A stretch of DNA of 64,000 nucleotides from Betaproteobacteria bacterium (lineage in GTDB: Bacteria > Pseudomonadota > Gammaproteobacteria > Burkholderiales > Burkholderiaceae_C), in contig VGHB01000013.1 of assembly GCA_016868355.1 (NCBI GenBank), positions 5,985-69,984 of the forward strand, read 5' to 3'. Positions 1 through 64,000 of this stretch are shown piece after piece. Positions within the stretch are counted from its first letter, which is position 1. The number at the start of each line of letters is the position of its first letter. A program made the position numbers and the translations under genes. The notes below the pieces were generated by a model. It was given only the letters and a program-made list of their open reading frames with translations. It did no database searches and was not told the DNA's origin.

Positions 1-906
1 ACGGCCTTGTGGGAGGCCGTATCGGCCCAGGGCACGAACTTCAGCGGCACTTCGCCTGGCATCGTCCCCCGCTGAACGTGCAATCACATTGAGGTAGTTC
101 TCTTCGCAGGTGAGGTAGGTTCCCCAAGGCGTGTAGCCGTTGCCGCAGTTGTTGTTTGTGCCGCGGGTCATGGTGCCATCGGGCGAATACTTGGTCTTGA
201 CCAAGTCGCTGCCGCGCACAGGGCCGCTGAAGGCCATCGGAGTGGCCGAGGTGATGCGCCGGTTCAGGCGCGAGCCCCGAACCATGGCCATGTCGGGGTT
301 GGTGCCGCTGCGCTTGACCTCGCAAATCGAAACGCCATGGGCGTGGATCTCTTTATCGACCTCGGAACCCACGCGCTGGGATCCGGGGGTCAGACCATTG
401 GGGTGCAGTCCGAAGGGCTGTACGACATATTCATGGTTAACGCACAAGACACCGCGGTCTGATCGGTCAGCGGCAAACTTGCCGTCTTCGCCCAACCCGA
501 AGTACCACATCCCATCGTGGCCATCTCCGATGCGGCGCTGATAGGAGTCGGCTGATTCGCTGCCATCATTTTTCCAGCTCTCGTCACCGAAGTGCAGGGG
601 ATCGCCCAAGGCATGCAGGATGCTGACTTGGTATCCATCTGGAACGGTCACCACATCCAAGCGGTTCTTGGCCACGGCACTGAAGCCCAGCGCCAATGGC
701 TTGGACTCAAGGCCACTATCCTGGCCACCGGCACAGGCGCTCAGGCTCAAGGTGCCGAACACGGCTGCAGTTGTGGCGCTGATGCCGCCAAACACGGTCT
801 GTCGACGCGAGAGGCGGGCGTTGAGGATGTCCTCAAAATGAAGGTTGTTTGAAGAATTGACGACTTCGTTGTCGTCATAGTGGTTGGGTTCAGACACTTG
901 GCTCAT
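1..906 (-). CDS. phoX: PhoX-family (DUF839) exported alkaline phosphatase, N-terminal part; 3' end lies beyond the window start
   Basis: Not in the ORF track because no stop falls inside the window. My translation of the minus strand from ATG 906-904 stays open to position 1. It reads MSQVSEPNHYDD..LNARLSRRQTVFGGISATTAAVFG (twin-arginine signal) .. GDGHDGMWYFG .. GVLCVNHEY .. TRGTNNNCGNGYTPWGTYLTCEEN. I associate this pattern with PhoX/DUF839 phosphatases. Confidence 0.7.
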   Translation of the reverse strand, partial: MSQVSEPNHYDDNEVVNSSNNLHFEDILNARLSRRQTVFGGISATTAAVFGTLSLSACAGGQDSGLESKPLALGFSAVAKNRLDVVTVPDGYQVSILHALGDPLHFGDESWKNDGSESADSYQRRIGDGHDGMWYFGLGEDGKFAADRSDRGVLCVNHEYVVQPFGLHPNGLTPGSQRVGSEVDKEIHAHGVSICEVKRSGTNPDMAMVRGSRLNRRITSATPMAFSGPVRGSDLVKTKYSPDGTMTRGTNNNCGNGYTPWGTYLTCEENYLNVIARSAGDDARRSAAEVRALGRYGLPQGR

Positions 907-986
907 AGAGGCTCCGGTTGGTTGACATGCAATTCACCGAAGAATGCCGAGGGCGTATGACGCTAGTGTGAAGGCAGCGGCCTGCC

Positions 987-1691
987 CTACCCGATCAGCA
1001 TACGCCCCAAGCAAACCAAACCCGCCGGCGCCTCCAGCCAAGCCTCGATCTGAACCGGACCCTCACCCACCGAAATGGCCTGGCCCTTGACCATCCCCAT
1101 ACAAGCCAAGGCCTGCGACAACGGTGTGGCCTGCGGGTGCTGCAAGCGCAGGGCCTGCAAGCGCAGACCCGAGGGCGGCATCTGAGCCACCGGGTGCACC
1201 GCACCCCACTGAATCAAGGTGGGCAGCGCGCCTCCAAACAGGCGATGACCATCGTCGCGAACGGTGATCTGCCACTCCAGCAAGCCTGCTGCGGTCATGC
1301 GCGAAGCACTCAACACAGGCCCGCGCTCGATACCCAGTGGGTACAAAGCGGCGCGCGCAGCTTGCACATCCGAGCTGCGGGCCACCCAATGGCACAGCTG
1401 CGGGCCTTCGTTTGCCAGGCGCTTGATCAGCGCGGGGTCATCCAAGTCAAACCATCGCTGCAAGCCGGGTGCACGTGTGGGCGTGGCACCCGGGTCAACC
1501 GCAATGATTTCCAGGTATGCCCTCTCGAAGCCCGGGCCATCCACCCGCAACAATCGGTTGTGGGTCCCCATCAGCGGGTGTGCCCCACCGGGGCCAGGTG
1601 TCACCCCAAGCACAGACTCACACCACCGCACGCCCTCATCCAAACTCGAAGCCGCCACCACCAGGTGGTCCAACACCGCCGTCAGCGGCAT
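987..1691 (-). CDS. VOC / glyoxalase-like domain protein
   Basis: 234-aa ORF. The N-terminus MPLTAVLDHLVVAASSLDEGVRWCESVLGV.. resembles glyoxalase-like (VOC fold) proteins. It overlaps the stop of the upstream gene by 10 nt (1682-1691), which suggests co-transcription. Confidence 0.55.
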   Translation of the reverse strand: MPLTAVLDHLVVAASSLDEGVRWCESVLGVTPGPGGAHPLMGTHNRLLRVDGPGFERAYLEIIAVDPGATPTRAPGLQRWFDLDDPALIKRLANEGPQLCHWVARSSDVQAARAALYPLGIERGPVLSASRMTAAGLLEWQITVRDDGHRLFGGALPTLIQWGAVHPVAQMPPSGLRLQALRLQHPQATPLSQALACMGMVKGQAISVGEGPVQIEAWLEAPAGLVCLGRMLIG

Positions 1692-4156
1692 GTTCCATCC
1701 CCCTGTTGTTCACCCACCTTCAAGCCCAGGTGGCTGGCCGACACCCGCTCGTTGCCCGGAATATTTCGGTGGATGGGCCGGTTGAGCAGCTCGGCTTGGC
1801 CCTGCTTGCCGCGCAGCACCAGGGCACTCGTGCCTCCGCCATCGAGGTTGATGCCCTCCGTGGCGCCCAATGCCTTGAGCCAGGCGGCCAGGTCATGCAG
1901 CGTGGCGCCCAAGCTGTATTCGAACTGCCGACCGTCCACCACCAGAAGCCACATCCAGCGGCCGTCAGCCGAAACACCCACCGCGGTGCGCGGATGCACC
2001 GAGGGCACCAGCACCCTGGGCGCCACATCGTGCCCCCCGCGCAAGACGATGTCGAATCCCCCGACGGCATTGCGCACACCCGTGGATGGGAAGGGCGGGG
2101 CTTGGATGCGCACCGCTCCGTCGTTCATCATCAACAGGGCCGGGTACTGCTTGCTCGGGCCCGACACCGGTCGTCCCTGGCTCACCTGAAAGCCGGCCAC
2201 TTCCATCAACAGTCCCTCTTGATCGACCACAGGCCCAAACGGTGCGGCATTGATGGCCAGGTGCAGCTGGTGTTCGCGCAGGAAGGTGCTGGTCTTGAGC
2301 CCGATGGTTTCGGGCGTGTGACGGCCGGGCGGCGCCATCGGGGCATCGCCCCATGTGGCCGGCGGTGTGGCCAACCACTGCAGGCAAGGCGTCTGCAGGT
2401 CAATTCGGGCCAGGTGTAAAACAGCTTGGCGCGGCTCCAACACCTGCAGTTCGGCCACGGCCACACCCGCAAAGCGGGGCTTCCAACTGGGGGACAGGAC
2501 CGGCCCAGCTTCAGCACCCAGGGCACCGGGGCGCAAGGTGGCGCGCATCGACTCGCGTCGATCAACCAACAGCTCCACCTCGGCCCAGTCCCCATCCACC
2601 GTCAGGGCCACCGGCCCGCCCTGAAGGTGATGCAGCCCTTGGATGTCCTGCCAGCCGGCGTTGGGCAAGCGGCGGCCCACCACTCGATACTGCCCAGCTG
2701 GCAGATGGTCAGCAGACCACAGCGCTGGTGCTGTAGACCCGTGGGGCTTGGGCGTTGGCGCAGCACGGCGCACCAGGGGCCAAGACCCCGGGCGCCAACC
2801 CACGGCAAAGCGCGGCGAATGGGCAGGCCCACGTTGCCGATACCAGGCCTGCAGTTCCTGCGCATAGAGGTCCAACACGCCACGGCTGAACCACAGTACA
2901 TGGCCCGCCTGCCCAAGGCTGTCGACCAACTCCATCGACCGCCTGAGTTGATCCCACGAAGAGTCAGGACCATCGCCGACGATGCGGATGCCGGCCACCA
3001 GCTCATCGGGCCGATAGGCGCCCCGCGCCTGCACCGCGGTGGTTTGCTCGCGCCAGGTTTTTTCGAACGCCGCGTAGCTCATGCGGTAGGCCTGGGGGAT
3101 GACCTCATCCCAATGCGGCACCACACGCTGGGCGGCTTCCTGGCGCACCGGCAAGCCGCTCAAGCGGTCGGCATCGGACCATGCCGTCCATCGTGGCCAA
3201 TCCAACAAGTAGTTCTCCCAGCTCCAGGGATAAACCGCAGGGCTGAGCGACACCACCAGACCAGGCCGGCGGGCTCTGACCTCTTGAACAAACCAGCGGG
3301 CGTATTCGTCAACCTTGGAGGCTCGCCAGCGCATCCAAGCCGGGTCTCGATGGTCTGCTGGCGGCTGTGCGCCGAGGTGCTCAGCCGCATAAACGCGGCG
3401 TGTGTAATCGTCATAGCCCATCGTCACGTGGGGCCACACGATGCGGTCGTCCAACTGAATGCCGTCGAGGTCATAGCGGTCGATGGCTTCCAGCACCAGG
3501 TCCAGCAACAGCGCTCGCGACTGCGGATGCAAGGGGTTGAGCCAGACGAACCCGTTGGGGGCCACCTCGCGGCCCTGCAGGTCACGGCTAAGCCACTCGG
3601 GTTTGCTCTGGCGCAAGTGGTTCATCGTGGACTGATGCGCGGCCATGAAGCCGTACTCAAACCAGGCTATGGCCAGCAAGCCCTGGCGGTGGGCCTCGGT
3701 TACCGCTTCATGCAACAGGTCTCGAGGTGCTTGTGCGCGGGTGTGCGGGGAATCGGCCGGGTCTTGCTCGCGGCCTGCAGGCCGCTGCGAAACGCCGATG
3801 GCCCGGCGCAGCACCTCCGAAGGGAACTGGGTGTAGCCGTTCTTCCAGGCCTCGATGTAGACGGTGTTCAAGCCAATCTCGCGCAGCCGCTGCATGGTGC
3901 GCGCCGTGTGCTCGGGGCTGGCCAGGGCGTCGTTGGCGGTGGTGGTGAGCCAGGTGCCACGCACTTGTGGGCGGCTGGGTGCTTCGGGCCTTGCAGCCTG
4001 CTGTTCCAGCGTACCTGGCGCTTGCTCTTGGCTCTGCGCAAAGCCCCACCCGCACGCCAACACGCACAGCAGCTTCAAAGCGGCCATTTGGATGCAAAGC
4101 CGACGTCCGGTCTTTGGTCCGCGAAGGCTCGCGCGACGGTTTGAAGGGTTCATCAT
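1682..4156 (-). CDS. Fusion protein: N-terminal GHL10 (glycosyl hydrolase-like 10, DUF187/YngK-type) domain plus C-terminal NAGPA-type phosphodiester glycosidase domain; exported
   Basis: 824-aa ORF. Signal-like MAALKLLCVLACGWGFAQS gives an alternative start near 4087. N-terminal half: RGTWLTT..GLNTVYIEAWKNGYTQFPS..LLAIAWFEYGF..LNPLHP..DLDGIQLDD (GHL10-like). C-terminal 250 aa: HPRTAVGVSADGRWMWLLVVDGRQ..GINLDGGGTSALVL (hallmark of the phosphodiester glycosidase / NAGPA family). Confidence 0.8.
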   Translation of the reverse strand: MMNPSNRRASLRGPKTGRRLCIQMAALKLLCVLACGWGFAQSQEQAPGTLEQQAARPEAPSRPQVRGTWLTTTANDALASPEHTARTMQRLREIGLNTVYIEAWKNGYTQFPSEVLRRAIGVSQRPAGREQDPADSPHTRAQAPRDLLHEAVTEAHRQGLLAIAWFEYGFMAAHQSTMNHLRQSKPEWLSRDLQGREVAPNGFVWLNPLHPQSRALLLDLVLEAIDRYDLDGIQLDDRIVWPHVTMGYDDYTRRVYAAEHLGAQPPADHRDPAWMRWRASKVDEYARWFVQEVRARRPGLVVSLSPAVYPWSWENYLLDWPRWTAWSDADRLSGLPVRQEAAQRVVPHWDEVIPQAYRMSYAAFEKTWREQTTAVQARGAYRPDELVAGIRIVGDGPDSSWDQLRRSMELVDSLGQAGHVLWFSRGVLDLYAQELQAWYRQRGPAHSPRFAVGWRPGSWPLVRRAAPTPKPHGSTAPALWSADHLPAGQYRVVGRRLPNAGWQDIQGLHHLQGGPVALTVDGDWAEVELLVDRRESMRATLRPGALGAEAGPVLSPSWKPRFAGVAVAELQVLEPRQAVLHLARIDLQTPCLQWLATPPATWGDAPMAPPGRHTPETIGLKTSTFLREHQLHLAINAAPFGPVVDQEGLLMEVAGFQVSQGRPVSGPSKQYPALLMMNDGAVRIQAPPFPSTGVRNAVGGFDIVLRGGHDVAPRVLVPSVHPRTAVGVSADGRWMWLLVVDGRQFEYSLGATLHDLAAWLKALGATEGINLDGGGTSALVLRGKQGQAELLNRPIHRNIPGNERVSASHLGLKVGEQQGDGTCR

Positions 4157-4162
4157 TAAGCT

Positions 4163-5020
4163 TCAGCCCTTGCTTTCCTGCTTGGGGTCTAAAGCATCGC
4201 GCAAGCCATCGCCCAACAGATTGAAGGCCAGACTTACCAGCAGAATCGTTGCGCCGGGGGCTGCAGCCACCCACCATTGATCAAGCAGGAACTGCCGCCC
4301 ATTGCTGATCATGGCACCCCACTCAGGAATGGGCGGTTGGGCTCCCAGACCCAAAAAGCCCAAGCCGGCAGCCGTCAGAATGATGCCTGACATGTCCAGG
4401 CTCACCCGCACCACCACCGACGGCAAACACAGAGGCACGATGTGCCGCCACACGATTCGACTGGAACTGGCACCCATGGCTTGCGCGGCCTGCACAAACC
4501 CAGCTTGCCGCAGTGTCAGCGTCTCCGCCCGTGCGATGCGGGCGTATGGCGGCCAGGACGTCACGGCAATGGCCAAGATAGCGTTTTCAATGCCGGGGCC
4601 CAGGGCTGCTACAAAGGCCAAGGCCAGGATCAGCCGCGGGAAGGCCAGAAAGATATCCGTCATGCGCATGAGGATGGTATCCAGCACTTTGGCGCGGCCA
4701 TGGGCACAGTAGCCAGCCACAGTGCCCACCAGCAAGCCGACCGGCGCAGCCAATACGGCCACCAAGACCACCACCAACAGCGTGATGCGGCTACCATGAA
4801 TGAGGCGTGACACGATGTCACGTCCCAGGTCGTCAGTACCCAACCAGTGGTCTGGCCCCGGCGGCAGAAGGCGCCGGTTTTGAAGGTCGCCATCGTAGGC
4901 TGAGTGGGGTGCCAAGACATCGGCGCCCAGGGCCACCACCAGAAACACCATCAAAATGACCAAGCCCAATGCCGACATGGGATTGCGCACCAAGCGATGC
5001 ACAGCAGTACGGATGATCAT
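4163..5020 (-). CDS. Opp/Dpp-type (peptide/nickel family) ABC transporter permease, DppC-like
   Basis: 285 aa, multi-pass hydrophobic protein. The N-terminus RLVRNPMSALGLVILMVFLVVALGADVLAPH is typical of OppC/DppC. 4-nt overlap with the upstream permease gene. Confidence 0.85.
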   Translation of the reverse strand: MIIRTAVHRLVRNPMSALGLVILMVFLVVALGADVLAPHSAYDGDLQNRRLLPPGPDHWLGTDDLGRDIVSRLIHGSRITLLVVVLVAVLAAPVGLLVGTVAGYCAHGRAKVLDTILMRMTDIFLAFPRLILALAFVAALGPGIENAILAIAVTSWPPYARIARAETLTLRQAGFVQAAQAMGASSSRIVWRHIVPLCLPSVVVRVSLDMSGIILTAAGLGFLGLGAQPPIPEWGAMISNGRQFLLDQWWVAAAPGATILLVSLAFNLLGDGLRDALDPKQESKG

Positions 5021-6084
5021 GGGGCTCGGGTACGGGGATCCAACAGCCGGTACAGCACATCACTGAGCAGATTTAATGCAATGAAGACACTGCCCACGAG
5101 CAAGGTGCCACCCAACACTGCATTCATGTCGCCATTCTGGAGTGAATTCGTGATGTACAGCCCCAGCCCTGGCCATGAAAAGACTGTCTCGGTCAAAACG
5201 GACCCCTCCAACAAAGCAGCGTAGGACATGGCCACCACCGTCAGCAAGGGTACAGCTGCATTTCGCAGTGCATGCCACCAAACCACGCGAGATTCAGCGA
5301 GCCCTTTGGCGCGAGCGGTCAGGATGTACTCTTTGCTCAGTTCGTTGAGCATGAATGAGCGTGTCATGCGGCTGATATAGGCCATGGAGTAAAAACCCAA
5401 CAGACCTGCCGGCAAGACCAGGTGGCTAAAGGCATTTCGGAATGCCTCCCATTGCCCAGCCCAAGCGGTATCCAAGAGCAACATCCCGCTCATGCGCGGC
5501 ACGCTGAACTCGTGCGAAACGTCCAGACGTCCGGGCCCGGATACCCATCCCAGCTGCGCATAAAACAGCAGCAAACCCATCAGACCGAGCCAAAAAATGG
5601 GGATCGAGTGACCCACCAGGCCCAGCAGCCGCGCCAGATGGTCCGGCCAGCGGCCGTGGTGAATCGCAGCCCACACGCCCAATGGAACGCCCAACCCCAC
5701 GCCCACGATGATGCCTGCGGTGGCCAACTCAACGGTCGCAGGAAAGGTTGCCAGGAGGTCTTGAAGGACCGGGTTGGAAGTCAGGATGGACGAGCCCAGG
5801 TCCCCCCTGAGCACCTGCGCCACGTATTGACTGAATTGGGTCCAAAGGGGTTGATCCAGTCCCAACTCCTGGCGAACCCGCTGCAGCACATGCTCTGGGG
5901 CGCGGTCTCCGGCCACGGCCAAGGCAGGATCAATGGGAATGACCCGACCGATAAAGAAGGTGGCGCCCAGCAGTCCCAGATAGGTCAAGCACAGCGCCAG
6001 GAGCAGCCCCGTCGCTGAACGCAAAGTTGACCACCAGCCGGTGACCGCTACTGGTTCCGAAGGGCTCTCAGCGCTTGCGGACAT
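5017..6084 (-). CDS. Opp/Dpp-type ABC transporter permease, DppB-like
   Basis: 355 aa. Contains ..IDPALAVAGDRAP..LGLDQPLWTQFSQYV.. and the EAA-like segment EYILTARAKGLAESRVVWWHALRNA, typical of OppB/DppB. Confidence 0.85.
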   Translation of the reverse strand: MSASAESPSEPVAVTGWWSTLRSATGLLLALCLTYLGLLGATFFIGRVIPIDPALAVAGDRAPEHVLQRVRQELGLDQPLWTQFSQYVAQVLRGDLGSSILTSNPVLQDLLATFPATVELATAGIIVGVGLGVPLGVWAAIHHGRWPDHLARLLGLVGHSIPIFWLGLMGLLLFYAQLGWVSGPGRLDVSHEFSVPRMSGMLLLDTAWAGQWEAFRNAFSHLVLPAGLLGFYSMAYISRMTRSFMLNELSKEYILTARAKGLAESRVVWWHALRNAAVPLLTVVAMSYAALLEGSVLTETVFSWPGLGLYITNSLQNGDMNAVLGGTLLVGSVFIALNLLSDVLYRLLDPRTRAP

Positions 6085-7678
6085 TAAACAGGTGTGTGGA
6101 CTCGCTGGTGGGCCCGATCAAAAGGCCCTCCACATGAGCCCTCATTGCAGCGACTTCCACCAATTGAAAGAGGATCGCAAACGGGCTAACCCTCAGAAAG
6201 TCCCCCTGCAGATCTTGGTACAGGCGAGTGCGACGGGACGCATCGCGCTCCATGACAGCCGCTTCCACCCGGCGACTGAATTCGGGGACTTGCCACCCGT
6301 TGCGCCAAGCCAGTGACTTTGTGGCGGCCGCATCCGAGTTGTCGAGGTTACGGGCAAAGGCATCGGCGTTGGTGTGAGGATCCCAGTAGTCCATTCCCCA
6401 TGACCCAAGGTATAGGTCATGCTGCCGCGCACGGTAACGGATGAGGGCCTGTTTTCCATCGCTAGGCATGACCTCAAGTGCAATGCCGACCTGTCGCAGG
6501 CTTTGCTGCAGCGCTTCGGTGATGGCCTGATAGGGTTGCACCGTACGCATGTCGATGGTGAGCTTAAATCCCTGTGAAAGGCCTGCTTGAGCCAACAAGG
6601 CGCGCGCCTTGGCCACGTCTAAACGATACGGCCTTTGCGCAGAAGATCCCAGCACACCAGCGGGCAAAAAGGTCTGGTGCACCTCAGCAATATTTCGCAC
6701 CAGTGTTTGCCCAATCACGTCGTAATCAATCAACCACTTCAGAGCCTCACGCACCTCAGCTTTGGCCAGGTTCGGGTTCCTTTGGTTCATCGCCAAATAC
6801 ATCAACTCACCCCGCCGCGCTGAAGCCAGCTTGAGCTCAGGGTTGGTTCTGACCGCATCGAGATCCTGGGGGCTGAGGTTACGCGCGACGTCGATGTCAC
6901 CTTTTTGCAGCAGGAGGCGCTGGGTGGTGGACTCCTTTACATGGCGCACGATCACACGCGCCAACGGAGCCTTGCTGCTGTGATGGTTGTCGTTACGCTC
7001 AAGAGCCACCAATTCGTTGGCACGCCACTGCAAGATTTTCAACGGTCCCGACCCCGCATAGTGTGTACGCAGCCATCCGTGCCCCAGGTCAGCATTGGAC
7101 TCCTTGCTCAGCAACAAACGGCGGTCAACCACAGAAGCCACATTGGCCGTTAGGCAGTTGTAGACCAGGCTGGGCGCCAAGTCGCGGTCAATCTCGATGC
7201 TCAGGCTCAGGGGGCCCGTTTGCAAGACTCGCTGTCGCACACTGTCTTTCTTCAAGCCCAGTTGAGCCAGGATGAAAGCAGGGGACTTATCCAACAGCAC
7301 AGCCCGGTGCAGCGAGAACACAACGTCTTCAGCGTCCAGTGGATTGCCCGAAGCAAAACGCAGCTGGGGCTTCAAATCGAATCGAAAGATGCGCCCTTCA
7401 GTTGAAACAGACCAACTGCGCGCAAGGTCACCCACCAGATTCGCCGGATTGGACGGGTCCACACGCAACAGTCGGTCGTATGTGTTGCCCATGATTTCGC
7501 CAGTAGAGATCTCGAAACTCTCCGCCGGATCCAAGGTGATCATGTCATCCAGCGCCTGGGCCAGCACCAGCGTGTCCTTGGGCGTGGCAGCCCAGGCATC
7601 TGAGGCCCCCACACCGGCCCAGGCTATACCCATGCTCAACAGTTCTCGGCGGTTCAGGGGGCTGTAAAACGGGCTCAT
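6068..7678 (-). CDS. ABC transporter substrate-binding protein, family 5 (peptide/oligosaccharide type), Tat signal
   Basis: The ORF track gives 6068..7744 from a TTG. The ATG at 7678 yields MSPFYSPLNRRELLSMGIAWAGVGASDAWA (Tat-like signal), followed by DTLVLAQALDDMITLDPAESFE, typical of SBP_bac_5. Confidence 0.8.
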   Translation of the reverse strand: MSPFYSPLNRRELLSMGIAWAGVGASDAWAATPKDTLVLAQALDDMITLDPAESFEISTGEIMGNTYDRLLRVDPSNPANLVGDLARSWSVSTEGRIFRFDLKPQLRFASGNPLDAEDVVFSLHRAVLLDKSPAFILAQLGLKKDSVRQRVLQTGPLSLSIEIDRDLAPSLVYNCLTANVASVVDRRLLLSKESNADLGHGWLRTHYAGSGPLKILQWRANELVALERNDNHHSSKAPLARVIVRHVKESTTQRLLLQKGDIDVARNLSPQDLDAVRTNPELKLASARRGELMYLAMNQRNPNLAKAEVREALKWLIDYDVIGQTLVRNIAEVHQTFLPAGVLGSSAQRPYRLDVAKARALLAQAGLSQGFKLTIDMRTVQPYQAITEALQQSLRQVGIALEVMPSDGKQALIRYRARQHDLYLGSWGMDYWDPHTNADAFARNLDNSDAAATKSLAWRNGWQVPEFSRRVEAAVMERDASRRTRLYQDLQGDFLRVSPFAILFQLVEVAAMRAHVEGLLIGPTSESTHLFNVRKR

Positions 7679-7724
7679 AGAGGATGATTTGAAAGAGAGC
7701 TGCGCCAGCCCGGGTAGTGCAAGC

Positions 7725-8660
7725 TTAGCGCGGGATTTCCGCAAAGTCTGCGGCTCGAATAGCCGCGCACCGATGGGCGGCCAGGTTCAAACGCGAGACG
7801 GCAATACCAGCAGGCAGGCTTGCCGCCAAGGACGACTGCAGCAGGGGGTGGAGTTCGAAGGCGCCGCCGGCCAGCCACACGGGACGGGGACCGAACTGCC
7901 GAAACAACAGAGTGGCCAAGCGCCCCAGCTCTAAGCCAGCACTCTGAAGGATTCCCCAGGCCAACGTGTCTTGATCGGCTACGGCCGCCACGGCCAGCGC
8001 CAAGCGTCCCACGTCACCCCGCGAGGCCAGATGCATAAAGCGCCGGGTATCTTCCCAGCGTGAGCCGCCAACAGCCTGGAACAAGGCCTGGGCCAAAAGG
8101 GACCCCTGGCAAAAGCCCGGGTCTTCATCCTCTGCGCGCCAAATCGCCTTGAGGGCCTGACAGGCAATCCAGTAGCCACTGCCATCATCGCCCAAGGTCT
8201 CACCGCGGCCCCCAACCCGATACAGCCGGTCTTGTTCATCCAAGTAGGTGGCGATGCACCCGGTACCGGCGTACACCAAATAGCCGCTGCCCTTTGCAAG
8301 GCTTACCCGGTGGGCCAACTCCACATCGTTGTAGAGCCGCAGAGCACCCGGGGCCAGGGCCAGGCAATGCTCCATGTGGGCCTGCAATGGCTCGCCGGCA
8401 TGCCCATCAAAGCCGGTGACGCCAGCCCAAGCCAAAACCGTTGCAGCCCCCCCAGCCACTGCCGCCGGCGCATGCGAGGCCTTGACCACTTCGCGCAGCG
8501 CCGACAAGGCTTGGGCAATGTGGTCCCGCCCGGCTTCGGTGTGAACCTGCTGCCCACTGAAACTGGGCGCTATGCCCTCTTGCATGACCTGCCCCCGGGC
8601 ATCGGCCAATGCCCAGCGGCACTGCGTACCGCCGACATCCAGGCCCAAGCCGAGGTGCAA
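7725..8660 (-). CDS. BadF/BadG/BcrA/BcrD-type ATPase; predicted N-acetyl-hexosamine (GlcNAc/MurNAc/ManNAc) kinase, paralog 1
   Basis: 311 aa. (TTG)HLGLGLDVGGTQCRWALAD phosphate-1 motif; GYLVYAGTGCIA; GGRGETLGDDGSGYWIA. Clear paralog of the 31543..32484 gene. Confidence 0.75.
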   Translation of the reverse strand: MHLGLGLDVGGTQCRWALADARGQVMQEGIAPSFSGQQVHTEAGRDHIAQALSALREVVKASHAPAAVAGGAATVLAWAGVTGFDGHAGEPLQAHMEHCLALAPGALRLYNDVELAHRVSLAKGSGYLVYAGTGCIATYLDEQDRLYRVGGRGETLGDDGSGYWIACQALKAIWRAEDEDPGFCQGSLLAQALFQAVGGSRWEDTRRFMHLASRGDVGRLALAVAAVADQDTLAWGILQSAGLELGRLATLLFRQFGPRPVWLAGGAFELHPLLQSSLAASLPAGIAVSRLNLAAHRCAAIRAADFAEIPR

Positions 8661-8679
8661 GTGCTGCAGAACGAACCCG

Positions 8680-11505
8680 TTACAGTTTGGCGCGCAAAGC
8701 TAGGAAATACTGTCTTCCGTTTTGATGCCAATAACCGGGCGCGTTCACATTCAGATAGTAGGTGTGACGAATCGGATCGTTGAGGTTGTTGCCATCAAAG
8801 TGCAGGCTGATGTCCTTGGTGATGCGATAACCCAGCGACATCGACAGGCTGCCGGCACCCGCATAGCGGTGCTGGCCGTTGTACTGCGTGATCACGCCAG
8901 CGGCATTGACCAGGGGCGTGAGCGTGCCATTTCCGACAAAGCCGATGGCGTAGTCGGAGCGATAGTTCCAAGCCAGACTGGCTGTGAGCTTGCTGTCTTC
9001 GTAGAAGCCCCGCATGTTGTAGGTGCGGGTTGAGGTACCCAGCAGCGGTGCACCATCGGCGTCTTTCGAGTCCACATAGGTGCCGTTCACCCCCAAGCCG
9101 AAGCCGCCACCAAAAGGCAGTTCCATGGCGGCTTCAGCCCCCTTGAGCTTGCCGGAAACCCCGATGCGAGAGCTCACCAGATAGGTCGTTACTTTGTTCT
9201 GCGCAATATTGAAGTAATCGATTGACGAGGTACCCGTCTTGACATAATTCTCCAGGCTTTGCGTGAACACCCCGGCAGACACATAGGCACGCGGGGCAAA
9301 GTAACGGGCCCAAGACAGGTCGACGTTATTGGACAGGATGGGCTTGAGGTTGGGGTTGCCGCTGGACCCGGTCAACAGAGTGTCGTTCAGGCTGACCGCA
9401 CCGGCGAGCTCGTTGTAATTGGGGCGGCCCAGACTGCGCGAGATGCCCACCCGAATATCATTCTGCCGATCAAGCTTCCACCGCAGGTTGAAACTGGGGA
9501 GCACGGCGTTGTTTTCAGTGGTGTTCAGGCGAGGCAGGTACGTGGCAATGCGCGAACCCACGATGGCACCGGGCACCGCACAGGGTTTCAAGACGGCGCA
9601 CTGCCCCAAGGCTTGGTACGACAAAGAATCAACTTCTGTCTTGGCCAAGCGAACCCCAAAATTGCCGCTCTTGCTGGCGTCAAGCTCAAACTCGCCCATT
9701 GCGTAGGTGGCCGTGTTCTGTTCCTTGATCTTGTAGCCACTAGTCAGTACGTCGTTCAGGCCCGGGGTCCAGTTGATGTACTTGTCGGTAAAGGCCTTCA
9801 TCTGTGCCATGTCATAGCGGAAGATGTCGCGCGGGAAGTTTCCGCTAGCCCCGTTAAACCAATTGGCCGGGTAGGACGTAGCGGGCACCGGCACGGCCGA
9901 TGCGGGCACCACGGTGGACTTGACCACCGAGCCACCGGTGATCAGGGTGAAGGGAAAGTCAGGCGATGACGAGGGAATCGGGCCTGCTGCATTGTCCTGA
10001 GCATTCCAGCGCGGGTTGACTACCGCGTAGCTGCGGTCGTGCGTCGAGCGGCGCGCACCGAACTTGATGTTGGTGAGGAAGCCAGTGGCCATCTTGTAGT
10101 CGCCATCCAAGTGGAAGTAGGACTCTTTGTCCAGGGCCTTCACTGCTGCGCCCTGGTTGCTCAGCAGTGAAAAGTTGGCGACGTTTCGCAGGTTTATGGG
10201 TTTGCCATCGGCGCCATTGATGGTGTACTGCGCCGGAGCATCAGGCGTCTGACTGAACTTGACGGTGGATGGACTGACCAGGCCATAGACCAAGCTGGGC
10301 TGCGACGCTGTGGTCCCACTGCCTTCTGTGTAGCCGGCGCGGCCCCGAATGCTGAAGGCCGAAGTCAGGTTGTACTTGGCGTCCAAGTCCCAGAATGAGC
10401 TCGTGGACTGGGCCCCCTGACGGTTGAAGTGGTCGAACTGCAGACCCACCACATTGGAAGTGGCACCGGTGGGGCGGGTGATGGTGGCCGAGGTCACCAC
10501 ATCACCGGTGATGACAGGGTCCCGAATCAGGTAGCTCGCATTGTTGACCAAGCCGTATGGCAAGGCATAGGCTGAGCTGTTGTAGTTGTCAGCGTTGAGT
10601 TCAGCGCGGAACAAAGAGGCGTTGACCTCGAGGGCTTTGCTGGGTTTGAACTGCAAGCCCAAGTAGCCACCGCTGCGCTGACGCACGCCTTCGAACATAG
10701 CCGAGTTCAAGCTGCCGGTCATGCGCTTGCCGGCCAAGTCGGGGTTACCGGAAGCTGTGGCCTGCGCCACAGTAATCACGTTGTAGCCAAAAATCTCTTG
10801 GCCATCGCGCCGCAGGTGACGATTTTCCTTGAAGACCTGCACCAGCAAGCCCATGGTGTTGTCGCCGTTCTTCCAGTTGATCAGGCCACTGACCTGCGGG
10901 TCGGTCTTGTTGGCTAAGGCGGCATGCACCATGCCCAAAGAGACTTCTCCACTGAGCGCTTGCCGGAAGCTCAGTGGCTTGCGCATGATGATATCCACGC
11001 TGCCGGAAATACCGCCTTCGGTAATGTCTGCACGGCTGCTCTTGTAGACGATGGTCTGACCGATGATCTGGGAAGGCATGAGACCGAAGCCCACGCTGCG
11101 GCCGCTACCGGCCTGATCGCCGACGTGCCAGTCACCCGAACTCAGCGCATGCCCGTTGACCGTCACGAGGTTGAGGTTGGGACTGGTGCCACGAATGGCC
11201 ACTCGCTCAGCTTCATCCATGGCCAATGCACCACCGTACTGCACGTTAACCCCGGGAAGGCGCGACAGCGCATCGGCAATGTTCTTGTCAGGCATCTTGC
11301 CGATGTCTTCGGCCGTGATGACATCCACATTGGTATCAGCGGCTCGTTTGGTGACCAGCGACTGTTCGATGGAGGCCCGGATCCCGGAGACTTCAACCCG
11401 TTGGGGCGCGTCCTTGGGTGCGGCCTGCTGGGCTTGCGCACCGGCAGCCAGGCTGAACAGCAGCGTTGATACCGCAACGGCGATGGGCTCTTGGCGGAAT
11501 TTCAT
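8680..11505 (-). CDS. TonB-dependent receptor (carbohydrate-scavenging type)
   Basis: The ATG at 11505 is preceded by GGAGA 8 nt upstream. Signal MKFRQEPIAVAVSTLLFSLAAGAQA. Plug region VEVSGIRASIEQSLVTKRAADTNVDVITAEDIGKMPDKNIADALSRLPGVNV. C-terminal ..QYFLALRAKL beta-barrel end. Confidence 0.9.
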   Translation of the reverse strand: MKFRQEPIAVAVSTLLFSLAAGAQAQQAAPKDAPQRVEVSGIRASIEQSLVTKRAADTNVDVITAEDIGKMPDKNIADALSRLPGVNVQYGGALAMDEAERVAIRGTSPNLNLVTVNGHALSSGDWHVGDQAGSGRSVGFGLMPSQIIGQTIVYKSSRADITEGGISGSVDIIMRKPLSFRQALSGEVSLGMVHAALANKTDPQVSGLINWKNGDNTMGLLVQVFKENRHLRRDGQEIFGYNVITVAQATASGNPDLAGKRMTGSLNSAMFEGVRQRSGGYLGLQFKPSKALEVNASLFRAELNADNYNSSAYALPYGLVNNASYLIRDPVITGDVVTSATITRPTGATSNVVGLQFDHFNRQGAQSTSSFWDLDAKYNLTSAFSIRGRAGYTEGSGTTASQPSLVYGLVSPSTVKFSQTPDAPAQYTINGADGKPINLRNVANFSLLSNQGAAVKALDKESYFHLDGDYKMATGFLTNIKFGARRSTHDRSYAVVNPRWNAQDNAAGPIPSSSPDFPFTLITGGSVVKSTVVPASAVPVPATSYPANWFNGASGNFPRDIFRYDMAQMKAFTDKYINWTPGLNDVLTSGYKIKEQNTATYAMGEFELDASKSGNFGVRLAKTEVDSLSYQALGQCAVLKPCAVPGAIVGSRIATYLPRLNTTENNAVLPSFNLRWKLDRQNDIRVGISRSLGRPNYNELAGAVSLNDTLLTGSSGNPNLKPILSNNVDLSWARYFAPRAYVSAGVFTQSLENYVKTGTSSIDYFNIAQNKVTTYLVSSRIGVSGKLKGAEAAMELPFGGGFGLGVNGTYVDSKDADGAPLLGTSTRTYNMRGFYEDSKLTASLAWNYRSDYAIGFVGNGTLTPLVNAAGVITQYNGQHRYAGAGSLSMSLGYRITKDISLHFDGNNLNDPIRHTYYLNVNAPGYWHQNGRQYFLALRAKL

Positions 11506-11563
11506 CAGAGTGTCTCCAGTCACTAGACCTATGGCCCAGTATAGAGAGGGCCATTCGATCGAT

Positions 11564-11582
11564 CTACTGGACCAATTGATCG
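11564..11582. promoter_or_regulatory. Possible second operator related to the GntR-type site at 13103-13124
   Basis: CTACTGGACCAATTGATCG lies in the 83-nt gap between nanE and the TonB-dependent receptor gene. It shares TGGACCA(A/T)TT with the 13103-13124 palindrome, but the right arm is degenerate. Confidence 0.3.
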
Positions 11583-11588
11583 TTTTCC

Positions 11589-12311
11589 CTAGCCTGTGAC
11601 CCGGCCTGCGCGGGTGTCCTCCAAACCCGCGGCAAACCAGGAGGTCATGACTTCCAACCGGGTCAGCGCAGTACCCACGGTTACCGACCAGGCCCCTGCC
11701 TGCAGGGCGCAGGCAGCCCGATCAGGGGTGTCATACCGGCCCTCTGCCATGACCCGGCAGCCCGCGCGCGCCAAATCGGCGACCAGAGCCAGGTCGGGCT
11801 CTGCCGGCATGGGGCCAGTGATGTAGCCCGACAACGTGGTGCCGATGATGTCAAAGCCCATTTGCCAAGCCTGCAGGCCGTCCTCCAAACAAGAGGCGTC
11901 GGCCATGGCCAGACAACCCTGCTCATGAACGGCCTGCAGCAGTTCGACCAATTGGCAGGGACGGCTGCGCTGGGTAGCGTCCACGGCGATTACGTCGGCA
12001 CCGGATGCGGCCAAGGACAGCACATCTTGGCGCAGCGGTGTAATGCGCACTGGCCAGTCGGGAAGGTCGCGCTTGACGATGCCAATGATGGGCACCTGCG
12101 TTGAGGCACGCACCCGTGCCAGACGCCGAACTCCTTCCACCCGCAACGCGCGCGCGCCGCCAACCACGGCCGCCTGAGCCATGCGCACGACCACATCGTC
12201 ATGATCCAGAGGGCCGCCGTCCACCGGCTGACAAGAAACCACCAATCCGCCCCGCAAGCGGTCGTGCAACAGCGGCATGTTCCAACGCGTCGATTGGGGC
12301 TGTGCTGCCAT
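11589..12311 (-). CDS. nanE: N-acetylmannosamine-6-phosphate 2-epimerase
   Basis: 240 aa. The motifs GGLVVSCQPVDGGPL .. ALRVEG .. VPIIGIVKRDLPDWPVRITP match the NanE signature blocks (VSCQ, IGIVKRD). Confidence 0.85.
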   Translation of the reverse strand: MAAQPQSTRWNMPLLHDRLRGGLVVSCQPVDGGPLDHDDVVVRMAQAAVVGGARALRVEGVRRLARVRASTQVPIIGIVKRDLPDWPVRITPLRQDVLSLAASGADVIAVDATQRSRPCQLVELLQAVHEQGCLAMADASCLEDGLQAWQMGFDIIGTTLSGYITGPMPAEPDLALVADLARAGCRVMAEGRYDTPDRAACALQAGAWSVTVGTALTRLEVMTSWFAAGLEDTRAGRVTG

Positions 12312-13096
12312 CAGGACAGGGCCTCCAATTCAGCCGGGGGGCGACCCACATTCACCTCGAAGCGGTAACGATCGGCCCGGTAGATGGTCTTGCCATACTC
12401 AAAGGCTTGGCCGAGAGTCGAAAACACCTGACGCTCCACCATCAGCGCTGGGCTGAATGGTGCCACGTCCAGCAAGAGCGCCTCATCCTCTGACAAGACC
12501 GTGGCCTGGATCTCCTGTGCGGCATTACGGGGTACCACGCCGTAATCCCGACGCAGCACTTCGTAAAGCGACTCCACTGCAAAACACTCCACGTCAAAGC
12601 CCGGCAGCATCTGAAGGCACAGGTAGGTCTCCTCCAGGGCCATCGGCTCGCCGCTGGCCAGTCGCAGGCGGCGCAACTCTAGCACCCGGCTACCCGGGAC
12701 CAATTTCAGGTTGCGGGCTACCCGCGCGTCTGCTCGCGTGGCGCGCGACGATAGGATTTCGCTGGAGGGCACCAAACCACGCGCGGCCATGTCCTCTGAA
12801 AAGGATCGCAGCAACAGGGGCTTGAGCCAGCTTTGTCCCGAGACAAAAGTGCCCGCACCCTGTCGCCGCTCCAGCACCCCGTCTTGCTGAAGATCGCGCA
12901 GGGCACGGCGCAGCGTCTCTCGCGCCACGCCCATGCGCGCGGCCAACTCCCGTTCGGGCGGTAAACGCATCCCCTCACCCGCTTGCTGCAAGATAGCCTT
13001 CAGGCCCCGCTTGAGTTCTTCGCGCCGCTGCGCCCGGTACATGTCGATTCGCTTCCCTGCGGCCAAGCCGCCGTGTTGCAGGAACAGGTCAATCAT
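12311..13096 (-). CDS. GntR/HutC-family transcriptional regulator with UTRA effector domain (NagR/DasR-like)
   Basis: 261 aa. Winged-helix LPPERELAARMGVARETLRRALRDLQQDGVLERRQGAGTFV followed by a UTRA-like C-terminus. Its stop shares one base with the nanE ATG. Confidence 0.85.
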   Translation of the reverse strand: MIDLFLQHGGLAAGKRIDMYRAQRREELKRGLKAILQQAGEGMRLPPERELAARMGVARETLRRALRDLQQDGVLERRQGAGTFVSGQSWLKPLLLRSFSEDMAARGLVPSSEILSSRATRADARVARNLKLVPGSRVLELRRLRLASGEPMALEETYLCLQMLPGFDVECFAVESLYEVLRRDYGVVPRNAAQEIQATVLSEDEALLLDVAPFSPALMVERQVFSTLGQAFEYGKTIYRADRYRFEVNVGRPPAELEALS

Positions 13097-13102
13097 AGAA
13101 CA

Positions 13103-13124
13103 AATGGACCATTTGGTCTAATTT
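13103..13124. promoter_or_regulatory. Imperfect palindrome AATGGACCA-TT-TGGTCTAAT; candidate operator of the adjacent GntR/HutC regulator in the divergent promoter region
   Basis: AT-rich 22-mer in the 73-nt gap between the gntR-like start (13096, minus) and the SBP gene start (13170, plus). The arms match 7/9. TGGTCTA / TAGACCA-type half-sites are typical of HutC-subfamily operators such as DasR/NagR dre sites. Confidence 0.45.
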
Positions 13125-13169
13125 TGAGGCCAACAAGGTATAGTTCCTCAGCTCAACTGGCAGCAGTCT

Positions 13170-14447
13170 GTGAACAGAAGATCGTTCTACACCACCTTGG
13201 GCGCCAGCACGGCGTGGGCGTGGTGCGCTGCAGCCGGCGCGGTGGCGGCGCCTGCGGTGGCAGTTCCATCGAAGAGCCTGACCCTGTGGACCATGCAGTT
13301 GGCCCCCTTTCACAACGACTATGTGAAGGGGCTGCTTGACAACTTCGAGGCCCGGCATCCGGGTGTACGGGTGAAGTGGGTCGACGTGGCTTGGGCAGAA
13401 ATGGAGCGCAAGGTCCTGGCCAGCCTGGCCGCGGGTACGGCGCCCGATGTGGTCAACCTCAACCCTCAGTTCTCAGCACGGTTGGCGGAACTGGGCGCTT
13501 TGGAAAATCCAAGACGCCACCTCTCTGATCAAGAGATCGGTGCCTTTGTGCCAGCAGCTTGGCACGCCAATCAGTTGGCTGGAGTGCCCTTCGCATTGCC
13601 CTGGTACTTGAGCACCACGATCCACGTGGTTCGCCAAGACCTCCTGGAGCAATCGGGCGTGCAAGCGCCGCGCAGCTTTGATGAATTGCCCGCGGTAGCG
13701 CAAGCCCTGCGTCGACATGCACAGTGCTACGCCTGGTTCGCCCCCATGGATGGATCGCTGGCGCTGGAAACACTGGTGTCCATGACAGGAGCCTTGCTAA
13801 GCCCCGACGGTTGCCGCCCGGCATTCGAAGGAGAGACAGGCCGCCTAGCCTTTGAGTTTTTACACCGCCTGTATCGTCAAGGCTGGGTACCGCCGACCGT
13901 GCTTACCGAAGGCCACCGCGGCGCGGTGCAACAGTTTTTGGCTGGCGATGTGGCAATGATGCCCACTGGCATGCAGTTCATCTCCCAGATGAAGCGGACC
14001 AACCCCCAACTGCATCAGCACCTGCGGATCACACCCCAATGGCTACGACCGGGCACCCCGCCCAACATCGCTGTGATGAACCTGGCCGTACCGCGAACAG
14101 CCCGTAACCCGGAGCTGGCGATGAGGCTGGCGCAGTTCATAGCCAACAGTGACAACCAACTCGACCTGGTGAAGCGGGTACCCTTGCTGCCCAGCACTCG
14201 CCGCAGCTATGAGGACCCCTTTTTCGAACGGTCCACTGGTGACGACTTACTGGATGAAGCCCGGCGGGTGTCGCAACAACAGGTGTTCGAAGGTGCGGTT
14301 CAAGTGCCGCCCTTGCGCCACTACGCCAAGTTGCGTGCGAGCTTTGTGCGGCAGTTGCAGCTGGCAATGACAGGGCGGATCGGCTCTGAAGCCGCTATTG
14401 TCGAGATCAGCCGGGTGTGGGTACCCTTGCTAGGGTGCCGCAAATGA
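13170..14447 (+). CDS. CUT1-type sugar ABC transporter substrate-binding protein (Tat-like signal)
   Basis: 425 aa, GTG start. (M)NRRSFYTTLGASTAWAWCAAAGAVAA signal, then LTLWTMQLAPFHNDYVKGLLDNFEARHPGVRVKWVDVAW, typical of SBP_bac_1. Confidence 0.85.
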   Translation: MNRRSFYTTLGASTAWAWCAAAGAVAAPAVAVPSKSLTLWTMQLAPFHNDYVKGLLDNFEARHPGVRVKWVDVAWAEMERKVLASLAAGTAPDVVNLNPQFSARLAELGALENPRRHLSDQEIGAFVPAAWHANQLAGVPFALPWYLSTTIHVVRQDLLEQSGVQAPRSFDELPAVAQALRRHAQCYAWFAPMDGSLALETLVSMTGALLSPDGCRPAFEGETGRLAFEFLHRLYRQGWVPPTVLTEGHRGAVQQFLAGDVAMMPTGMQFISQMKRTNPQLHQHLRITPQWLRPGTPPNIAVMNLAVPRTARNPELAMRLAQFIANSDNQLDLVKRVPLLPSTRRSYEDPFFERSTGDDLLDEARRVSQQQVFEGAVQVPPLRHYAKLRASFVRQLQLAMTGRIGSEAAIVEISRVWVPLLGCRK

Positions 14448-14484
14448 AAGCCACCGCCGGTCTTGAACTGCAGCAGGGGGCGCC

Positions 14485-15351
14485 GTGAAGAGCCCAGGCT
14501 GGTCACTGCCCATCCCTTTGCTTTTTCTGCTGCCCGCATGCGCAGTGATTGGCGCGGTGGTGCTGTATCCGGCCCTGCGGGTGGTGATGCTGAGCTTCAC
14601 AGACTACAACATGATCAACCCGCCACAGTCAGTGGGTTGGGCCAACTACCAGCGGCTGTGGGCTGATCCGCTGTTCTGGTCGGCCCTGGCCAACAGCGCC
14701 CTGTATTTGATTGTTGTGGTACCTGTTTTGGTGCTGATACCGGCCTTGCTTGCCATTTTGGTCAACCGTGCGCTGCCGGGTCTGGCTTTCTTTCGCGCAG
14801 CCTTGTATCTGCCCGTGGTGACGTCTCTGGTCATCAGTGCGCTGGTGTGGAAGTGGCTGTACGCCGAACAAGGCCTGCTCAACACGGCGCTGCGGGCCAG
14901 CGGCCTGGTCGATGACCCGATTCGCTTCTTGACTGAGCCAGAAAACGCTCTTCTGAGCGTCATGGCGGTCACCGTGTGGAGCGGCCTGGGGTACTACATG
15001 GTTATCTATCTGGCTGGCCTTCAATCAATCCCAGCGGCACTGTTGGAAGTGGCCGAACTTGAGGGCGTGAGCAGGCGTCAGCAGATTCAATACATCGTCC
15101 TGCCACTGCTAAGGCCTCAGATGGCGGTTGTCGCTGTCATGTCGGGCATGGCATCCATGAAGGTATTTGAAGAGGTTTATGTGATGACCCAGGGCGGCCC
15201 ATTGGAGAGCACCAAGACCCTGGTGTTCTACCTGTACGAGTCAGCCTTCGTCGACTTCGAGCTGGGCTACGCGGCAGCGGCGGGTGTGTTGCTGTTTATC
15301 CTGACTCTGGGGCTTTCGCTGATCAATCTGCGGCTGTTGGGAAAGTCATGA
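14485..15351 (+). CDS. Sugar ABC transporter permease (MalF/UgpA-like)
   Basis: 288 aa, 6 predicted TM segments, EAA-type loop LLEVAELEGVSRRQQIQYIVLPLLRP. Confidence 0.85.
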   Translation: MKSPGWSLPIPLLFLLPACAVIGAVVLYPALRVVMLSFTDYNMINPPQSVGWANYQRLWADPLFWSALANSALYLIVVVPVLVLIPALLAILVNRALPGLAFFRAALYLPVVTSLVISALVWKWLYAEQGLLNTALRASGLVDDPIRFLTEPENALLSVMAVTVWSGLGYYMVIYLAGLQSIPAALLEVAELEGVSRRQQIQYIVLPLLRPQMAVVAVMSGMASMKVFEEVYVMTQGGPLESTKTLVFYLYESAFVDFELGYAAAAGVLLFILTLGLSLINLRLLGKS

Positions 15352-16205
15352 GACAGCCGCACTTGCCCCGATCAATCGCCTGGAGACGCCGCCAGGATGC
15401 AGCCCTTCGATATGCCGCACTGGTGATGGCCACGGCCATCACGGTGGGTCCGTTCCTGTGGCTGTTGAGTACCTCTTTGAAAGGACCGGGTGAGGTGCTG
15501 CAAGGCAGCGGCATGAGCCTGTGGCCGCAAAGCCCAACCCTGGAGAACTATCGGCAGGTTTGGGCTTCACAGCCGATGCTGCGCTATCTAATGAACAGCA
15601 TGACCGTATCCCTACTGGCCGTGGGATGCAACCTGTTGCTGTGCAGCTTGGCTGCCTACCCGCTGGCGCGGATGAAGTTCGCCGGCCGCAGCTGGATATT
15701 CATCGGTCTATTGGCCACGATGATGATGCCGTTTCAGTTGCTGATGATTCCCTTGTACGACTTGGCGATGTCGCTTGGGCTACACAACAGTACCTTGGGG
15801 CTTGTCCTGCCGCATGCCTGCACAGCTTTTGGCATCTTTTATCTCCGCCAAGCTTTCCTGGCTGTACCCCAGGCGCTGGAGGACGTTGCGCTGATGGAAG
15901 GCGTGGGGCGGCTGCAACTGTGGTGGCATGTCATGTTGCCGCTGGTGCGACCCTCACTAGCCACGCTGGCCGTATTTAGCTTTGTGGCCGTATGGGGCGA
16001 CTTTTTGTGGCCCCTGATTCTCTTGGACGACCCGCAGCACTACACCCTGCCGCTGGGTGTCAATCGCCTTGTTAACGCATTTTCGCTGGACTGGCGGTGG
16101 GTCGCCGCCGGGGCGGTGCTGTCGCTCATCCCCATTCTTATGGTCTTCGTTTTCAGCCAGCGCTTCTTCATCGAGGGAGCGTTGAAGGGGGCCATCAAGG
16201 CATGA
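15348..16205 (+). CDS. Sugar ABC transporter permease (MalG/UgpE-like)
   Basis: 285 aa. EAA loop LEDVALMEGVGRLQLWWHVMLPLVRP. ATGA overlap with the preceding gene. Confidence 0.85.
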   Translation: MRQPHLPRSIAWRRRQDAALRYAALVMATAITVGPFLWLLSTSLKGPGEVLQGSGMSLWPQSPTLENYRQVWASQPMLRYLMNSMTVSLLAVGCNLLLCSLAAYPLARMKFAGRSWIFIGLLATMMMPFQLLMIPLYDLAMSLGLHNSTLGLVLPHACTAFGIFYLRQAFLAVPQALEDVALMEGVGRLQLWWHVMLPLVRPSLATLAVFSFVAVWGDFLWPLILLDDPQHYTLPLGVNRLVNAFSLDWRWVAAGAVLSLIPILMVFVFSQRFFIEGALKGAIKA

Positions 16206-18892
16206 GCGTACTGCCCCCTGTGCCCCAGCCGACGAACCAGCGTATCGCCGTCGATGTGGTGGTGCACACCCATTGGGACCGAGAGTGGTACATGGATCGG
16301 GAAACCACCTTGGCACGCTTAGAAGAGGTCATGCAGCGCGTGGTAGCTGATCTGGATGCGGACCGGCTGCAACAGTTCCTCTTCGACGGCCAGACGGTGG
16401 CGCTCGAAGACCTGGCCAGCCGCGCGCCTAGCGGCCTTATCCAGCGCCTGAGGCAGCACGCGCAGGCTGGGCGACTGGTGTTGGGTCCGTGGTACGTAGC
16501 CAGCGATGAGTTCTTGGTCAGTGGAGAGTCCTTGCTGCGCAACCTTGCGCTGGGCATGGCGCAGGCGCGCGCCTGGGGTGGGGCCCAGGCCGTGGGCTAT
16601 CTTCCCGACACCTTTGGACATGCAGCTCAAATGCCGCAGATCTTGCGGCAGTTCGGTATCGCTCACGCGGTGGTGTGGCGCGGCGTCGAGTCCCCTTATG
16701 ACCTCTTAGATTGGCATGCGCCTGACGGTTCCATCGTGACCACGGTGTACCTCACAGAAGGCTACTACCTGCATCCACTGCATGGGCCAAGCTGGCTGCA
16801 TGAAACACAGTTGTTATTGAGCAAGCTTCAGGCGCGGCGCGACCCCGCCCTGGCGGGCCCCCTGCTGCTGACGCACGGAGGTGATCACCTTGCGCCGCAT
16901 CCCGAACTTGCGGCGCGCATTCAGGACTTCAATCGTAAGCAAGACCAGTTCGATCTCCAACAAGGTACGTTGCTCAAACACGTCCAAACCTTGGAGGCGC
17001 GTAAGGCCAAGCGACCCACACTCAGCGGTGAACTGCGCCAAAACCGCTCTGCCTTCGTACTGCCTGATGTACTGTCAACACGGCGCTACCTCAAGCGGCT
17101 GCACCAGACAGCAGAAGACCGATTGGTGGGGCATATCGAGCCGCTCATGGCCCAAACCGGAGCGCGGGCCACTGAGCATGCCTGGCTGCAGAGCGCTTGG
17201 CGCCTGCTGCTTCAGCAACAGGCGCATGACTCGATTTGCGGCTGCAGCCGCGACGAGGTGCATCAAGATATGGTGCAGCGATTTGCACAGTTGCATCGCT
17301 GCCTAGACGCGCTGGAGCAGCGCTTGCTGTACCGGGCAGGCCTGGTGGAATGGGACCGGCATACCGCAGACCGCGACGCATCAGTAAGAGCGACCGTTGA
17401 TGAACCGGTAGAGCATCAGGTTCCAAATGGGGGCGTATTCGCCGATGACACACGGTTCACCGTTTTCAATCCTTTGCCGTGGCAACGCCACGCATGGTTT
17501 GAGGTGAGTCTGTTCTTGAGGGGGCCGTCCCGGACCAGTTTGGGTGTTACAGGCCCCGAGGGCGAGACGATCCCGACGGTGGTGTTGAATATTGAACCGG
17601 CCTTTGAACTGGTCTCACCTCTGGACGAGTTTCCAGAGCGCTTGGACGGCCACCGCTACACCTTGGCGCTGAAACTGTCCCTTGGCGGCCTGGCAAACGC
17701 GCCACTGCAGATCATGCAGATCGCAGCATCGCCAGGCTCTGCTCCCGCGCGCCTGCCCGCACCGGCTGCGCAGTTGGACAACGGCGCTTGGCGGGTGGAG
17801 CTCAGCGCGCAGGGTCAACTGCTGCTGACTGATCGCCGCCAAACCCCGACCGTCGCTCGTCCTCTGGGTTTGATGTTGGAGCCCGATGCAGGTGACACCT
17901 ACAACCACAGTCCGGTCTTGGGCGCGCAGGCCTTGCTCAGCCCGGGGTGGCGTCTGCTGGAGCAGCGTCACGACGGCCCGTTGCAAGAGCTCCGGCTGGG
18001 AATAGCGCTTCAGGTACCGCAAGGCCTAGACGAGCAACGTCTGGCGCCTACGCTGACAACGGTGATTTGCAATGGCGAGTTGCGGCTTCGACTGCTTGGC
18101 GACGAACCACTGCTGCATCTGTATCTGAGCTGGGACAACCAAGCTCGAGACCAACGCACACGCTTGGTCCTTGGCGGGGTTGCCAGCGATACCGGTACCA
18201 CTTGGAGAGACACAGCTTTCGCCTGGACCGCGCACCCCGTGGTGCTGTCTTCAGTGCCGCACGACATAGGGCGCGGTGAGGCAACGGTATGTGTACAGCC
18301 CAGCCTGAGTGCCTTGGCAGCAGGCCCGTGGTGGGTGGCCCACCGTGCGCTGCATGAGCACGAAATCATCGTCGACCCCTGGGCCGTCAGCCGCGGTGAC
18401 CACGACCCAGGGCTGGCCTTGGCCCTCACCTTGGTGCGAAGCGTAGGCTGGATGTCGCGGCGCGACCTTCGAACCCGCGGCGTGGGGGCCGGACCTGATC
18501 TGCCGACGCCACAAGCGCAGTGCCTGGGGGAGGACCGGTTTGAGCTGGTACTGGTTTCACCCGAGCGCGATGCGCCGACTCATGTCCTGCTGCAGCGCGC
18601 CCAAGACTTCCGCTGGCCGGTACGACGGCTTCGCGGCCATGCGCAGCGCTGGGCTGCTTCGCTGAACCTACCCCGCACCGCTCTGCAACTCAGCGCATGT
18701 CGACCGTTGGAAGACGGTCGTCTTGAGTTGCGCCTGTGGAACCCAAGCGATGCACTGATCACCTTGGATGTGCCGCTAGGCATCTGGACGCGGGTGCGGG
18801 CCGATGGGCAAGTATGGAACGGTGATCAGCGTGCTGTACAGCCGCATCAGTTGATCACGCTTCACAGCATGGCCACCTGGAGCTTGGAGTGA
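16202..18892 (+). CDS. Glycoside hydrolase family 38 (alpha-mannosidase / mannosylglycerate-hydrolase-like), cytoplasmic
   Basis: The ATG at 16202 overlaps the permease stop (ATGA). The N-terminus MSVLPPVPQPTNQRIAVDVVVHTHWDREWYMDRE carries the GH38 HxHxDxxW metal-site block, followed by LGPWYVASDEFLVSGESLLRNL and YLPDTFGH. No signal peptide. Confidence 0.8.
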   Translation: MSVLPPVPQPTNQRIAVDVVVHTHWDREWYMDRETTLARLEEVMQRVVADLDADRLQQFLFDGQTVALEDLASRAPSGLIQRLRQHAQAGRLVLGPWYVASDEFLVSGESLLRNLALGMAQARAWGGAQAVGYLPDTFGHAAQMPQILRQFGIAHAVVWRGVESPYDLLDWHAPDGSIVTTVYLTEGYYLHPLHGPSWLHETQLLLSKLQARRDPALAGPLLLTHGGDHLAPHPELAARIQDFNRKQDQFDLQQGTLLKHVQTLEARKAKRPTLSGELRQNRSAFVLPDVLSTRRYLKRLHQTAEDRLVGHIEPLMAQTGARATEHAWLQSAWRLLLQQQAHDSICGCSRDEVHQDMVQRFAQLHRCLDALEQRLLYRAGLVEWDRHTADRDASVRATVDEPVEHQVPNGGVFADDTRFTVFNPLPWQRHAWFEVSLFLRGPSRTSLGVTGPEGETIPTVVLNIEPAFELVSPLDEFPERLDGHRYTLALKLSLGGLANAPLQIMQIAASPGSAPARLPAPAAQLDNGAWRVELSAQGQLLLTDRRQTPTVARPLGLMLEPDAGDTYNHSPVLGAQALLSPGWRLLEQRHDGPLQELRLGIALQVPQGLDEQRLAPTLTTVICNGELRLRLLGDEPLLHLYLSWDNQARDQRTRLVLGGVASDTGTTWRDTAFAWTAHPVVLSSVPHDIGRGEATVCVQPSLSALAAGPWWVAHRALHEHEIIVDPWAVSRGDHDPGLALALTLVRSVGWMSRRDLRTRGVGAGPDLPTPQAQCLGEDRFELVLVSPERDAPTHVLLQRAQDFRWPVRRLRGHAQRWAASLNLPRTALQLSACRPLEDGRLELRLWNPSDALITLDVPLGIWTRVRADGQVWNGDQRAVQPHQLITLHSMATWSLE

Positions 18893-20373
18893 AGCGCTCC
18901 CTGGCAGCCATCCCGGTGGATGCAAGACCCGTGGTGCGCAGCCAAGTTCAAGACATGGTGAGGTGCTGCGGATGGGAGCTTCGAATGCCGCCCAGGTCAA
19001 TCCTGGGTCACCTCCGAAACCCCGGTGATCGGGATGCTTTGCAAAGTTGGCTCCTGGACCAAGCCCCTGAAGTCGATGGTTTCGTTATATCGCTGGATAT
19101 GTTGGTCTATGGTGGCTTGGTACCCTCTCGCGTCGTAGAGGATGACAGCCAGGACCTGCTGTCTCGGCTGGAACTGCTGCGCATGCTGCGCCGGCTCGTA
19201 CCAAAGAGGCCTGTCTTCGCCTTTGCTGCCACGATGCGTATTTCCAACAGTGCGGTGGCTGAAGAGGAAAAAGACTACTGGGCTGAATATGGGCCACTGC
19301 TGTGGGCGTGGTCATACCACCAAGACCGCGCGCAACAGATTGCCGACCGGCAAGAAGCAGCGCGCAGCCACGCCGAATTCTTGCATCTGGAAACGGCTAT
19401 ACCGGCAGGCATACGCCAGGACTACCGGCACACCCGACAGCGCAACCTTCAGGTGACCCTGCAGGCGCTGCAGGCCGTACGCGAAGGAATCGTCGACCGC
19501 TTGGTCCTGCCGCAGGACGACACTGCTGAGTTCGGACTGAACGTGGCTGAGCGTCGCGTTCTTCAGGCCCAGGTCCAGACTCTTGCGCTGCAAGATCGGG
19601 TCCCGATCTACGCAGGCGCTGATGAGGTCATGCACACACTGTGCGCAAGGATGATCACTGAGTTAGAGGCTCGCCCGGCCTTGCGTATTTCGCTGTTGCC
19701 CAGCGATCCGGTGGGTCTGTCTGGCCTGAAAGCACGGTATGAAGACCGGCCCGTGTTGGACTCCATAGCGGCCCAGATTGCTGCGGTGGGCGCTGTTGCA
19801 GTGAGCCACGCGGCACAGGCCGATGTGGTGCTGGCCCTGCACACCCGAGGCAAGGAACAGGGCGATTGGGCTATGGGCATCAAGCTGCCAGAGCCTACGA
19901 TCATCTCTGAGCACTGGATCCAAACACTGCAACACCTGCACAAGCGCAATAAACCCTGGGCGTTGGCCGACTTGGCCTACGCCAACGGTGGAGACCCCGA
20001 GTGGCTGCTGCACGGTGTTCCCGTGCCGGACGCCTACGCGGGTTGGAATACCGCCAGCAACACCCTGGGCAGCGTCCTATCCCAGTGCGCATTGGGCGTC
20101 GGACATCTGCAGGAGGCGCCCTCGCGACGCGCCCTCAGCCTGCGCCTGCTTGAAGACATGCTCTACCAAGCCCAGGTGCGGCAAGCCGTGCGCGAGACGG
20201 TAGACGAGTCAGTGTGCACGCCTCTGGCTCTGCTGCAAACCGCCCGAGCGTTGATGGTGCCGGCCTCCCGGTCTTTCGCACAGGCTTACGGCTTGAGCCA
20301 TTGCGTGTCAGATCTAAGCCTGCCATGGGACCGCAGCTTTGAGGTCGATTTGCAACTGGAGGCCTTTGCATGA
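18889..20373 (+). CDS. DUF4127-family protein (function unknown)
   Basis: 494 aa. The GTG start overlaps the GH38 stop (GTGA). The N-terminus (M)KRSLAAIPVDARPVV .. DGFVISLDMLVYGGLVPSRV matches my memory of the DUF4127 N-terminal pattern (LPLDERP .. GGL..SR). The assignment is from recall only. Confidence 0.55.
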   Translation: MKRSLAAIPVDARPVVRSQVQDMVRCCGWELRMPPRSILGHLRNPGDRDALQSWLLDQAPEVDGFVISLDMLVYGGLVPSRVVEDDSQDLLSRLELLRMLRRLVPKRPVFAFAATMRISNSAVAEEEKDYWAEYGPLLWAWSYHQDRAQQIADRQEAARSHAEFLHLETAIPAGIRQDYRHTRQRNLQVTLQALQAVREGIVDRLVLPQDDTAEFGLNVAERRVLQAQVQTLALQDRVPIYAGADEVMHTLCARMITELEARPALRISLLPSDPVGLSGLKARYEDRPVLDSIAAQIAAVGAVAVSHAAQADVVLALHTRGKEQGDWAMGIKLPEPTIISEHWIQTLQHLHKRNKPWALADLAYANGGDPEWLLHGVPVPDAYAGWNTASNTLGSVLSQCALGVGHLQEAPSRRALSLRLLEDMLYQAQVRQAVRETVDESVCTPLALLQTARALMVPASRSFAQAYGLSHCVSDLSLPWDRSFEVDLQLEAFA

Positions 20374-21956
20374 GCCGACCCTGGCAGTGCGACATCGCCG
20401 TCATTGGTGCCAGCCTTGGCGGAGTGCTGGCTGCTTGGCGCGCCAGCCAAATGGGCCATAGCGTGCTGTTGGTGTGCGAGGAGCCTTGGATCGGCGGGCA
20501 AATGTCAGCCCAGGCCGTACCCCCCGACGAACATGCATGGATCGAGTCGGGCGGCGCGTCGGCCAGCTATCTTGGTTTTCGGCGCGACATCCGTGCTCAC
20601 TACCGAGCGCAAGCTGGCTTCCTGGACGACGCACGCCTGACCGAAGGTACCAATCCCGGGGACGGCTGGGTCAGCCGGCTTTGCTTTGAGCCAGTACTGG
20701 CCGCGCGCTGGATGGAGCGCCTGCTGCAACCCGCTCAGGCGCAGGGCAGCTTACGCGTCTTGCGACTGTGCCGCCCTGTGGCTGCTGCACGGCGCGGCTC
20801 GCAGATCGACAGCATCACCGTCAGGCGCGCAGCGCACAGCGGCTGCGACACCGTCTTTGCCTCTGTCTTCATCGACGCCACGGACACCGGAGAGTTGTTG
20901 TGTTTGGCTGAAGTGCCCTATCGAGTGGGTAAGGAAGGCCGGTCCGAGTTTGCCGAGCCCGATGCACCAGAGCAGGCCGACCCCTGGGATCAACAACCCA
21001 TCACCCACGTCATGGCCCTGCGCCGATGGGATCGACCCGGCCCGGTTGGAGTGCAGCCCGAGGGCTATGCACGCTGGCGTGCCCAAGGGGTCCCGGGCCA
21101 TCAACACCGCTTGTTCAGCCCGCACCTGCCTGGTCGGCCGCCTGGCCAATCCCACACCCTGCCCTTCAGTGCCGAAGAAGACAGCCCCACACTGGATTGG
21201 TGGCGCTACCGCCGCATCGTCAGTGCCCGTCAATGGCAGCCGGGTCGGGGATCAGCGCACGATGTGAGCCTGCTGAACTGGGCACAAAACGACTACGCGA
21301 TGGCCCCATTGATCGATGGGCCCATCAGCCGTCACCATATAGAGGCCGAAGCCCGACAGCTCACGACCTGCCTCCTGCACTGGCTGCAGACCGAAGCACC
21401 CCGGCCCGATGGCGGACAGGGCTACCCCCATTGGCAGCCGGCACCGGACGTCCTGGGCACTGCGGATGGCCTGGCCCTGCGGCCCTACGTTCGGGAGTCC
21501 CGCCGCATCAAGGCCTGCACCACGCTCACACAGGTCGACCTTATGAAACGCAGCGCCAAGCTAATTGATGGGGTGTCCATCGGCTGGTATCCCATGGACA
21601 TCCACCCGACCTGCCGTTCTGGCCACAGCGTGAATACAACGGTTGAGCCCTTCGTTATTCCGCTGGGCTGCATGGTTCCCACGGAGGTCGACAACGTGTT
21701 ACCTGGCTCCAAGAACTTGGGAGTGACCCACTTGGTCAATGCCTGTACCCGAGTGCATCCCATCGAATGGGCCATCGGGGAAGTGGCTGGCACCATGGCC
21801 AGCGTGCTCTTGGACCATCGGTGCGCAGCACAAGACCTCCTGCGTGACGGCAGCCCTGCGCGAACCCTGTACACGCGGCTGAATGCATACGGCGTACCAC
21901 GCGTTTGGCCCGATGAGTTGTCGAGTCGCCGCCACCAGGGGGCATCAACACCCTGA
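20370..21956 (+). CDS. FAD-dependent oxidoreductase (PF12831-like, function unknown)
   Basis: 528 aa. ATGA overlap with the DUF4127 gene. Dinucleotide-binding N-terminus CDIAVIGASLGGVLAAWRASQMGHSVLLVCEEPWIGGQ. C-terminal NVLPGSKNLGVTHLVNACTRVHPIEWAIGEVAG resembles the closing FAD motif of this family. Confidence 0.7.
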   Translation: MSRPWQCDIAVIGASLGGVLAAWRASQMGHSVLLVCEEPWIGGQMSAQAVPPDEHAWIESGGASASYLGFRRDIRAHYRAQAGFLDDARLTEGTNPGDGWVSRLCFEPVLAARWMERLLQPAQAQGSLRVLRLCRPVAAARRGSQIDSITVRRAAHSGCDTVFASVFIDATDTGELLCLAEVPYRVGKEGRSEFAEPDAPEQADPWDQQPITHVMALRRWDRPGPVGVQPEGYARWRAQGVPGHQHRLFSPHLPGRPPGQSHTLPFSAEEDSPTLDWWRYRRIVSARQWQPGRGSAHDVSLLNWAQNDYAMAPLIDGPISRHHIEAEARQLTTCLLHWLQTEAPRPDGGQGYPHWQPAPDVLGTADGLALRPYVRESRRIKACTTLTQVDLMKRSAKLIDGVSIGWYPMDIHPTCRSGHSVNTTVEPFVIPLGCMVPTEVDNVLPGSKNLGVTHLVNACTRVHPIEWAIGEVAGTMASVLLDHRCAAQDLLRDGSPARTLYTRLNAYGVPRVWPDELSSRRHQGASTP

Positions 21957-22006
21957 CACCCGGTCTGAGAAACCCGGCCCAGCCAAGCCCACCCACCAAT
22001 CCCCCC

Positions 22007-23095
22007 ATGTCGACCATCGAATTCAAATCTCTGAGCAAGCAATTCGGCGCGCAAGCGGTGCTGCAGGACATCAACCTGCGCGTCGAGGAGGGCGAATTGG
22101 TGGTGCTTGTAGGACCCTCGGGATGCGGCAAGACAAGCTTGCTGCGGGTGCTGGCTGGGCTGGAGCCCGCAAGCGCGGGTCAAGTTCTGATCAATGGACG
22201 GGATATGACCGATGCCCTGCCCAGCGATCGGGGGCTGGCCATGGTGTTCCAGTCATATGCCCTGTATCCGCACATGACGGTGCAACAGAACCTCAGCTTT
22301 GGCATGCGCATGCGCGGCACGGCCCCATCGGACCTCCAGGCCCGGCTGAATCGGGCGGTTGAAGTCCTTCAACTGAAAGATCTGTTGCACCGCCGCCCAG
22401 GCGAACTTTCTGGTGGTCAATGCCAGCGGGTGGCTATCGGGCGCGCCATCGTTCAGGAGCCAGGCGCCTTTCTTCTGGATGAACCGCTGAGCAATCTTGA
22501 TGCAGAGCTTCGACTGCACTTGCGGCTGGAGCTGATTCGTTTGCACCGCGAACTGCGAGCCACTATGGTCTGCGTCACACACGATCAGGTCGAGGCGATG
22601 ACCATGGCCGACCGGATCGTGGTGCTGCGCGATGGAAGGGTCGAACAGGTGGGTACCCCGCAGCAGATTTACCAGCAACCCCGAAACCGCTTTGTGGCTC
22701 AGTTTTTGGGCTCTCCACCCATGAATCTTTTGGCGTGTAACGAGGTGCCGCTGCCAGGTCATCAGTCTCGTAACGCAACAGCTGCAGGCGCAGTCGGCGC
22801 CCAAGCAAGTGCCGTCAGTGCCACACACTGGGGTCTACGGCCCGAGCATTGGCGCGTAGTTGACTCAAGCCTTCCAGACTCGATACCAATGCAGGTCTTG
22901 CACATCGAACGTCTGGGCGGCCAGAACTGCCTGCATGGCACAGTAGGACCAGGCCAGCAGCCGTTATGTGTACAGACCGACGCCTTGCTGCCCGCAGAGC
23001 GTGGCCAAATCCTGCATCTGCAGCCACAGATCGAGCAGATCCACCTGTTTGACGCGCAGGGGCAGCGGCTGCAGTCCGCCACTTCGAAACCGTGA
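22007..23095 (+). CDS. ugpC: Sugar ABC transporter ATP-binding protein (MalK/UgpC type)
   Basis: 362 aa. Walker A GPSGCGKTS, signature LSGGQCQRVAIGRA, Walker B FLLDEPLSNLD, plus a MalK-like C-terminal regulatory domain. Confidence 0.9.
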   Translation: MSTIEFKSLSKQFGAQAVLQDINLRVEEGELVVLVGPSGCGKTSLLRVLAGLEPASAGQVLINGRDMTDALPSDRGLAMVFQSYALYPHMTVQQNLSFGMRMRGTAPSDLQARLNRAVEVLQLKDLLHRRPGELSGGQCQRVAIGRAIVQEPGAFLLDEPLSNLDAELRLHLRLELIRLHRELRATMVCVTHDQVEAMTMADRIVVLRDGRVEQVGTPQQIYQQPRNRFVAQFLGSPPMNLLACNEVPLPGHQSRNATAAGAVGAQASAVSATHWGLRPEHWRVVDSSLPDSIPMQVLHIERLGGQNCLHGTVGPGQQPLCVQTDALLPAERGQILHLQPQIEQIHLFDAQGQRLQSATSKP

Positions 23096-23105
23096 GGCCG
23101 CAAAC

Positions 23106-24143
23106 ATGAGCACACCCTCAACACCGTCGAAGATGCGAGCCGAAGCGCTGGAATCAGCCAACGCAGTTGCCGATCAGCTTTCGCGGGATCAGGATACCTT
23201 GTCAGCGTTGGTGTCCGACCTGCTGCGCCGCCCGCCCAAGCACATCGTTACCATCGCTCGCGGCAGCAGCGACCATGCCGCGGCCTACTTTGCTTACCTG
23301 TGCATGCTGCGCCTGGGGCGTTATGTCACGTCGCTGCCGCCTTCGCTGCTGAGCTTGCATGGGGCTCCCTTGCAGCGTATCGGCACCTTGGCATTGGCCT
23401 TTTCGCAAAGCGGCCAGAGCCCCGATCTGGTGCGCGCCGCCGGCTACTTCAGCGGGCGCAGCACCCGAAGCGTAGCCCTGGTCAACGACGCCCAGTCGCC
23501 CTTGGCCCATGCGGCGCGAACGGTGTTGCCGCTGCATGCCGGCAAGGAATCCAGTGTGGCCGCTACCAAGAGCTTTGTTGCGCAACTGGTGGCCGGTGCC
23601 CGGCTCCTGGCCACTTGGCAGGGCGACGAACGCCTGCAAGCGGGTTTACAGGCGCTTCCGGCCGCCTTAGAGCACGCCTCGGGGCACGACTGGGGTGCAG
23701 CGCAGCACGCGTTGCTGAAGGCCGAGCGGTTGATGGTGGTCAGCCGAGGCACCGGTATGGCGGTGGCCTTGGAGGCCGCACTGAAATTCAAGGAAACCTG
23801 CTGCATCCAAGCCGAAACCTTCAGCAGCGCCGAGCTGCGCCACGGGCCCATGGCCCTGATCGACCAGGGCTATCCCCTGTTGATCTTGGCACCACGCGGC
23901 CCTGCTCAAGAAGAGATGCGGCAACTGGCTCAAGAAATGCAAGCCCGTGGCGCGCGGGTGCTGTTGGCTGTCACAGGGCCCGGTTCCCCTGGCAACCTGC
24001 CCTGCACCACCGCAGCGCACCCCGATTTGGACCCGGTGTGCCTGGTGCAGTCGTTTTATCTGATGGTCGAAGCCTTGGCGCGCGCTCGCGGCCGCGACCC
24101 CGATAAGCCCAGCTACTTGTCGAAGGTGACGCTGACCACCTGA
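23106..24143 (+). CDS. SIS-domain sugar-phosphate isomerase/deaminase (NagB-II / AgaS-like glucosamine-6-P deaminase)
   Basis: The ATG at 23106 lies inside the longer track ORF 22968..24143. It gives MSTPSTPSKMRAEALESANAVADQL .. HIVTIARGSSDHAAAYFAYL .. LAFSQSGQSPD, a two-SIS-domain layout of ~345 aa. Confidence 0.7.
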   Translation: MSTPSTPSKMRAEALESANAVADQLSRDQDTLSALVSDLLRRPPKHIVTIARGSSDHAAAYFAYLCMLRLGRYVTSLPPSLLSLHGAPLQRIGTLALAFSQSGQSPDLVRAAGYFSGRSTRSVALVNDAQSPLAHAARTVLPLHAGKESSVAATKSFVAQLVAGARLLATWQGDERLQAGLQALPAALEHASGHDWGAAQHALLKAERLMVVSRGTGMAVALEAALKFKETCCIQAETFSSAELRHGPMALIDQGYPLLILAPRGPAQEEMRQLAQEMQARGARVLLAVTGPGSPGNLPCTTAAHPDLDPVCLVQSFYLMVEALARARGRDPDKPSYLSKVTLTT

Positions 24144-25585
24144 TCCGGTGGGTGCGAAATACACCACAGCCCCAGGAACACCAGAGCTCCGTTGAGCAGC
24201 AGCAATTCCAAGCCGATACGCCAGGTCTCGAAGATCATCGGCTGCGTCGCATCCAACACGCCACAAGCCAGCGGGGCCAATACGGTGACCAGGGGTACCC
24301 ACGGGTCGCGCACCGGCCGCCGTGTCCACCAACCGAAGGCGAACAGGCCGAGCAAAGGCCCGTAGGTGTAGCTGGCCACCTTCAGGATGAGGCCGATCAT
24401 GCTGGGGTCGTCCAGCCAGCGAAAGCCCATCACCAAAAGCATAAACACCACCGCATAGGCCAAATGCACCTGCTTGCGAATGGACTCCTGCTGCGCCGGG
24501 GTCCAATCGCTGCGCCGTCCAAAGGCCAACATGTCGTTGCAGGTCGAAGAGGTCAGCGCGGTCAGCGCACCATCGGCGCTGGGAAAAAGTGCAGAGATCA
24601 GGGCCAGGATAAAAATCAGTTGGATCAGCGCCGGAAGGTGTCCCATCACCACGGCGGGGAAGAGTCGATCCCCGCGCTCAGTCATACCGGCCTGTTGCGC
24701 AAACAGCATCAGCAAGCCGCCCAGGAAGAGAAAGGCCAAGACCACCACCGACATGGCCAAAGCCATGCACAGCATGTTCAGCTGCGAGCCTCGCAGGGTG
24801 CGCACCGATATGTTCTTCTGCATCATCTCCTGGTCCATACCGGTCATGGCAATGGCTATAGCCGCACCAGCCAACAACTGCTTGAGCCAGTACTCCTTGG
24901 CCGCCGGCTCGGTACCCCACACCCGCGACAAGCCCTGCTCCTGCATCTGCAACAAGGCCTGCCAGCCGCTGAGGTCCAGCGCATGAAGAATGAAGACAAT
25001 GCAGGCCCCCAGGCCAAACAACATGCCTGCGGTCTGTAAGGTGTCGGTCCACACGATGGTCTTGACACCTCCGCGCCAGGTGTAGAGCAAGATCATCAGC
25101 ACCATCACCGCTGCCGTCACGCCGAAGGAAAGCCCCAGCTGCTCCAAGATCACGTCCTGCAGGATGCGCACGACCAGATACAACCGAGCGGTGGCGCCCA
25201 AGGTTCGAGACAGGATGAAAAAACCAGCGGCCATACGCAAAGCCGCCGGGCCTAAGCGGTCTTCGATCCAGCCGTAGATGGACACCAAGCCCAGCCGGTA
25301 GTAAAGAGGCAACAACACCCAGGCCACCACCGCATAACCCAGCAGATGGCCCATCATGATTTGCCAGTAGTGAAAGCCGCTGGCCCCCACCGCACCGGGC
25401 ACGCTGATGAAAGTCACACCCGACAAGGAGGTGCCGATCATGCCGAAGGCCACCAAAGGCCAGGCACTGTTGCGGTTGCCAACAAAGAAAGACTGGTTGT
25501 CAGCACCCCGAGAAGTCCGCCAGGCCACCGCAAACAGCAAGGCAAAGTAGACCAGTACGCAGGTGAATAACAACCAAGGGCTCAA
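24113..25585 (-). CDS. Sodium:solute symporter family transporter (candidate MurT-like MurNAc/amino-sugar importer)
   Basis: The track ORF extends to 25654. I prefer the TTG at 25585, which is preceded by GGAG at 6-nt spacing and sits 13 nt after the amidase stop. Polytopic protein: FFVGNRNSAWPLVAFGMIGTSLSGVTFISVPG (SSF block). Its 3' end overlaps the convergent SIS gene by 31 nt. Confidence 0.75.
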   Translation of the reverse strand: MSPWLLFTCVLVYFALLFAVAWRTSRGADNQSFFVGNRNSAWPLVAFGMIGTSLSGVTFISVPGAVGASGFHYWQIMMGHLLGYAVVAWVLLPLYYRLGLVSIYGWIEDRLGPAALRMAAGFFILSRTLGATARLYLVVRILQDVILEQLGLSFGVTAAVMVLMILLYTWRGGVKTIVWTDTLQTAGMLFGLGACIVFILHALDLSGWQALLQMQEQGLSRVWGTEPAAKEYWLKQLLAGAAIAIAMTGMDQEMMQKNISVRTLRGSQLNMLCMALAMSVVVLAFLFLGGLLMLFAQQAGMTERGDRLFPAVVMGHLPALIQLIFILALISALFPSADGALTALTSSTCNDMLAFGRRSDWTPAQQESIRKQVHLAYAVVFMLLVMGFRWLDDPSMIGLILKVASYTYGPLLGLFAFGWWTRRPVRDPWVPLVTVLAPLACGVLDATQPMIFETWRIGLELLLLNGALVFLGLWCISHPPDQVVSVTFDK

Positions 25586-25598
25586 GACAAACTCCGCT

Positions 25599-26291
25599 TC
25601 ACCGTGGCACGAGGGTCGCGCGCATGGCCGTGGCTTGGGCCCGCAGGTCTTCAAAAACCGACATCAGATGGGCGCCGGGACACACCGTCTGGTTGCTGTG
25701 GTGGCGGTGGCCCACGATGTGCTGCGGTGCCAGGCCGTAAACCGCCATCAGCTGACCCAAGAGCTGCGCCGTGGCCTGAAGTTGCGCTGCGCTGGGCTGC
25801 TGGTGCTCAAAGTTTCCCAGCAGCATCACCTGCACCTGCCCGGCGGTGTCGTAGTCGGTGTTGCTGTCGCCGGCCCACTGCAAACCCCGTCCGGCGTAGA
25901 CCTGGCCCTCAGGCGAAACGATGTAGTGGTAGGGCACGTCGACCCAGGCCCGCTCACGACGAGACCACTGCTGCAGGCGGCGAAGATAGGCTGCCACATC
26001 AGCGCCGGCCTGCCAGGTCTCGCCCTGGTGATGCACCGTCAGTCCCGTGATTACCCCATGCTCACGCGAACGGTATGCAGCCTGCGGTGGCGGCTCCGAC
26101 CCCCACTGCTCGGCACCGATGATGTTCAAGACCAAGGGGGTGGACATCGCATAGGCCCCCGGGCCCATGTCGACTTGCGCCCAGGCTCTGGGTAGAGCCG
26201 GGTCCAAGGCCAAAGCCGTCAGTCCAGCCAGCAGCGCGCTGCAAGAGCGGCAAAGCCCCACCAAGCCTGGCAGCCAGGGCCCGCGCTTCAT
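25599..26291 (-). CDS. Secreted N-acetylmuramoyl-L-alanine amidase (Amidase_2 / PGRP fold)
   Basis: 230 aa. Signal MKRGPWLPGLVGLCRSCSALLAGLTALA. Contains ITGLTVHHQG .. VPYHYIVSPEGQVYAGR .. MLLGNFE .. IVGHRHHSNQTVCPG, typical of zinc amidase_2 / PGRP domains. ATGA overlap with the upstream gene. Confidence 0.8.
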   Translation of the reverse strand: MKRGPWLPGLVGLCRSCSALLAGLTALALDPALPRAWAQVDMGPGAYAMSTPLVLNIIGAEQWGSEPPPQAAYRSREHGVITGLTVHHQGETWQAGADVAAYLRRLQQWSRRERAWVDVPYHYIVSPEGQVYAGRGLQWAGDSNTDYDTAGQVQVMLLGNFEHQQPSAAQLQATAQLLGQLMAVYGLAPQHIVGHRHHSNQTVCPGAHLMSVFEDLRAQATAMRATLVPR

Positions 26292-27265
26292 CCCGCTGAG
26301 GGTTCAGGCGCCGCCTGCGGCCGCTGTGCCACCCGAGCGCTGAGGTAGGTCCACACGAAATGGGCGGCTGCTTGACTGGTCAACTCCGCATGGTCGTAGG
26401 GCGGGCTCACCTCCACGCAGTCCATGCCCACAAAGTTCAAATCAGCCCAGCCTTCCAGCAGCGTCATCACCTGGGCCGTGCTCAGGCCCGCTGGCTCCGG
26501 CGTACCCGTACCCGGTGCGTGCGCAGGGTCCAGGCAATCGATGTCCAAGGTGAGGTACAGCGGAGGGTGCCCCGCTGCGGCCATGCGTGTGCGCACCGCC
26601 TGCATCACCTCCGCCAGTTGCCCTGTGCTCTCCAAGCCCCGCAGGGCCCGCGCCTCATAGATCAGCCCGCCCTCGATGCGCACGCGTTCGCGGGTTTCAC
26701 GTTGAGCCGAACTGCGGATACCCAGTTGTGCCACGCACTCGGGCCTCACCAGGCCCTGTTCGTAGGCCTCATGCAACCAAGTGCCGTGGCCGCTGGGTTC
26801 ACCAAAGTGGTCGGGCCAGGTGTCGCAGTGCGCATCGAAATGCACCAGCGCCACGGGCTGGCCATGATGCTGGCGGTACAGCTGCAACAGCGGCAGGGTG
26901 ACGGAGTGGTCGCCGCCCAGCCACACCATGTGCTGCCGCGCAATCAAGGCGCGCGCCTGCGGCAGCAGCGCCTGGCGCATTGCTGCCAAGGACGTATTGG
27001 GCATGGTCAGGTCGCCGTGGTCTTCCAGAAACGCCAGCGGTGACACATCGAACAGCGGGTGAATGCCGTCACACAGCATGTGACTGGCCTGCCGGATGGC
27101 CGCCGGCCCCTGTCGTGCTCCGCTGCGGTTGGTCACCGAACCGTCCCACGGCAGGCCGGCTACGCCAAAAGGCAGCGGCAAGGCCCAGCCTGCGTCAGAG
27201 GGTTGGGCCGCGGTGCGGCAGCGCAGGAAGCTGGAGTTGCTGGAATAAGGAAACATCATGGGCAC
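26288..27265 (-). CDS. speB: Agmatinase / ureohydrolase (arginase family)
   Basis: 325 aa (GTG at 27265; alternative ATG at 27259 or 27256). Mn-site blocks LGGDHSVTLP, HFDAHCDTW, LTLDIDCLDPAHAPGTGTPEPAGL. Confidence 0.8.
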   Translation of the reverse strand: MPMMFPYSSNSSFLRCRTAAQPSDAGWALPLPFGVAGLPWDGSVTNRSGARQGPAAIRQASHMLCDGIHPLFDVSPLAFLEDHGDLTMPNTSLAAMRQALLPQARALIARQHMVWLGGDHSVTLPLLQLYRQHHGQPVALVHFDAHCDTWPDHFGEPSGHGTWLHEAYEQGLVRPECVAQLGIRSSAQRETRERVRIEGGLIYEARALRGLESTGQLAEVMQAVRTRMAAAGHPPLYLTLDIDCLDPAHAPGTGTPEPAGLSTAQVMTLLEGWADLNFVGMDCVEVSPPYDHAELTSQAAAHFVWTYLSARVAQRPQAAPEPSAG

Positions 27266-27368
27266 GCCTTCAGCCTGAGGAGCTGCTTGCCAAGGACCTC
27301 GTGACTGTAGCGAGGCACCAGCCGACCTGACCTCCGTAGGACCCCTGCTTGCGGTGTTTCAGTGGGAT

Positions 27369-27398
27369 GTGCATACTTTATTCAACCAGGGTATGCAC
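27369..27398. promoter_or_regulatory. Perfect 8-bp inverted repeat GTGCATAC-N14-GTATGCAC in a divergent intergenic region
   Basis: Read directly: GTGCATAC at 27369-27376 and GTATGCAC at 27391-27398, flanking an AT-rich spacer. It sits in the 253-nt gap between the speB-like gene (minus) and the TonB-dependent receptor gene (plus). Confidence 0.3.
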
Positions 27399-27518
27399 CT
27401 TGGGCCAATGGAATAGAGCGTGGGTTTGCATCCATAACGGGTTCACGACTCTAGCGCGACACGGACTCTGGTCTATGTCTGCGGTCGTAAACCGAGCAAT
27501 GAGTCCAGGAGACCCCCC

Positions 27519-30074
27519 ATGAAATTCCCGCGTACGCCGATTGCCGGTGCCACACAGGCCTTTTGCTCCGTCAGCTTGGCAGTGATTGCCTTGTATCCGA
27601 ATGCTGCGCAGGCGCAAAGCGCCGCGGGGGCAGCGGGCTCGGCATCGGCTGCCCAACCGGCCAAAGCCGACCTCCAGCAAATCACCGTAACGGCTACTCG
27701 GCGCGAGGAGGCCGCGCATCGCGTGCCCTTCAACATCAGCGCACTGTCCGAAGATGAACTTCGAGACCAAAACATCACCGATGCAAAGAAGTTGATTGCC
27801 GCCAGCGAAGCCATCAACGCGCCTGGCAACAGCGCGCGCTTTGCTGACTCGGTGACCGTGCGCGGCCTTAATGTGTCCCCGGTAGCGGCCAACAACTTGG
27901 AGCAGTTCATCCGCTCCACCCTGGCGTACTACCTAGATGACACCATGCTGCCCCATCTGGGCTACCGAATTAAAGACATCGCGCGGGTGGAGACACTTTT
28001 GGGCCCGCAAGGCACCTTGTACGGTGCTGGCAGCCTTGGTGGAACGATCCGATTTATTTCCAATCAGCCGAAGCTAGGCAAGACCGAAGGCCGCATCGGC
28101 ACCTCCTTCTACCAAACCAAGCATGGCGGGATTTCCAGCGATATCGATGGCGTCATCAACCTGCCGCTGGCTCAGGACATAGCCCTTCGCGCATCGGTGG
28201 CCCGGCTGGACGAGAAGGGTTACATCGACCGACTGTCCAACCCACCGTGGCGCACCGGCATTTGGGCATGGTCAAGCAAGCCAGACGCCAACCGCAACCT
28301 CTATGAGGACGATAACTGGCAAAAGGTCAACACGGGGCGTGTTGCCCTACGCTGGCGGCTCACACCCACCGCTGAGTTGACCTTCACACATGCGCAGCAA
28401 AGCCAGTTGGCCAACGGCAGCAATGGCGCCAGCGTCACACCGGTGAATATCGCCAACGCCACCAACGCAGCCCAGGTGGATGCCGCTTGGAGGCTCGGTC
28501 GTAACTGCACAGCCCAAGGGATCGCCTGCACCTATAAAGTGGCCACCGATGCGCCGTATGTGGTCAACGATCACACGATCGTCTCGCGATACCCCGAGTT
28601 TGCTGACCGCAGCTTCCGCTTGGACAGCCTTGCGCTGGACCTCAACCTCGGCTTTGCCAAGCTGAACTCCAACACCTCACGTTTTCGCGACGCCCGAGTA
28701 GGACAAGCCGACTATGCCCGCCAAGGTAATCTTTTCTACAACTGGTTCACCGCCGGCAACATCCAGAAGTCGAACAATTCTCTGTACATGACGTTTGACA
28801 ACACCTACACGGGTACCACGCATGAAACACGACTGGTATCGACGGGTACAGGTCCCATGAGTTGGGTTGCGGGTGTGTTTCTGATGCAGCAAAAGCGCAA
28901 CTTCAAGTTTGACGAGATGTTCCCGGGCTTGGACACCCTGCCATCACAGGGTGACTTCATCTCGATTGCTGCTCAGGGTGGCCGCAAGGCCCTGGGAGGC
29001 GTTACCGACTCGGGCTATGCCGAAAACCTGGGCAGTGAGTACCGCGAGAAGGCCGTCTTTGGTGAGGTGAGCTACGCTCTGACCCCGGCACTGAAGGTGA
29101 CCTATGGCACACGGATATTCAACTACGAAGATGTAGGAACGGCCTTTGTTTTCGACTATGCCGGCGGTTTATCTGATAACAATTCCCGTGCAAGCAGCAG
29201 CGGCAGCAACAAAGCTATTCATAAGCTTAATTTTGTCTACAACCTCAACCGCGACCTGCTGAGCTATCTGACCTATTCACAGGGTTTCCGTCGCGGCGGC
29301 AACAACGGTTTCAAGAGCTTTCCGAGCAAGAATCAAATCGTCGCACCGGACACCAATGGCTACGGGCCTGACACCACGAATAACCTGGAGTTGGGACTCA
29401 AGGGCTTCTTGCTGGATCGTCGCCTGTTGCTGCAGACGGCGATTTATCGGATCGACTGGAAGAACGTTCAAACCTACTACTCGCAGGGGCTGCCGGACCC
29501 CTTTGGTTTGGGGATTGACTTCCCCATCAACGGCACTACCAATGGCCCCAACGCAAGGTCAGCAGGAGGTGAGCTTTCGGCCAGGCTGGCGCTCAACCAA
29601 AATTGGCAGACTCACTTCAGCGCAGCCACCACGGGGGCTGAGTGGACCTCCACGCTCAAGCGCTGCACCTACATCGCAAACAACAGACCCGCAGACTGTC
29701 GCACCTGGACTGCTGGCGGCAAGCTCTACGGCGCGCCCAGCTTGAAGTACACGATGGGGGTTCAGTACAACCATCTGCTGAGCAGCGGTCACGAGTTCAC
29801 TTCAAGCCTAAGCCGGCGTTGGGTGGGAAAGATCGGTAATGACCGGACCGACGCGCCAGATACCAACCCGCCCCTGTTCTACCCCTCCTATGCCCTGGTC
29901 AATGCCAGCGCTGGTCTGGCCAAGGGGCCATGGAACGCAACGCTGTGGGTTCAAAACTTGGGTGACACGCGGGCCTTGGTCTCCATTCAAAATGCGCTTG
30001 ACCAAGTGGTCGGGCCGCGCTTGATCTACAACGTGCCACGCACGGTGGGTCTGAACCTGGGCTACCGCTTTTGA
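27519..30074 (+). CDS. TonB-dependent receptor
   Basis: 851 aa. GGAG lies 8 nt upstream of the ATG. Signal MKFPRTPIAGATQAFCSVSLAVIALYPNAAQA. Plug ITVTATRREEAAHRVPFNISALSEDEL .. VTVRGLN. C-terminal NVPRTVGLNLGYRF. Confidence 0.9.
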   Translation: MKFPRTPIAGATQAFCSVSLAVIALYPNAAQAQSAAGAAGSASAAQPAKADLQQITVTATRREEAAHRVPFNISALSEDELRDQNITDAKKLIAASEAINAPGNSARFADSVTVRGLNVSPVAANNLEQFIRSTLAYYLDDTMLPHLGYRIKDIARVETLLGPQGTLYGAGSLGGTIRFISNQPKLGKTEGRIGTSFYQTKHGGISSDIDGVINLPLAQDIALRASVARLDEKGYIDRLSNPPWRTGIWAWSSKPDANRNLYEDDNWQKVNTGRVALRWRLTPTAELTFTHAQQSQLANGSNGASVTPVNIANATNAAQVDAAWRLGRNCTAQGIACTYKVATDAPYVVNDHTIVSRYPEFADRSFRLDSLALDLNLGFAKLNSNTSRFRDARVGQADYARQGNLFYNWFTAGNIQKSNNSLYMTFDNTYTGTTHETRLVSTGTGPMSWVAGVFLMQQKRNFKFDEMFPGLDTLPSQGDFISIAAQGGRKALGGVTDSGYAENLGSEYREKAVFGEVSYALTPALKVTYGTRIFNYEDVGTAFVFDYAGGLSDNNSRASSSGSNKAIHKLNFVYNLNRDLLSYLTYSQGFRRGGNNGFKSFPSKNQIVAPDTNGYGPDTTNNLELGLKGFLLDRRLLLQTAIYRIDWKNVQTYYSQGLPDPFGLGIDFPINGTTNGPNARSAGGELSARLALNQNWQTHFSAATTGAEWTSTLKRCTYIANNRPADCRTWTAGGKLYGAPSLKYTMGVQYNHLLSSGHEFTSSLSRRWVGKIGNDRTDAPDTNPPLFYPSYALVNASAGLAKGPWNATLWVQNLGDTRALVSIQNALDQVVGPRLIYNVPRTVGLNLGYRF

Positions 30075-30094
30075 TGTTCAAGGGGCAGGGCGCT

Positions 30095-31546
30095 TCAGCG
30101 CCCAACGACGCTTGTCCACAAGGCGGTCAGCACGCGGCCCTCGTCAGGCGCGAGTGAGGTCCATCCCAGCTTCGGTCCATAAGGAGATCGGCTCGGGCTA
30201 CCCAAGAGCACGATCAAGCCGTTGCGCCGCACCGGATCCAGTGCAAAGGTCCCCAGCAGGCCGTAGGCATCTCCCAGATGGCCCCAGCCGCTGAAACCAC
30301 CGCCTTCAACCAGACGGTCGCCTAAGCCGGGGCCCCTGTTGCGGTCGGTGAAGCGTTGCGGCCCAAGCGCCCAGGAGACCATGGCCTCGTCCAAGGTGTC
30401 GCCGTTGGGCGCTTGCGGTTCATAGCGCCACTGTTCGGTGCTGAGCAAGCGCATCGCGTTATCGCTCAACAAGCTTTGGCCGCGGTGGCGTCCACCATTG
30501 AGCAGCATCTGCATCAACACCCCCAAGTCATCGCTGGAAATCCGCAAGCCGCCTTGTGGGCTGAAAACCGTCGCATTGCTGCCCGGCACATAGCGGTCCA
30601 GGCCCAGCGGTGCGGCCGGCCGGCTTGCGCGGTGGTCGTCGACCTGCGGCCACCAAGGGCCCTCAGGTTCCCAAATTTCACGCTCGCCCTCCAAGCGGCG
30701 CCGGCGGTACAGGGTGGCCAGGTCCTGGAGCTCATCGCGGGAAAGCGCCGAGGGCAAAAAGCCACCACGAAGCCCCAGCGGTTGCAAGACCAGGCGCTGC
30801 ATCAGCTGATCGAATCGCTCACCGGTGGCGCGCTCCATCACGGTGCCCACCACACCCCAGTTCAGGTTCACATAGTTGAACCAGCTGCCCGGTGCGCGCT
30901 GGCGCCGCCAGCTCAGCCCCCCACGGTACAAGGCCCCCGCGGGGTGCAACACGTCGCGCAAAGCCACGTCCGGGCCCCAAACATAGAAGCCCGCATCACT
31001 CAAGCCCGAGCGATGCGACATCAACAGGCGCAAGGTGATCGGCTGTTGCGCAAAGTCCGGGTGCCGCAGGCGCCAGCCCAACACATCGCCCACATCGGCA
31101 TCCACATCCAAGCGGCCCTGGTCCACCAAGCGCATCACCGCCACCGACACCACCAATTTCGAAATTGAGGCCACCCGAAACAGGCTGCTTGGCGTGACGG
31201 GAAGATCTTGCGCACGGTCTGTGGGATGGATAAAGCGCCGTCCGTGGTGGCTGCGGTGCACCACCTGCCCATCGCGCAGGGCCAGGGTGCAGAGTTGACC
31301 CCAAGCGCCCGGGTGCTCACCAACCAGGGCCTGCAGTTCCCGGTGAAGTGCTGAGGACCCCTGAGGCGATGGTTGCAGCGCTGGGCTCAGCGCTGGCGCA
31401 GCAGGCCCAGCACCCCGCCCCGCGCTGCAAGCCGCCAAAGACGCCAAGGCGGCACAACCGCCGATCAGGCAGGCGCGGCGATGTGTATTCGCTCCGAGGG
31501 CTCGATCCACGCGAGGCGCGGAACAAGGCGTCAAGCCCTGCTTCAT
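30095..31546 (-). CDS. Beta-lactamase-fold serine hydrolase (PF00144 type; AmpH / DD-peptidase-like), probable lipoprotein
   Basis: The ATG at 31546 overlaps the upstream kinase stop (ATGA). MKQGLTPCSAPRVDRALGANTHRRACLIGGCAALASLAAC (Tat/lipobox-like). SxxK motif in FRVASISKLVV. Confidence 0.7.
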   Translation of the reverse strand: MKQGLTPCSAPRVDRALGANTHRRACLIGGCAALASLAACSAGRGAGPAAPALSPALQPSPQGSSALHRELQALVGEHPGAWGQLCTLALRDGQVVHRSHHGRRFIHPTDRAQDLPVTPSSLFRVASISKLVVSVAVMRLVDQGRLDVDADVGDVLGWRLRHPDFAQQPITLRLLMSHRSGLSDAGFYVWGPDVALRDVLHPAGALYRGGLSWRRQRAPGSWFNYVNLNWGVVGTVMERATGERFDQLMQRLVLQPLGLRGGFLPSALSRDELQDLATLYRRRRLEGEREIWEPEGPWWPQVDDHRASRPAAPLGLDRYVPGSNATVFSPQGGLRISSDDLGVLMQMLLNGGRHRGQSLLSDNAMRLLSTEQWRYEPQAPNGDTLDEAMVSWALGPQRFTDRNRGPGLGDRLVEGGGFSGWGHLGDAYGLLGTFALDPVRRNGLIVLLGSPSRSPYGPKLGWTSLAPDEGRVLTALWTSVVGR

Positions 31547-32484
31547 ACAACGCCCGCCCACAGCCTGCGGGCCCGCTGCGCAGCCGCCGTGGAAGGGTCA
31601 ATCTGACGCAGTTCCAAGGGGCACTCGGCAGGCAGGCCAGCGCGCACACCCTGGCCCACCAAGGGGTGCAGCAGCAGCACACGGCCCGCGGCCACCACGG
31701 GCTTGGGCCCAAATCGACGGAACAGCACTGCGCCCAAGCGGCCGATCTCGATACCGGCACGCCGCAGCAGCAAGGCCGCCTCTGCGTCACCCAGTTCCGC
31801 CGCTTCGGCCACAGCCAGGGCTAATCGCCCCACCTCACCGCGGTCTTGCCCGTAAATGAACTGCCGGGTGCTGGCCCAATCCGAACCCCCCATGCGCGCA
31901 AACAAGCAACGGGCCATGGGGCTCTCCACCCACTGACCAGGCCATTCGTCTTCGCGGCGCCAAATGGTGGACAACGCCTCCTTGGCAATCCAATACCCGC
32001 CGCCTTCATCACCCAGGACGAAGCCCCGCCCACCGGCCCGGTGCCACACACCGTCCCCGTCGATGAACGATGCAATCGAGCCGGTGCCTGCGTACACGAG
32101 ATAGCCACCACCAGGTTCATGGGCCGCGCGAAAGGCGATGTCCATGTCGCTGTGGCACTGCACCTGGTGCGGTGCAGTGCTCAGCCGCGCCGCCACCAGG
32201 CCCGCCAGCTCCAGGGCCAACCCGCCCTGCGGATCGCTAACACCCGTGATGCCGGCGTACGTGCCCGCCACGCGGTGCGCGGGCAGCCGATGTGCCAGTG
32301 TAGCGGCCAGCTCATGCAGCGCTTGGCCAAGCTGCGCGCGGCCGGCCTCCGAAGTCAGGCTCATGCCACTGAAGCCGCCCACCTGCGCCTGTGCCAGCAA
32401 CTGGCCCTGCGCGTCCACGGCGGTCCAGCGGCACGCCGTACCGCCCGCATCCAGGCCCAGGTAGATCACACCTTGATGAACCAT
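31543..32484 (-). CDS. BadF/BadG/BcrA/BcrD-type ATPase; predicted N-acetyl-hexosamine kinase, paralog 2
   Basis: The track ORF runs to 32829, but the homology starts at the ATG at 32484: MVHQGVIYLGLDAGGTACRWTAVD. It then has GYLVYAGTGSIA and GGRGFVLGDEGGGYWIA. Shares long blocks with the 7725..8660 product. Confidence 0.75.
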   Translation of the reverse strand: MVHQGVIYLGLDAGGTACRWTAVDAQGQLLAQAQVGGFSGMSLTSEAGRAQLGQALHELAATLAHRLPAHRVAGTYAGITGVSDPQGGLALELAGLVAARLSTAPHQVQCHSDMDIAFRAAHEPGGGYLVYAGTGSIASFIDGDGVWHRAGGRGFVLGDEGGGYWIAKEALSTIWRREDEWPGQWVESPMARCLFARMGGSDWASTRQFIYGQDRGEVGRLALAVAEAAELGDAEAALLLRRAGIEIGRLGAVLFRRFGPKPVVAAGRVLLLHPLVGQGVRAGLPAECPLELRQIDPSTAAAQRARRLWAGVV

Positions 32485-33596
32485 TGGCGTCGGGCCATCC
32501 AGGCCGCCACGGCATAAAAGACCAGCACAAATCCCAACGCAAACAGCAGCGAGACCTGGACCTCGGGCAGCCCGGTGGGGCGCAAGCCCGCCACCAGGTG
32601 CATCTTCAGGCTCACGCCATCGAACTTGATGAAGGCCAGTCCTTTGGCCACCAAGCCTGCCAGTACGAACAGGAACAGGGCATTCATGCCAAAGTCCACC
32701 AGCGGCTGGGCCCAAGGGCGCCAGCGCGCACGGCTGGCGGCATCGGCCTGGGCATCCAAGACCCAATGGAAAGCCGCCAAGATGAGCAGCGCCCAGCCGG
32801 CAGTGCTGGCCACATAGGCAGGGGTCCACAAGGATTTGTTGATGGGCATGTTCGAGGCCGCCAACAGCTCACCGGCCCACAAGGCCAACAAGCCGGCCAG
32901 CACCAGACCCATGCAGCGCCGCCCCGGCTCTTGGGCCTGCGCCATCCAATGCCCGGTCAACACACCGGCCAACAGTGTGGACACCGCCGGCAAGGTGCTT
33001 AACAAGCCCTCGGGGTCCCAGGTGCGAGACTGGGCCCACAAGTGGCCGCCCATCAGCAAGCGGTCAACATAGCTGCCGGTGTCTTGTCCGGCCAGCAGCG
33101 AACCCACGCGCACCACACCGTCATCACCCGGCACCGGTACCGCCAGCATCAGCACGCTGTACAGCACCAGCAGGCCCGCAGCTGTCCAAGCTTGGCCACG
33201 AACCTTTAACCACACCACCGCCGGCGCACACAGCACGATGCACAAACCAATGCGTTGCAACACACCCGGCCAGCGCAGCGTGTTCCAGTCAAAGGCGGGC
33301 ACCGCATTGAGCATCAAGCCGATCAACATGATCACCAGCCCGCGGCGCATCAGGCCCCGGCACAGGGTCAAGGGCCCAGCGCCTTCGTGCTGCCGACGGG
33401 CCAAGCTCATGGGCATGGCCACGCCGCTGATGAAGATGAAGAAGGGAAAGATCCAGTCGGTGAAGGTCCACCCGTCCCACGGTGCGTGCAGCAAAGGACC
33501 GTACACATGCTTCCAGTCGCCCGGGTTGTTGACCAGCAGCATCGCCGCGATCGTCATGCCACGAAAGGCATCAAGGCTGTACAGCCGCCCGTTCAC
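32466..33596 (-). CDS. Transmembrane acyltransferase of the DUF1624/DUF5009, HGSNAT-like family (NagX-like)
   Basis: The GTG at 33596 overlaps the ampG stop (GTGA); the track ORF extends to 33731. (V)NGRLYSLDAFRGMTIAAMLLVNNPGDWKHVYGPLLHAPWDGWTFTDWIFPFFIFISG is the conserved N-terminal block of heparan-alpha-glucosaminide N-acetyltransferase-like membrane proteins. About 10 TM segments. Confidence 0.7.
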   Translation of the reverse strand: MNGRLYSLDAFRGMTIAAMLLVNNPGDWKHVYGPLLHAPWDGWTFTDWIFPFFIFISGVAMPMSLARRQHEGAGPLTLCRGLMRRGLVIMLIGLMLNAVPAFDWNTLRWPGVLQRIGLCIVLCAPAVVWLKVRGQAWTAAGLLVLYSVLMLAVPVPGDDGVVRVGSLLAGQDTGSYVDRLLMGGHLWAQSRTWDPEGLLSTLPAVSTLLAGVLTGHWMAQAQEPGRRCMGLVLAGLLALWAGELLAASNMPINKSLWTPAYVASTAGWALLILAAFHWVLDAQADAASRARWRPWAQPLVDFGMNALFLFVLAGLVAKGLAFIKFDGVSLKMHLVAGLRPTGLPEVQVSLLFALGFVLVFYAVAAWMARRQWFIKV

Positions 33597-34885
33597 GCAA
33601 CCGGCTCCCGTCGGCCGAAGTTTTCCGGCACCCGGATCAGGGCTGTCATCACAAAGGACGGAATGGCCGCCACCATCACCCACACGAAAAAGCCAGCATA
33701 GCCCAAGGCCTCCTGAAGCCAGCCGCTCCAAAAGCCCGGGATCATCATGCCCATGGCCATGAAGCCGGTGCAGATGGCGTAGTGCGCCGTCTTGTGCGGC
33801 CCCTCGGCGATCAAGATCATCACCATCAGGTAGGCCGCAAAACCGACGCCATAGCCGAACTGTTCAATGGCCAAGGCTGTGCTGACCACCCACAGCTGCT
33901 GCGGCGGCGACAACGCCATGGCCAAGAACACCAGGTTGGGCAGGTGCATGCCCCACACCAAAGGCCACAAGCAGGCCTTCAAGCCAAACCGCGAAATCAG
34001 CAGCCCGCCCACGATACCCCCGACCGTCAAGGCGATCAGGCCCACCGTGCCATAGGCCACCCCCACCTCGCGGGTGGAAAGGCCCAAGCCGCCTGCTTCA
34101 GCGGGGTCTAGCAGAAAGGGCGTCGCCATCTTCAGCAACTGCGCTTCCGGAAAACGGTAGAGCAAGAGGTAGGCGATGCCCACCGCGATGGCAGGCTTGC
34201 GGAAGAACGTACCCAACACCGAGAAGAACTCGATGAACAAGCTGGAGTGGACCGTACCCGGCCGGTCTTCAGCCGGATAGGGCAAGCGCCAAGCGTGGTA
34301 CAGGCCCACCACGCCGAAGCACACCGCCAATAAAGCCATCACCACCTGCCACGCCACCACCGCCGAGCCGCTGCGTTCGGCCACCTCGCCGGCCAGGTAC
34401 ACCAGCCCCCCCTGCCCGGCGATATTGGCCACGCGGTAAAAGGTGGAACGGATGCCCACGAAGGCCGCCTGCTGGTGCGTGGGCAGGGCCATCATGTAGT
34501 AGCCATCGGCTGCAATATCGTGGCTGGCACTGGCAAAGGCCATGAGCCACAACAGGGCCAGGCTCCAGCGCACCCACTGCTCGGTGGGCAGGCTCAGCGC
34601 CACCATCGCCACCATCGCACCCACCGCAAACTGCAGCAGCCAAATCCAGCGCCGCCGCGTGCCCAAGAGTTCAATCAAGGGGCTCCAAAGCGGCTTGATC
34701 ACCCACGGCAGGTACAGCCAGCTTGTGTACAGCGCGATGTCGGTGTTGGACATCCCCAAGTTCTTGTACATCACCACGCTCAGTGACATCACCACCACAT
34801 AGGGCAGGCCCTGCAGCAAGTAGAGGCTAGGCACCCAGGCCCAGGGGCCAGGGCCGGGCCCTTCAGTTCGAAGCGTCGAGGTCAA
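33593..34885 (-). CDS. ampG: AmpG-family MFS muropeptide permease
   Basis: PWAWVPSLYLLQGLPYVVVMSLSVVMYKNLGMSNTDIALYTSWLYLPWVIKPLWSPLIE matches the AmpG block (..LWSPL..). The start is uncertain: TTG at 34885 with a GAAGGG 7 nt upstream is preferred, and the track start at 34969 would overlap nagA by 107 nt. Confidence 0.75.
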   Translation of the reverse strand: MTSTLRTEGPGPGPWAWVPSLYLLQGLPYVVVMSLSVVMYKNLGMSNTDIALYTSWLYLPWVIKPLWSPLIELLGTRRRWIWLLQFAVGAMVAMVALSLPTEQWVRWSLALLWLMAFASASHDIAADGYYMMALPTHQQAAFVGIRSTFYRVANIAGQGGLVYLAGEVAERSGSAVVAWQVVMALLAVCFGVVGLYHAWRLPYPAEDRPGTVHSSLFIEFFSVLGTFFRKPAIAVGIAYLLLYRFPEAQLLKMATPFLLDPAEAGGLGLSTREVGVAYGTVGLIALTVGGIVGGLLISRFGLKACLWPLVWGMHLPNLVFLAMALSPPQQLWVVSTALAIEQFGYGVGFAAYLMVMILIAEGPHKTAHYAICTGFMAMGMMIPGFWSGWLQEALGYAGFFVWVMVAAIPSFVMTALIRVPENFGRREPVA

Positions 34886-36014
34886 TGGCCTGCCCTTCCA
34901 CCACCACCTGCTGCAGCTGCAGCGAGTGGGGGTCCAACACCACCAGGTCTGCCCAGGCACCCTGCGCAATCACCCCGCGGTCGCTCAAGCCCAGGTACTG
35001 CGCGGCGTGCGTGCTCACACGCGCGCTGGCCTGGGCCACCGACAGCCCAATCTGCACCAGGTTTCGCAAGGCCTGGTCCATGGTCAAGGCGCTGCCGGCC
35101 AGGGTGCCATCGGCCAGGCGCACGCCACCCAAGCACTTGTGCACCGTGTATTGCCCCAAGGGATAGGCGCCATCGGGCATGCCCGCTGCAGCCGTTGCAT
35201 CGGTCACGGCAAACAGGCCGGGCACTGCACGCACGGCTGCATGGATGGCGCCAGGGTGTACATGCAACAGGTCGGGAATGATTTCCGCATGCTCTGCGTG
35301 GGCCAAGGCAGCCCCGACCGCACCGGGCGCCCGGTGGTGCATCGGGCCCATGGCGTTGAACAAATGGGTGAAGCCAGAAGCGCCGTGCCGCAACGCCTGT
35401 AAGGCCTCTTCATAGGTGGCCCGGGTATGGCCCACCTGAACCCGGATACCGGCGGCCACCAATTCAGGAATCAGGGCCAGATTGCCAGGCATCTCAGGGG
35501 CCAGCGTCAGCACGCGAATCGGCGCCAACGCATTCAGGCGCAGGATGTCCTGCAAGGAGGCCGCTTGGGCGTGTGGTGGTTGCGCCCCAAGCTGATCAGG
35601 ACTGATGTAAGGCCCCTCCAGGTGCACACCCAAGACACGCGCGGCCTGATCGGCGCGCTGCAAGCACTGCGCAGACAAGGCCCTCAGGGCGGCCTCAATC
35701 TCCGGTAGTGGCGCGGTCATGGTGGTGGCCAACAAAGAGGTGGTGCCATGTCGCGCATGGGTGCGCGCCAAGCACTGCACCGCATCCTGGCCTTCCATGG
35801 TGTCGCGGCCGCCGCCGCCGTGGATATGCAGATCGATAAAGCCCGGCAGGATCAAAGGCGGCGCTTGCTCCGCCCGAAGCTCGTGCTCGACAAGCGTGCC
35901 CTGCACGCCAACCACGCGGCCCTGCGACCAGTGCACCTGCCCCTGCACCCAGCCACCAGGGGCCAAGACCTGACCGCTCAGGAAGGCTGAACGACTCTGA
36001 GCAGCTTGGCCCAT
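34863..36014 (-). CDS. nagA: N-acetylglucosamine-6-phosphate deacetylase
   Basis: LILPGFIDLHIHGGGGRD, HLEGPYISP, GFTHLFNAM and AVTDATAAAGMPDG are NagA amidohydrolase blocks. Start taken at ATG 36014 (alternatives 36053 and 36071). Confidence 0.85.
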   Translation of the reverse strand: MGQAAQSRSAFLSGQVLAPGGWVQGQVHWSQGRVVGVQGTLVEHELRAEQAPPLILPGFIDLHIHGGGGRDTMEGQDAVQCLARTHARHGTTSLLATTMTAPLPEIEAALRALSAQCLQRADQAARVLGVHLEGPYISPDQLGAQPPHAQAASLQDILRLNALAPIRVLTLAPEMPGNLALIPELVAAGIRVQVGHTRATYEEALQALRHGASGFTHLFNAMGPMHHRAPGAVGAALAHAEHAEIIPDLLHVHPGAIHAAVRAVPGLFAVTDATAAAGMPDGAYPLGQYTVHKCLGGVRLADGTLAGSALTMDQALRNLVQIGLSVAQASARVSTHAAQYLGLSDRGVIAQGAWADLVVLDPHSLQLQQVVVEGQAIDLDASN

Positions 36015-36230
36015 GGAGGCCCCGCCCTTGACATTTCGGCGTGGTGCGTGCATTCCGCGATCATCGCTCAAAAGTCAGGCCATGCCCTTGTTCACCGCCG
36101 CCAGACGCAACCGCACACGGCGCGAGCGATGGCACCGGTGCCCGGCCAGCGCCGCAGGCCCTGATGCCTGCGGGCTCTGATGCCCCCAGGCCCTTTCTAT
36201 ACTGCGCACCGCACAGACCCGAGACCACAC

Positions 36231-37478
36231 ATGGCGCTGAATTTCATTTGGATCGGCTTCATCCTCATTGGCTTTGCCGTAGCGGCGGTCAAGGTGGCCA
36301 TGGGGCAAACAGCCCTGTTTGGCCAAATGCTCAGCGGGCTGTTTGACATGGCCAAGACGGGCTTTGACATCTCACTGGGCCTGGTGGGAGTGATGACGCT
36401 GTGGCTGGGCATCATGAAGATCGGCGAGCAGGCCGGCGTCATCCAATTATTTGCGCGCGGCGTGGCGCCGTTCTTCCGCCGCATCTTTCCCGGCATTCCA
36501 CCGGGCCACCCGGCCAGCGGCAGCATTGCGATGAATGCATCGGCCAACATGCTGGGGTTGGACAACGCAGCCACCCCATTGGGTCTGAAGGCCATGCGCG
36601 AGCTTCAGGAGATCAACACCGACAAGTCGGTAGCCTCCGACCCCATGATCATGTTTCTGGTGCTCAACACGGCTGGCATCACCTTGATTCCCGCTTCTGT
36701 GATCGCCATCCGCCAAAGCTTGGCAGCCGAACAAGGGCTGAGCAACTTCAACGGCGCCGACATCTTTTTGCCCACCCTGATCGGTACCTTCATCTCGTTC
36801 ACCGCAGGCCTGCTGGCCGTGGCCTGGGTGCAGCGCATCAAGCTGCTGTGCGCACCGGTGCTGGCCTTCTTTGGCGGCTTTGCGGCCCTGATGGGCGTGC
36901 TGTACCTGTGGCTGTCCGGTATGCCGGCAGCTCAAATGGCACAGTCGATTTCGGTCCTGGGCAGCGGCATCATTTTGGCCATCATCGTCACCTTCGTTGC
37001 GGTCGGTGCGCTAAGGCGCGTGAATGTTTATGAAGCCTTTGTGGACGGTGCCAAGGAAGGCTTTGGGGTGGCGGTGCAGATCATTCCCTACCTGGTGGCC
37101 ATGCTGGCGGCCATCTCTGTGTTTCGCAGCAGCGGCTGCATGGACTATCTGGTGCAGGGCATTGGTGCGGGTGTGCGGGCCCTGGGGCTGGACGACCAGT
37201 TCGTGCCCGCACTGCCCGTGGGCTTGATGAAGACCATGTCGGGCAGCGGCGCACGCGGCCTGATGGTCGATGTGCTCAAGACCTATGGCGTGGACTCTTT
37301 TGAGGGGCGACTGGCCAGCATCATTCAGGGGTCTACCGAAACCACCTTCTATGTGTTGGCGGTGTACTTTGGCAGCGTGGGAATCAAGAAGACGCGCCAT
37401 GCCCTGGGCTGCGCGCTGACCGCCGACGCCGTGGGTTTGATCGGCGCCATCATTGTCGGATATGCGTTTTACGGCTGA
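36231..37478 (+). CDS. Fused SpmA/SpmB-like nucleoside-recognition (Gate) domain membrane protein
   Basis: The ATG at 36231 gives MALNFIWIGFILIGFAVAAVKV.. Two Gate-like halves in ~415 aa, including GVMTLWLGIMKIGEQAGVIQLFARGVAPFFRRIFPGIP. The architecture matches fused spore-maturation-protein A/B homologs. Confidence 0.65.
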   Translation: MALNFIWIGFILIGFAVAAVKVAMGQTALFGQMLSGLFDMAKTGFDISLGLVGVMTLWLGIMKIGEQAGVIQLFARGVAPFFRRIFPGIPPGHPASGSIAMNASANMLGLDNAATPLGLKAMRELQEINTDKSVASDPMIMFLVLNTAGITLIPASVIAIRQSLAAEQGLSNFNGADIFLPTLIGTFISFTAGLLAVAWVQRIKLLCAPVLAFFGGFAALMGVLYLWLSGMPAAQMAQSISVLGSGIILAIIVTFVAVGALRRVNVYEAFVDGAKEGFGVAVQIIPYLVAMLAAISVFRSSGCMDYLVQGIGAGVRALGLDDQFVPALPVGLMKTMSGSGARGLMVDVLKTYGVDSFEGRLASIIQGSTETTFYVLAVYFGSVGIKKTRHALGCALTADAVGLIGAIIVGYAFYG

Positions 37479-37517
37479 ACGGCGCAGCCAGCTGGGTTGA
37501 AGGGCAGGACCACCGGC

Positions 37518-38771
37518 ATGCGAACGTTCACACACGCTGAACTGGCCCACGCCCTTTGCGACGGTCTTCAAGCCAGCCTTGGCCAAGCTCCGGCCTTTGA
37601 CCCGTCGCCGACCATTGATTTGGCGGTGGTGGCCTTTGCGCCGGGTGCGCCCGCGGTGTGGGCCAATGCGCTGTGCACTCGAGGCCATGCGGCCCCCGTG
37701 GTGGCAGACATCGGCCCGGATGCCTCCAGTGTTCGGGGCATACGCTATTGGGCCGACCCGACCGACGATCAGCGGCGCTCCATCGCATGGCTGCCCGGGT
37801 CCGACTGGCGGAAGCTCGATGGCCTGCAAAGCCTGTACGGCAGCGGCCCCGTGGAGTCGATTGCCCCCTACCCGGCTTCGCTGATCAAGTTGATGGTGGC
37901 CGTTGGCGTAGGCCTGTTGGTGGATCGCAACCGGGCTCAATGGAGCGAAGCCTGGGCTTGGGGTGGCCGCACACGAACCGTGCTTCAGTGGACCGACGGC
38001 ATGGTCACCGAAAGCCGCAACGAGGACACCAGCGCCTTGGTGGCCTTGCTACATGTGCGGGGCCTGATCAAAACTCCGCATTCAGGTGATCACGCCCAGG
38101 CCGGCCGCCAAGTTGCCCCTGCTGGGGTGAACCGGCTGCACGATGTGTTTCGGGCGTACGGCTTGCCCACTTTGCGTCTGGACCGCACGCGCGCTGATGG
38201 GGGCTGGCTCAACCAAGACGGTTCAGGCGTGGGCCACCTGCAGATGACCGCCTGGGATACCGCACGGCTGCTGTGGTTGATGCTGCCGGCGGTGATGCCC
38301 GCGTGCCCTGCGCCTGCCTGGCTGCCGGCCCAAACGCCCGCCCTGCTGCAGCCACACACCGCCCGTGTCCTGTGGCAACTGCTGGACGACCAGGCGCTGC
38401 ATGAGGTGTTGTCGTCCTCGGTCAGCGTAGGCATGCCCGGGTGGAGGCCCGGCATCCCGGCCGCGGTACCCGAGCGTTGGGTGATGCCCAACGGGCGCGT
38501 GGCCGCGGCCGACCGACAGTGGCCGGGAGACACCCGCGCCGTGCATGCACAAGCCCAGGTGAAGTTCGCCCACAAGACGGGCACGACCGAGAACTATGCC
38601 TCAGACGCAGGTTGGGTGCGCAGCCTGCGCCCCGGTGGGCGGCAGTACCTGGTGGCGATGCTGTCGACGCTGGGATCGCGCCATGCACCCCAGCCCGGTT
38701 TGGCCACCGATTGGTGCATTCCAGCCCTGGGCGCACGCATCGATGCCTGGCTTGCCGATCGGCTTGGTTAG
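37518..38771 (+). CDS. Class-A-beta-lactamase-like / DD-peptidase-fold serine hydrolase
   Basis: ATG at 37518 (the track start at 37497 is a TTG). SxxK in YPASLIKLMVAVG, SxN-like ESRNED, KTG in FAHKTGTTENY. Lies 39 nt downstream of the SpmAB-like gene. Confidence 0.6.
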   Translation: MRTFTHAELAHALCDGLQASLGQAPAFDPSPTIDLAVVAFAPGAPAVWANALCTRGHAAPVVADIGPDASSVRGIRYWADPTDDQRRSIAWLPGSDWRKLDGLQSLYGSGPVESIAPYPASLIKLMVAVGVGLLVDRNRAQWSEAWAWGGRTRTVLQWTDGMVTESRNEDTSALVALLHVRGLIKTPHSGDHAQAGRQVAPAGVNRLHDVFRAYGLPTLRLDRTRADGGWLNQDGSGVGHLQMTAWDTARLLWLMLPAVMPACPAPAWLPAQTPALLQPHTARVLWQLLDDQALHEVLSSSVSVGMPGWRPGIPAAVPERWVMPNGRVAAADRQWPGDTRAVHAQAQVKFAHKTGTTENYASDAGWVRSLRPGGRQYLVAMLSTLGSRHAPQPGLATDWCIPALGARIDAWLADRLG

Positions 38772-38902
38772 GCGCGCGCCGCCAGGCTGCTTGGGTTGAC
38801 CCTCTGTGCCTTTCTGGCAACACCCAGGCCTCGTGTTTTCCCGAGTGCAGGGTGCCGCGAACAGCAGATTGCGCGAGGATCAATGCCCCACCTGTCAGCC
38901 TT

Positions 38903-38919
38903 CATAACCAAAGGTTATG
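38903..38919. promoter_or_regulatory. Perfect dyad CATAACC-AAA-GGTTATG containing a T-N11-A LysR-type box
   Basis: Read directly at 38903-38919, about 140 nt upstream of the TonB-dependent receptor ATG (39059). A LysR-family gene lies in the same gene string at 41949. Confidence 0.4.
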
Positions 38920-39058
38920 GTGTAGGTCGGATTCGTCAGCTTGCCCTGACCACTGACCGCTGGCCACTGGCCGGTACGCCGGCGCGCCGGTACGCTACAG
39001 TCTCCGACAACTCTACAACCATGGCCGTTCGCGGCGTGCCCCGTTCAGGAGATACCCC

Positions 39059-41929
39059 ATGAAACTCAAGCCGATCGCACAAACACTGGCTGCCCTCAGC
39101 CTCATCTCGCCCGTTCTGGCGCAACAGGCAGCCGAACAACGGGTGGAGATCACCGGCTCGAGCATCAAACGCCTGGCCAGCGAAGGCGCCCTGCCCGTAC
39201 AGGTCATCACCCGTGCCGAGATCGAACAGCAGGGCCTGACCAGCACCGAGCAGGTGATCCTGTGGTTGTCCACCAACGGCAACGGTTTAGATAACCTGGC
39301 CTCCAACGCCGACGTGGTGGGCGGTGCCCAACGGGGCAACAACGGTGCCACCAGCGCCAACCTGCGCGGCCAAGGCAGCAACGCCACCTTGATTTTGTTG
39401 AACGGCCGGCGTGTGGCCGCGCACGGTCTGAACGGCGGCGTGGTCGACCTGAACCAGGTTCCAATAGCCGCCATCCAGCGCATTGAAGTGCTCAAGGACG
39501 GCGCCAGTTCGATCTACGGTACCGACGCCATCGGCGGCGTGATCAACTTCATCCTGCGCACCGACTACCGCGGGGCCTCGATTCAGGGCACCAGCGACGT
39601 CACGCAGGCCGGTGGTGGCAACATCTACCGTGCTTCGGTGGTCGCCGGCACCGGTGACCTCAGCCGAGATGGCTACAACCTGATGGCGGTTTTGGCGCGG
39701 CGCGAGCACCAGGCCCTGCGTGGCGACCAACGCGACTTTGTCAACACCTTTCAGCCCAACCGAGGCTTGAGCGTGGACACCCGCGGCACACCGTTTGCCA
39801 CCATCTTCCCCTTGGCCGGCACCCTATTCCCCGCCGCCACATCTTTCCCCTTCGTACCCGGCAGCACCACGGTGCGGGCCTCGGGTGGACTGAATGTGCT
39901 GGACCTGCCGGGTGCCGAAGGATGCGGCTCGATCACCGGCCAAGCACCCTACGACGCCCTGTTGTGGAACGTGCCCACGGCCGCCCTGGCTTGCGCCTGG
40001 GACACTGGCCGCGCGGCGGTGCTGCAACAACCCATCAGCGGCACCAACCTGGTGGCACGCGCCACCTTCAAGTTGGGTGAGCACCAGTTGGCCGCCGAGT
40101 TCACCGGCAGCCAAACCGAGTCGGCCAAGCGTTTTTCGAACGTACAGTTGACGCCCAACACCACAACTCAACAGCTTCGCTTCCCCCGCAACGCTGCCTC
40201 GCAGGCAGCCTATGACGCGGTCTTCAATCGCTTGCGGTCGGCCTTCCCGAGCCAGATCACCGAGGCGCAGCGCGGCCAGTCGCTTGCCTACCGCTGGCGT
40301 TGCATGGAGTGCGGCCCGCGTGAACTGGAAACCGACACCACCACACAACGTTGGGCTGTCACCATGGACGGCCCACTGGGCAAAGGGTGGGACTACCGTG
40401 CAGGCCTGATCCAAGCCACCAGCCAAGCCAAGTCCAAGCTCGGCTCGGGCTACTACTACCGCGGCACCACAGCCACCGGCGCATCCGATGGCGGCCCGGG
40501 CATCATCCCGGCGCTGAACAGCGGGCGCATCAACATCTTCCTGTTCCCCGGTCAGACCCAAAGCGCCGACGGCCTTGCGGCCCTGCAAGAAGCCTCGGCG
40601 GCTGGCGTGGTGCTGTACGGCGGCAAGTTCACCATGCAACAAGCCGACTTCACGGCTTCGGGCCCGGTGGCCAAGTTACCCGCCGGCGAGGTCATGGCCG
40701 CACTGGGGGCCGATGTGCGGCGGGAAGAGTACCGTTTCAATGGCGACGAACGCGACCTGCCTGCCCAGCGCATCATCGTTGCCGCGCCCTTTGACCAGAC
40801 CAACGTGCTTTTGGGCGCCAAACGTGAGGTCAAGGCCCTCTACGGCGAATTGCTGGTGCCCATCACCAAGCAACTGGAAACCACGTTGTCGGCTCGGCGC
40901 GACGACTACACCGGTTTTGGTGTCACCACCAATCCCAAGGTGTCGGCCCGCTGGAAGCCTTTTCAACAGTTCCTGGGCCGTGGCTCCTACAGCACCGGGT
41001 TCCGGGTGCCCACCTTCAACCAACTCTACAACGGCTCGGCCGAGTCACTGTTCACCGGCACCACGCTGGTGGACCCCAAGACCTGCCCCGGCGGTCGCCC
41101 GAACACCACCGATCCTGGCTGCGCGTTCATTGACCGTGCCGCCAACATCATCAACGGTGGCAAGCCTGACCTCGGCCCCGAAGAGGCCAAGATGGGTTCC
41201 GTGGGCTTCATCGTCGAGCCCAGCGCCAATCTGAGCATCGGACTGGACTGGTGGTCCATCCGCCGCGAGGGCACGATCCAAATCCTGTCACTGACCCAGC
41301 TGATCGACAACTACAAGCTTTTCCCCGAGCGCTTCATTCGGGATGGGGCCGGCAAGATCATCGCGGTCGACCAACGCTGGATCAACGCCGGCGAGACCGA
41401 AACCTCGGGTGTTGAGGTGACCCTGCGCAGTGGCTTCATGGCGATGGACGCACGCTGGACCGCCGGGTTGGACGGCACCTATTTGCTCAAGAAGCGTTCG
41501 CGCGTGGTGCCCTCTGCGGCCTGGAGCGCCAGCGAAGTCGGCCAATTCAGCTTTGCCGGTGACTTGGGGCTGCGTTGGAAGCACAGCGCCTTCCTCACCC
41601 GCAGCAAGGGCTCATGGGTCAGCACCATTTCGCAGGTCTTCCGCAGCGGCTACAACGACCAGGTGCTGCCCGGCGTGGCCGCTGGCGCCGTCACGCCGCC
41701 CGATTGGAAGAGCCGTGTGGACAGCTACACCACCTACAACATGGCGCTGACCTACACCGGCATCAAGAACCTGCGGGTGACCGGCCTGATCAAGAATGTG
41801 TTCGACCGTGACCCGCCGTTTGCCATCACCTATGACAGCAACTTCGGCTCGGGCAGCTCGTGGGAGCCCCGTGTTACAGACCCGCGCGGCCGTGCCTTCG
41901 TGGTCAGCTTCGATTACAGGTTCCGCTGA
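39059..41929 (+). CDS. TonB-dependent receptor
   Basis: 956 aa. GGAG upstream of the ATG. Signal MKLKPIAQTLAALSLISPVLAQ. Plug VEITGSSIKRLASEGALPVQVITRAEIEQQGLTS .. ANLRGQGSNATLILLNGRR. C-terminal RAFVVSFDYRFR. Confidence 0.9.
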   Translation: MKLKPIAQTLAALSLISPVLAQQAAEQRVEITGSSIKRLASEGALPVQVITRAEIEQQGLTSTEQVILWLSTNGNGLDNLASNADVVGGAQRGNNGATSANLRGQGSNATLILLNGRRVAAHGLNGGVVDLNQVPIAAIQRIEVLKDGASSIYGTDAIGGVINFILRTDYRGASIQGTSDVTQAGGGNIYRASVVAGTGDLSRDGYNLMAVLARREHQALRGDQRDFVNTFQPNRGLSVDTRGTPFATIFPLAGTLFPAATSFPFVPGSTTVRASGGLNVLDLPGAEGCGSITGQAPYDALLWNVPTAALACAWDTGRAAVLQQPISGTNLVARATFKLGEHQLAAEFTGSQTESAKRFSNVQLTPNTTTQQLRFPRNAASQAAYDAVFNRLRSAFPSQITEAQRGQSLAYRWRCMECGPRELETDTTTQRWAVTMDGPLGKGWDYRAGLIQATSQAKSKLGSGYYYRGTTATGASDGGPGIIPALNSGRINIFLFPGQTQSADGLAALQEASAAGVVLYGGKFTMQQADFTASGPVAKLPAGEVMAALGADVRREEYRFNGDERDLPAQRIIVAAPFDQTNVLLGAKREVKALYGELLVPITKQLETTLSARRDDYTGFGVTTNPKVSARWKPFQQFLGRGSYSTGFRVPTFNQLYNGSAESLFTGTTLVDPKTCPGGRPNTTDPGCAFIDRAANIINGGKPDLGPEEAKMGSVGFIVEPSANLSIGLDWWSIRREGTIQILSLTQLIDNYKLFPERFIRDGAGKIIAVDQRWINAGETETSGVEVTLRSGFMAMDARWTAGLDGTYLLKKRSRVVPSAAWSASEVGQFSFAGDLGLRWKHSAFLTRSKGSWVSTISQVFRSGYNDQVLPGVAAGAVTPPDWKSRVDSYTTYNMALTYTGIKNLRVTGLIKNVFDRDPPFAITYDSNFGSGSSWEPRVTDPRGRAFVVSFDYRFR

Positions 41930-41948
41930 GATCGGTTGAGCCGCCAAG

Positions 41949-42902
41949 GTGAGGCTACGCCACCTTGAGGTCTTTCATGCTGTGATGCGCGCTGGCACCG
42001 TCAGTGGTGCCGCGCGTCTGCTGCACATCTCGCAGCCGGCGGTCAGCAAGGTGCTGCAGCATGCGGAAGCCCAACTGGGCCTGACCTTGTTCGAACGGGT
42101 GGCGGGGAAGTTTCACCCCACGCCTGAAGCGCGCCGCTTGTTCGCCGAGGTGGACAAGCTGCACGCTGAGTTGATGTCGATACGGCGCCTGGCCGTCAAC
42201 CTCAAGAGCGGGCCGCAGCAGCGGGTGCGGCTGTCGGTGACGCCGGCCTTGGGTGCCACCGTCGTGCCTTTGGCCGTAGCGCGTTGGTCCCGCAGCTTTG
42301 CTTCTGGCCACTGCGAACTGGCCACCCACCACACGCGCGAACTGGTCCAAGCCTTGATCCTGTCAGAGCTGGATCTGGGCCTGACGCTGCAAGACCCGCA
42401 GCACCCTGGAGTGCATGCAGAGGTGCTCACCCGAGCGCCGATGATGGCCCTGCTGCCGGCGCGTGGGGCCGCTCTGCGCGCCCGCACCGCGGTGCGCCTG
42501 GAGTCCCTGCCCCGTCACTTGATTGGCCTGTCACCGCAAGACCCACTGGGCCTGAGGCTCACGGCCGAATGTGAGGCACTGGGCCTGTCGCTGCAGCCGC
42601 AGGTTTCGGTGCAGACCTATCAGCTGGCGCGGCAGTTGGCGGAGGCCGGCGTGGGTACCGCCATCGTGGACCCGTTCACCGCAGCACAGGCCGATCGTGG
42701 TCGGGTGGCGGTTCGGCCCGTTGAGCCCTTGATCACCGTTCCCCTGGTCCTGTTGACCCCAGTGGCCGCCCCGCTGTCGCAGCCCGCGCGGCGCTTGGTG
42801 CAGGAGCTGCGCCAGTCGGCCAGTGTCTGTCTGCATGAGGCCGGCATTGCCGAAGTTGCCGAGCCCGGCTCGGCAGCCGAGCGGCGTGCACGGACGCGTT
42901 GA
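41949..42902 (+). CDS. LysR-family transcriptional regulator
   Basis: 317 aa. HTH (M)RLRHLEVFHAVMRAGTVSGAARLLHISQPAVSKVLQHAE. Confidence 0.9.
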   Translation: MRLRHLEVFHAVMRAGTVSGAARLLHISQPAVSKVLQHAEAQLGLTLFERVAGKFHPTPEARRLFAEVDKLHAELMSIRRLAVNLKSGPQQRVRLSVTPALGATVVPLAVARWSRSFASGHCELATHHTRELVQALILSELDLGLTLQDPQHPGVHAEVLTRAPMMALLPARGAALRARTAVRLESLPRHLIGLSPQDPLGLRLTAECEALGLSLQPQVSVQTYQLARQLAEAGVGTAIVDPFTAAQADRGRVAVRPVEPLITVPLVLLTPVAAPLSQPARRLVQELRQSASVCLHEAGIAEVAEPGSAAERRARTR

Positions 42903-42917
42903 TCACCGCCTGCAGCC

Positions 42918-43577
42918 ATGACCCCACACCCGAGCGCTTCTGGACCCGCCCGCGAGCCTGAGCCGGTGGCACCCACGCTGACCTGCGAAACCATAGGGCG
43001 GCACGCCGACTTTGTGCACCTGTCCACCGTCCCCGGCATTGCTGTGGACATCCGCTACGCCAGCGAGTCCAACTTTGCCGGGCGCAGTCTGTACAAGGGA
43101 CTGGACTGCGCTTGGCTGCGCCGGCCGGCCGCGCAGGGTCTGGCCCGCGCGGCGCAGTGGTTGGCTGCGCAGCGCCCGGGCTACGCGCTGCGGGTGCTGG
43201 ATGCCCTGCGCCCGCAGCGTGTGCAGGAAGCCATTTGGCAAGAGGTGCGCGGCACGCCGATGGCCGCCTACTTTGCCGAGCCTGTGCGCGGCTCGATCCA
43301 CTCATTCGGCATGGCGGTCGACGTGACGCTGTTGAATCCGCAAGGCCTGGAGTGCGATATGGGCAGCCGGTACGACGAAATGAACCGACTCTCTCACCCC
43401 AACCTGGAAGCGCAGCACCTGGCCCTCGGGCACTTGGAGGCCCAGCACTTGGTGGACCGGGGCTGGCTGTATGCGGCCATGGCCCAGGGTGGTTTTGTGG
43501 GCATTTCCACCGAGTGGTGGCACTTCGATCATGGCGATCGCGAACAAGTACGACGGGAGATGCAACGTGTGTGGTGA
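42918..43577 (+). CDS. ddpX: D-alanyl-D-alanine dipeptidase (VanX/DdpX, peptidase M15D), cytoplasmic
   Basis: 219 aa. IAVDIRYASESNFAGRSLY, VLDALRPQRVQ, SIHSFGMAVDVTL and EWWHFD are VanX-family zinc-site blocks. No signal peptide. Confidence 0.8.
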   Translation: MTPHPSASGPAREPEPVAPTLTCETIGRHADFVHLSTVPGIAVDIRYASESNFAGRSLYKGLDCAWLRRPAAQGLARAAQWLAAQRPGYALRVLDALRPQRVQEAIWQEVRGTPMAAYFAEPVRGSIHSFGMAVDVTLLNPQGLECDMGSRYDEMNRLSHPNLEAQHLALGHLEAQHLVDRGWLYAAMAQGGFVGISTEWWHFDHGDREQVRREMQRVW

Positions 43578-44655
43578 GACCGGATCCATCAAGCGCCGTG
43601 CGGTGCTTCAAAAGGCGGCAGCGGTGTGGATGGCCGGTCTCGCTGGCAGTGTGGCCGTGCCCCTGGCCGCAGCGGCCAACCCCAAAGCAGCTGCGGCTTC
43701 GGCACTGCCCTTGATCAAGCCACCGAGGCTGCAAAGCGGTCAAACCATCGGCCTGGTGGCGCCATCGGGTGCCATGCATGAACGGCTGCCGGTGGAGATT
43801 GCCATCGACACCTTGACCGCCCTGGGCTTCAAGGTGAAGGAGTCGCCACATCTGCGGGCGCGGCGCGGCCACTTCGCCGGCACCGATGCGCTGCGCGCTG
43901 CAGCGCTGAACGCCATGTTCAAGGACCCCGATGTACACGGCGTGCTGGCCATCACCGGCGGCTCTGGCGCCAATCGCATCCTGCCCCTGCTGGACTACGC
44001 ACAGTTGCGCCGCACGCCGAAGTTCGTGGGTGGGTTTTCCGACATCACCGCGCTGTTGAATGCGGTGCACAGCCAAACCGGCTTGGTCACCTACCACTGC
44101 CCGGCAGCGGTCTCAGAGTGGAACGAATTCAGCTGGCGGCACTTCAGGGGCGTGGCCATGGAAGGCACGCCGGTGCTCATGCGCAACGAAGCCGACAAGG
44201 GTTCACTGCCGGCCCCGCGCGAGGACCGAACGCTGACCATCCGCCCAGGCGTGGGCCGTGGGCCGCTGTTGGGCGGTAACCTGGCGGTGCTGTCGTCCTT
44301 ATGCGGTTCCGGCTATCTGCGGTCCTTTGACGGTGCCATCCTGTTCCTGGAAGAAGTCAACGAGTTCATCTACCGGGTAGACCGCATGCTGTCGACGCTG
44401 AAGCTGGCCGGGGTGTTGGACCGGCTGTCGGGTGTGATGCTGGGGGCCTTCACCAACTGCACGCCCGGTGATGGCTTCTGGACCCTGACACTGGACGAAG
44501 TATTTGAGGACTACTTCGGCAGCCTGGGGGTTCCGGTGTACCGCGGTGCATCGTTTGGCCACATCAAGCGCAAATTCACCCTGCCGCTGGGCGTGCCCGC
44601 CGAAATTGATGCAGGTGCCGGCACGGTGCGCCTGCTCGAGTCGGCGGTGGCCTGA
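43531..44655 (+). CDS. ldcA: LD-carboxypeptidase (peptidase S66, LdcA-like) with Tat-type signal
   Basis: The S66 core is IGLVAPSGAM .. AITGGSGANRILPLLDY .. FVGGFSDITALL .. SFGHI. The N-terminus GSIKRRAVLQKAAAVWMAGLAGSVAVPLAAAA looks like a twin-arginine signal. The start is ambiguous (ATG 43531, or GTG near 43566); either overlaps the ddpX 3' end. Confidence 0.75.
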   Translation: MAIANKYDGRCNVCGETGSIKRRAVLQKAAAVWMAGLAGSVAVPLAAAANPKAAAASALPLIKPPRLQSGQTIGLVAPSGAMHERLPVEIAIDTLTALGFKVKESPHLRARRGHFAGTDALRAAALNAMFKDPDVHGVLAITGGSGANRILPLLDYAQLRRTPKFVGGFSDITALLNAVHSQTGLVTYHCPAAVSEWNEFSWRHFRGVAMEGTPVLMRNEADKGSLPAPREDRTLTIRPGVGRGPLLGGNLAVLSSLCGSGYLRSFDGAILFLEEVNEFIYRVDRMLSTLKLAGVLDRLSGVMLGAFTNCTPGDGFWTLTLDEVFEDYFGSLGVPVYRGASFGHIKRKFTLPLGVPAEIDAGAGTVRLLESAVA

Positions 44656-44737
44656 ACGCCGCACGGGCCAAGCCGCGCCGGGCCTTCAACTCAACTACAT
44701 CGGGCTTGGGGCTCAGGGCCCAAGGCTCAGCCCTGAA

Positions 44738-46354
44738 CTACCGTTGACCGGCGGCCACCCAATCGGCCACGGCATCCAAGACCGGGCGGCCACGCCGCGG
44801 CGCTTCGTCGTGGTTGATGATGGCAGCCATCACCCACAGCCTTCCCTGCGCATCCTCGACATAACCCGCCAGGGCCACCGCGTTTCGCAAGGTTCCGGGC
44901 TTGAGCCGCGCGCGGGCACGGGCCGCGGTGTCCGTCATCCGGTTGCGCAAGGATCCATCGACCCCGGCAATCGGCAGGCTCATCAGCAATTCGCTGGCAT
45001 GCAGCTGGGTACTCGCCGCTCGCAGCACCATCGCCAACTGGCGCGGCGTGATGCGCTCACTGCGCGAAAGGCCTGAACCGTTGTCCAGCACCAAGCCCTC
45101 GGTGGCAATGCCCTGTTGTTCAAACCACCGCCGAACCGAAAGTTCAGCCCATTCGCGGGTGCTGCGTGGCGGCAGCGCGGCACCGGCCTGGCCCGCGCGG
45201 CGCTCTTCTTCCAAGCCCGTCAAAAGGTACAGGACCCGCGTGGCCACGTTGTCCGACGTCTTGTTCAAGGGCCGCAGCCATTCGCCCCAGGGGCGGGCTT
45301 CGCGCCGCGCCAACAATCGCGTGGGCTGAGGCGCGGCTGCCGAAGCTGAGGCGGCCACGGGCGCTGAGGCCTGCCGGCTGAGGGTACCCGCGCCTGCGGC
45401 CTCGCCCGCGGCCTCATAGGCAAATTCGCCTCGCTGGGCCTCTCGCACACGGCCGCTCCACTGCCCACCCAACTCGGTCCACACCCAGCGCAGCTGCGCC
45501 TGTGCTTGGCGGTTACGCTCCATCAACTGCAGCGGCTGGCGTTGGGTGCAATCGGCCGGAAAGCGGCCCTGCAGTTGAACCACCACCGTCCCATCGGTCT
45601 GCTCCTGGGTGCTTGGGGTGGCCCAGCCCGCCCTGCTCCAATCGCGACAGGCCACCGTACCCGGTTGGTGCAAGCTCAAGCGGTTGTCCACACGCACGCC
45701 CGGCAGTTCCGGCCTGAGGCGGGCCCGAACCTCGCTGCGGTCGGACACCAATTCCAAGACCTGCAAATTGCCCCCCAACTGCAGGGCATCGGGAATCACG
45801 TTGTAAGGGAACTCGGGCGACTCATCAAACGGGGGGATGCCGATGTCCAGGCGCGCGGGGTTGAACAGATGCCGGTCCAGTACGATGTCGCCATCGATGT
45901 GACGAATGCCCGCTTCTCGCAACTCCAGCATCAAGGCCCACAACTGGGCCAAGCCCAGTTCCAGATCGGCACCACCGCGCAACACCAGGTCACCGCGCAG
46001 ATGGCCTGCTTCGACCGGTGCGGCGGTGCGCAGTTCGGTGTAGCCCCGCAAATTGGGACCCACGCGGTCCAGGGCCACGGCACTGGTAACCACCTTCATC
46101 GCCGAAGCCGGCTGCATGGGACGGTCGGCCTGGTGCAGCAGGCCAACCGCGGAGCCCGCGCGCGCAGGCCTATCCACCGGCAATACCGCCACCGCCAGGG
46201 TCGAGGCATCCAAACCGGCGCGCTCCAGGGCTGCCCGAACTGGACCCGGTAGGGCCTGAGCTGGCTCAGGCGCGTGGGCGCAGCCGCCCAAAACCCAGGC
46301 CACGCTGAAAGCCAAGAGAGGTGGGGCCCACCAGCGCCGACGGCGCGGGTGCAT
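44738..46354 (-). CDS. dacB: D-alanyl-D-alanine carboxypeptidase/endopeptidase, PBP4 family (peptidase S13), probable lipoprotein
   Basis: The ATG at 46354 gives MHPRRRRWWAPPLLAFSVAWVLGGC (lipobox). SxxK in PASAMKVVTSAVAL. Ends with KPGTLRNAVALAGYV. The track ORF to 46699 reads through the upstream repeat region and is rejected. Confidence 0.8.
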   Translation of the reverse strand: MHPRRRRWWAPPLLAFSVAWVLGGCAHAPEPAQALPGPVRAALERAGLDASTLAVAVLPVDRPARAGSAVGLLHQADRPMQPASAMKVVTSAVALDRVGPNLRGYTELRTAAPVEAGHLRGDLVLRGGADLELGLAQLWALMLELREAGIRHIDGDIVLDRHLFNPARLDIGIPPFDESPEFPYNVIPDALQLGGNLQVLELVSDRSEVRARLRPELPGVRVDNRLSLHQPGTVACRDWSRAGWATPSTQEQTDGTVVVQLQGRFPADCTQRQPLQLMERNRQAQAQLRWVWTELGGQWSGRVREAQRGEFAYEAAGEAAGAGTLSRQASAPVAASASAAAPQPTRLLARREARPWGEWLRPLNKTSDNVATRVLYLLTGLEEERRAGQAGAALPPRSTREWAELSVRRWFEQQGIATEGLVLDNGSGLSRSERITPRQLAMVLRAASTQLHASELLMSLPIAGVDGSLRNRMTDTAARARARLKPGTLRNAVALAGYVEDAQGRLWVMAAIINHDEAPRRGRPVLDAVADWVAAGQR

Positions 46355-46457
46355 CGCAGCAAGGGCACACAAAACGGTTGTGTTCACCGCGCCATCATTC
46401 CACGGCGGAGCGACGGTGCACAAGTGCGCAGGCCGGCCGGCGACGCCCATGCCTTTG

Positions 46458-46501
46458 GGTAATGGGGCGGTGATGGGGCGGTAATGGGGCGGTAATGGGG
46501 C
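46458..46501. repeat. Four tandem 11-bp units GGTAATGGGGC / GGTGATGGGGC / GGTAATGGGGC / GGTAATGGGGC
   Basis: Read directly from the sequence. Located in the divergent intergenic region between dacB (start 46354, minus) and the amiD-like gene (start 46584, plus). Confidence 0.9.
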
Positions 46502-46583
46502 GCATTTCAACTTTTGAACTGCAGCGCCGGCATCAGGGCTGCAACGGGTGTTCGACCTTGATGGCCAGGCGCACAATTGGTGC

Positions 46584-47429
46584 ATGCAACCTGACTCAAA
46601 GCGATGCGGGCCGCTGAAATTGCTGGCCCATTGGTGCGGCGTGCTGTTGGCGGCGGCCCTGGTGGCCGGCTGCGCAGGCCCACGCATAGACGCCCACACC
46701 CACCGTGCGGTCAGCCATGACAGCCGGGCCCAGTTCCTGATCCTGCACTACACAGCCGTCGACTTGGCCACGTCGATCCGCATCCTGACGCAGCAACGCG
46801 TGTCTTCGCACTACCTGGTCACCGACGAGCAGCCCCCCCGCATCTACCGCTTGGTTGATGAGGACCGACGGGCTTGGCACGCCGGGATCAGCGCCTGGGA
46901 CGGGCACGCCATGCTCAACGGCAACTCTATTGGCATTGAGATCGTGAATCTGGGCTACCGGTCTGGGACCGACGGTCGGCCCACCGATTTCCAGCCCTAT
47001 TCGCCCGAGCAGGTCGAGTTGGTGGTGGAGTTGGTGCGTGACATCGTCAAGCGTCACCAGATCCGGCCCGACCGCGTACTCGGGCACAGCGACATTGCGC
47101 CGCAGCGCAAGATCGATCCGGGGCCCCTGTTTCCCTGGAAACGGCTGGCCGATGAAGGGCTGGTGACGTGGCCCAAGCCTGACGACGTTCGCCAGGCGCA
47201 AGCCCTGTACGCCACGGCAGTCCCACCAGTGCAATGGTTCCAACAGGCCCTGGCTAAACACGGCTTTCTGGTGGCCCAACATGGCGAACTCGATGAACCC
47301 ACGCGGCGAGTGGTGGCTGCATTCCAGATGAAGTACCGACCCGCGAGATACGACGGCCAGCCCGATGCTGAAACGGCCGCCCTGTTGACCGCGCTGACCG
47401 GTCTGCGCCACCAGGCCAAGGCACCGTGA
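46584..47429 (+). CDS. amiD: N-acetylmuramoyl-L-alanine amidase, AmiD/AmpD family, outer-membrane lipoprotein type with C-terminal peptidoglycan-binding domain
   Basis: The ATG at 46584 gives MQPDSKRCGPLKLLAHWCGVLLAAALVAGC (lipobox VAGC). Core FLILHYTA .. SSHYLV .. RAWHAGIS .. NSIGIEIVN .. GHSDIAPQRKIDPGPLFPW. C-terminal PGRP-type binding repeat (..VVAAFQMKYRPARYDGQPD..). Confidence 0.8.
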   Translation: MQPDSKRCGPLKLLAHWCGVLLAAALVAGCAGPRIDAHTHRAVSHDSRAQFLILHYTAVDLATSIRILTQQRVSSHYLVTDEQPPRIYRLVDEDRRAWHAGISAWDGHAMLNGNSIGIEIVNLGYRSGTDGRPTDFQPYSPEQVELVVELVRDIVKRHQIRPDRVLGHSDIAPQRKIDPGPLFPWKRLADEGLVTWPKPDDVRQAQALYATAVPPVQWFQQALAKHGFLVAQHGELDEPTRRVVAAFQMKYRPARYDGQPDAETAALLTALTGLRHQAKAP

Positions 47430-49057
47430 GCCCGCAGCGCCGCCAGTGGCTTGAGCAATCGGCGGCGCTGCTGTACACCGCAGCCGCGGGTGTGGCCGGG
47501 CTGGCCACAGCAGGCTGCAGCAGCACGGCACCCGCGGTGGCGCCCGCGTTGCCCAGTGCCGCCGGGCTGCCAGCCCAGGCCGTGCCCGCGGGTGCCCGTG
47601 CGCTGGCCCAGGCCCACCTCAGCCAGGCCGAACTGCCCCCAACCGCCCCGCGCGAGTGGCGCGCGGCCTGGGTGGCCAGCGTGGCCCACATCGACTGGCC
47701 CAAGCAAGCGGGCTTGAGCGCAGCCACCCTGCGCGCGCAGATTCTGGATATCGTTCAGCGATCGCAGGCCATGGGGCTTAACGCTTTGATCGTGCAGGTA
47801 CGCCCTGCCGCTGACGCCCTGTACCGGTCCAGCCTGGAGCCGCCCAGCGACTATCTGCATGCACAGGATCAACCAGGTGCTGACTTCGATGCATTGGCCT
47901 TGTGGGTACAAGCCTGCCACGCCCAAGGGCTGGAACTGCACGCGTGGTTCAACCCCTATCGGGCACGCCATCCATCGGCTCGTGGGCCGCTGCATGAGCA
48001 ACACGTGGCCCGTCGCCACCCGGCCTGGGTGCACCGTTATGGCGACATGCTGTGGCTCGATCCCGGCCAACCTGGGGTGCAAGAGCACAGCCTGAAAGTG
48101 ATCGCCGACGTGGTGCAACGCTATGACCTGGACGGTGTGCACGTTGACGACTATTTCTACCCCTATCCCGTCAAAGGCGCTGATGGACGCCATCTGCCCT
48201 TCCCCGATGAAGACAGCTTCAAGCAGCACCGGCCCGCGGGCATGGGCAACAGCCAGGCCGAGCGTGACCAGTGGCGGCGGCGCAATGTTGACCACTTTGT
48301 TGAGCAGATGTACCGCCGTGTGCACGCCATCAAACCCTGGGTGCAGGTCAGTATCAGCCCCTTTGGTATCGGTCGCCCCGACCGGCGTCCTGAGGGCATC
48401 GCAGGGTTCAGTCAATACGATCAGCTGCACGCTGATGTGGAACATTGGTGTGAGCGCGGATGGCTAGATGCACTGGTGCCGCAGCTGTATTGGCCTCGCA
48501 GCCGTCCGGCCCAATCGTTTGAGAAGCTCTTGGACTACTGGCTGGCCACCAACCCGCACGGGCGCCATGTGTGGGCCGGGCTGTACACCAGCTCCGTGGC
48601 CAACGGAACGCCCACGGCCTGGTCGCCTGATGAGATCCTCTGGCAGATCGACCGCCAGCGTGAGCGCAGCGCAAGCACCGGTCATGCGCACTTCAGCCTG
48701 AAGGCCTTGCTGCAAGACCGCGGCGGCTTGGCCCAAGCTTTGCCGCGCAGCCGCTACACCCAACGGGCCCTGACGCCGGCCATGCCCTGGTTGGCCCAGG
48801 GCCCCGCGCCAGCAGCGCCCCAAGCCCACCGCCTGCAAGACGGATACATCACTCTGACGGCCAGCCCGGGAACGGCCGCCCGGCGCTTTGCGGTGTGGCG
48901 CCGCCCACTGACGGGGTCGATTGGCAGCTGGCGCCTTGACCTGGTGCCGGCCCACCAAACCCTGCCGGTCACAGCAGGCAGCGAGGTGATCGTGGTGCAG
49001 GCCCTGGATGCAGCCGGCCGCGAGGGACCGCGCCAAGCCTTTGTTGTCAACACCTGA
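47426..49057 (+). CDS. GHL10-family (DUF187/YngK-like) putative glycoside hydrolase, exported
   Basis: The GTG start overlaps the amiD stop (GTGA). Tat-like (M)SPQRRQWLEQSAALLYTAAAGVAGLATAGC. Contains REWRAAWVASVAHIDWP .. GLNALIVQVRP .. LHAWFNPY .. DLDGVHVDDYFYP. Paralog of the N-terminal half of 1682..4156. Confidence 0.75.
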   Translation: MSPQRRQWLEQSAALLYTAAAGVAGLATAGCSSTAPAVAPALPSAAGLPAQAVPAGARALAQAHLSQAELPPTAPREWRAAWVASVAHIDWPKQAGLSAATLRAQILDIVQRSQAMGLNALIVQVRPAADALYRSSLEPPSDYLHAQDQPGADFDALALWVQACHAQGLELHAWFNPYRARHPSARGPLHEQHVARRHPAWVHRYGDMLWLDPGQPGVQEHSLKVIADVVQRYDLDGVHVDDYFYPYPVKGADGRHLPFPDEDSFKQHRPAGMGNSQAERDQWRRRNVDHFVEQMYRRVHAIKPWVQVSISPFGIGRPDRRPEGIAGFSQYDQLHADVEHWCERGWLDALVPQLYWPRSRPAQSFEKLLDYWLATNPHGRHVWAGLYTSSVANGTPTAWSPDEILWQIDRQRERSASTGHAHFSLKALLQDRGGLAQALPRSRYTQRALTPAMPWLAQGPAPAAPQAHRLQDGYITLTASPGTAARRFAVWRRPLTGSIGSWRLDLVPAHQTLPVTAGSEVIVVQALDAAGREGPRQAFVVNT

Positions 49058-49062
49058 GGACC

Positions 49063-49959
49063 ATGAACGCGAGCACCAGCCGCACCGAAACCCCCAACGC
49101 CGAGCATGCCGAGCTCGACCGCTACGACACGCCACAGCTGCTGGAAACCCTGATCGAAGACCATGCGCTTGCGGTGCGGGCGGTGAAGGCCGCCGCACCG
49201 GAGCTGGTCAGGGCTGTGGAAGCCACCGCCGAGCGGCTGGCCCGCGGCGGACGCCTCATTTACGCCGGCGCAGGCACCAGCGGCCGTTTGGGCGTGCTCG
49301 ACGCGGTGGAACTCAACCCCACTTTCTCGTGGCCGCGCCACCGGGCACCAGCCCTCTTGGCCGGCGGCGAAGGCGCGATGTTCCTGGCGGTGGAAGGGGC
49401 CGAAGACGACGGTGCGCAAGGCGCCCAAGACCTGCACCGGCTGGGGCCCATGGCCGACGATGTGGTGTTTGCCATCGCGGCATCGGGCACCACACCTTTT
49501 GCCCTGGGGGTGTTATCGGCGGCCCGCTCCTTGGGTTGTCTGACCATCGGCATGGCCAACAACCCGGATGCGCCGCTGGTGGCCGCCGCTGAAATCGGCA
49601 TCGTGCTGGACACCGGGCCCGAGGTGATTTCCGGCAGCACCCGCTTGAAGGCCGGCACGTCGCAGAAGGTGGCCTTGAACAGTTTTTCCAGCGCCGTGAT
49701 GGTGCGGCTGCACAAGGTCTACGGCAACCTGATGGTCGACCTCAGGGCCACCAACATCAAGCTGGTACACCGCGCGGTTCGGCTGACCATGCAGGCCAGC
49801 GGTGTCGGGCAGATGCAGGCCGAAGCTGCACTGCGCGATTGTGGGTTCTCGGTGAAGGTGGCTGTGGTGATGCTGCGTCTGGGCCTGGATGCCAGCGCAG
49901 CCCAAGATCGCTTGGCGGCCTGCGCGGGCCATCTGCGCGCGGCCTTGGGCGAAGGCTGA
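49063..49959 (+). CDS. murQ: N-acetylmuramic acid 6-phosphate etherase
   Basis: 298 aa. GGRLIYAGAGTSGRLGVLDAVELNPTF and ISGSTRLKAGTSQK match the MurQ SIS-domain signature. Confidence 0.9.
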   Translation: MNASTSRTETPNAEHAELDRYDTPQLLETLIEDHALAVRAVKAAAPELVRAVEATAERLARGGRLIYAGAGTSGRLGVLDAVELNPTFSWPRHRAPALLAGGEGAMFLAVEGAEDDGAQGAQDLHRLGPMADDVVFAIAASGTTPFALGVLSAARSLGCLTIGMANNPDAPLVAAAEIGIVLDTGPEVISGSTRLKAGTSQKVALNSFSSAVMVRLHKVYGNLMVDLRATNIKLVHRAVRLTMQASGVGQMQAEAALRDCGFSVKVAVVMLRLGLDASAAQDRLAACAGHLRAALGEG

Positions 49960-50023
49960 AACCCGGCGGACCATCAGCAGTCTGTGCAAACCTCCAGGCC
50001 GCGTTGTCGGCCTGAGCAATCCG

Positions 50024-51271
50024 TCAAACCGCCTCGAGGCTGAACGACAGGCCTTGCAACATCGCCGGCGTGTCCTGGCCGTTCATCTGCGCGGCCAAGA
50101 GTTGCGCGCTGCCGGTGGCAAGGGTGAAGCCCAGGGCGCCTTGGCCCAGGTTCAACCACAGGCCCGGCACGCCGCTGGGGCCAATGATGGGCGCGCCGCT
50201 GGGCGTGGCGGGCCGCAAACCCGCCCAGGGTTGCGCATGCGCGTAGTCGCCCGCTTGGGGCATATCGGTTTGCGCCACGCGCAGCAGACTCTGCAAACGT
50301 CCTTGGTCAATGGCCTCGTTTTGGCCCACCAAGTCCACCATCGCAGCCACGCGCAGGCGAGACCCAATACGCGCGTACAGCACCTTGCGTTCGAAGTCCG
50401 TTATGCTGGCGCGCGGCGCGGTGTGCTGCGCTTCAATGGGTGCATCCAAGCTGTAACCCTTGAGGGGGTATAGCGGCAGCTTCACCCCGAGGGGCAAGGC
50501 CAGTGCACGGCTGGCAATGCCCGCGGCCAGCACCACCGCGTCGGCGCCGTAGGCCTGCGCGCGGCCCTGCACCGACACGCGCGGGCCATCAGATCGAAGC
50601 GCCAGCACCGTGTCCAACACCAGGCCCTGAAAGTTCGGGTGGCCCTGCAGCCGATCCATCAGGCTCACACAGAAGGCGTGACAGTCGGCCACTGCCTCGT
50701 CTTCGCTGTAGATGCCGCCTGCAATCCTAGGCCCCAGTTGGGCCAGTGCCGGCTCTTGCGCCATGCACTGTTCGCGGCTCCACTCCTGCTGGCTGCCGTC
50801 TATGGATGCGGCCGCGCGGCGCTGGGATGCGCTGCTGCGGTACAGCACCAGCTTGCCCGCCTGCTCCCATGCGAAGTGGCTCACCGCGTGGCGGTCCATG
50901 AGTTCATGCAGACACTGCCGGCTGAATTGACCCAAGCGGGCCAGGCGCGAAGCCGTGGCCCGGTTGTCCGCGCCGTTACAGAGCGCCAAAAAACGCCCCA
51001 GCCAAGACCACTGCACCGGGTCAGCTTGGGGCCGCCAGCGCAGCGGGCCATCCGGGTCCAAGAGCCAGCGCAAGGCTTTTGCAGGCACGCCCGCATCGGC
51101 CAAGGGTGCCACGTAGCGGTAGCTCAGCTGCCCCCCGTTTCGAAGGCTGGTGCCTTGACCCACGCCGCGGGCATCCAGCAGGCTAACCCGCCAGCCCGAT
51201 TCGGCCAAGGCCCAGGCCGTGGTGATGCCCACCACGCCAGCGCCCAGGACCATGGCTTGTCCTTGCATCAT
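50024..51271 (-). CDS. dadA: FAD-dependent D-amino-acid dehydrogenase-like oxidoreductase
   Basis: The N-terminus MMQGQAMVLGAGVVGITTAWALAESGWRVSLLDARGVGQGTSLRNGGQL is DadA/DAO-like. The start is ambiguous (51271, 51268 or 51253); the track ORF to 51364 is rejected. Confidence 0.7.
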   Translation of the reverse strand: MMQGQAMVLGAGVVGITTAWALAESGWRVSLLDARGVGQGTSLRNGGQLSYRYVAPLADAGVPAKALRWLLDPDGPLRWRPQADPVQWSWLGRFLALCNGADNRATASRLARLGQFSRQCLHELMDRHAVSHFAWEQAGKLVLYRSSASQRRAAASIDGSQQEWSREQCMAQEPALAQLGPRIAGGIYSEDEAVADCHAFCVSLMDRLQGHPNFQGLVLDTVLALRSDGPRVSVQGRAQAYGADAVVLAAGIASRALALPLGVKLPLYPLKGYSLDAPIEAQHTAPRASITDFERKVLYARIGSRLRVAAMVDLVGQNEAIDQGRLQSLLRVAQTDMPQAGDYAHAQPWAGLRPATPSGAPIIGPSGVPGLWLNLGQGALGFTLATGSAQLLAAQMNGQDTPAMLQGLSFSLEAV

Positions 51272-51439
51272 CGGCTCAGGGTACCAAGAAGGCCCAGGGT
51301 ACCGAATCACGATCAGCACGCGGGGTATAACCGTGGTACATGGCCATGGACCGACGTGCAGCACCGATCCTGAAGTCCACTACCTCAACACCGCAAGGCG
51401 CACTTGAATGTCGACTTCGATGGCATACAGGGTTTTGTG

Positions 51440-51685
51440 ACCATGGCTGACCTGGGCGGCTGCGGGCGCGCCAGGTGGAGCGCAGTGCGGTCGGCCAAGC
51501 GTTCCTGCCGCAGGCACGCGCGATGATCCAGATCGAGCTGATTGGCGTGAGCAACTTCACGGCCACGCGCATCGCGACGGGCCATCAACGGGCCAGGCAG
51601 CGGTGAAGAACTGGCTCGCTTCATTGCTGCCGAATCGGCACGGTGGGGCCGCGTCATCCGCGACCGCAAGATCAGTACCGAATAG
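51440..51685 (+). pseudogene. Decayed 3' remnant of a Bug/TctC-family (tripartite tricarboxylate transporter) periplasmic binding-protein gene
   Basis: Own translation. One frame ends ..GEELARFIAAESARWGRVIRDRKISTE-stop (51602-51685), a typical Bug C-terminus. Another frame upstream reads W-AAAG-AP-GG.. and ..DDPDRADWREQL.., resembling the Bug W-x4-AP-x-GTP and DPEVR..L blocks. Frameshifts and in-frame stops (for example 51548-51550) separate them. There is room for only ~140 codons, versus ~325 for an intact gene. Confidence 0.4.
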
Positions 51686-51697
51686 CGGCCGCGCGGC

Positions 51698-52669
51698 TCA
51701 GCCCCCGGCCAAGCGCCGATTGGGCTGAGCCAGATAGAACCATTCCTGGCGCGCCGCAGCAGCGGCGTTGGGGAACATGATGCGGCCCTGACTCGGGGCC
51801 CGCACCTCCTGACCGTCGCGGCGCACGCCGATCAGCTCACCGGCCTCGAAGGCATCAAAGCTCTGCCAATCGCGGGTAAAGCGGTCCTCGGCATGGTGCT
51901 TGTCCACCACCTCATGAAGGGTGAGGGTTTCAATCTCAGCCGCCGGCGCTGGCGGCTCTTCATCGGTCAGCCCAAAGTGCGCCAGGGTGCGCCGCACGGC
52001 CCGGTAGGCCACCTCGGGCGCATGAGGGTCGCGATGCTGACCACACTCCAGCGTCAACGCGCGCCCACCGATAGAGCGCATGTACTCGGTGGTCCCCACA
52101 CCGTAGTTGGGGTTGAGGTCCAGCCCTGCGGCCCGCTCGGCCGCTTCCTCGCGCCGGCGCGCCACACCGCGCACATAGGTGCCCAGCCAGCCATCCACCA
52201 CCCGGTCCACGCCCAAGACCTGTACCCAGGCCTCTTCGTCAGCGGCGTGGCGGTAGGGCTCGGTGCCGCCACGGTTGTTGCGCGGGCCCAGCATGGCAAA
52301 CGGCTTGCCCTGTGCATTGAAGGAATGCAAGTCCAACAAGACCTCGTGCTGTCCCATCAGCGGGCACAGCCAGTTGGCCACATGGTCCTCAAATTCGCGG
52401 GGCACCGCAGCTGGGCCCAAAGCGCGGTTGAGGTTGCGGTCTCCGTTTCGTGTGCCCTGTTTGAACGCCAGGCAATTGCTCACCGGCACCAAGGTCAATT
52501 GGCCCCTTGAAATCACCACCTCATCACGATCGAGTTCTTCGATCAGGCGGCGCAAGGCGTGCGTACCACAGACCTCATTGCCGTGAACGGCTGCCGTGAC
52601 CAAGAGCTTCACACCCGGTGCATAGCCGGTGTAGCTGAGAGACTTAAAAGGGTTCAGGGGCTGACTCAT
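51698..52669 (-). CDS. Succinylglutamate desuccinylase/aspartoacylase-family (M14-like zinc) hydrolase
   Basis: 323 aa. MSQPLNPFKSLSYTGYAPGVKLLVTAAVHGNEVCGTHALRRLIEEL carries the HxxE zinc block of the AstE/AspA family. Confidence 0.65.
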   Translation of the reverse strand: MSQPLNPFKSLSYTGYAPGVKLLVTAAVHGNEVCGTHALRRLIEELDRDEVVISRGQLTLVPVSNCLAFKQGTRNGDRNLNRALGPAAVPREFEDHVANWLCPLMGQHEVLLDLHSFNAQGKPFAMLGPRNNRGGTEPYRHAADEEAWVQVLGVDRVVDGWLGTYVRGVARRREEAAERAAGLDLNPNYGVGTTEYMRSIGGRALTLECGQHRDPHAPEVAYRAVRRTLAHFGLTDEEPPAPAAEIETLTLHEVVDKHHAEDRFTRDWQSFDAFEAGELIGVRRDGQEVRAPSQGRIMFPNAAAAARQEWFYLAQPNRRLAGG

Positions 52670-52737
52670 GGCGTGATTGTCGCGCTTACCGGCCGCCCAC
52701 CAAGTTTGGTGGGCGCTAGCCCCCTGGTTTCAACTGC

Positions 52738-52762
52738 TTGACTTCTAAACTATTTAGGTCAA
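52738..52762. promoter_or_regulatory. AT-rich partial palindrome TTGAC-N15-GTCAA (TTGACTTCTAAACTATTTAGGTCAA); candidate MarR operator / promoter of the aryl-CoA operon
   Basis: Read directly. It is the lowest-GC patch in this region and ends 10 nt before the ATG at 52773. No Shine-Dalgarno is visible, so a very short or absent leader is possible. A MarR gene is the second gene of the operon. Confidence 0.3.
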
Positions 52763-52772
52763 CAGTAGATGT

Positions 52773-55157
52773 ATGAATATCGTTTGCCTTGGTGGGGGGC
52801 CTTCGGGCCTGTACTTCGCATTACTCATGAAGAAGCGCAACCCAGGCCATCAGGTCATGGTGGTTGAGCGCAATCGTCCCTACGACACCTTTGGCTGGGG
52901 TGTGGTGTTCTCTGACCAAACCCTGGGCCGGCTGCACCAGGCCGACCCCTCCACCGCCAGCGAAATCCTACAGGCCTTCAACCACTGGGACGACATCGAG
53001 GTCAACATCCGGGGTGCGCGGGTGCGCTCTGGCGGTCATGGCTTCTGCGGCATTGGGCGCAAGCGCCTGCTCAACATCCTGCAAGCGCGTTGCGAAGCAT
53101 TGGGGGTGGAACTGCGCTTTGAAAGCGAGGCCCGCGACGAAGACTATCCCGACGCCGACCTGATCATCGCCAGCGACGGGCTGAACAGCCGCATCCGTCA
53201 AAAGTACGCAGCCACCTTCCAGCCCGACATCGACCTGCGGCAGTGCCGCTTCGTCTGGTTGGGCACCACACGCCGCTTTGAAGCCTTTACCTTTGACTTC
53301 CAAGAAACCGCCCACGGCTGGTTTCAGGCGCATGCCTACCGCTTCGACAATCACACCTCCACCTTCATCATCGAGGCCCCCGAAGCCGTATGGCAGGCTT
53401 CGGGCATGGCCGACATGGAAAAGGAAGAGTCCATTGCCTGGTGCGAGCGCCTGTTCGCCGACGTGCTGCAAGGCCACCCCCTGATGAGCAACGCCGCGCA
53501 TCTGCGCGGTTCGTCCCAGTGGATCCGATTCCCCCGTGTGGTGTGCCAACGCTGGGTGCACCACAACGGCCACGCGCCCGTGGTGCTCATGGGCGATTCG
53601 GCGCACACCGCTCATTTCTCCATCGGCTCGGGCACCAAGCTGGCTCTGGAGGACGCCATTGAGCTGGCGCAGCGCATCGACGAACACCCCGGCGATCTCC
53701 AGCAGGCGCTGCAGGTGTACGAACAAACCCGCTCGGTAGAGGTACTGCGCATTCAAAATGCGGCACGCAACAGCACCGAATGGTTCGAGAACGTGCAACG
53801 CTATGCGCACCTGCCCCCCGAGCAGTTCGCCTACACGCTGCTCACCCGCAGCCAGCGCATCAGCCACGAAAACCTGCGCCAGCGCGACAGCGGCTATCTT
53901 GAGGGTTATGAGCGCTGGTGGGAACAGCGTGCCCAGAGCCTGTTGGCTGAGCCCCTGCCACCGCAGCCCGGCGGCCAAACGCCCGCGCAGCGCCCCACGC
54001 CTCCCATGTTCACGCCCTTTCGGGTGCGCGATTGCACGCTGGCCAACCGGATCGTGGTGTCACCCATGGCCCAGTACATGGCCCGTGACGGGATGGTGGG
54101 CGACTGGCACTTGATGCACCTGGGCGCACGCGCTGTAGGCGGCGCGGGCCTGGTGATGGCAGAGATGACCTGCGTCAGTCCCGATGCCCGCATCACGCCC
54201 GGCTGCCCGGGCTTGTGGAACAACGAGCAGGCTCAGGCCTGGGCGCGCATCGTCGAGTTTGTGCACCAACACAGCTCGGCCAAGGTGGGGGTGCAGCTCG
54301 GCCACGCCGGCCCCAAGGGTTCTACCAATGTGCCCTGGGAAGGCCAGGGCATGGACACACCCTTGGCGCCCGACCACCCGCAGCGCAACTGGCCCTTGCT
54401 GGCCGCCAGTGCGCAGGCTTATGTGGCTGGTGTCAATGCCACGCCTCGCGCCATGTCGCGTGCGGACATGGACCAGGTTCTGCAAGCGTTTGTTGCTGCC
54501 ACCGAACGCGCAGCGGCTGCGGGTTTCGATTGGCTGGAGCTGCACTGTGCGCATGGCTACTTGCTGTCTTCCTTCATTTCCCCCTTGACCAATCACCGCA
54601 GCGACGCATACGGCGGTTCGCTGCACCAGCGACTGGCCTATCCACTTGAGGTGTTCGCCGCGGTGCGCCGGGCATGGCCCGAGCAGCGGCCCATCTCGGT
54701 TCGCATATCGGCGCACGACTGGGTAGAGGGCGGCATCACCCCTGACGATGCGGTTGAAATCGGCCGAGCCTTCAAGGCTGCGGGATCGGACATGATCGAT
54801 TGCTCATCGGGCCAGGTGAGTGCCGAGCAAAAGCCGGTGTACGGCCGCCTGTACCAAACCCCCTTTGCCGACCGCATCCGCAACGAAGCGGGCATTCCCA
54901 CCATAGCGGTGGGTGCCATCACCGACGCTGACCAGGTCAACGGCATCATCGCTGCCGGTCGCGCCGACCTGTGTGCGGTGGCCAGGCCCCATTTGGCGCA
55001 CCCGGCCTGGACGCTTCAGGAAGCAGCCCGCTGGGGCTACATGGCGGCGCCTTGGCCACAGCCCTATATCGCAGGCAAGCAGCAAATGGAGCGCCTGTTC
55101 GAACGCGAGCGCGCACAGGCACCAGTCGTCAAGCCCACGCCGGAGATGGACGTATGA
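52773..55157 (+). CDS. Bifunctional aryl-CoA monooxygenase/reductase: N-terminal FAD aromatic hydroxylase fused to a C-terminal Old-Yellow-Enzyme-type NADH:flavin oxidoreductase (2-aminobenzoyl-CoA monooxygenase/reductase or salicylyl-CoA 5-hydroxylase type)
   Basis: 794 aa. [19 protein letters not shown] (GxGxxG at residue 6), [15 protein letters not shown] and [25 protein letters not shown] in the hydroxylase half. [25 protein letters not shown] .. [11 protein letters not shown] .. [22 protein letters not shown] in the OYE half. Confidence 0.8.
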
Positions 55158-55720
55158 GCCGCCTGGCCCGCTTGGAGTTGGGGCTGGAAGCCCGGGCCCA
55201 ACGGGAAGACCACCTGGACACGCGCATGTGGTTGCGGCTGTTGGCTTGCAGCGCCGACATCGAGCAAGCCATACGCCAGCGTTTACGGTTGCAGTTCGGC
55301 ACCACGCTTTCCCGCTTTGACTACCTGGCGCAATTGCAGCGCCACCCTAAGGGCTTGCGTATGAGCGAGCTGTCGGCCTGCCTGATGGTCACCGGAGGTA
55401 ACGTCACCGGGCTAACCGACCAACTCGTGCTCGAGGGCTGGGTGCAGCGCACCGAAGACATCCGCGACCGCCGCGTGTGGCGCGTGCGACTGACGGCCGA
55501 GGGCCGGCGCCGCTTCGAGCAAATGGCCACCGAACACGAGGGTTGGCTTCGGCAACTGTTCAAGCCCATGCAAAGCAGCGAGAAGAAGGCGTTGTTTGAG
55601 CTGCTGGGCCAACTGCGCGAGCACTTGCAAGCGCCACCCGATTCACCGGCCAAGCCTGCGCTTGCGTCCACAGCCGCTTGGCCCTTCAAGCGCGACCCAA
55701 ACCCCGGAGGCCGCACGTGA
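55154..55720 (+). CDS. MarR-family transcriptional regulator
   Basis: The ATG at 55154 overlaps the upstream stop (ATGA). [58 protein letters not shown], a winged-helix MarR pattern. Confidence 0.85.
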
Positions 55721-56574
55721 GCACACCTCACCCCCTAGACCCCGCGCTCACGCGGGGCAATCGCCGGCCGTTGGCAGGCTATGAAGCCCAGCACTTCCTG
55801 TGGGCATGCCACGCAGGCGTGGCCACCATCACCCTGAACCGCCCTGAGCGCAAGAACCCGTTGACCTTTGACAGCTATGCCGAACTGCGCGATACGTTCC
55901 AGGCTCTGCGCTTGGCGCACGACGTGCAGGTGGTGGTGTTGCAAGGCTCGGGCGGCAACTTCTGCTCTGGTGGCGATGTGCACGAAATCATCGGCCCGCT
56001 GGTGCGGCTGCCGGCGCCGGAACTGTTGATGTTCACCCGCATGACCGGCGATGTGGTCAAGGCTATGCGCACCTGCCCTCAGCCCATCGTTGCGGCCATT
56101 GATGGGGTGTGTGCGGGCGCTGGCGCCATCTTGGCGATGGCGTCGGACCTGCGCCTAGGGACCGCCCGAAGCAAGACCGCCTTCCTGTTTAATCGGGTGG
56201 GACTGGCGGGCTGCGACATGGCCGCATGCGCCATCTTGCCGCGCCTGATCGGCCACGGACGCGCCAGCGAACTGCTGTACACCGGCCGGGTGATGGATGG
56301 ACAAGAGGCCGAGCGCTGGGGGTTTTTCAACCGCCTGTGCAGCCCCGAAGACTTGCATGCCCAAGCCTTGGGCTTGGCTCAGGAGCTTCGCGCCGGGCCC
56401 ACCTTTGCCAACGGCATCACCAAGACCATGCTGCACCAAGAGTGGTCGATGACGATTGAACAGGCCCTGGAAGCCGAAGCACAGGCGCAGGCCCTGTGCA
56501 TGCTCACCCAGGACTACACCCGGGCCTATGAGGCCTTCGTGCAGCGGCAAAAGCCGGTGTTCAAGGGGAACTGA
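55717..56574 (+). CDS. Enoyl-CoA hydratase/isomerase (crotonase) family protein
   Basis: The GTG at 55717 overlaps the MarR stop (GTGA). [17 protein letters not shown] .. [10 protein letters not shown] .. [24 protein letters not shown]. Confidence 0.85.
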
Positions 56575-56576
56575 GC

Positions 56577-57803
56577 GTGAACCGCACACAGGCTTTAAAC
56601 GGCGCTGCGCCGATCGGGCTGGCCCACTTGGCGTGGCCCTTCTTCGACCCTGCGCACCGCGAACTGGCGCAGCAATTGGCCCAGTGGACTGCACAGCAAC
56701 CGGCCCACGAAGACCATTTGGGCACCGATGAACAGTGCCGCACCTGGGTGCGCCGCTTGGGCCAAGCCGGTTGGCTGCGCCATGTGGTGGCCTTGGAGCC
56801 TGGCGGCGCAAGCAGCAGCACGGCACACACGCGTCTGGACACGCGCACCATCTGCCTGTTGCGCGAAACCTTGGCGCAACACGATGGATTGGCTGACTTT
56901 GCCCTGGCGATGCAAGGGCTGGGTTCGGGGGCGATTTCCCTGTACGGCACGCCAGAGCAGCGCCAGCAGTGGCTGCCCGACGTGGCCCTGGGCCAGTGCA
57001 TCACAGCCTTTGCACTGAGCGAATCGCAGGCAGGATCAGATGTGGCGGCCATGCAGTGTCGTGCTGAAGAAACACCGAACGAGGTGGTGCTCAACGGCGA
57101 GAAGACCTGGATCTCCAATGGTGGGATCGCGGACCTCTACGTCGTCTTTGCCCGCTCCAGGCCTATGAACGCCGCAGCGTCAGCCAAGGCTTCTTCGGGC
57201 ATCTCGGCCTACTTGGTGCCGGCCAATACGCCGGGGCTGCGCATTGCCGAGCGTATTCAGGTGATGGCCCCGCACCCCTTGGCGCGACTGCAGCTCGAAG
57301 ACTGCCGGCTGCCCATTGAAAACAGGCTGGGGCAAGGGGGCCAAGGTTTCAAGATTGCGATGCAAACGCTGGATGTGTTTCGTACCTCGGTGGCTGCGGC
57401 TGGGCTGGGCTTTGCGCGGCGCGCGCTGGCCGAAGGCCTGCAACGTGCCCGCAGCCGGGCCATGTTTGGTGCCACGCTGGCCCAGCAACCACTGGCCCAA
57501 GCCAAGCTCGCCGACATGGCGATGCAGGTCGATGCCGCGGCTTTGCTGACCTACCGGGCGGCGTGGATGCGTGACCAAGGCCAGTCGGTCACCATGGAAG
57601 CGGCCATGGCCAAGCTCACAGCCACTGAAAACGCCCAACGCGTGATCGACTCCGCCGTACAGCTGTGGGGTGGCCTGGGTGTGGTCAGCGGGCAAACCGT
57701 TGAGCGCCTGTACCGCGAAATTCGTGCCCTTCGAATCTACGAGGGGGCCAGTGAAGTGCAACAACTCATCATCGGACGCGAGTTGTTGCGCGCGGCTTCA
57801 TGA
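56577..57803 (+). CDS. Acyl-CoA dehydrogenase
   Basis: 408 aa. [36 protein letters not shown], and C-terminal [26 protein letters not shown]. Confidence 0.85.
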
Positions 57804-57818
57804 ATCGAGGAGTTCTTC

Positions 57819-59453
57819 ATGTCCACTGCGCATCTGGACACCTTCACCGCTGATCACCTGCCCCCACCGCAGCAGTGGCCTGAATTGATCTTTGAGGGGC
57901 CTGAGTTACAAGCGCTGGCCGAGCGCGGCGTGTTGAACTGCGCATCGGAGCTGCTGGATACCGCGCTGCAAAAGGGCTGGGGTGAACGCAGCTGTGTCGT
58001 CAGCGACACCGAGCACTGGACCTACGCTGAGCTGGCGCAACGCAGCAACCGCGTGGCCCAGGTGCTGGTTCACGACATGGGGCTGGTACCCGGCAACCGC
58101 GTGCTGCTGCGCAGCCCGAACACACCCATGATGGCCGCCTGTTGGCTGGGCGTGGTCAAGGCCGGTGGCGTGGCGGTTCCCACCATGCCCTTGTTGCGCG
58201 CGCGCGAGTTGCGGGTGATTTTGGAAAAGGCGCAGATCAGCCATGCCTTGTGCGATGCCGCACTTGCCGACGAGTTGCACGCAGCGCAAGCGGGCAGCCC
58301 GCTGCGCGAGGTACGGTGGATCGCCGGGTCTGCTGCAGCCGGGCAGCCTGGCCAGGCCAGCCTTGAATCGGCCATGGAGCAGCACGGCCCGCACTTCGCT
58401 GCCGTGGCCACGGCCGCTACCGATACCGCCTTCTTGGCCTTCACCTCAGGCACCACGGGCGTGCCCAAAGCCACGATGCACTTCCACCGCGACGTCATCG
58501 CCGCATGCTTGTGCTGGCCGCGCCACACGCTGCGCGCGCAGGCTGATGATGTCTTCATCGGCAGTCCGCCCCTGGCCTTTACATTTGGGCTGGGCGGCCT
58601 GCTGCTGTTCCCGCTGCACATCGGGGCCAGCACCGTATTGCTGCCCCAGGCCTCACCACCGCTGCTGATTGAAGGCGTACGGCGGCATGGCGCCACGGTG
58701 ATCTTCACCTCACCCACCTCTTACCGCGCCATGGCCGCGCGCGGGCAGGAACTGCGGTCCAGCAGCCTGCGGCACTGTGTGTCGGCTGGTGAAGCGCTGC
58801 CGGCAGCCACTCGCGAGCAGTGGTCCAAAGCCACCGGATTGGGCTTGATTGATGGCATTGGGTCCACCGAACTGCTGCACATCTTCATATCAGCCCGCGC
58901 CGAGGAAGCCCTGCCGGGGGCCACCGGGCGCGAGGTGCCGGGCTACCGCGCGCGGGTGGTCGACGAGCAGGGGCAGGAGTTGCCTGATGGCACGGTCGGG
59001 CGGCTGGCGGTACGCGGCCCAACGGGCTGTCGATACCTGGCCGATGAGCGGCAACTGCAGTACGTGCAAGCAGGTTGGAACCTCACGGGCGACGCCTATC
59101 GGCGCGACGAAGCTGGCCACTTCCACTACGTCTCGCGTACCGATGACATGATCGTTTCCTCGGGCTACAACATCGGCGCGCCCGAGGTGGAAGACGCCCT
59201 GATGTCACACCCGGCCGTGGCTGAGTGCGGCGTCATTGGTGTGGCCGACGAAGAGCGCGGTCAGATCGTCAAGGCCTATGTGGTCTTGCGCGAAGGCCAC
59301 CTGCCGTCAGACGACACCATCAAGACCTTGCAAGACCATGTCAAGGCGACGATTGCCCCCTACAAATATCCCAGGGCGGTTTCCTTTGTGCCCGCTTTGC
59401 CCCGCACCGAGACCGGCAAGCTGCAGCGCTTTCGGCTTCGCGGGACACCCTAG
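57819..59453 (+). CDS. Aryl-CoA ligase (AMP-binding; benzoate / 2-aminobenzoate-CoA ligase family)
   Basis: 544 aa. GAGGAG upstream of the ATG. AMP motif AFTSGTTGVPKATMH, followed by GDAYRRDEAGHFHYVSRTDDMIVSSGYNI and PRTETGKLQRFRLR. Confidence 0.85.
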   Translation: MSTAHLDTFTADHLPPPQQWPELIFEGPELQALAERGVLNCASELLDTALQKGWGERSCVVSDTEHWTYAELAQRSNRVAQVLVHDMGLVPGNRVLLRSPNTPMMAACWLGVVKAGGVAVPTMPLLRARELRVILEKAQISHALCDAALADELHAAQAGSPLREVRWIAGSAAAGQPGQASLESAMEQHGPHFAAVATAATDTAFLAFTSGTTGVPKATMHFHRDVIAACLCWPRHTLRAQADDVFIGSPPLAFTFGLGGLLLFPLHIGASTVLLPQASPPLLIEGVRRHGATVIFTSPTSYRAMAARGQELRSSSLRHCVSAGEALPAATREQWSKATGLGLIDGIGSTELLHIFISARAEEALPGATGREVPGYRARVVDEQGQELPDGTVGRLAVRGPTGCRYLADERQLQYVQAGWNLTGDAYRRDEAGHFHYVSRTDDMIVSSGYNIGAPEVEDALMSHPAVAECGVIGVADEERGQIVKAYVVLREGHLPSDDTIKTLQDHVKATIAPYKYPRAVSFVPALPRTETGKLQRFRLRGTP

Positions 59454-59503
59454 CGGGCCTGCACGGCCCACACCGACGACCCTTCACTTCGGGAACCCAG
59501 CCC

Positions 59504-59908
59504 ATGAGCCTGCAGACCTTACTTCCTCCTGGATGGCCGCGCCCCAAGGGCTATGCCAATGGCGTCACCGCACGTGGCCGCATGGTTTTCGTGGCGGGTA
59601 TGGTGGGCTGGGACGCCCAAGGGCACTTTCACAGCCGTGAATTGGTGCCGCAGGTTGAGCAGGCGCTGCGCAACATCGTGGCAGTGCTGCACGAAGGTGG
59701 CGCTCGGCCTGAACACATTGTGCGCATGACCTGGTACGTGCTGGACAAGAAGGCCTATATGCAGGCCTGGCCGCAGATCGGGCGCCTGTTTCGCGACATC
59801 ATCGGCAGCTACAACGCAGCGATGACGGCGGTGGAAGTCTCAGGCCTGATGGAAGAGCCTGCGCAGGTGGAAATCGAAGTCACAGCCTTGATATCGGACC
59901 CCGATTGA
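59504..59908 (+). CDS. RidA/YjgF-family enamine/imine deaminase
   Basis: The ATG at 59504 gives MSLQTLLPPGWPRPKGYANGVTARGRMVFVAGMVGWD .. VEVSGLMEEPAQVEIEVTA. About 134 aa, typical RidA size and pattern. Confidence 0.8.
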   Translation: MSLQTLLPPGWPRPKGYANGVTARGRMVFVAGMVGWDAQGHFHSRELVPQVEQALRNIVAVLHEGGARPEHIVRMTWYVLDKKAYMQAWPQIGRLFRDIIGSYNAAMTAVEVSGLMEEPAQVEIEVTALISDPD

Positions 59909-59957
59909 GTCGCCCACGGCGCGTGACTCCAAAGCCGGGCCGCGAGGGCTGCGGCGC

Positions 59958-60656
59958 TTACACCACCCGAACCTTCAACTCACCCAGGGCGTCGATGCCA
60001 CCGTGCATCAGTTGACCACGGGTGACCGCGCCCACCCCATCAGGCGTGCCGGTGTAGATCAAATCGCCTGGCGCCAATTCGAAAAAGCGGGACAGCGTGG
60101 ACACGATCTCGGGCACGCTCCAAATCAGATGGGTGATGTCGCTGTTCTGGCGGTTCTGTCCGTCCACCTTCAACCAAATACCGGCCTGCGACACATGCCC
60201 ACATTGCGACACCGGCACGATGGGCGCCACGGGCGCCGAGTGGTCAAACGCCTTGGAAATGTCCCAGGGCCGGCCCTTGTCTCGCATCGCGAACTGCAGG
60301 TCGCGCCGCGTCATGTCCAGTCCCACTGCATAGCCGGCCACCAGGCTCAAGGCCTGGTCTTCGGGCACATCACGGCCAGCCTTGCCAATAGCCACCACCA
60401 ACTCAATCTCATGGTGGAAGTTTTCAGTTTGGCTTGGGTAGGGCACCGCCGTTTCCTGCCCTGGTGGACACACCACCACGGCGTTGGCCGGCTTGCAGAA
60501 GAAAAAGGGTGGCTCGCGGTCTGGGTCAAAACCCATCTCCCGGGCGTGGGCTGCATAGTTACGGCCGACGCAGTACACCCGGCGAACCGGGAACAGGTCG
60601 TTGTGCCCGACCACGGGCACCCCGACGGGGGCTTCAGGAGGGAAGAGGTAGCTCAT
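59958..60656 (-). CDS. Fumarylacetoacetate hydrolase (FAH) family protein
   Basis: The ATG at 60656 gives MSYLFPPEAPVGVPVVGHNDLFPVRRVYCVGRNYAAHAREMG .. HHEIELVVAIGK .. GDLIYTGTPDGVG, which are FAH-fold blocks. Confidence 0.8.
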   Translation of the reverse strand: MSYLFPPEAPVGVPVVGHNDLFPVRRVYCVGRNYAAHAREMGFDPDREPPFFFCKPANAVVVCPPGQETAVPYPSQTENFHHEIELVVAIGKAGRDVPEDQALSLVAGYAVGLDMTRRDLQFAMRDKGRPWDISKAFDHSAPVAPIVPVSQCGHVSQAGIWLKVDGQNRQNSDITHLIWSVPEIVSTLSRFFELAPGDLIYTGTPDGVGAVTRGQLMHGGIDALGELKVRVV

Positions 60657-60746
60657 CAAATTGATTGTGGACCGCACCCAACACCCCTGGGGCATCGGTG
60701 TTTCCTTGAAAAGACAAGCACTTGCGATTTCTAAGACAATAGAGGG

Positions 60747-60983
60747 ATGGCTGCGAACAACCCCCCTGTAACCAAGCTGGCCGATAACGGGCTTCGCTAC
60801 AAGAGCAAAGCCCCAGGCTCACCCTTCGAAACCTCCTCTCCCTTCTCGTCCACCACCATGTCCTGTTTCCTGTGCGGCAAACATCGCCAGCGCAGCCAGC
60901 TCAAGACCAGGCGTCTGCTGGGCAAACCCCAGGCAGTGTGTGCGCCCACTTGCAAGGAATTGGAAGCGACGCTTAAGGGCTGA
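60747..60983 (+). CDS. Small hypothetical protein with a CxxC..CxxxC cysteine cluster (coding status uncertain)
   Basis: 78-aa ORF with ..MSCFLCGKHRQRSQLKTRRLLGKPQAVCAPTCKE.. AGAGGG lies immediately before the ATG, which is unusually short spacing. No family recognised. Confidence 0.3.
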   Translation: MAANNPPVTKLADNGLRYKSKAPGSPFETSSPFSSTTMSCFLCGKHRQRSQLKTRRLLGKPQAVCAPTCKELEATLKG

Positions 60984-61093
60984 TCAGCCCCAGTTGAGGT
61001 TATAAAGATAAGGGTTTACCCTTAACTTTACCCCATCGATGCGCTTGGAGGCCCGGTTGCACTCGGGCACGACCACGCGCGGCCTTCAAGGTA

Positions 61094-63148
61094 TCAGCGC
61101 TTGGCCACCAGAGTCAGGATGTCGTAGCTGGCAACCACCTCACCATGCTGATTGGTGACTTCCACGTCCCATGCCACCACGCCCTGCCCCTTCCCATCGG
61201 CACCAAGCTTCATGCGGTCGATCTTGCGCTTGGCCGTCAGCCGCGCTCGAATGGTGTCGCCCAATGCCACCGGCTTGGTAAAGCGCAGGGTGTCCAGGCC
61301 ATAGTTGGCCAACAGCGGGCCCGGAGCGGTCCACACGAACAGCCCCGCGGCGGCCGACAGCACGAGATAGCCGTGAGCGATGCGCTGACCGAAGGTCGAG
61401 GCCTTGGCCGCCTGCTCGTCGAAGTGCATGTAGAAGGTGTCGCCCGTGAGATCTCCGAAGGCTTGCACGTCCTCGGCGCTGATCACCCGCGGGGGGGTCA
61501 ACAGACTGTGCCCAATCTGTAAATCCTCAAAGGCCTGACGCATGGGGTGCACATCGGTTTCAATCAACGTGGCCCCGCGCACATATTCACCAGTGACGGC
61601 CATCACCATGTCGGGTGAGCCCTGAATCGCACTGCGCTGCAGGTTGTGCTTGACCGCCCGTATGCCGCCGAGTTCTTCACCGCCGCCGGCCCGGCCAGGC
61701 CCGCCGTGCTTGAGATAGGGCAAGGGAGAACCATGCCCCGTCGACTCGGCCGAAGAACGTGCGTCCAGGATGTGCAGCCGGCCGTGCAAGGCCGCGGCCC
61801 TGGGCACCACATGAGCGGCCACCGCCGGTGTCTTGGTGACGAGCGAGCCCACCAGACTTCCCTGGCCGCGGGCTGCCAAAGCCACCGCCTCATCCATGTC
61901 GTCATAAGGCATAAGGGTGCTGACTGGGCCAAAGGCTTCCAGCTCATGCACCACAGCGACCTCCAGGGGCTTGGCGCATGCCAGCAGGGTCGGGCTGAAG
62001 AAGGCGCCTTCGGCCGCGCCTTGTCCGTGCGGCACAAATCCGTCGGGCTGGGCGTAGACCACGCTCATGTGCGGCGCGGCCAAGAGCTGCCGCACCCTAT
62101 CCGCCACATCAAGCTGTTGAGCTTTGCAAGCCAAGGCCCCCATCTTCACCCCCTGTGCCGCAGGGTCGCCCACCACCACCTTGGACAGCCGATCGCGCAG
62201 GCGCTCGGCCACTGCATCCAGATGCCGGCGCGGCACGATGGCTCGGCGAATGGCGGTGCACTTCTGCCCTGCTTTGACAGTCATCTCGCGCGCCACTTCC
62301 TTGACGAACAGATCGAACTCGGGATCGTCGGGTGTCACGTCATCGGCCAAGATCGCGCAGTTCAATGAATCAGCCTCAGCATTGAATGGAATACCGTTGT
62401 GCAACAGATGCGGCCGCGCACGCAACAGGGCTGCGGTGTCGGCGCTGCCGGTGAAGGTCACCATGTCCTGGCCGTTGAGGCGGTCCAACAGGTCACCGGT
62501 CCCACCGATCACCAGTTGAACGGCACCCGGTGGCAGCAAATTGGAATCCAGCATCATGCGTACCAGGGCATATGTGAGGTAGCTGGTGGCCGTGGCGGGC
62601 TTGCCAATACAGGGCTGCCCGGCCAGAAAGCCCGGCGCAAACTTTTCCAACAAACCCCAAACGGGGAAGTTGAAGGCATTGATGTGAACTGCCAGGCCGC
62701 GGCGCGGCACCAGAATGTGTGTACCCAGGAACTGCCCGCCCTTGCCCAGGGTATGCACCGGCCCTTCGTGGACCACATTGCCTGAGGGCAGTTCGCTGCT
62801 GCCCATGCTGGCGTAGGCAAACAACGTTGCCGTTCCGCCCTCGATGTCGATCCAACTGTCGTTACGCGTGGCCCCGGTATGTGCCGAAATGGCATAGAGC
62901 TCTTCCTTGCGCCCCACGAGGTACTTGGCCAGTGCCTTGAGGATGGCCGCACGCTGTTGAAAGTCGGTCTTGAGCAGTTCACGCAAGCCCAAGGCGCGGG
63001 CATGGTCGACAGCCGACTGGAAGTCCAGGCTTTCGGCATGGGTGTGGGCCACCACCTGTGCGTTGATGGCGCTGCACAGGGGTGCAGCGGCTTGTTGGCC
63101 AACCCACTGGCCAGCAATGAAACTTTGAAGAACGGACGGCGCACTCAT
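61094..63148 (-). CDS. paaZ: Bifunctional PaaZ-type protein: aldehyde dehydrogenase fused to a MaoC-like (R)-hydratase domain (oxepin-CoA hydrolase / 3-oxo-5,6-dehydrosuberyl-CoA semialdehyde dehydrogenase)
   Basis: 684 aa. MSAPSVLQSFIAGQWVG.., an ALDH core with ..EMTVKAGQKCTAIRR.., and a C-terminal hot-dog domain ..GDTFYMHFDEQAAKASTFGQRIAHGYLVLS.. Confidence 0.85.
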   Translation of the reverse strand: MSAPSVLQSFIAGQWVGQQAAAPLCSAINAQVVAHTHAESLDFQSAVDHARALGLRELLKTDFQQRAAILKALAKYLVGRKEELYAISAHTGATRNDSWIDIEGGTATLFAYASMGSSELPSGNVVHEGPVHTLGKGGQFLGTHILVPRRGLAVHINAFNFPVWGLLEKFAPGFLAGQPCIGKPATATSYLTYALVRMMLDSNLLPPGAVQLVIGGTGDLLDRLNGQDMVTFTGSADTAALLRARPHLLHNGIPFNAEADSLNCAILADDVTPDDPEFDLFVKEVAREMTVKAGQKCTAIRRAIVPRRHLDAVAERLRDRLSKVVVGDPAAQGVKMGALACKAQQLDVADRVRQLLAAPHMSVVYAQPDGFVPHGQGAAEGAFFSPTLLACAKPLEVAVVHELEAFGPVSTLMPYDDMDEAVALAARGQGSLVGSLVTKTPAVAAHVVPRAAALHGRLHILDARSSAESTGHGSPLPYLKHGGPGRAGGGEELGGIRAVKHNLQRSAIQGSPDMVMAVTGEYVRGATLIETDVHPMRQAFEDLQIGHSLLTPPRVISAEDVQAFGDLTGDTFYMHFDEQAAKASTFGQRIAHGYLVLSAAAGLFVWTAPGPLLANYGLDTLRFTKPVALGDTIRARLTAKRKIDRMKLGADGKGQGVVAWDVEVTNQHGEVVASYDILTLVAKR

Positions 63149-63184
63149 GACTGGGTTTAGAGCTGATTCAAACAGTGTGAAGCG

Positions 63185-63218
63185 GCGCGGCCCCGGCAGG
63201 TGAGCACCGGGGCCGCGC
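63185..63218 (-). terminator. Strong GC hairpin (12-bp perfect stem GCGCGGCCCCGG / CCGGGGCCGCGC, 10-nt loop) downstream of the binding-protein gene
   Basis: Read directly. It lies 22 nt after the stop at 63240 on the minus strand and ~36 nt upstream of the paaZ start. Only a weak T-run (TGTTTG) follows on the minus strand, so intrinsic-terminator function is plausible but unproven. Confidence 0.5.
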
Positions 63219-63239
63219 GAAACGGGGGCTGGGCGCTGC

Positions 63240-64000
63240 TCAGTCGCCGAGGTATTTCCAGGTGCCGTTGCTGATGGTCACCATCACGCGGCCGCGCTGG
63301 TCCAAACCGTTATGGTCACCCGTGGACATGTTGAAGATACCGTGGGCGCCAGGCAGTTCCCTGACCGCCTCAAGCGCGTCGCGCATGGCAGCGCGGAAGG
63401 CGGGCGTGCCGGGCTTGGCCTTCTTCAGAGCCTCGGTGGCAGCACGCTCGACCAAAAGGCCTGCATCCCAACCGTGGCCGCCGAAGGTGGACACGCTGCC
63501 CTTGCCGTACTTGGCTTCGTACGCGCCCACATACACCAAGGCGCTCTTGCGCACCGGATGGTCAGCCGGCAGCTGCGCGGCCACCAGCATCGGGCCGGCC
63601 GGCAAAACGGTGCCTTCCACGTCTTTACCGCCCACGCGCAGGAAGTCGTTGTTGGCCACTCCGTGGGTTTGATAGATCTTGCCGGTGTAGCCCCGCTCGC
63701 GCAGGGTCTTCTGCGGTAACGCTGCGGGCGTGCCAGAGCCGGCGATGAGGATGGCGTCGGGCTTGGCCGTGGTGAGCTTGAGCACCTGGCCGGTCACCGA
63801 CGTGTCGGCGCGGTTGTAGCGCTCGACGGCCAACACATTGAGACTCTTGATGCCAGCAGCCTTTTGGAATTCCTGCAGCCAGCCTTCGCCATACGCGTCT
63901 GCAAATCCGATGAAGCCCACGGTCTTGATGCCGGCGTTGGCCATGTGCTGCGCGATGGCAATGGCCATCATGATGTCATTCTGCGGGGTCTTGAAGACCC
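63240..64000 (-). CDS. Branched-chain-amino-acid-type (LivK-like, PBP type 1) ABC substrate-binding protein, C-terminal part; 5' end beyond window
   Basis: The frame stays open upstream of the track start (..VFKTPQNDIMMAIAIAQHMANAGIKTVGFIGFADAYGEGW..). Further blocks are ILIAGSGTPAALPQKTLRERGYTGKIYQTHGV and VMVTISNGTWKYLGD-stop. Confidence 0.75.
   Translation of the reverse strand, partial: VFKTPQNDIMMAIAIAQHMANAGIKTVGFIGFADAYGEGWLQEFQKAAGIKSLNVLAVERYNRADTSVTGQVLKLTTAKPDAILIAGSGTPAALPQKTLRERGYTGKIYQTHGVANNDFLRVGGKDVEGTVLPAGPMLVAAQLPADHPVRKSALVYVGAYEAKYGKGSVSTFGGHGWDAGLLVERAATEALKKAKPGTPAFRAAMRDALEAVRELPGAHGIFNMSTGDHNGLDQRGRVMVTISNGTWKYLGD

Follow-up and report, generated by a model that had tools for sequence, protein, structure and literature searches.

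An HGSNAT/NagX/MurT-family membrane protein coupled to AmpG in a betaproteobacterial operon: a possible N-acetylation step in peptidoglycan salvage

Much organic carbon and nitrogen is stored in peptidoglycan, and wall material that has been de-N-acetylated resists lysozyme-type attack. The E. coli-type recycling route, comprising AmpG, NagZ, NagK, AnmK, MurQ, NagA and LdcA, does without any step resembling that of human lysosomal HGSNAT, whose acceptor is the alpha-linked glucosamine (GlcN) of heparan sulfate. Bacterial members of the HGSNAT-like family carry two incompatible labels in the literature. NagX was proposed as a transmembrane glucosamine N-acetyltransferase on the basis of fitness data in five bacteria, which tied it, together with NagA, to the use of glucosamine but not of GlcNAc, and in which NagP was still required alongside NagX (Price et al. 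2022; PMC9007349). MurT of Tannerella forsythia was instead published as a MurNAc transporter, because E. coli lacking murP was reported to grow on MurNAc when MurT and MurK were co-expressed (PMC5790795). No member of the family has been assayed biochemically (PMC12423673). The sequence-only reading from which this analysis started was out of date in its account of earlier work, in that it overlooked the acetyltransferase proposal. With respect to that proposal, the novelty below is confined to extending it to peptidoglycan and AmpG.

The locus considered here lies in a window of 64,000 nucleotides (the whole stretch analysed: positions 5,985 to 69,984 of contig VGHB01000013.1, assembly GCA_016868355.1) from a small freshwater-type betaproteobacterium. 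Five minus-strand ORFs, running from 36014 down to 30095, encode NagA, an AmpG-like permease, an HGSNAT/NagX/MurT-like membrane protein (hereafter gene 3), a BadF-type sugar kinase and an S12 serine hydrolase, and all four junctions between them overlap. The first gene, nagA (34863..36014; N-acetylglucosamine-6-phosphate deacetylase; TIGR00221 at 253.8 bits against a cut-off of 225.65, plus a PF01979 match), starts at an ATG at 36014, preceded by a G-rich, Shine-Dalgarno-like stretch, and stops at the TGA at 34865-34863. The ampG-like gene (33593..34885) overlaps it by 23 nt with a TTG start at 34885; the next in-frame start, a GTG at about 34834, would lose the conserved PWAW motif, at which the alignments with orthologues begin (query residues 9-14 in most). 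Gene 3 (32466..33596) overlaps ampG by the GTGA at 33596-33593, a start that yields a product of 376 aa, most close homologues having 376-377 aa. Its TGA stop at 32468-32466 lies within the kinase gene (31543..32484), the ATG of which at 32484 gives a 19-nt overlap and an alternative GTG at 32469 a 4-nt GTGA overlap, and the kinase gene in turn shares the ATGA at 31546-31543 with the S12 hydrolase gene (30095..31546). The chain of five genes and its overlaps of 23, 4, 19 and 4 nt are therefore as the sequence-only reading had described them, and the domain calls (TIGR00221, TIGR00901, PF07786, PF01869 and PF00144) concur with the identities it had given. Overlapping starts and stops are frequent in high-GC operons, so the junctions are no more than the sign of an operon; within it, terminator-like sites are not enriched (9, against 5.7 +/- 2.5 in shuffles). 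A single, translationally coupled operon of five genes is well supported.

How closely does this arrangement follow that of T. forsythia? The operon Tanf_08345-08385 (ampG, ybbC/namZ, murT, murK, murQ), the genes of which are likewise translationally coupled, is built from the same gene families as the window: a Bacteroidota-type AmpG, an HGSNAT-like membrane protein, a BadF-type kinase, MurQ and a wall glycosidase, the last being GHL10 in the cluster of the present host and YbbC in T. forsythia. The kinase and ampG genes adjoin gene 3, as in the context of murT. MurT itself (Tanf_08375) is 35% identical to gene 3 over the full length, but it is not an orthologue and belongs to another deep clade. 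In the window, moreover, murQ and the GHL10 gene lie 13 kb away from ampG and gene 3, and the host genome encodes MurA, which means that the host, unlike T. forsythia, is not a MurNAc auxotroph.

The likeness is strongest for the permease. The operon's AmpG, the only AmpG-family protein of the host genome, is 49% identical to that of T. forsythia over its full length, but shares only 26-30% identity with its counterparts in most genomes of the host's own family. Its score on TIGR00901 (167 bits) falls under the cut-off of 350, but so does that of T. forsythia AmpG (175 bits), the function of which is established (PMC5388701; PMC7670621); the cut-off evidently leaves out this AmpG subtype. For the kinase the affinities are different. 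It matches PF01869 at 66 bits and NagK_SO3507 at 65 bits (cut-off 370), its closest solved structures are Sulfolobus tokodaii hexokinase and human NAGK (E of about 1e-11), and T. forsythia MurK follows at only 5e-5 and 24% identity. At MurK positions 133-135, where Ser-Pro-Leu supplies small residues that leave room for the lactyl group, the operon kinase, like S. tokodaii hexokinase, has Gly-Gly-Arg, a triplet that is not bulky or acidic but is not MurK-like either. Judged by its sequence, it is a candidate GlcNAc and/or MurNAc kinase. The S12 hydrolase, of the R61/AmpH DD-peptidase type (PF00144, 143.6 bits; closest solved structures Pab87 and the R61 DD-peptidase), carries the motifs SISK, YVN and HLG, an RR-containing N-terminus and an LAAC sequence, and is probably an exported lipoprotein.

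Gene 3 matches the HGSNAT_cat domain (PF07786) at 44.3 bits, with a cut-off of 22, and HGSNAT chains at an E of 6e-19. Its AF2 model (pLDDT 84, pTM 0.86) has about 10-11 membrane helices, and a Foldseek search with it returned 15 HGSNAT chains at a TMq of 0.73-0.78 and an E down to 8e-14, followed by GWT1 at a TM of 0.61, whereas the best true transporter reached about 0.2. The model thus places gene 3 in the ten-helix HGSNAT transmembrane fold (TM 0.78 to structures such as PDB 8vlg, 8jkv and 8tu9, at 22-23% identity), in keeping with the earlier description of an HGSNAT-like protein with about ten helices. With 376 aa against the 663 aa of HGSNAT, it is a short bacterial form that begins at the RxxxxDxxRG motif, i.e. 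at HGSNAT residue 267; the luminal beta-sandwich domain at the N-terminus of the animal enzyme is missing from it, and so is TM1. Each of the 12 HGSNAT residues examined, among them ligands of the acetyl-CoA diphosphate, catalytic residues and ligands of the glucosamine 6-OH and 3-OH (roles according to PMC11199644 and PMC11357348), is kept: R4, D9, R12, M19, N23 and H37 of gene 3 correspond to R267, D272, R275, M282, N286 and H297, and D47, P51, R85, R108, D194 and E196 to D307, P311, R345, R372, D497 and E499. The catalytic dyad His297-Asp307 and the oxyanion Asn286 are invariant in 30 close homologues; R275, R345 and M282 bind acetyl-CoA, and R372 and E499 bind GlcN. The same 12 residues are conserved in 91-92 of the 92 collected family members and in all 12 positions of Tannerella MurT, so that these residues cannot separate an enzyme from a transporter.

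Within the family, gene 3 is in a deep, uncharacterised clade (clade II), and an AU test rejects joining it with MurT (p = 0.0086, for a group that was named after the tree had been seen). A count of the co-occurrence of NagX-like genes with ampG, the check that the sequence-only reading had proposed, covered 301 genomes of the host's family: 20 of the 22 orthologues of gene 3 abut an AmpG gene on the same strand, at a distance of 0-45 bp. The pairing of gene 3 with ampG is far beyond chance. The core arrangement in relatives is murQ-ampG-X-GHL10(-kinase), with X the orthologue of gene 3; the order murQ-ampG-X-GHL10 recurs in 21-22 of 26 clade A loci (murQ being adjacent in 21 of 26) and also in Roseateles saccharophilus. 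In the paralogous clade B, 29 of 41 members have an AmpG-like gene no more than 3 kb away, and members sit in nagA-nagB-GH3 operons devoid of murQ. Locus L031 combines nagA-nagB-murQ-X-GHL10-kinase-amiD-S12 in one eight-gene operon without ampG. Conversely, several genomes have the murQ-ampG-GHL10 cluster without gene 3, which makes gene 3 an accessory step; the kinase is retained in clusters from which gene 3 is missing. Beyond the Proteobacteria, the family is present in 101 of 251 sampled Bacteroidota genomes, and the nearest Bacteroidota relatives of gene 3 are paired with a BadF kinase and GHL10.

The operon stands in an island of about 30 kb that encodes two TonB receptors, LdcA, VanX, PBP4, AmiD, GHL10, MurQ and NagB-II. 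A plus-strand operon amiD-GHL10-murQ (46548..49959; Amidase_2 plus PG_binding_1, PF02638 at 191 bits and NF003915 at 365 bits, respectively) belongs to the same functional module as gene 3, because relatives have GHL10 and murQ on the flanks of the ampG and gene 3 pair. Every step of E. coli-type recycling is encoded in the host genome, although its AmpG and kinase are of other subfamilies and its genes, unlike those of E. coli, share an island with genes for TonB-dependent receptors and exported hydrolases, an arrangement that points to foreign wall material being taken up as well.

It is likewise well supported that the operon provides the inner-membrane and cytoplasmic part of a pathway for salvaging peptidoglycan amino sugars, within a larger island for importing and dismantling wall fragments. 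AmpG would import GlcNAc-(anhydro)MurNAc units; NagZ and AnmK, whose genes lie elsewhere, and the BadF-type kinase would convert them to GlcNAc-6-P and MurNAc-6-P, which MurQ, NagA and NagB-II (the last in another operon, about 9 kb off) would carry on to fructose-6-P, while the S12 lipoprotein would trim stem peptides in the periplasm. What, then, would gene 3 contribute? The narrowly preferred reading, which we put forward tentatively and somewhat short of an even chance, is that it is a transmembrane N-acetyltransferase acting on a GlcN-type amine. Cytoplasmic acetyl-CoA would be threaded through its pore, and the amine would be acetylated at the periplasmic face. The acceptor is likely to be either free GlcN or a GlcN residue that has its 3-OH unsubstituted and belongs to a di- or oligosaccharide derived from peptidoglycan, i.e. 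a beta-linked or free sugar as opposed to the alpha-linked acceptor of HGSNAT. The N-acetyl group thereby restored is probably needed by AmpG, GHL10 and NagZ-type enzymes, and de-N-acetylated, lysozyme-resistant wall material could then join the normal route. We infer activity, acceptor and order of steps alike from the following. The AF2 model finds its matches exclusively among transmembrane acyltransferases that depend on acyl-CoA (HGSNAT and GWT1), the ligand and catalytic residues are preserved throughout the family, and gene 3 is in tight association with AmpG, a permease for a periplasmic substrate. Three other candidate importers in the island (AmpG, an SSS symporter and an SpmA/B-like protein) leave no transport gap that would force gene 3 into the role of importer. 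MurNAc bears a lactyl group on O3, and the glutamate with which HGSNAT contacts the GlcN 3-OH does not vary, so that GlcN should fit better as an acceptor than MurNAc. The NagX fitness data, finally, link glucosamine use with NagA (PMC9007349).

The sequence-only reading had suggested re-N-acetylation of de-acetylated muropeptides or GlcN, which is plausible, and its logic is sound, since a transmembrane acetyltransferase is sensible only if acetylation must precede a periplasmic or transport step. The family assignment and the AmpG pairing stand too; what weighs against the suggestion, besides the accessory status of gene 3, is that MurT, its closest characterised homologue in a like gene context, has the same 12 residues and reportedly lets E. 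coli use MurNAc, which makes these residues compatible with a conduit, and that the neighbours murQ, GHL10 and kinase are centred on MurNAc, not on glucosamine, and would suit uptake followed by phosphorylation just as well. Nearly as likely as the acetyltransferase reading, though again short of an even chance, is that gene 3 is the proteobacterial counterpart of MurT, conducting free periplasmic MurNAc (or GlcNAc) released by GHL10 and amidases across the inner membrane, with the BadF-type kinase trapping the 6-phosphate for MurQ and NagA, and with the HGSNAT residues lining or gating the sugar path instead of catalysing acetyl transfer. The match with the Tannerella gene set, the closeness of the partner AmpG to its T. 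forsythia homologue, the flanking of ampG and gene 3 by murQ and GHL10 in relatives and the ampG-less operon of L031 all fit such a conduit, as does the rescue by MurT and MurK. So does one Bacteroidota subclade of clade II, where a BadF kinase accompanies 9 of 9 members and the vicinity holds no further transporter; in Flavobacteria-type loci, where no other transporter occurs within 9 kb, the relative of gene 3 and the kinase resemble an uptake-and-trap pair. Yet the fold of gene 3 is unlike that of any transporter of known structure, and acetyl-CoA ligands and a His-Asp-Asn set that are invariant across two phyla are hard to explain without catalysis. The separation from MurT into different deep clades, a kinase that resembles NagK and hexokinases at least as much as MurK and that persists where gene 3 is missing, and the invariant glutamate, which should disfavour the lactyl group of MurNAc, also speak against it.

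Could one protein do both? An enzyme that uses acetyl-CoA and also lets N-acetylated amino sugars through its pore, or one that couples acetylation to uptake, would reconcile the NagX genetics, the MurT complementation and the universal conservation of pore and catalytic residues. We regard this as unlikely, however, in view of the continued need for NagP alongside NagX and of the HGSNAT structures, which point to a sugar that does not cross the membrane (PMC11199644). Similarly improbable is a classical NagX role or action on an unrelated acceptor, in which gene 3 would acetylate free glucosamine or chitosan-derived sugars, or another periplasmic glycan, and the adjacency to ampG would reflect shared regulation only. 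Gene 3 does resemble the NagX proteins of Shewanella, Caulobacter and Echinicola in family, length class, catalytic His and linkage to nagA and a BadF-type kinase; it matches the NagX model NF046061 over the full length at 173.3 bits, above the 122 bits of MurT, and the nagA-nagB-GH3 context of clade B would suit such a role. This score is nevertheless far below the equivalog cut-off of 480, and of the genes nagP, nagK, nagB-II and nagA, which make up the NagX operon for the use of GlcNAc or chitin, the present operon has nagA and a BadF-type kinase but no NagP-type permease. Instead of a NagP partner, gene 3 abuts AmpG, and its clade-specific partners are the peptidoglycan enzymes GHL10, AmiD, MurQ and S12, not chitin or GlcNAc genes.

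Should the N-acetyltransferase reading hold, an enzyme restoring the acetyl group outside the cytoplasm would extend recycling and scavenging schemes by one step. It is conceivable, though we would not call it probable, that wall-feeding or recycling bacteria re-N-acetylate de-acetylated peptidoglycan sugars in the periplasm through an acetyl-CoA-driven transmembrane enzyme, thereby licensing GHL10 cleavage and AmpG import. If so, a bacterial counterpart of the lysosomal HGSNAT step would be widespread in Burkholderiales and Bacteroidota, and T. forsythia MurT would be at least partly misassigned as a transporter. The proteins behind both labels do share one intact catalytic constellation. The outcome bears on T. 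forsythia, the MurNAc acquisition of which is considered a drug target. The clade delineated here by its ties to AmpG, GHL10 and kinase includes a compact operon of four genes from a species that can be grown in culture, a setting in which enzyme and transporter could be told apart.

Several further neighbours of the operon recur with it elsewhere. A plus-strand TonB-dependent receptor gene (27519..30074; Plug domain PF07715, C-terminal end GYRF) converges on the operon across a 20-nt gap, and a second such receptor, a LysR regulator, a VanX-type D-Ala-D-Ala dipeptidase and an LD-carboxypeptidase, recognised by domain matches, are encoded on the plus strand at 39059..44655; the latter block again lies beside the cluster in loci L026, L028, L031 and L093. 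The S12 hydrolase gene is again next to the kinase gene in L026, L028, L029 and L031. Divergently from nagA, a plus-strand pair (36180..38771) encodes a membrane protein with two Gate domains (SpmA/SpmB-like; PF07670 twice) and a serine hydrolase (a weak PF13354 match), and the Gate gene is likewise divergent from nagA in L008, L026 and L031.

The pathway, the protein family and the idea of NagX as an acetyltransferase are already published; what is new here is a deep clade of HGSNAT-like membrane proteins tied to AmpG, to GHL10 and to a kinase in two phyla, together with the observation that a relative described as a transporter, MurT of Tannerella forsythia, carries the full HGSNAT catalytic set. 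The member studied here, gene 3 (X in gene orders below), is the central gene of five minus-strand open reading frames that occupy positions 36014-30095 and overlap at every junction, to the extents that the sequence-only reading had given (23, 4, 19 and 4 nt). The TGA stop of nagA (34865-34863) falls inside the ampG-like gene when the latter starts at the TTG at 34885, producing the 23-nt overlap; an alternative in-frame GTG at about 34834 is disfavoured because orthologue alignments mostly begin at a conserved PWAW motif that this start would drop. The ampG-like gene and gene 3 have the GTGA at 33596-33593 in common; the stop of gene 3 (32468-32466) is overlapped by the kinase gene by 19 nt from its ATG at 32484, or by 4 nt from an alternative GTG at 32469; and the ATGA at 31546-31543 is common to the kinase and S12 hydrolase genes. 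Overlapping junctions are ordinary in high-GC operons, and those described here show a single unit of transcription and translation, nothing stranger; promoter and terminator scans were uninformative, with no enrichment of terminator-like sites within the operon. The family assignments made at that earlier stage also stood up to family scans, NagA scoring above its equivalog cut-off and the other four products matching the AmpG family, HGSNAT_cat, BadF/BadG and the beta-lactamase-fold S12 family. The S12 hydrolase (30095-31546) has RR followed by LAAC at its N-terminus and the motifs SISK, YVN and HLG, which suggests a putative Tat-exported lipoprotein of the R61/AmpH type.

The operon is part of a roughly 30-kb island of peptidoglycan-scavenging genes. 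On one side lie NagB-II (22968-24143), a sodium:solute symporter, a PGRP-type amidase and an agmatinase-like gene (24113-27265), and a TonB-dependent receptor (27519-30074); on the other, divergent from the operon, come an SpmA/B-like Gate protein and a serine hydrolase (36180-38771), then a second TonB-dependent receptor, LysR, a VanX-type dipeptidase and LdcA (39059-44655), PBP4, AmiD-GHL10-MurQ (46548-49959) and, last, DadA with an AstE/AspA-like amidohydrolase. Since NagZ, AnmK and MurA are encoded outside the window in the same genome, the standard recycling chemistry is complete. A MurNAc auxotrophy such as that of Tannerella was considered and is ruled out by the presence of MurA.

The AmpG of the operon (33593-34885) is the only AmpG-family protein in its own genome, which is 99.99% complete and encodes no canonical AmpG. 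It shares 49% identity with the AmpG of T. forsythia, and just 26-30% with the AmpG that most genomes in its own family carry. In this lineage, the canonical AmpG has been replaced by a Bacteroidota-type one, which has not been described before. Several Roseateles/Pelomonas-like genomes likewise hold only the Bacteroidota-type AmpG and paralogues among the matches listed. A candidate Rosetta-stone fusion of AmpG to gene 3 (genome G231) was rejected, as ampG there ends at a stop of its own and encodes an enlarged central loop.

Homologues of gene 3 occur in 10 of 201 genomes of the order and in 48 of 301 genomes of the family, with bimodal scores: orthologues (clade A) reach at least 370 bits at 51-94% identity, and paralogues (clade B) about 100-175 bits. 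Among 26 fetched clade A loci, ampG lies immediately upstream in 21, murQ precedes ampG in 21, GHL10 follows immediately downstream in 22 and a kinase falls in the stretch in 15; the ancestral order was therefore murQ-ampG-X-GHL10(-kinase-S12), and in the compact murQ-ampG-X-GHL10 operon of Roseateles saccharophilus the genes overlap by 4 nt. The order nagA-ampG-X-kinase-S12 is seen only in this genome and in that of a congener (94% identical), in both of which GHL10 and murQ have moved 13 kb away, beside amiD. The pairing with AmpG noticed in the sequence-only reading extends well beyond one operon, 20 of 22 clade A genes being 0-45 bp from a same-strand AmpG gene by their coordinates. By the same measure, an AmpG-like paralogue is present no more than 3 kb from 29 of the 41 clade B genes. 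The operons of clade B have the order nagA-nagB-II-GH3-ampG-like-orphan-X. In one such locus (L034:8067-8984) the orphan is a 305-residue protein without a Pfam or NCBIfam match, between the AmpG-like and NagX-like genes, and a gap of about 1 kb occurs at the same place in most of 13 other clade B loci.

The same AmpG cluster also occurs without gene 3, which therefore represents an accessory step. Gene 3 is not alongside 14 of the 32 orthologues of the operon AmpG; of nine such loci fetched, four (L086, L087, L088 and L091) read murQ-ampG-GHL10, three of these with a kinase in the stretch, and three further loci have ampG-GHL10 only. Most genomes in which this murQ-containing arrangement lacks gene 3 carry a clade B paralogue elsewhere. 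Conversely, a locus from another Burkholderiales family (L031:5892-15020) has an eight-gene run, nagA-nagB-murQ-X-GHL10-kinase-amiD-S12, from which ampG is absent; six of its junctions overlap, S12 starts 10 nt after amiD, and an SpmA/B-like Gate protein is divergent. In a class sample of 400 genomes, only 10 have a family member, three of these showing nagB-nagA-X without ampG, and no genome exceeds the NagX cut-off. The NagX model score was rejected as a proxy for function, since a group whose nagB-nagA-nagX context is Shewanella-like scores about 130 bits, below the 173 bits of gene 3.

How does gene 3 relate to the two proteins of this family that have been studied genetically? NagX was proposed in 2022 as a transmembrane glucosamine N-acetyltransferase acting with NagA and a GlcNAc permease, nagX mutants of five bacteria having lost growth on glucosamine and kept it on GlcNAc, and its distant relation to T. 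forsythia MurT was remarked upon (PMC9007349). MurT was published as a MurNAc transporter because growth of a murP-deficient Escherichia coli on MurNAc requires that both murT and murK be supplied (PMC5790795). According to a TmAT superfamily survey from 2025, which cites neither claim, no DUF5009 protein has a confirmed function (PMC12423673); the Stenotrophomonas protein also called NagX is unrelated, a glucosaminidase of the periplasm with no bearing on gene 3. The T. forsythia ATCC 43037 contig, found through a pattern from a published primer, carries ampG, ybbC, murT (390 codons), murK and murQ in that order, with murT and murK overlapping, a context that parallels that of gene 3. Over its full length MurT shares 35% identity with gene 3; it matches the NagX model full-length at 122 bits and retains 12 of 12 HGSNAT residues, the catalytic and acetyl-CoA positions included. 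In the literature this protein (Tanf_08375, L084:13484-14656) has been called a sodium symporter or MFS-type transporter; it belongs to the HGSNAT-fold family.

A MurT homologue is present in 101 of 251 sampled Bacteroidota genomes, and 40 fetched loci contain, within 8 kb, a MurK-like kinase (10), GHL10 (12) or AmpG (3). In a Flavobacteria-type locus (L119:4587-11107), a GHL10 and a NAGPA-family phosphodiester glycosidase, both T9SS-secreted, adjoin the HGSNAT-like gene, with a divergent BadF kinase and no other transporter close by; this gene set hints at an attack on teichoic-acid-linked Gram-positive walls. A maximum-likelihood tree of 92 proteins (27 clade A, 14 clade B, 10 other Gammaproteobacteria and 41 Bacteroidota) resolves deep groups with SH-aLRT values of 96-98. 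In clade II, all of clade A groups with those Bacteroidota members that are paired with a kinase and GHL10; T. forsythia MurT falls in clade I, along with clade B and the proteins linked to nagB-nagA. Joining clade A and MurT in a single clade is rejected by an AU test (p = 0.0086), a result weaker than it appears because the group was named after the tree had been seen. Tree and test together therefore indicate that gene 3 is not a MurT orthologue.

Gene 3 (33596-32466) matches HGSNAT PDB chains in sequence searches (E 6e-19), and its AlphaFold model, built with 30 homologues as input (pLDDT 84, pTM 0.86), aligns in Foldseek with 15 HGSNAT chains at TM 0.73-0.78 and with GWT1, an acyl-CoA-dependent membrane acyltransferase, at 0.61; the top genuine transporter reaches about 0.2. 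Whereas animal HGSNAT has a luminal beta-sandwich domain and TM1, gene 3 lacks both. With residue roles taken from the HGSNAT structure papers (PMC11199644, PMC11357348), R4, D9, R12 and R85 of gene 3 correspond to R267, D272, R275 and R345 (cytosolic mouth and CoA diphosphate ligands), M19 to M282 (cysteamine contact), N23 to N286 (oxyanion), H37 and D47 to H297 and D307 (catalytic dyad), P51 to P311 (a conserved proline of TM3, in the stretch lining the CoA pantothenate group), R108 to R372 (GlcN 6-OH), and D194 and E196 to D497 and E499 (luminal mouth; GlcN 3-OH). Each of the 12 positions is conserved in 91-92 of the 92 proteins, the sole exception being an Asp/Glu alternation at 497, which argues that one mechanism is common to the whole HGSNAT-like family. 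The catalytic residues nevertheless fail to discriminate enzyme from transporter, since MurT of T. forsythia retains them, as do all 92 sequences.

We tentatively place acetyltransferase activity foremost among the functions considered, on the strength of the fold, the invariant catalytic and acetyl-CoA residues, structural neighbours that are all acyltransferases, and the genetics of NagX (PMC9007349). A transmembrane enzyme would be needed only if acetylation preceded a periplasmic step or a permease, and the tight coupling of gene 3 to AmpG and GHL10 would be explained if acetylation must come first. An invariant Glu at the 3-OH site would favour GlcN over MurNAc as the acceptor, and other candidate importers are present in the island. 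A MurT-like conduit for MurNAc is a serious contender, quite possible in its own right: in the sole experiment on a peptidoglycan-context member, that on MurT, MurNAc is reported to enter the cell, the partners conserved beside gene 3 centre on MurNAc, and the pairing with a kinase resembles a facilitator-and-trap pair. The kinase sequence favours neither reading; its specificity positions were tried as a discriminator and proved ambiguous, GGR at MurK positions 133-135 being as in a broad-range archaeal hexokinase. That one protein combines acetyl transfer with MurNAc entry seems unlikely, and we similarly consider it improbable that gene 3 fills the classical NagX role or serves another acceptor.

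Two further features of this genome deserve mention. Nine polysaccharide-deacetylase (PF01522) domains, several in tandem, are spread over contigs C1, C4, C6, C10 and C31 of its 2.7 Mb and could be relevant to de-N-acetylated glycans. Four loci (the window, L008, L026 and L031) have, beside nagA and divergent from it, a conserved gene for the membrane protein with two Gate domains (SpmA/SpmB-like; 36180-37478 in the window), which may import or export a compound derived from the cell wall.

What the first reader, a model, noticed from the sequence alone, without database searches (positions are those of the whole stretch)
36231..38771. Fused SpmA/SpmB homolog in an operon with a penicillin-binding-type serine hydrolase in a non-sporulating high-GC proteobacterium
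Seen: a ~415-aa membrane protein with two nucleoside-recognition (Gate) halves is followed 39 nt later by a serine hydrolase carrying SxxK (ASLIK), SxN-like (SRN) and KTG motifs. The pair is divergent from nagA.

Established: in Bacillus subtilis, spmA and spmB form an operon with dacB, which encodes the sporulation-specific DD-carboxypeptidase PBP5*. They are needed for spore cortex maturation and core dehydration, and their molecular function is unknown.

Inference: the same pairing (SpmAB with a DD-peptidase-fold enzyme) recurs here inside a peptidoglycan salvage region of a Gram-negative organism. That argues the conserved role of SpmAB proteins is a peptidoglycan-related transport or flipping step rather than anything spore-specific.
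Basis: partly seen in the sequence, partly recalled or inferred. Interest (0 to 1): 0.6.

Follow-up and report, generated by a model that had tools for sequence, protein, structure and literature searches.

The report
SpmAB transporter in cell-wall salvage island
A fused version of the long-unexplained spore proteins SpmA/SpmB sits with an unusual cytoplasmic penicillin-binding-type enzyme inside a large cell-wall-scavenging gene island, and comparison with other bacteria suggests the testable idea that SpmAB imports cell-wall peptides.

Summary

**What is there**
- 36231-37478 encodes a 415-aa protein with two Gate domains (a fused SpmAB).
- 39 nt later, 37518-38771 encodes a 417-aa serine hydrolase. 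SxxK, SxN and KTG are invariant in 49 homologues.
- Its modelled fold is that of PBP-A and class A beta-lactamases, and no signal peptide is evident.
- The pair is divergent from nagA and lies in a roughly 25-kb peptidoglycan-scavenging island.

**What did not hold**
- The SpmAB-hydrolase pairing occurs only in genus-level relatives.
- The hydrolase was found in 2 of 301 Burkholderiales genomes, SpmAB in 60 of 301.
- About 85% of SpmAB loci have no cell-wall neighbour.

**What did hold**
SpmAB repeatedly abuts enzymes that act on stem peptides:
- a true MpaA in Gemmatimonadota;
- M14 peptidases in Sphingobacteriaceae;
- YkuD in Rhodocyclales;
- a separate Burkholderiales clade, 7 of 7 in such islands;
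- one family where a peptide-type binding protein precedes SpmAB in 25 of 30 loci and is gained and lost with it.

**Best reading (about 0.5)**
SpmAB is an elevator-type importer of peptidoglycan stem peptides, and the hydrolase processes them in the cytoplasm.

This scan had already noted SpmAB next to cell-wall peptidases on other DNA.

The parts
36231..37478 (+). Fused SpmA/SpmB homologue: 415 aa, two Gate domains, all-helical polytopic membrane protein, predicted elevator-type secondary transporter.
   Evidence: Pfam PF07670 matches twice. There were 8000+ homologues, with source names 'nucleoside recognition domain-containing protein' or 'spore maturation protein SpmA/SpmB'. The AF2 model has pLDDT 86. 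Foldseek similarity to TRAP SiaQM, VcINDY, ArsB and AbgT is weak, TM 0.35-0.46. It is single-copy in the genome.
37518..38771 (+). PBP-A/class-A-beta-lactamase-fold serine hydrolase with no evident signal peptide; 417 aa; SxxK, SxN and KTG present.
   Evidence: PF13354 scores 25.4 bits. The catalytic motifs are invariant. The AF2 model has pLDDT 93.4 and its top Foldseek hits are PBP-A Tll2115 (2j8y, 2j7v), LRA-5, PER-2 and CTX-M. The N-terminus is a structured helix, not a signal peptide.
34863..36071 (-). nagA (GlcNAc-6-P deacetylase), divergent from SpmAB; likely start at 36014.
   Evidence: TIGR00221 253.6 bits, cut-off 225.65.
33593..34969 (-). AmpG-family MFS permease (muropeptide or disaccharide importer).
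   Evidence: TIGR00901 166.6 bits, below the 350-bit cut-off; PF07690.
32466..33731 (-). HGSNAT_cat/NagX-like membrane protein.
   Evidence: PF07786.
31543..32829 (-). BadF/BcrAD-type sugar kinase (GlcNAc/MurNAc kinase-like).
   Evidence: PF01869.
30095..31561 (-). PF00144 beta-lactamase-family serine hydrolase with a lipoprotein-like N-terminus.
   Evidence: PF00144 143.6 bits; N-terminal sequence.
27519..30074 (+). TonB-dependent receptor.
   Evidence: Plug domain; Plug plus barrel in the syntenic L043.
39059..41929 (+). TonB-dependent receptor downstream of the pair.
   Evidence: PF00593 and PF07715.
41949..42902 (+). LysR-family regulator.
   Evidence: PF00126 and PF03466.
42918..43577 (+). 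VanX/DdpX-type D-Ala-D-Ala dipeptidase with no evident signal peptide.
   Evidence: PF01427 83.7 bits; N-terminal sequence.
43471..44655 (+). LD-carboxypeptidase (S66) with a twin-arginine-like N-terminus.
   Evidence: PF02016 and PF17676; N-terminal sequence.
44738..46699 (-). PBP4-type (S13) DD-carboxy/endopeptidase.
   Evidence: PF02113 220.5 bits.
46548..47429 (+). AmiD-like MurNAc-L-Ala amidase (lipoprotein).
   Evidence: Syntenic gene in L043 carries PF01510 and PF01471; 55-62% identity to AmiD-type genes of other islands.
47426..49054 (+). GHL10-family protein.
   Evidence: Syntenic gene in L043 carries PF02638; ORF located.
49060..49956 (+). MurQ-like MurNAc-6-P etherase.
   Evidence: Syntenic gene in L131 carries GKRP_SIS_N; 59-60% identity to the matching genes in L033 and L039.
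50042..51226 (-). FAD-dependent D-amino-acid oxidase/dehydrogenase-like gene (DAO).
   Evidence: tblastn gives 52% identity to the DAO (PF01266) gene that abuts the hydrolase in Pelomonas.
51710..52663 (-). AstE/AspA-family zinc amidase, inferred to work like MpaA.
   Evidence: tblastn gives 61% identity to the AstE_AspA_cat gene of the Aquabacterium island.

Best explanation
The two genes form an operon inside a large island for scavenging and breaking down peptidoglycan.

**SpmAB.** The fused SpmAB protein is an inner-membrane, elevator-type secondary transporter. It most likely imports free peptidoglycan stem peptides (murein tri- or tetrapeptide, possibly pentapeptide). These would be released in the periplasm by the island's AmiD amidase, PBP4 and the LD-carboxypeptidase that carries a twin-arginine-like N-terminus.

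**Hydrolase.** The downstream enzyme is a PBP-A-like serine hydrolase with no evident signal peptide. It most likely trims the imported peptide, acting as a DD-peptidase or a related D-stereospecific peptidase. It would work alongside the VanX-like dipeptidase, the AstE/AspA amidase and the D-amino-acid oxidase encoded nearby.

**What is shown and what is inferred.**
- Shown: gene anatomy, modelled folds, conserved catalytic motifs and the genomic contexts.
- Inferred: the substrate, the direction of transport and the bond the hydrolase cleaves.
For: **Operon.**
- The gap between the genes is 39 nt with no terminator-like site.
- The same pair occurs in three metagenomic relatives. In L131 the two genes overlap by 8 nt.

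**Island.**
- It holds TonB-dependent receptors, AmpG, NagA, NagX, a sugar kinase, M15, LdcA, PBP4, AmiD, GHL10, MurQ, DAO and AstE/AspA.
- No other peptide importer was identified among the genes annotated in the island.

**SpmAB contexts elsewhere.**
- Gemmatimonadota: the co-oriented upstream gene is a true MpaA, 241-243 bits on NF007897 against a cut-off of 157. It is present at all 4 fused loci examined.
- M14 peptidases adjoin SpmAB in 3 Sphingobacteriaceae loci, and one lies downstream of a split spmA-spmB in a Gemmatimonadota genome.
- A YkuD gene lies directly upstream in 4 Rhodocyclales-type loci.
- A Burkholderiales SpmAB clade with 100% branch support, spanning three GTDB families, sits in peptidoglycan islands in 7 of 7 loci. 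PBP4 is directly downstream in 2 of them.
- In family f49, 25 of 30 loci have a family-5 peptide-type binding protein directly upstream, and 11 of 30 have an AstE/AspA amidase downstream. The other 5 have MurQ/AmpG, a kinase or AstE/AspA next to SpmAB.
- The orthologue of that binding protein is present in 33 of 34 SpmAB-positive genomes and 0 of 27 SpmAB-negative genomes.
- In an Aquabacterium genome bin, amiD directly precedes spmAB.

**Folds and precedent.**
- The SpmAB model resembles elevator transporters for anionic solutes: TRAP, DASS and AbgT.
- SpoVV, another Gate-family protein, transports the dicarboxylate dipicolinate. Gate-family proteins are therefore not limited to nucleosides (PMC5629000).

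**Hydrolase.**
- In 6 of 6 contexts examined its homologues lie in stem-peptide loci with LdcA, M15, Amidase_2, AstE/AspA, S13 and DAO.
- The fold and catalytic triad of motifs match PBP-A and class A enzymes.
Against: - About 85% of the 140 diverse SpmAB loci have no recognisable peptidoglycan neighbour. Bacteroidales loci sit beside YbeY, MnmG, Skp, MiaA and BshC.
- The closest named orthologues, Aquabacterium sp. OR-4 and Ideonella at 80-81% identity, lie outside any peptidoglycan island.
- Related lineages are not independent samples, and no genome-wide null model was run.
- Similarity of the SpmAB model to solved transporters is weak (TM 0.46 or less).
- The family-5 binding proteins could work with distant Opp/Dpp ABC permeases, as E. 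coli MppA does. In that case SpmAB could carry some other fragment.
- There are no substrate data, and the hydrolase's specificity is wholly inferred.
- Direct sequence comparison with B. subtilis SpmA and SpmB could not be made.
Confidence: 0.5

Rival explanations
1. SpmAB imports a smaller peptidoglycan-derived molecule, such as D-Ala, D-Ala-D-Ala, D-Glu or meso-diaminopimelate, rather than the whole stem peptide. The hydrolase and the other enzymes then act on separately imported material.
For: - The island encodes a D-Ala-D-Ala dipeptidase with no evident signal peptide and a DAO-type oxidase, but no Ddp-type dipeptide importer.
- Recurring neighbours PBP4, LdcA and YkuD all release D-Ala.
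- In B. subtilis the operon partner DacB also releases D-Ala.
- Earlier scan notes describe a SpmB::VanX fusion (not checked here).
Against: - The mpaA-spmAB operons and the AstE/AspA and family-5 binding-protein pairings point to the intact tripeptide.
- MpaA acts on free L-Ala-gamma-D-Glu-mDAP, which has to be imported whole (established knowledge of E. coli MpaA).
Confidence: 0.2
2. SpmAB has a general housekeeping transport function unrelated to cell wall, for example a nucleoside-like or other small solute. Its position in this island and in some others is incidental, perhaps the result of island insertion next to a core gene.
For: - Most loci have unrelated neighbours.
- Sequence conservation across phyla is very high, 50-66% identity.
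- 80% orthologues lie outside islands.
- The Pfam family is named for nucleoside recognition.
Against: - In 10 loci that are not in islands, the single cell-wall gene present is always the immediately adjacent, co-oriented upstream gene out of about 14 genes per locus. This holds in at least 3 independent lineages.
- Two SpmAB clades only 48% identical both occur in peptidoglycan islands.
- SpmAB and the binding protein are gained and lost together within three genera.
Confidence: 0.15
3. SpmAB imports an amino-sugar or anhydromuropeptide fragment that feeds the divergent nagA operon. The hydrolase then removes or trims the peptide from the imported muropeptide.
For: nagA is divergent from spmAB in this window and in L033. 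MurQ, AmpG or a kinase lies upstream in L159 and L167-169.
Against: - The island already has an AmpG-type permease.
- The neighbours found outside Burkholderiales are all peptide enzymes.
Confidence: 0.08
4. SpmAB exports or flips a cell-wall precursor or building block, so its role is biosynthetic, as the first reader's 'flipping step' suggests.
For: In B. subtilis the genes are needed for proper cortex function. In Prevotella a MOP-flippase-like gene follows SpmAB.
Against: - All recurring partners are hydrolytic or catabolic, and several lack an evident signal peptide: MpaA, AstE/AspA, M15 and the hydrolase.
- The model shows no likeness to MurJ/MOP or SEDS flippases among the top 50 matches.
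Confidence: 0.05

Closest known systems
Bacillus subtilis dacB-spmA-spmB operon (spore maturation proteins A and B)
   Same: Both are Gate-domain membrane proteins. Both halves of the fused protein match separately encoded SpmA-type (about 200 aa) and SpmB-type (about 180 aa) neighbours in other bacteria at 43-53% identity. Both are genomically linked to a penicillin-recognising peptidase that acts on stem peptides.
   Different: - Here the two halves are fused into one 415-aa protein in a non-sporulating Gram-negative lineage.
- The partner is a PBP-A/class-A-like hydrolase with no evident signal peptide, not the exported S11 PBP5*.
- The setting is catabolic scavenging, not cortex synthesis.
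E. coli MppA-OppBCDF with MpaA, LdcA and AmpG (murein peptide uptake and recycling)
   Same: The proposed job is the same: bring free murein tripeptide or muropeptides into the cytoplasm for MpaA- or LdcA-type processing. The same enzyme families (MpaA, LdcA, AmiD, NagA, MurQ, AmpG) surround SpmAB.
   Different: The membrane component would be a secondary transporter of a family with no assigned function, not an ABC permease. LdcA here looks exported. TonB-dependent receptors imply uptake of exogenous wall fragments.
PBP-A (Tll2115) of Thermosynechococcus elongatus and class A beta-lactamases (PF13354)
   Same: The fold matches (Foldseek probability 1.0, target TM about 0.7), and the SxxK, SxN and KTG motifs are present. 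As in PBP-A, there is no invariant Glu where E166 would be expected.
   Different: Identity is only 12-15%. The protein has about 150 extra residues (an N-terminal module and insertions) and no evident signal peptide, whereas known members are exported. It lies in stem-peptide catabolic loci.
SpoVV (YlbJ), the Gate-family dipicolinate transporter, and concentrative nucleoside transporters
   Same: They share the Gate domain (PF07670) and a predicted elevator-type mechanism. SpoVV is a precedent for a Gate protein that carries a non-nucleoside anionic solute during sporulation.
   Different: SpoVV and the nucleoside transporters are different subfamilies. No CNT structure appeared among the top 50 fold matches, and the substrate is unknown.
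TRAP (DctQM/SiaQM), DASS and AbgT elevator transporters
   Same: SiaQM is the best structural match, followed by NaS1, ArsB, Pho90, VcINDY and YdaH. All are helical-hairpin elevator carriers for anionic solutes. In some lineages an adjacent binding-protein gene recalls the TRAP arrangement.
   Different: The similarity is weak (TM 0.35-0.46) with no sequence similarity. The adjacent binding proteins are family-5 or TctC type, not DctP or TAXI.

Membership tests
SpmA/SpmB (Gate-domain spore maturation proteins) | Gate (PF07670) domain in each half. | tested here: met
   The N-half scores 48.5 bits and the C-half 54.8 bits against a cut-off of 29.6.
SpmA/SpmB (Gate-domain spore maturation proteins) | Each half is homologous to separately encoded, adjacent SpmA-type and SpmB-type proteins. 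| tested here: met
   In Bacteroidota and Gemmatimonadota genomes, adjacent ORFs of about 200 aa and about 180 aa match residues about 3-200 and about 240-410 at 43-53% identity. Source databases name the homologues 'spore maturation protein SpmA/SpmB'.
SpmA/SpmB (Gate-domain spore maturation proteins) | Direct sequence similarity to B. subtilis SpmA and SpmB. | not tested
   No Firmicutes genome or sequence could be reached. The phylum sample around G301 proved to be Bacteroidota. The N-half search returned only fragments of fused proteins.
SpmA/SpmB (Gate-domain spore maturation proteins) | Operon with the S11 DD-carboxypeptidase DacB (PBP5*). | tested here: not met
   The co-transcribed neighbour is a PF13354-type hydrolase. 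The only DD-peptidase of PBP type nearby is an S13 PBP4 about 7 kb away on the other strand.
SpmA/SpmB (Gate-domain spore maturation proteins) | Required for spore core dehydration and heat resistance. | not testable with these tools
   This is a phenotype known from B. subtilis (Popham 1995, cited in PMC13188902).
Class A beta-lactamase / PBP-A-like serine hydrolases (PF13354) | SxxK, SxN and KTG active-site motifs. | tested here: met
   S121/K124, S166/N168 and K353-T-G355 are invariant in 49 homologues.
Class A beta-lactamase / PBP-A-like serine hydrolases (PF13354) | Class A / PBP-A three-dimensional fold. | tested here: met
   The model has pLDDT 93.4. Top matches are 2j8y and 2j7v (PBP-A), LRA-5, PER-2 and CTX-M, with probability 1.0 and target TM 0.64-0.72. 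PF13354 scores 25.4 bits against a cut-off of 22.
Class A beta-lactamase / PBP-A-like serine hydrolases (PF13354) | Glu166-type general base on the omega loop (true beta-lactamases). | tested here: inconclusive
   No invariant Glu occurs in the LDRTRADGGWLN segment, residues 221-232. The placement is by eye, not by structural superposition.
Class A beta-lactamase / PBP-A-like serine hydrolases (PF13354) | Export to the periplasm or cell surface (signal peptide). | tested here: not met
   The N-terminus MRTFTHAELAHALCDGLQ... is a confidently modelled helix with no hydrophobic signal sequence. No signal-peptide predictor was run. Most homologues are of similar length.
Low-molecular-weight PBP DD-carboxypeptidases of the S11 (PBP5/PBP5*) type | Peptidase_S11 domain. 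| tested here: not met
   There was no S11 hit in Pfam or NCBIfam. The profile search against solved structures gave PBP5-type chains only at E 0.12-0.14.
Ion-transporter-superfamily elevator carriers (TRAP DctM, DASS, AbgT, ArsB) | Shared fold with paired helical hairpins. | tested here: inconclusive
   Foldseek probability is 1.0 but TM is only 0.35-0.46 with rmsd above 10 A. The two halves show no significant BLASTP similarity to each other, E 0.029.
MppA-Opp murein tripeptide ABC importer | ABC permease and ATPase components. | tested here: not met
   SpmAB has no ABC domains. The likeness is one of proposed function only.

The most novel reading that the evidence does not exclude
SpmAB is the membrane part of a previously unrecognised kind of binding-protein-dependent secondary transporter. 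A periplasmic family-5 (MppA/Opp-type) binding protein, or in other lineages a TctC-type one, would deliver murein peptide to an elevator carrier, as in TRAP systems but with unrelated parts.

By extension, B. subtilis SpmAB would clear stem peptides or D-Ala from the closed intermembrane space into the mother cell. CwlD and DacB release these during cortex synthesis. Removing that osmotic load would explain the wet-core phenotype of spm mutants.
Probability: 0.15. Interest if true: 0.85.

Novelty: new variant of a known kind. Interest (0 to 1): 0.62.

Why it matters
[quoted passage not shown] The contexts gathered here turn the question into a concrete hypothesis: SpmAB is a stem-peptide importer. 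It can be tested with standard strains and assays.

**Consequences if the hypothesis holds.**
- It would add a third kind of cell-wall fragment importer beside AmpG and the Opp/Yej ABC systems.
- It would suggest how spore core dehydration depends on clearing cortex by-products.
- It would give a function to a very widespread 'nucleoside recognition domain' protein of Gram-negative bacteria.

**The hydrolase.** It represents an uncharacterised family of penicillin-binding-fold enzymes that lack an evident signal peptide and track peptidoglycan-peptide catabolic loci.

Tried and rejected
**Led nowhere**
- Reaching Firmicutes genomes to check dacB-spmAB directly. The only locus labelled Bacillota (L085) groups with Prevotella, and its 'phylum' sample proved to be Bacteroidota, with BshC and DUF5683 neighbours.
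- Searching with the N-half alone to recover named Firmicute SpmA proteins. It returned only fragments of fused proteins.
- Literature searches for a link between SpmAB or Gate proteins and cell-wall recycling. They found nothing, and one broad search was uninformative.
- Promoter and terminator scans of 35900-39200. They found no sigma-70-like site and nothing informative.
- BLASTP of the N-half against the C-half. It gave no significant internal repeat, E 0.029.
- NCBIfam. It has no model for either protein.

**Considered and rejected**
- The hydrolase as a PBP5*-type enzyme. It has no S11 signal and no evident signal peptide.
- The hydrolase as a true secreted beta-lactamase, for lack of a signal peptide.
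- The CobD/AmpE-like gene upstream of SpmAB in 5-6 loci as cell-wall evidence. It scores 130 bits as CobD and only 22.6 bits as AmpE, so it was not counted.
- My first reading that PBP4 lies upstream of SpmAB in L029 and L036. It lies directly downstream.


Full report
**1. The observation**

The ORF at 36180-37478 encodes a polytopic membrane protein. Homologues are 415 aa long and begin MxLN, so the start is the ATG at 36231. Pfam finds the Gate domain (PF07670) twice. Scanned separately, the halves score 48.5 and 54.8 bits against a cut-off of 29.6.

The next gene starts 39 nt after the stop, at ATG 37518. It encodes a 417-aa protein with S121-L-I-K124, S166-R-N168 and K353-T-G355. In an alignment of 49 homologues at 49-80% identity these residues are all invariant.

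nagA lies at 34863-36071 on the minus strand and scores 253.6 bits on TIGR00221, cut-off 225.65. It is divergent from the pair.

**2. The surroundings**

The pair sits in a dense peptidoglycan-scavenging island. On the minus strand, upstream of the pair, lie:
- nagA;
- an AmpG-family permease;
- a NagX-like (HGSNAT) membrane protein;
- a BadF-type sugar kinase;
- a PF00144 serine hydrolase.

A TonB-dependent receptor lies beyond these.

Downstream of the pair lie:
- a second TonB-dependent receptor;
- a LysR regulator;
- a VanX-type D-Ala-D-Ala dipeptidase;
- an S66 LD-carboxypeptidase with a twin-arginine-like N-terminus;
- an S13 PBP4;
- an AmiD-like amidase;
- a GHL10 protein;
- MurQ;
- a DAO-type oxidase;
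- an AstE/AspA-family zinc amidase.

The genome is small, 2.7 Mb and 99.99% complete, and carries one copy of each of the two genes.

**3. The hydrolase**

- It barely reaches Pfam Beta-lactamase2, at 25.4 bits, and has no NCBIfam model.
- A profile of the family finds PBP-A (Tll2115) and Lmo2812 as the nearest solved relatives, at E 0.001-0.01.
- The AlphaFold model is confident, with pLDDT 93.4.
- Foldseek ranks PBP-A, LRA-5, PER-2 and CTX-M first, at 12-15% identity and target TM about 0.7. About 150 residues of the query are extra.
- The N-terminus is a structured helix, not a signal peptide, so I read the enzyme as cytoplasmic. No signal-peptide predictor was run. A cytoplasmic location would be unusual for this fold.
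- I see no invariant Glu where E166 would be expected. This resembles PBP-A more than true beta-lactamases, but the placement is by eye.

The family has about 1,170 detectable members, named 'serine hydrolase' or 'hypothetical'. Six contexts were inspected: genus-level relatives, Piscinibacter sakaiensis, a related genome bin, Chitinimonas and Pelomonas. In all six it lies in stem-peptide loci. Its partners are LdcA, the M15 dipeptidase, Amidase_2, AstE/AspA, S13, TonB-dependent receptors and, in two cases, a DAO gene abutting it. It is therefore a conserved member of a peptidoglycan-peptide catabolic module.

**4. SpmAB**

- More than 8,000 homologues were found. Burkholderiales relatives are 75-91% identical.
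- Fused forms occur at 50-66% identity in Bacteroidota, Gemmatimonadota, Chlorobiota, Calditrichota and Methylococcales.
- Split forms also occur: adjacent SpmA-like and SpmB-like ORFs that match the two halves at 43-53% identity.
- No solved structure is related by sequence.
- The model (pLDDT 86) is all-helical.
- It weakly resembles elevator carriers for anionic solutes: TRAP SiaQM, NaS1, ArsB, Pho90, VcINDY and AbgT/YdaH, at TM 0.35-0.46.

The literature still describes the biochemical role of SpmA and SpmB as unknown. It confirms the dacB-spmA-spmB operon and the wet-core phenotype. SpoVV, another Gate protein, exports dipicolinate by a proposed elevator mechanism.

**5. Is the pairing conserved?**

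No.
- In an even sample of 301 Burkholderiales genomes, SpmAB is present in 60 and the hydrolase in 2. One of those two is this genome, and the other lacks SpmAB.
- None of 40 fetched Burkholderiales SpmAB loci, and none of 80 cross-phylum loci, contains the hydrolase.
- The pair recurs only in genus-level metagenomic relatives: L043, L044 and L131. In L131 the two genes overlap by 8 nt.
- Ideonella sp. DXS22W has both genes, but on different contigs.
- Aquabacterium sp. OR-4 and Ideonella, at 80-81% SpmAB identity, have SpmAB in a non-wall context behind a TctC-type binding protein.

**6. Is SpmAB nevertheless linked to peptidoglycan?**

Repeatedly, yes.

*Burkholderiales islands.* Eight of the 41 Burkholderiales loci inspected (40 from the order sample plus L048) lie in peptidoglycan islands:
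- L029 and L036: a family-5 binding protein divergent from SpmAB, with PBP4 directly downstream at gaps of 88 and 10 nt.
- L033: nagA divergent from SpmAB, as in this window.
- L037: AmiD and PF00144 adjacent.
- L038-L040: a family-5 binding protein directly upstream, with an AstE/AspA amidase downstream in L038 and L040.
- L048: amiD directly upstream.

*Tree.* On a tree of 125 SpmAB sequences, seven of these loci form one clade with 100% support. It spans three GTDB families and is only 48-52% identical to the window's protein. The cell-wall context therefore needs at least three changes on the tree.

*Family f49.* A deeper sample found SpmAB in 34 of 61 genomes.
- In 25 of 30 loci the family-5 binding protein is directly upstream. 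In one of these, LdcA lies between the two.
- In 11 of 30 loci AstE/AspA lies downstream.
- The remaining five loci have MurQ/AmpG, a kinase or AstE/AspA next to SpmAB.
- The orthologue of that binding protein (67% identity or more) is present in 33 of 34 SpmAB-positive genomes and in none of 27 SpmAB-negative genomes.
- It is still present in three genomes where the two genes are unlinked. The pattern also varies within three genera.

*Beyond Proteobacteria.* Pfam tallies of the gene on the 5' side of SpmAB in 110 diverse loci put Peptidase_M14 (5), SBP_bac_5 (4), AstE_AspA (3), YkuD (3) and Amidase_2 (2) among the top families.
- The three Gemmatimonadota M14 genes are co-oriented, 5-72 nt upstream. 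The two that were scored are true MpaA: 241-243 bits on NF007897, cut-off 157.
- A phylum sample added a second fused locus with MpaA. It also added a split spmA-spmB followed by an M14 gene.
- Three Sphingobacteriaceae loci have an M14 gene upstream, and four Rhodocyclales-type loci have a YkuD gene upstream.

*A rough significance argument.* In the ten loci outside islands, the one wall-related gene present is always the immediately adjacent, co-oriented upstream gene out of roughly 14 genes per locus. This is hard to explain by chance across at least three independent lineages. That is my inference from the counts, not a formal test.

**7. Limits**

- About 85% of the 140 diverse loci have no recognisable wall neighbour.
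- Bacteroidales loci sit by YbeY, MnmG, Skp, MiaA or BshC. In Prevotella, SpmAB sits by a MOP-type gene and an S46 peptidase.
- My reference set for tblastn was small, gene calls were heuristic, related genomes are not independent, and no genome-wide null was run.
- B. subtilis sequences could not be compared directly.

**8. Mechanism proposed**

- TonB-dependent receptors admit wall fragments.
- In the periplasm, AmiD, PBP4 and the LdcA that looks exported release free stem peptides.
- SpmAB imports them as an ion-coupled elevator carrier.
- In the cytoplasm the PBP-A-like hydrolase, the VanX-like dipeptidase, the AstE/AspA amidase and DAO dismantle them.
- AmpG, the kinase, MurQ and NagA handle the sugars.

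The anatomy, modelled folds and contexts are shown. The substrate, the direction of transport and the hydrolase's specificity are inferred. I give this reading about 0.5.

The main rival is a smaller cargo such as D-Ala, D-Ala-D-Ala, mDAP or D-Glu (0.2). An unrelated housekeeping role comes next (0.15).

A more speculative extension is that SpmAB works with a periplasmic binding protein in the manner of TRAP systems. A further extension is that in sporulating cells it clears cortex-derived peptides from the intermembrane space.

**9. Earlier notes of this scan**

- Notes on this window describe the neighbouring operons. They agree with what I saw where I checked.
- Notes on other genomes, including Marinimicrobia and a gut anaerobe, report spmAB next to dacB, ldcA and VanX-type genes. 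Earlier follow-ups reached the same import hypothesis.
- I did not re-test those loci. The scan has therefore seen this pattern before on other DNA.
- This window adds the fused form with a new hydrolase partner.
- The survey adds the MpaA operons, the f49 pairing and co-occurrence with a binding protein, and the two-clade tree result.

Noticed in passing
window 50042-52663 (minus strand): The island extends further than the finding suggests. A DAO-type FAD oxidase (50042-51226) and an AstE/AspA-family zinc amidase (51710-52663) follow murQ. The same two families flank the hydrolase in Pelomonas, Chitinimonas and Piscinibacter.
   Followed up: partly
SpmAB tree; L055, L058-L061, L063, L067: The window's SpmAB clade (Sphaerotilaceae, Rhodocyclales, Ralstonia/Cupriavidus, some Comamonadaceae) groups with Sphingobacteriia and Chitinophagia sequences at 63-66% identity with 100% support. 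It stands apart from all other Burkholderiales SpmABs at 46-55% identity. This suggests gene transfer between phyla.
   Followed up: partly
L129:8965-11248 and L130:8902-11248: In Aquabacterium sp. OR-4 and Ideonella sp. DXS22W a TctC-type (PF03401) binding-protein gene lies directly upstream of SpmAB and co-oriented with it, with no TctA/TctB. This is a second kind of orphan binding protein next to SpmAB.
   Followed up: no
L142-L155, L190-L200 (Bacteroidota and Gemmatimonadota split forms): One class of split spmA genes encodes about 320-345 aa. A roughly 155-aa N-terminal extension of unknown nature precedes the SpmA-like Gate domain, and a normal 180-aa SpmB follows.
   Followed up: no
L047:8769-11227 and L133:8747-11236: In Chitinimonas and Pelomonas a DAO (FAD-dependent oxidase) gene abuts the hydrolase gene: a 16-nt overlap in one and 0-nt spacing in the other. 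This suggests the hydrolase releases a D-amino acid that is then oxidised.
   Followed up: no
L013, L015, L017, L021, L025, L093: A conserved three-gene string, CobD/CbiB-family membrane protein - SpmAB - exopolyphosphatase (Ppx/GppA), recurs in two Burkholderiales families and in Thiobacillus. Polyphosphate kinase lies nearby. The CobD-like gene scores only 22.6 bits as AmpE.
   Followed up: partly
L085: A contig labelled Oscillospiraceae (Bacillota) carries a fused SpmAB and neighbours that are nested within Prevotella sequences. Its genome's 'phylum' sample behaves as Bacteroidota. The record is probably mis-binned or mislabelled.
   Followed up: partly
L085, L111, L114, L115, L120, L124 (Prevotella): In Prevotella, SpmAB is followed on the same strand by a MOP-superfamily (Polysacc_synt) membrane protein. 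In most of these loci an S46 dipeptidyl-peptidase comes next.
   Followed up: no
window 43471-44655: The S66 LD-carboxypeptidase has a long N-terminal extension with a KRR...AAA twin-arginine-like segment. Its homologue in L029 begins RRRFNRLLAGALLLPAA. Periplasmic rather than cytoplasmic LdcA seems typical of these islands.
   Followed up: partly
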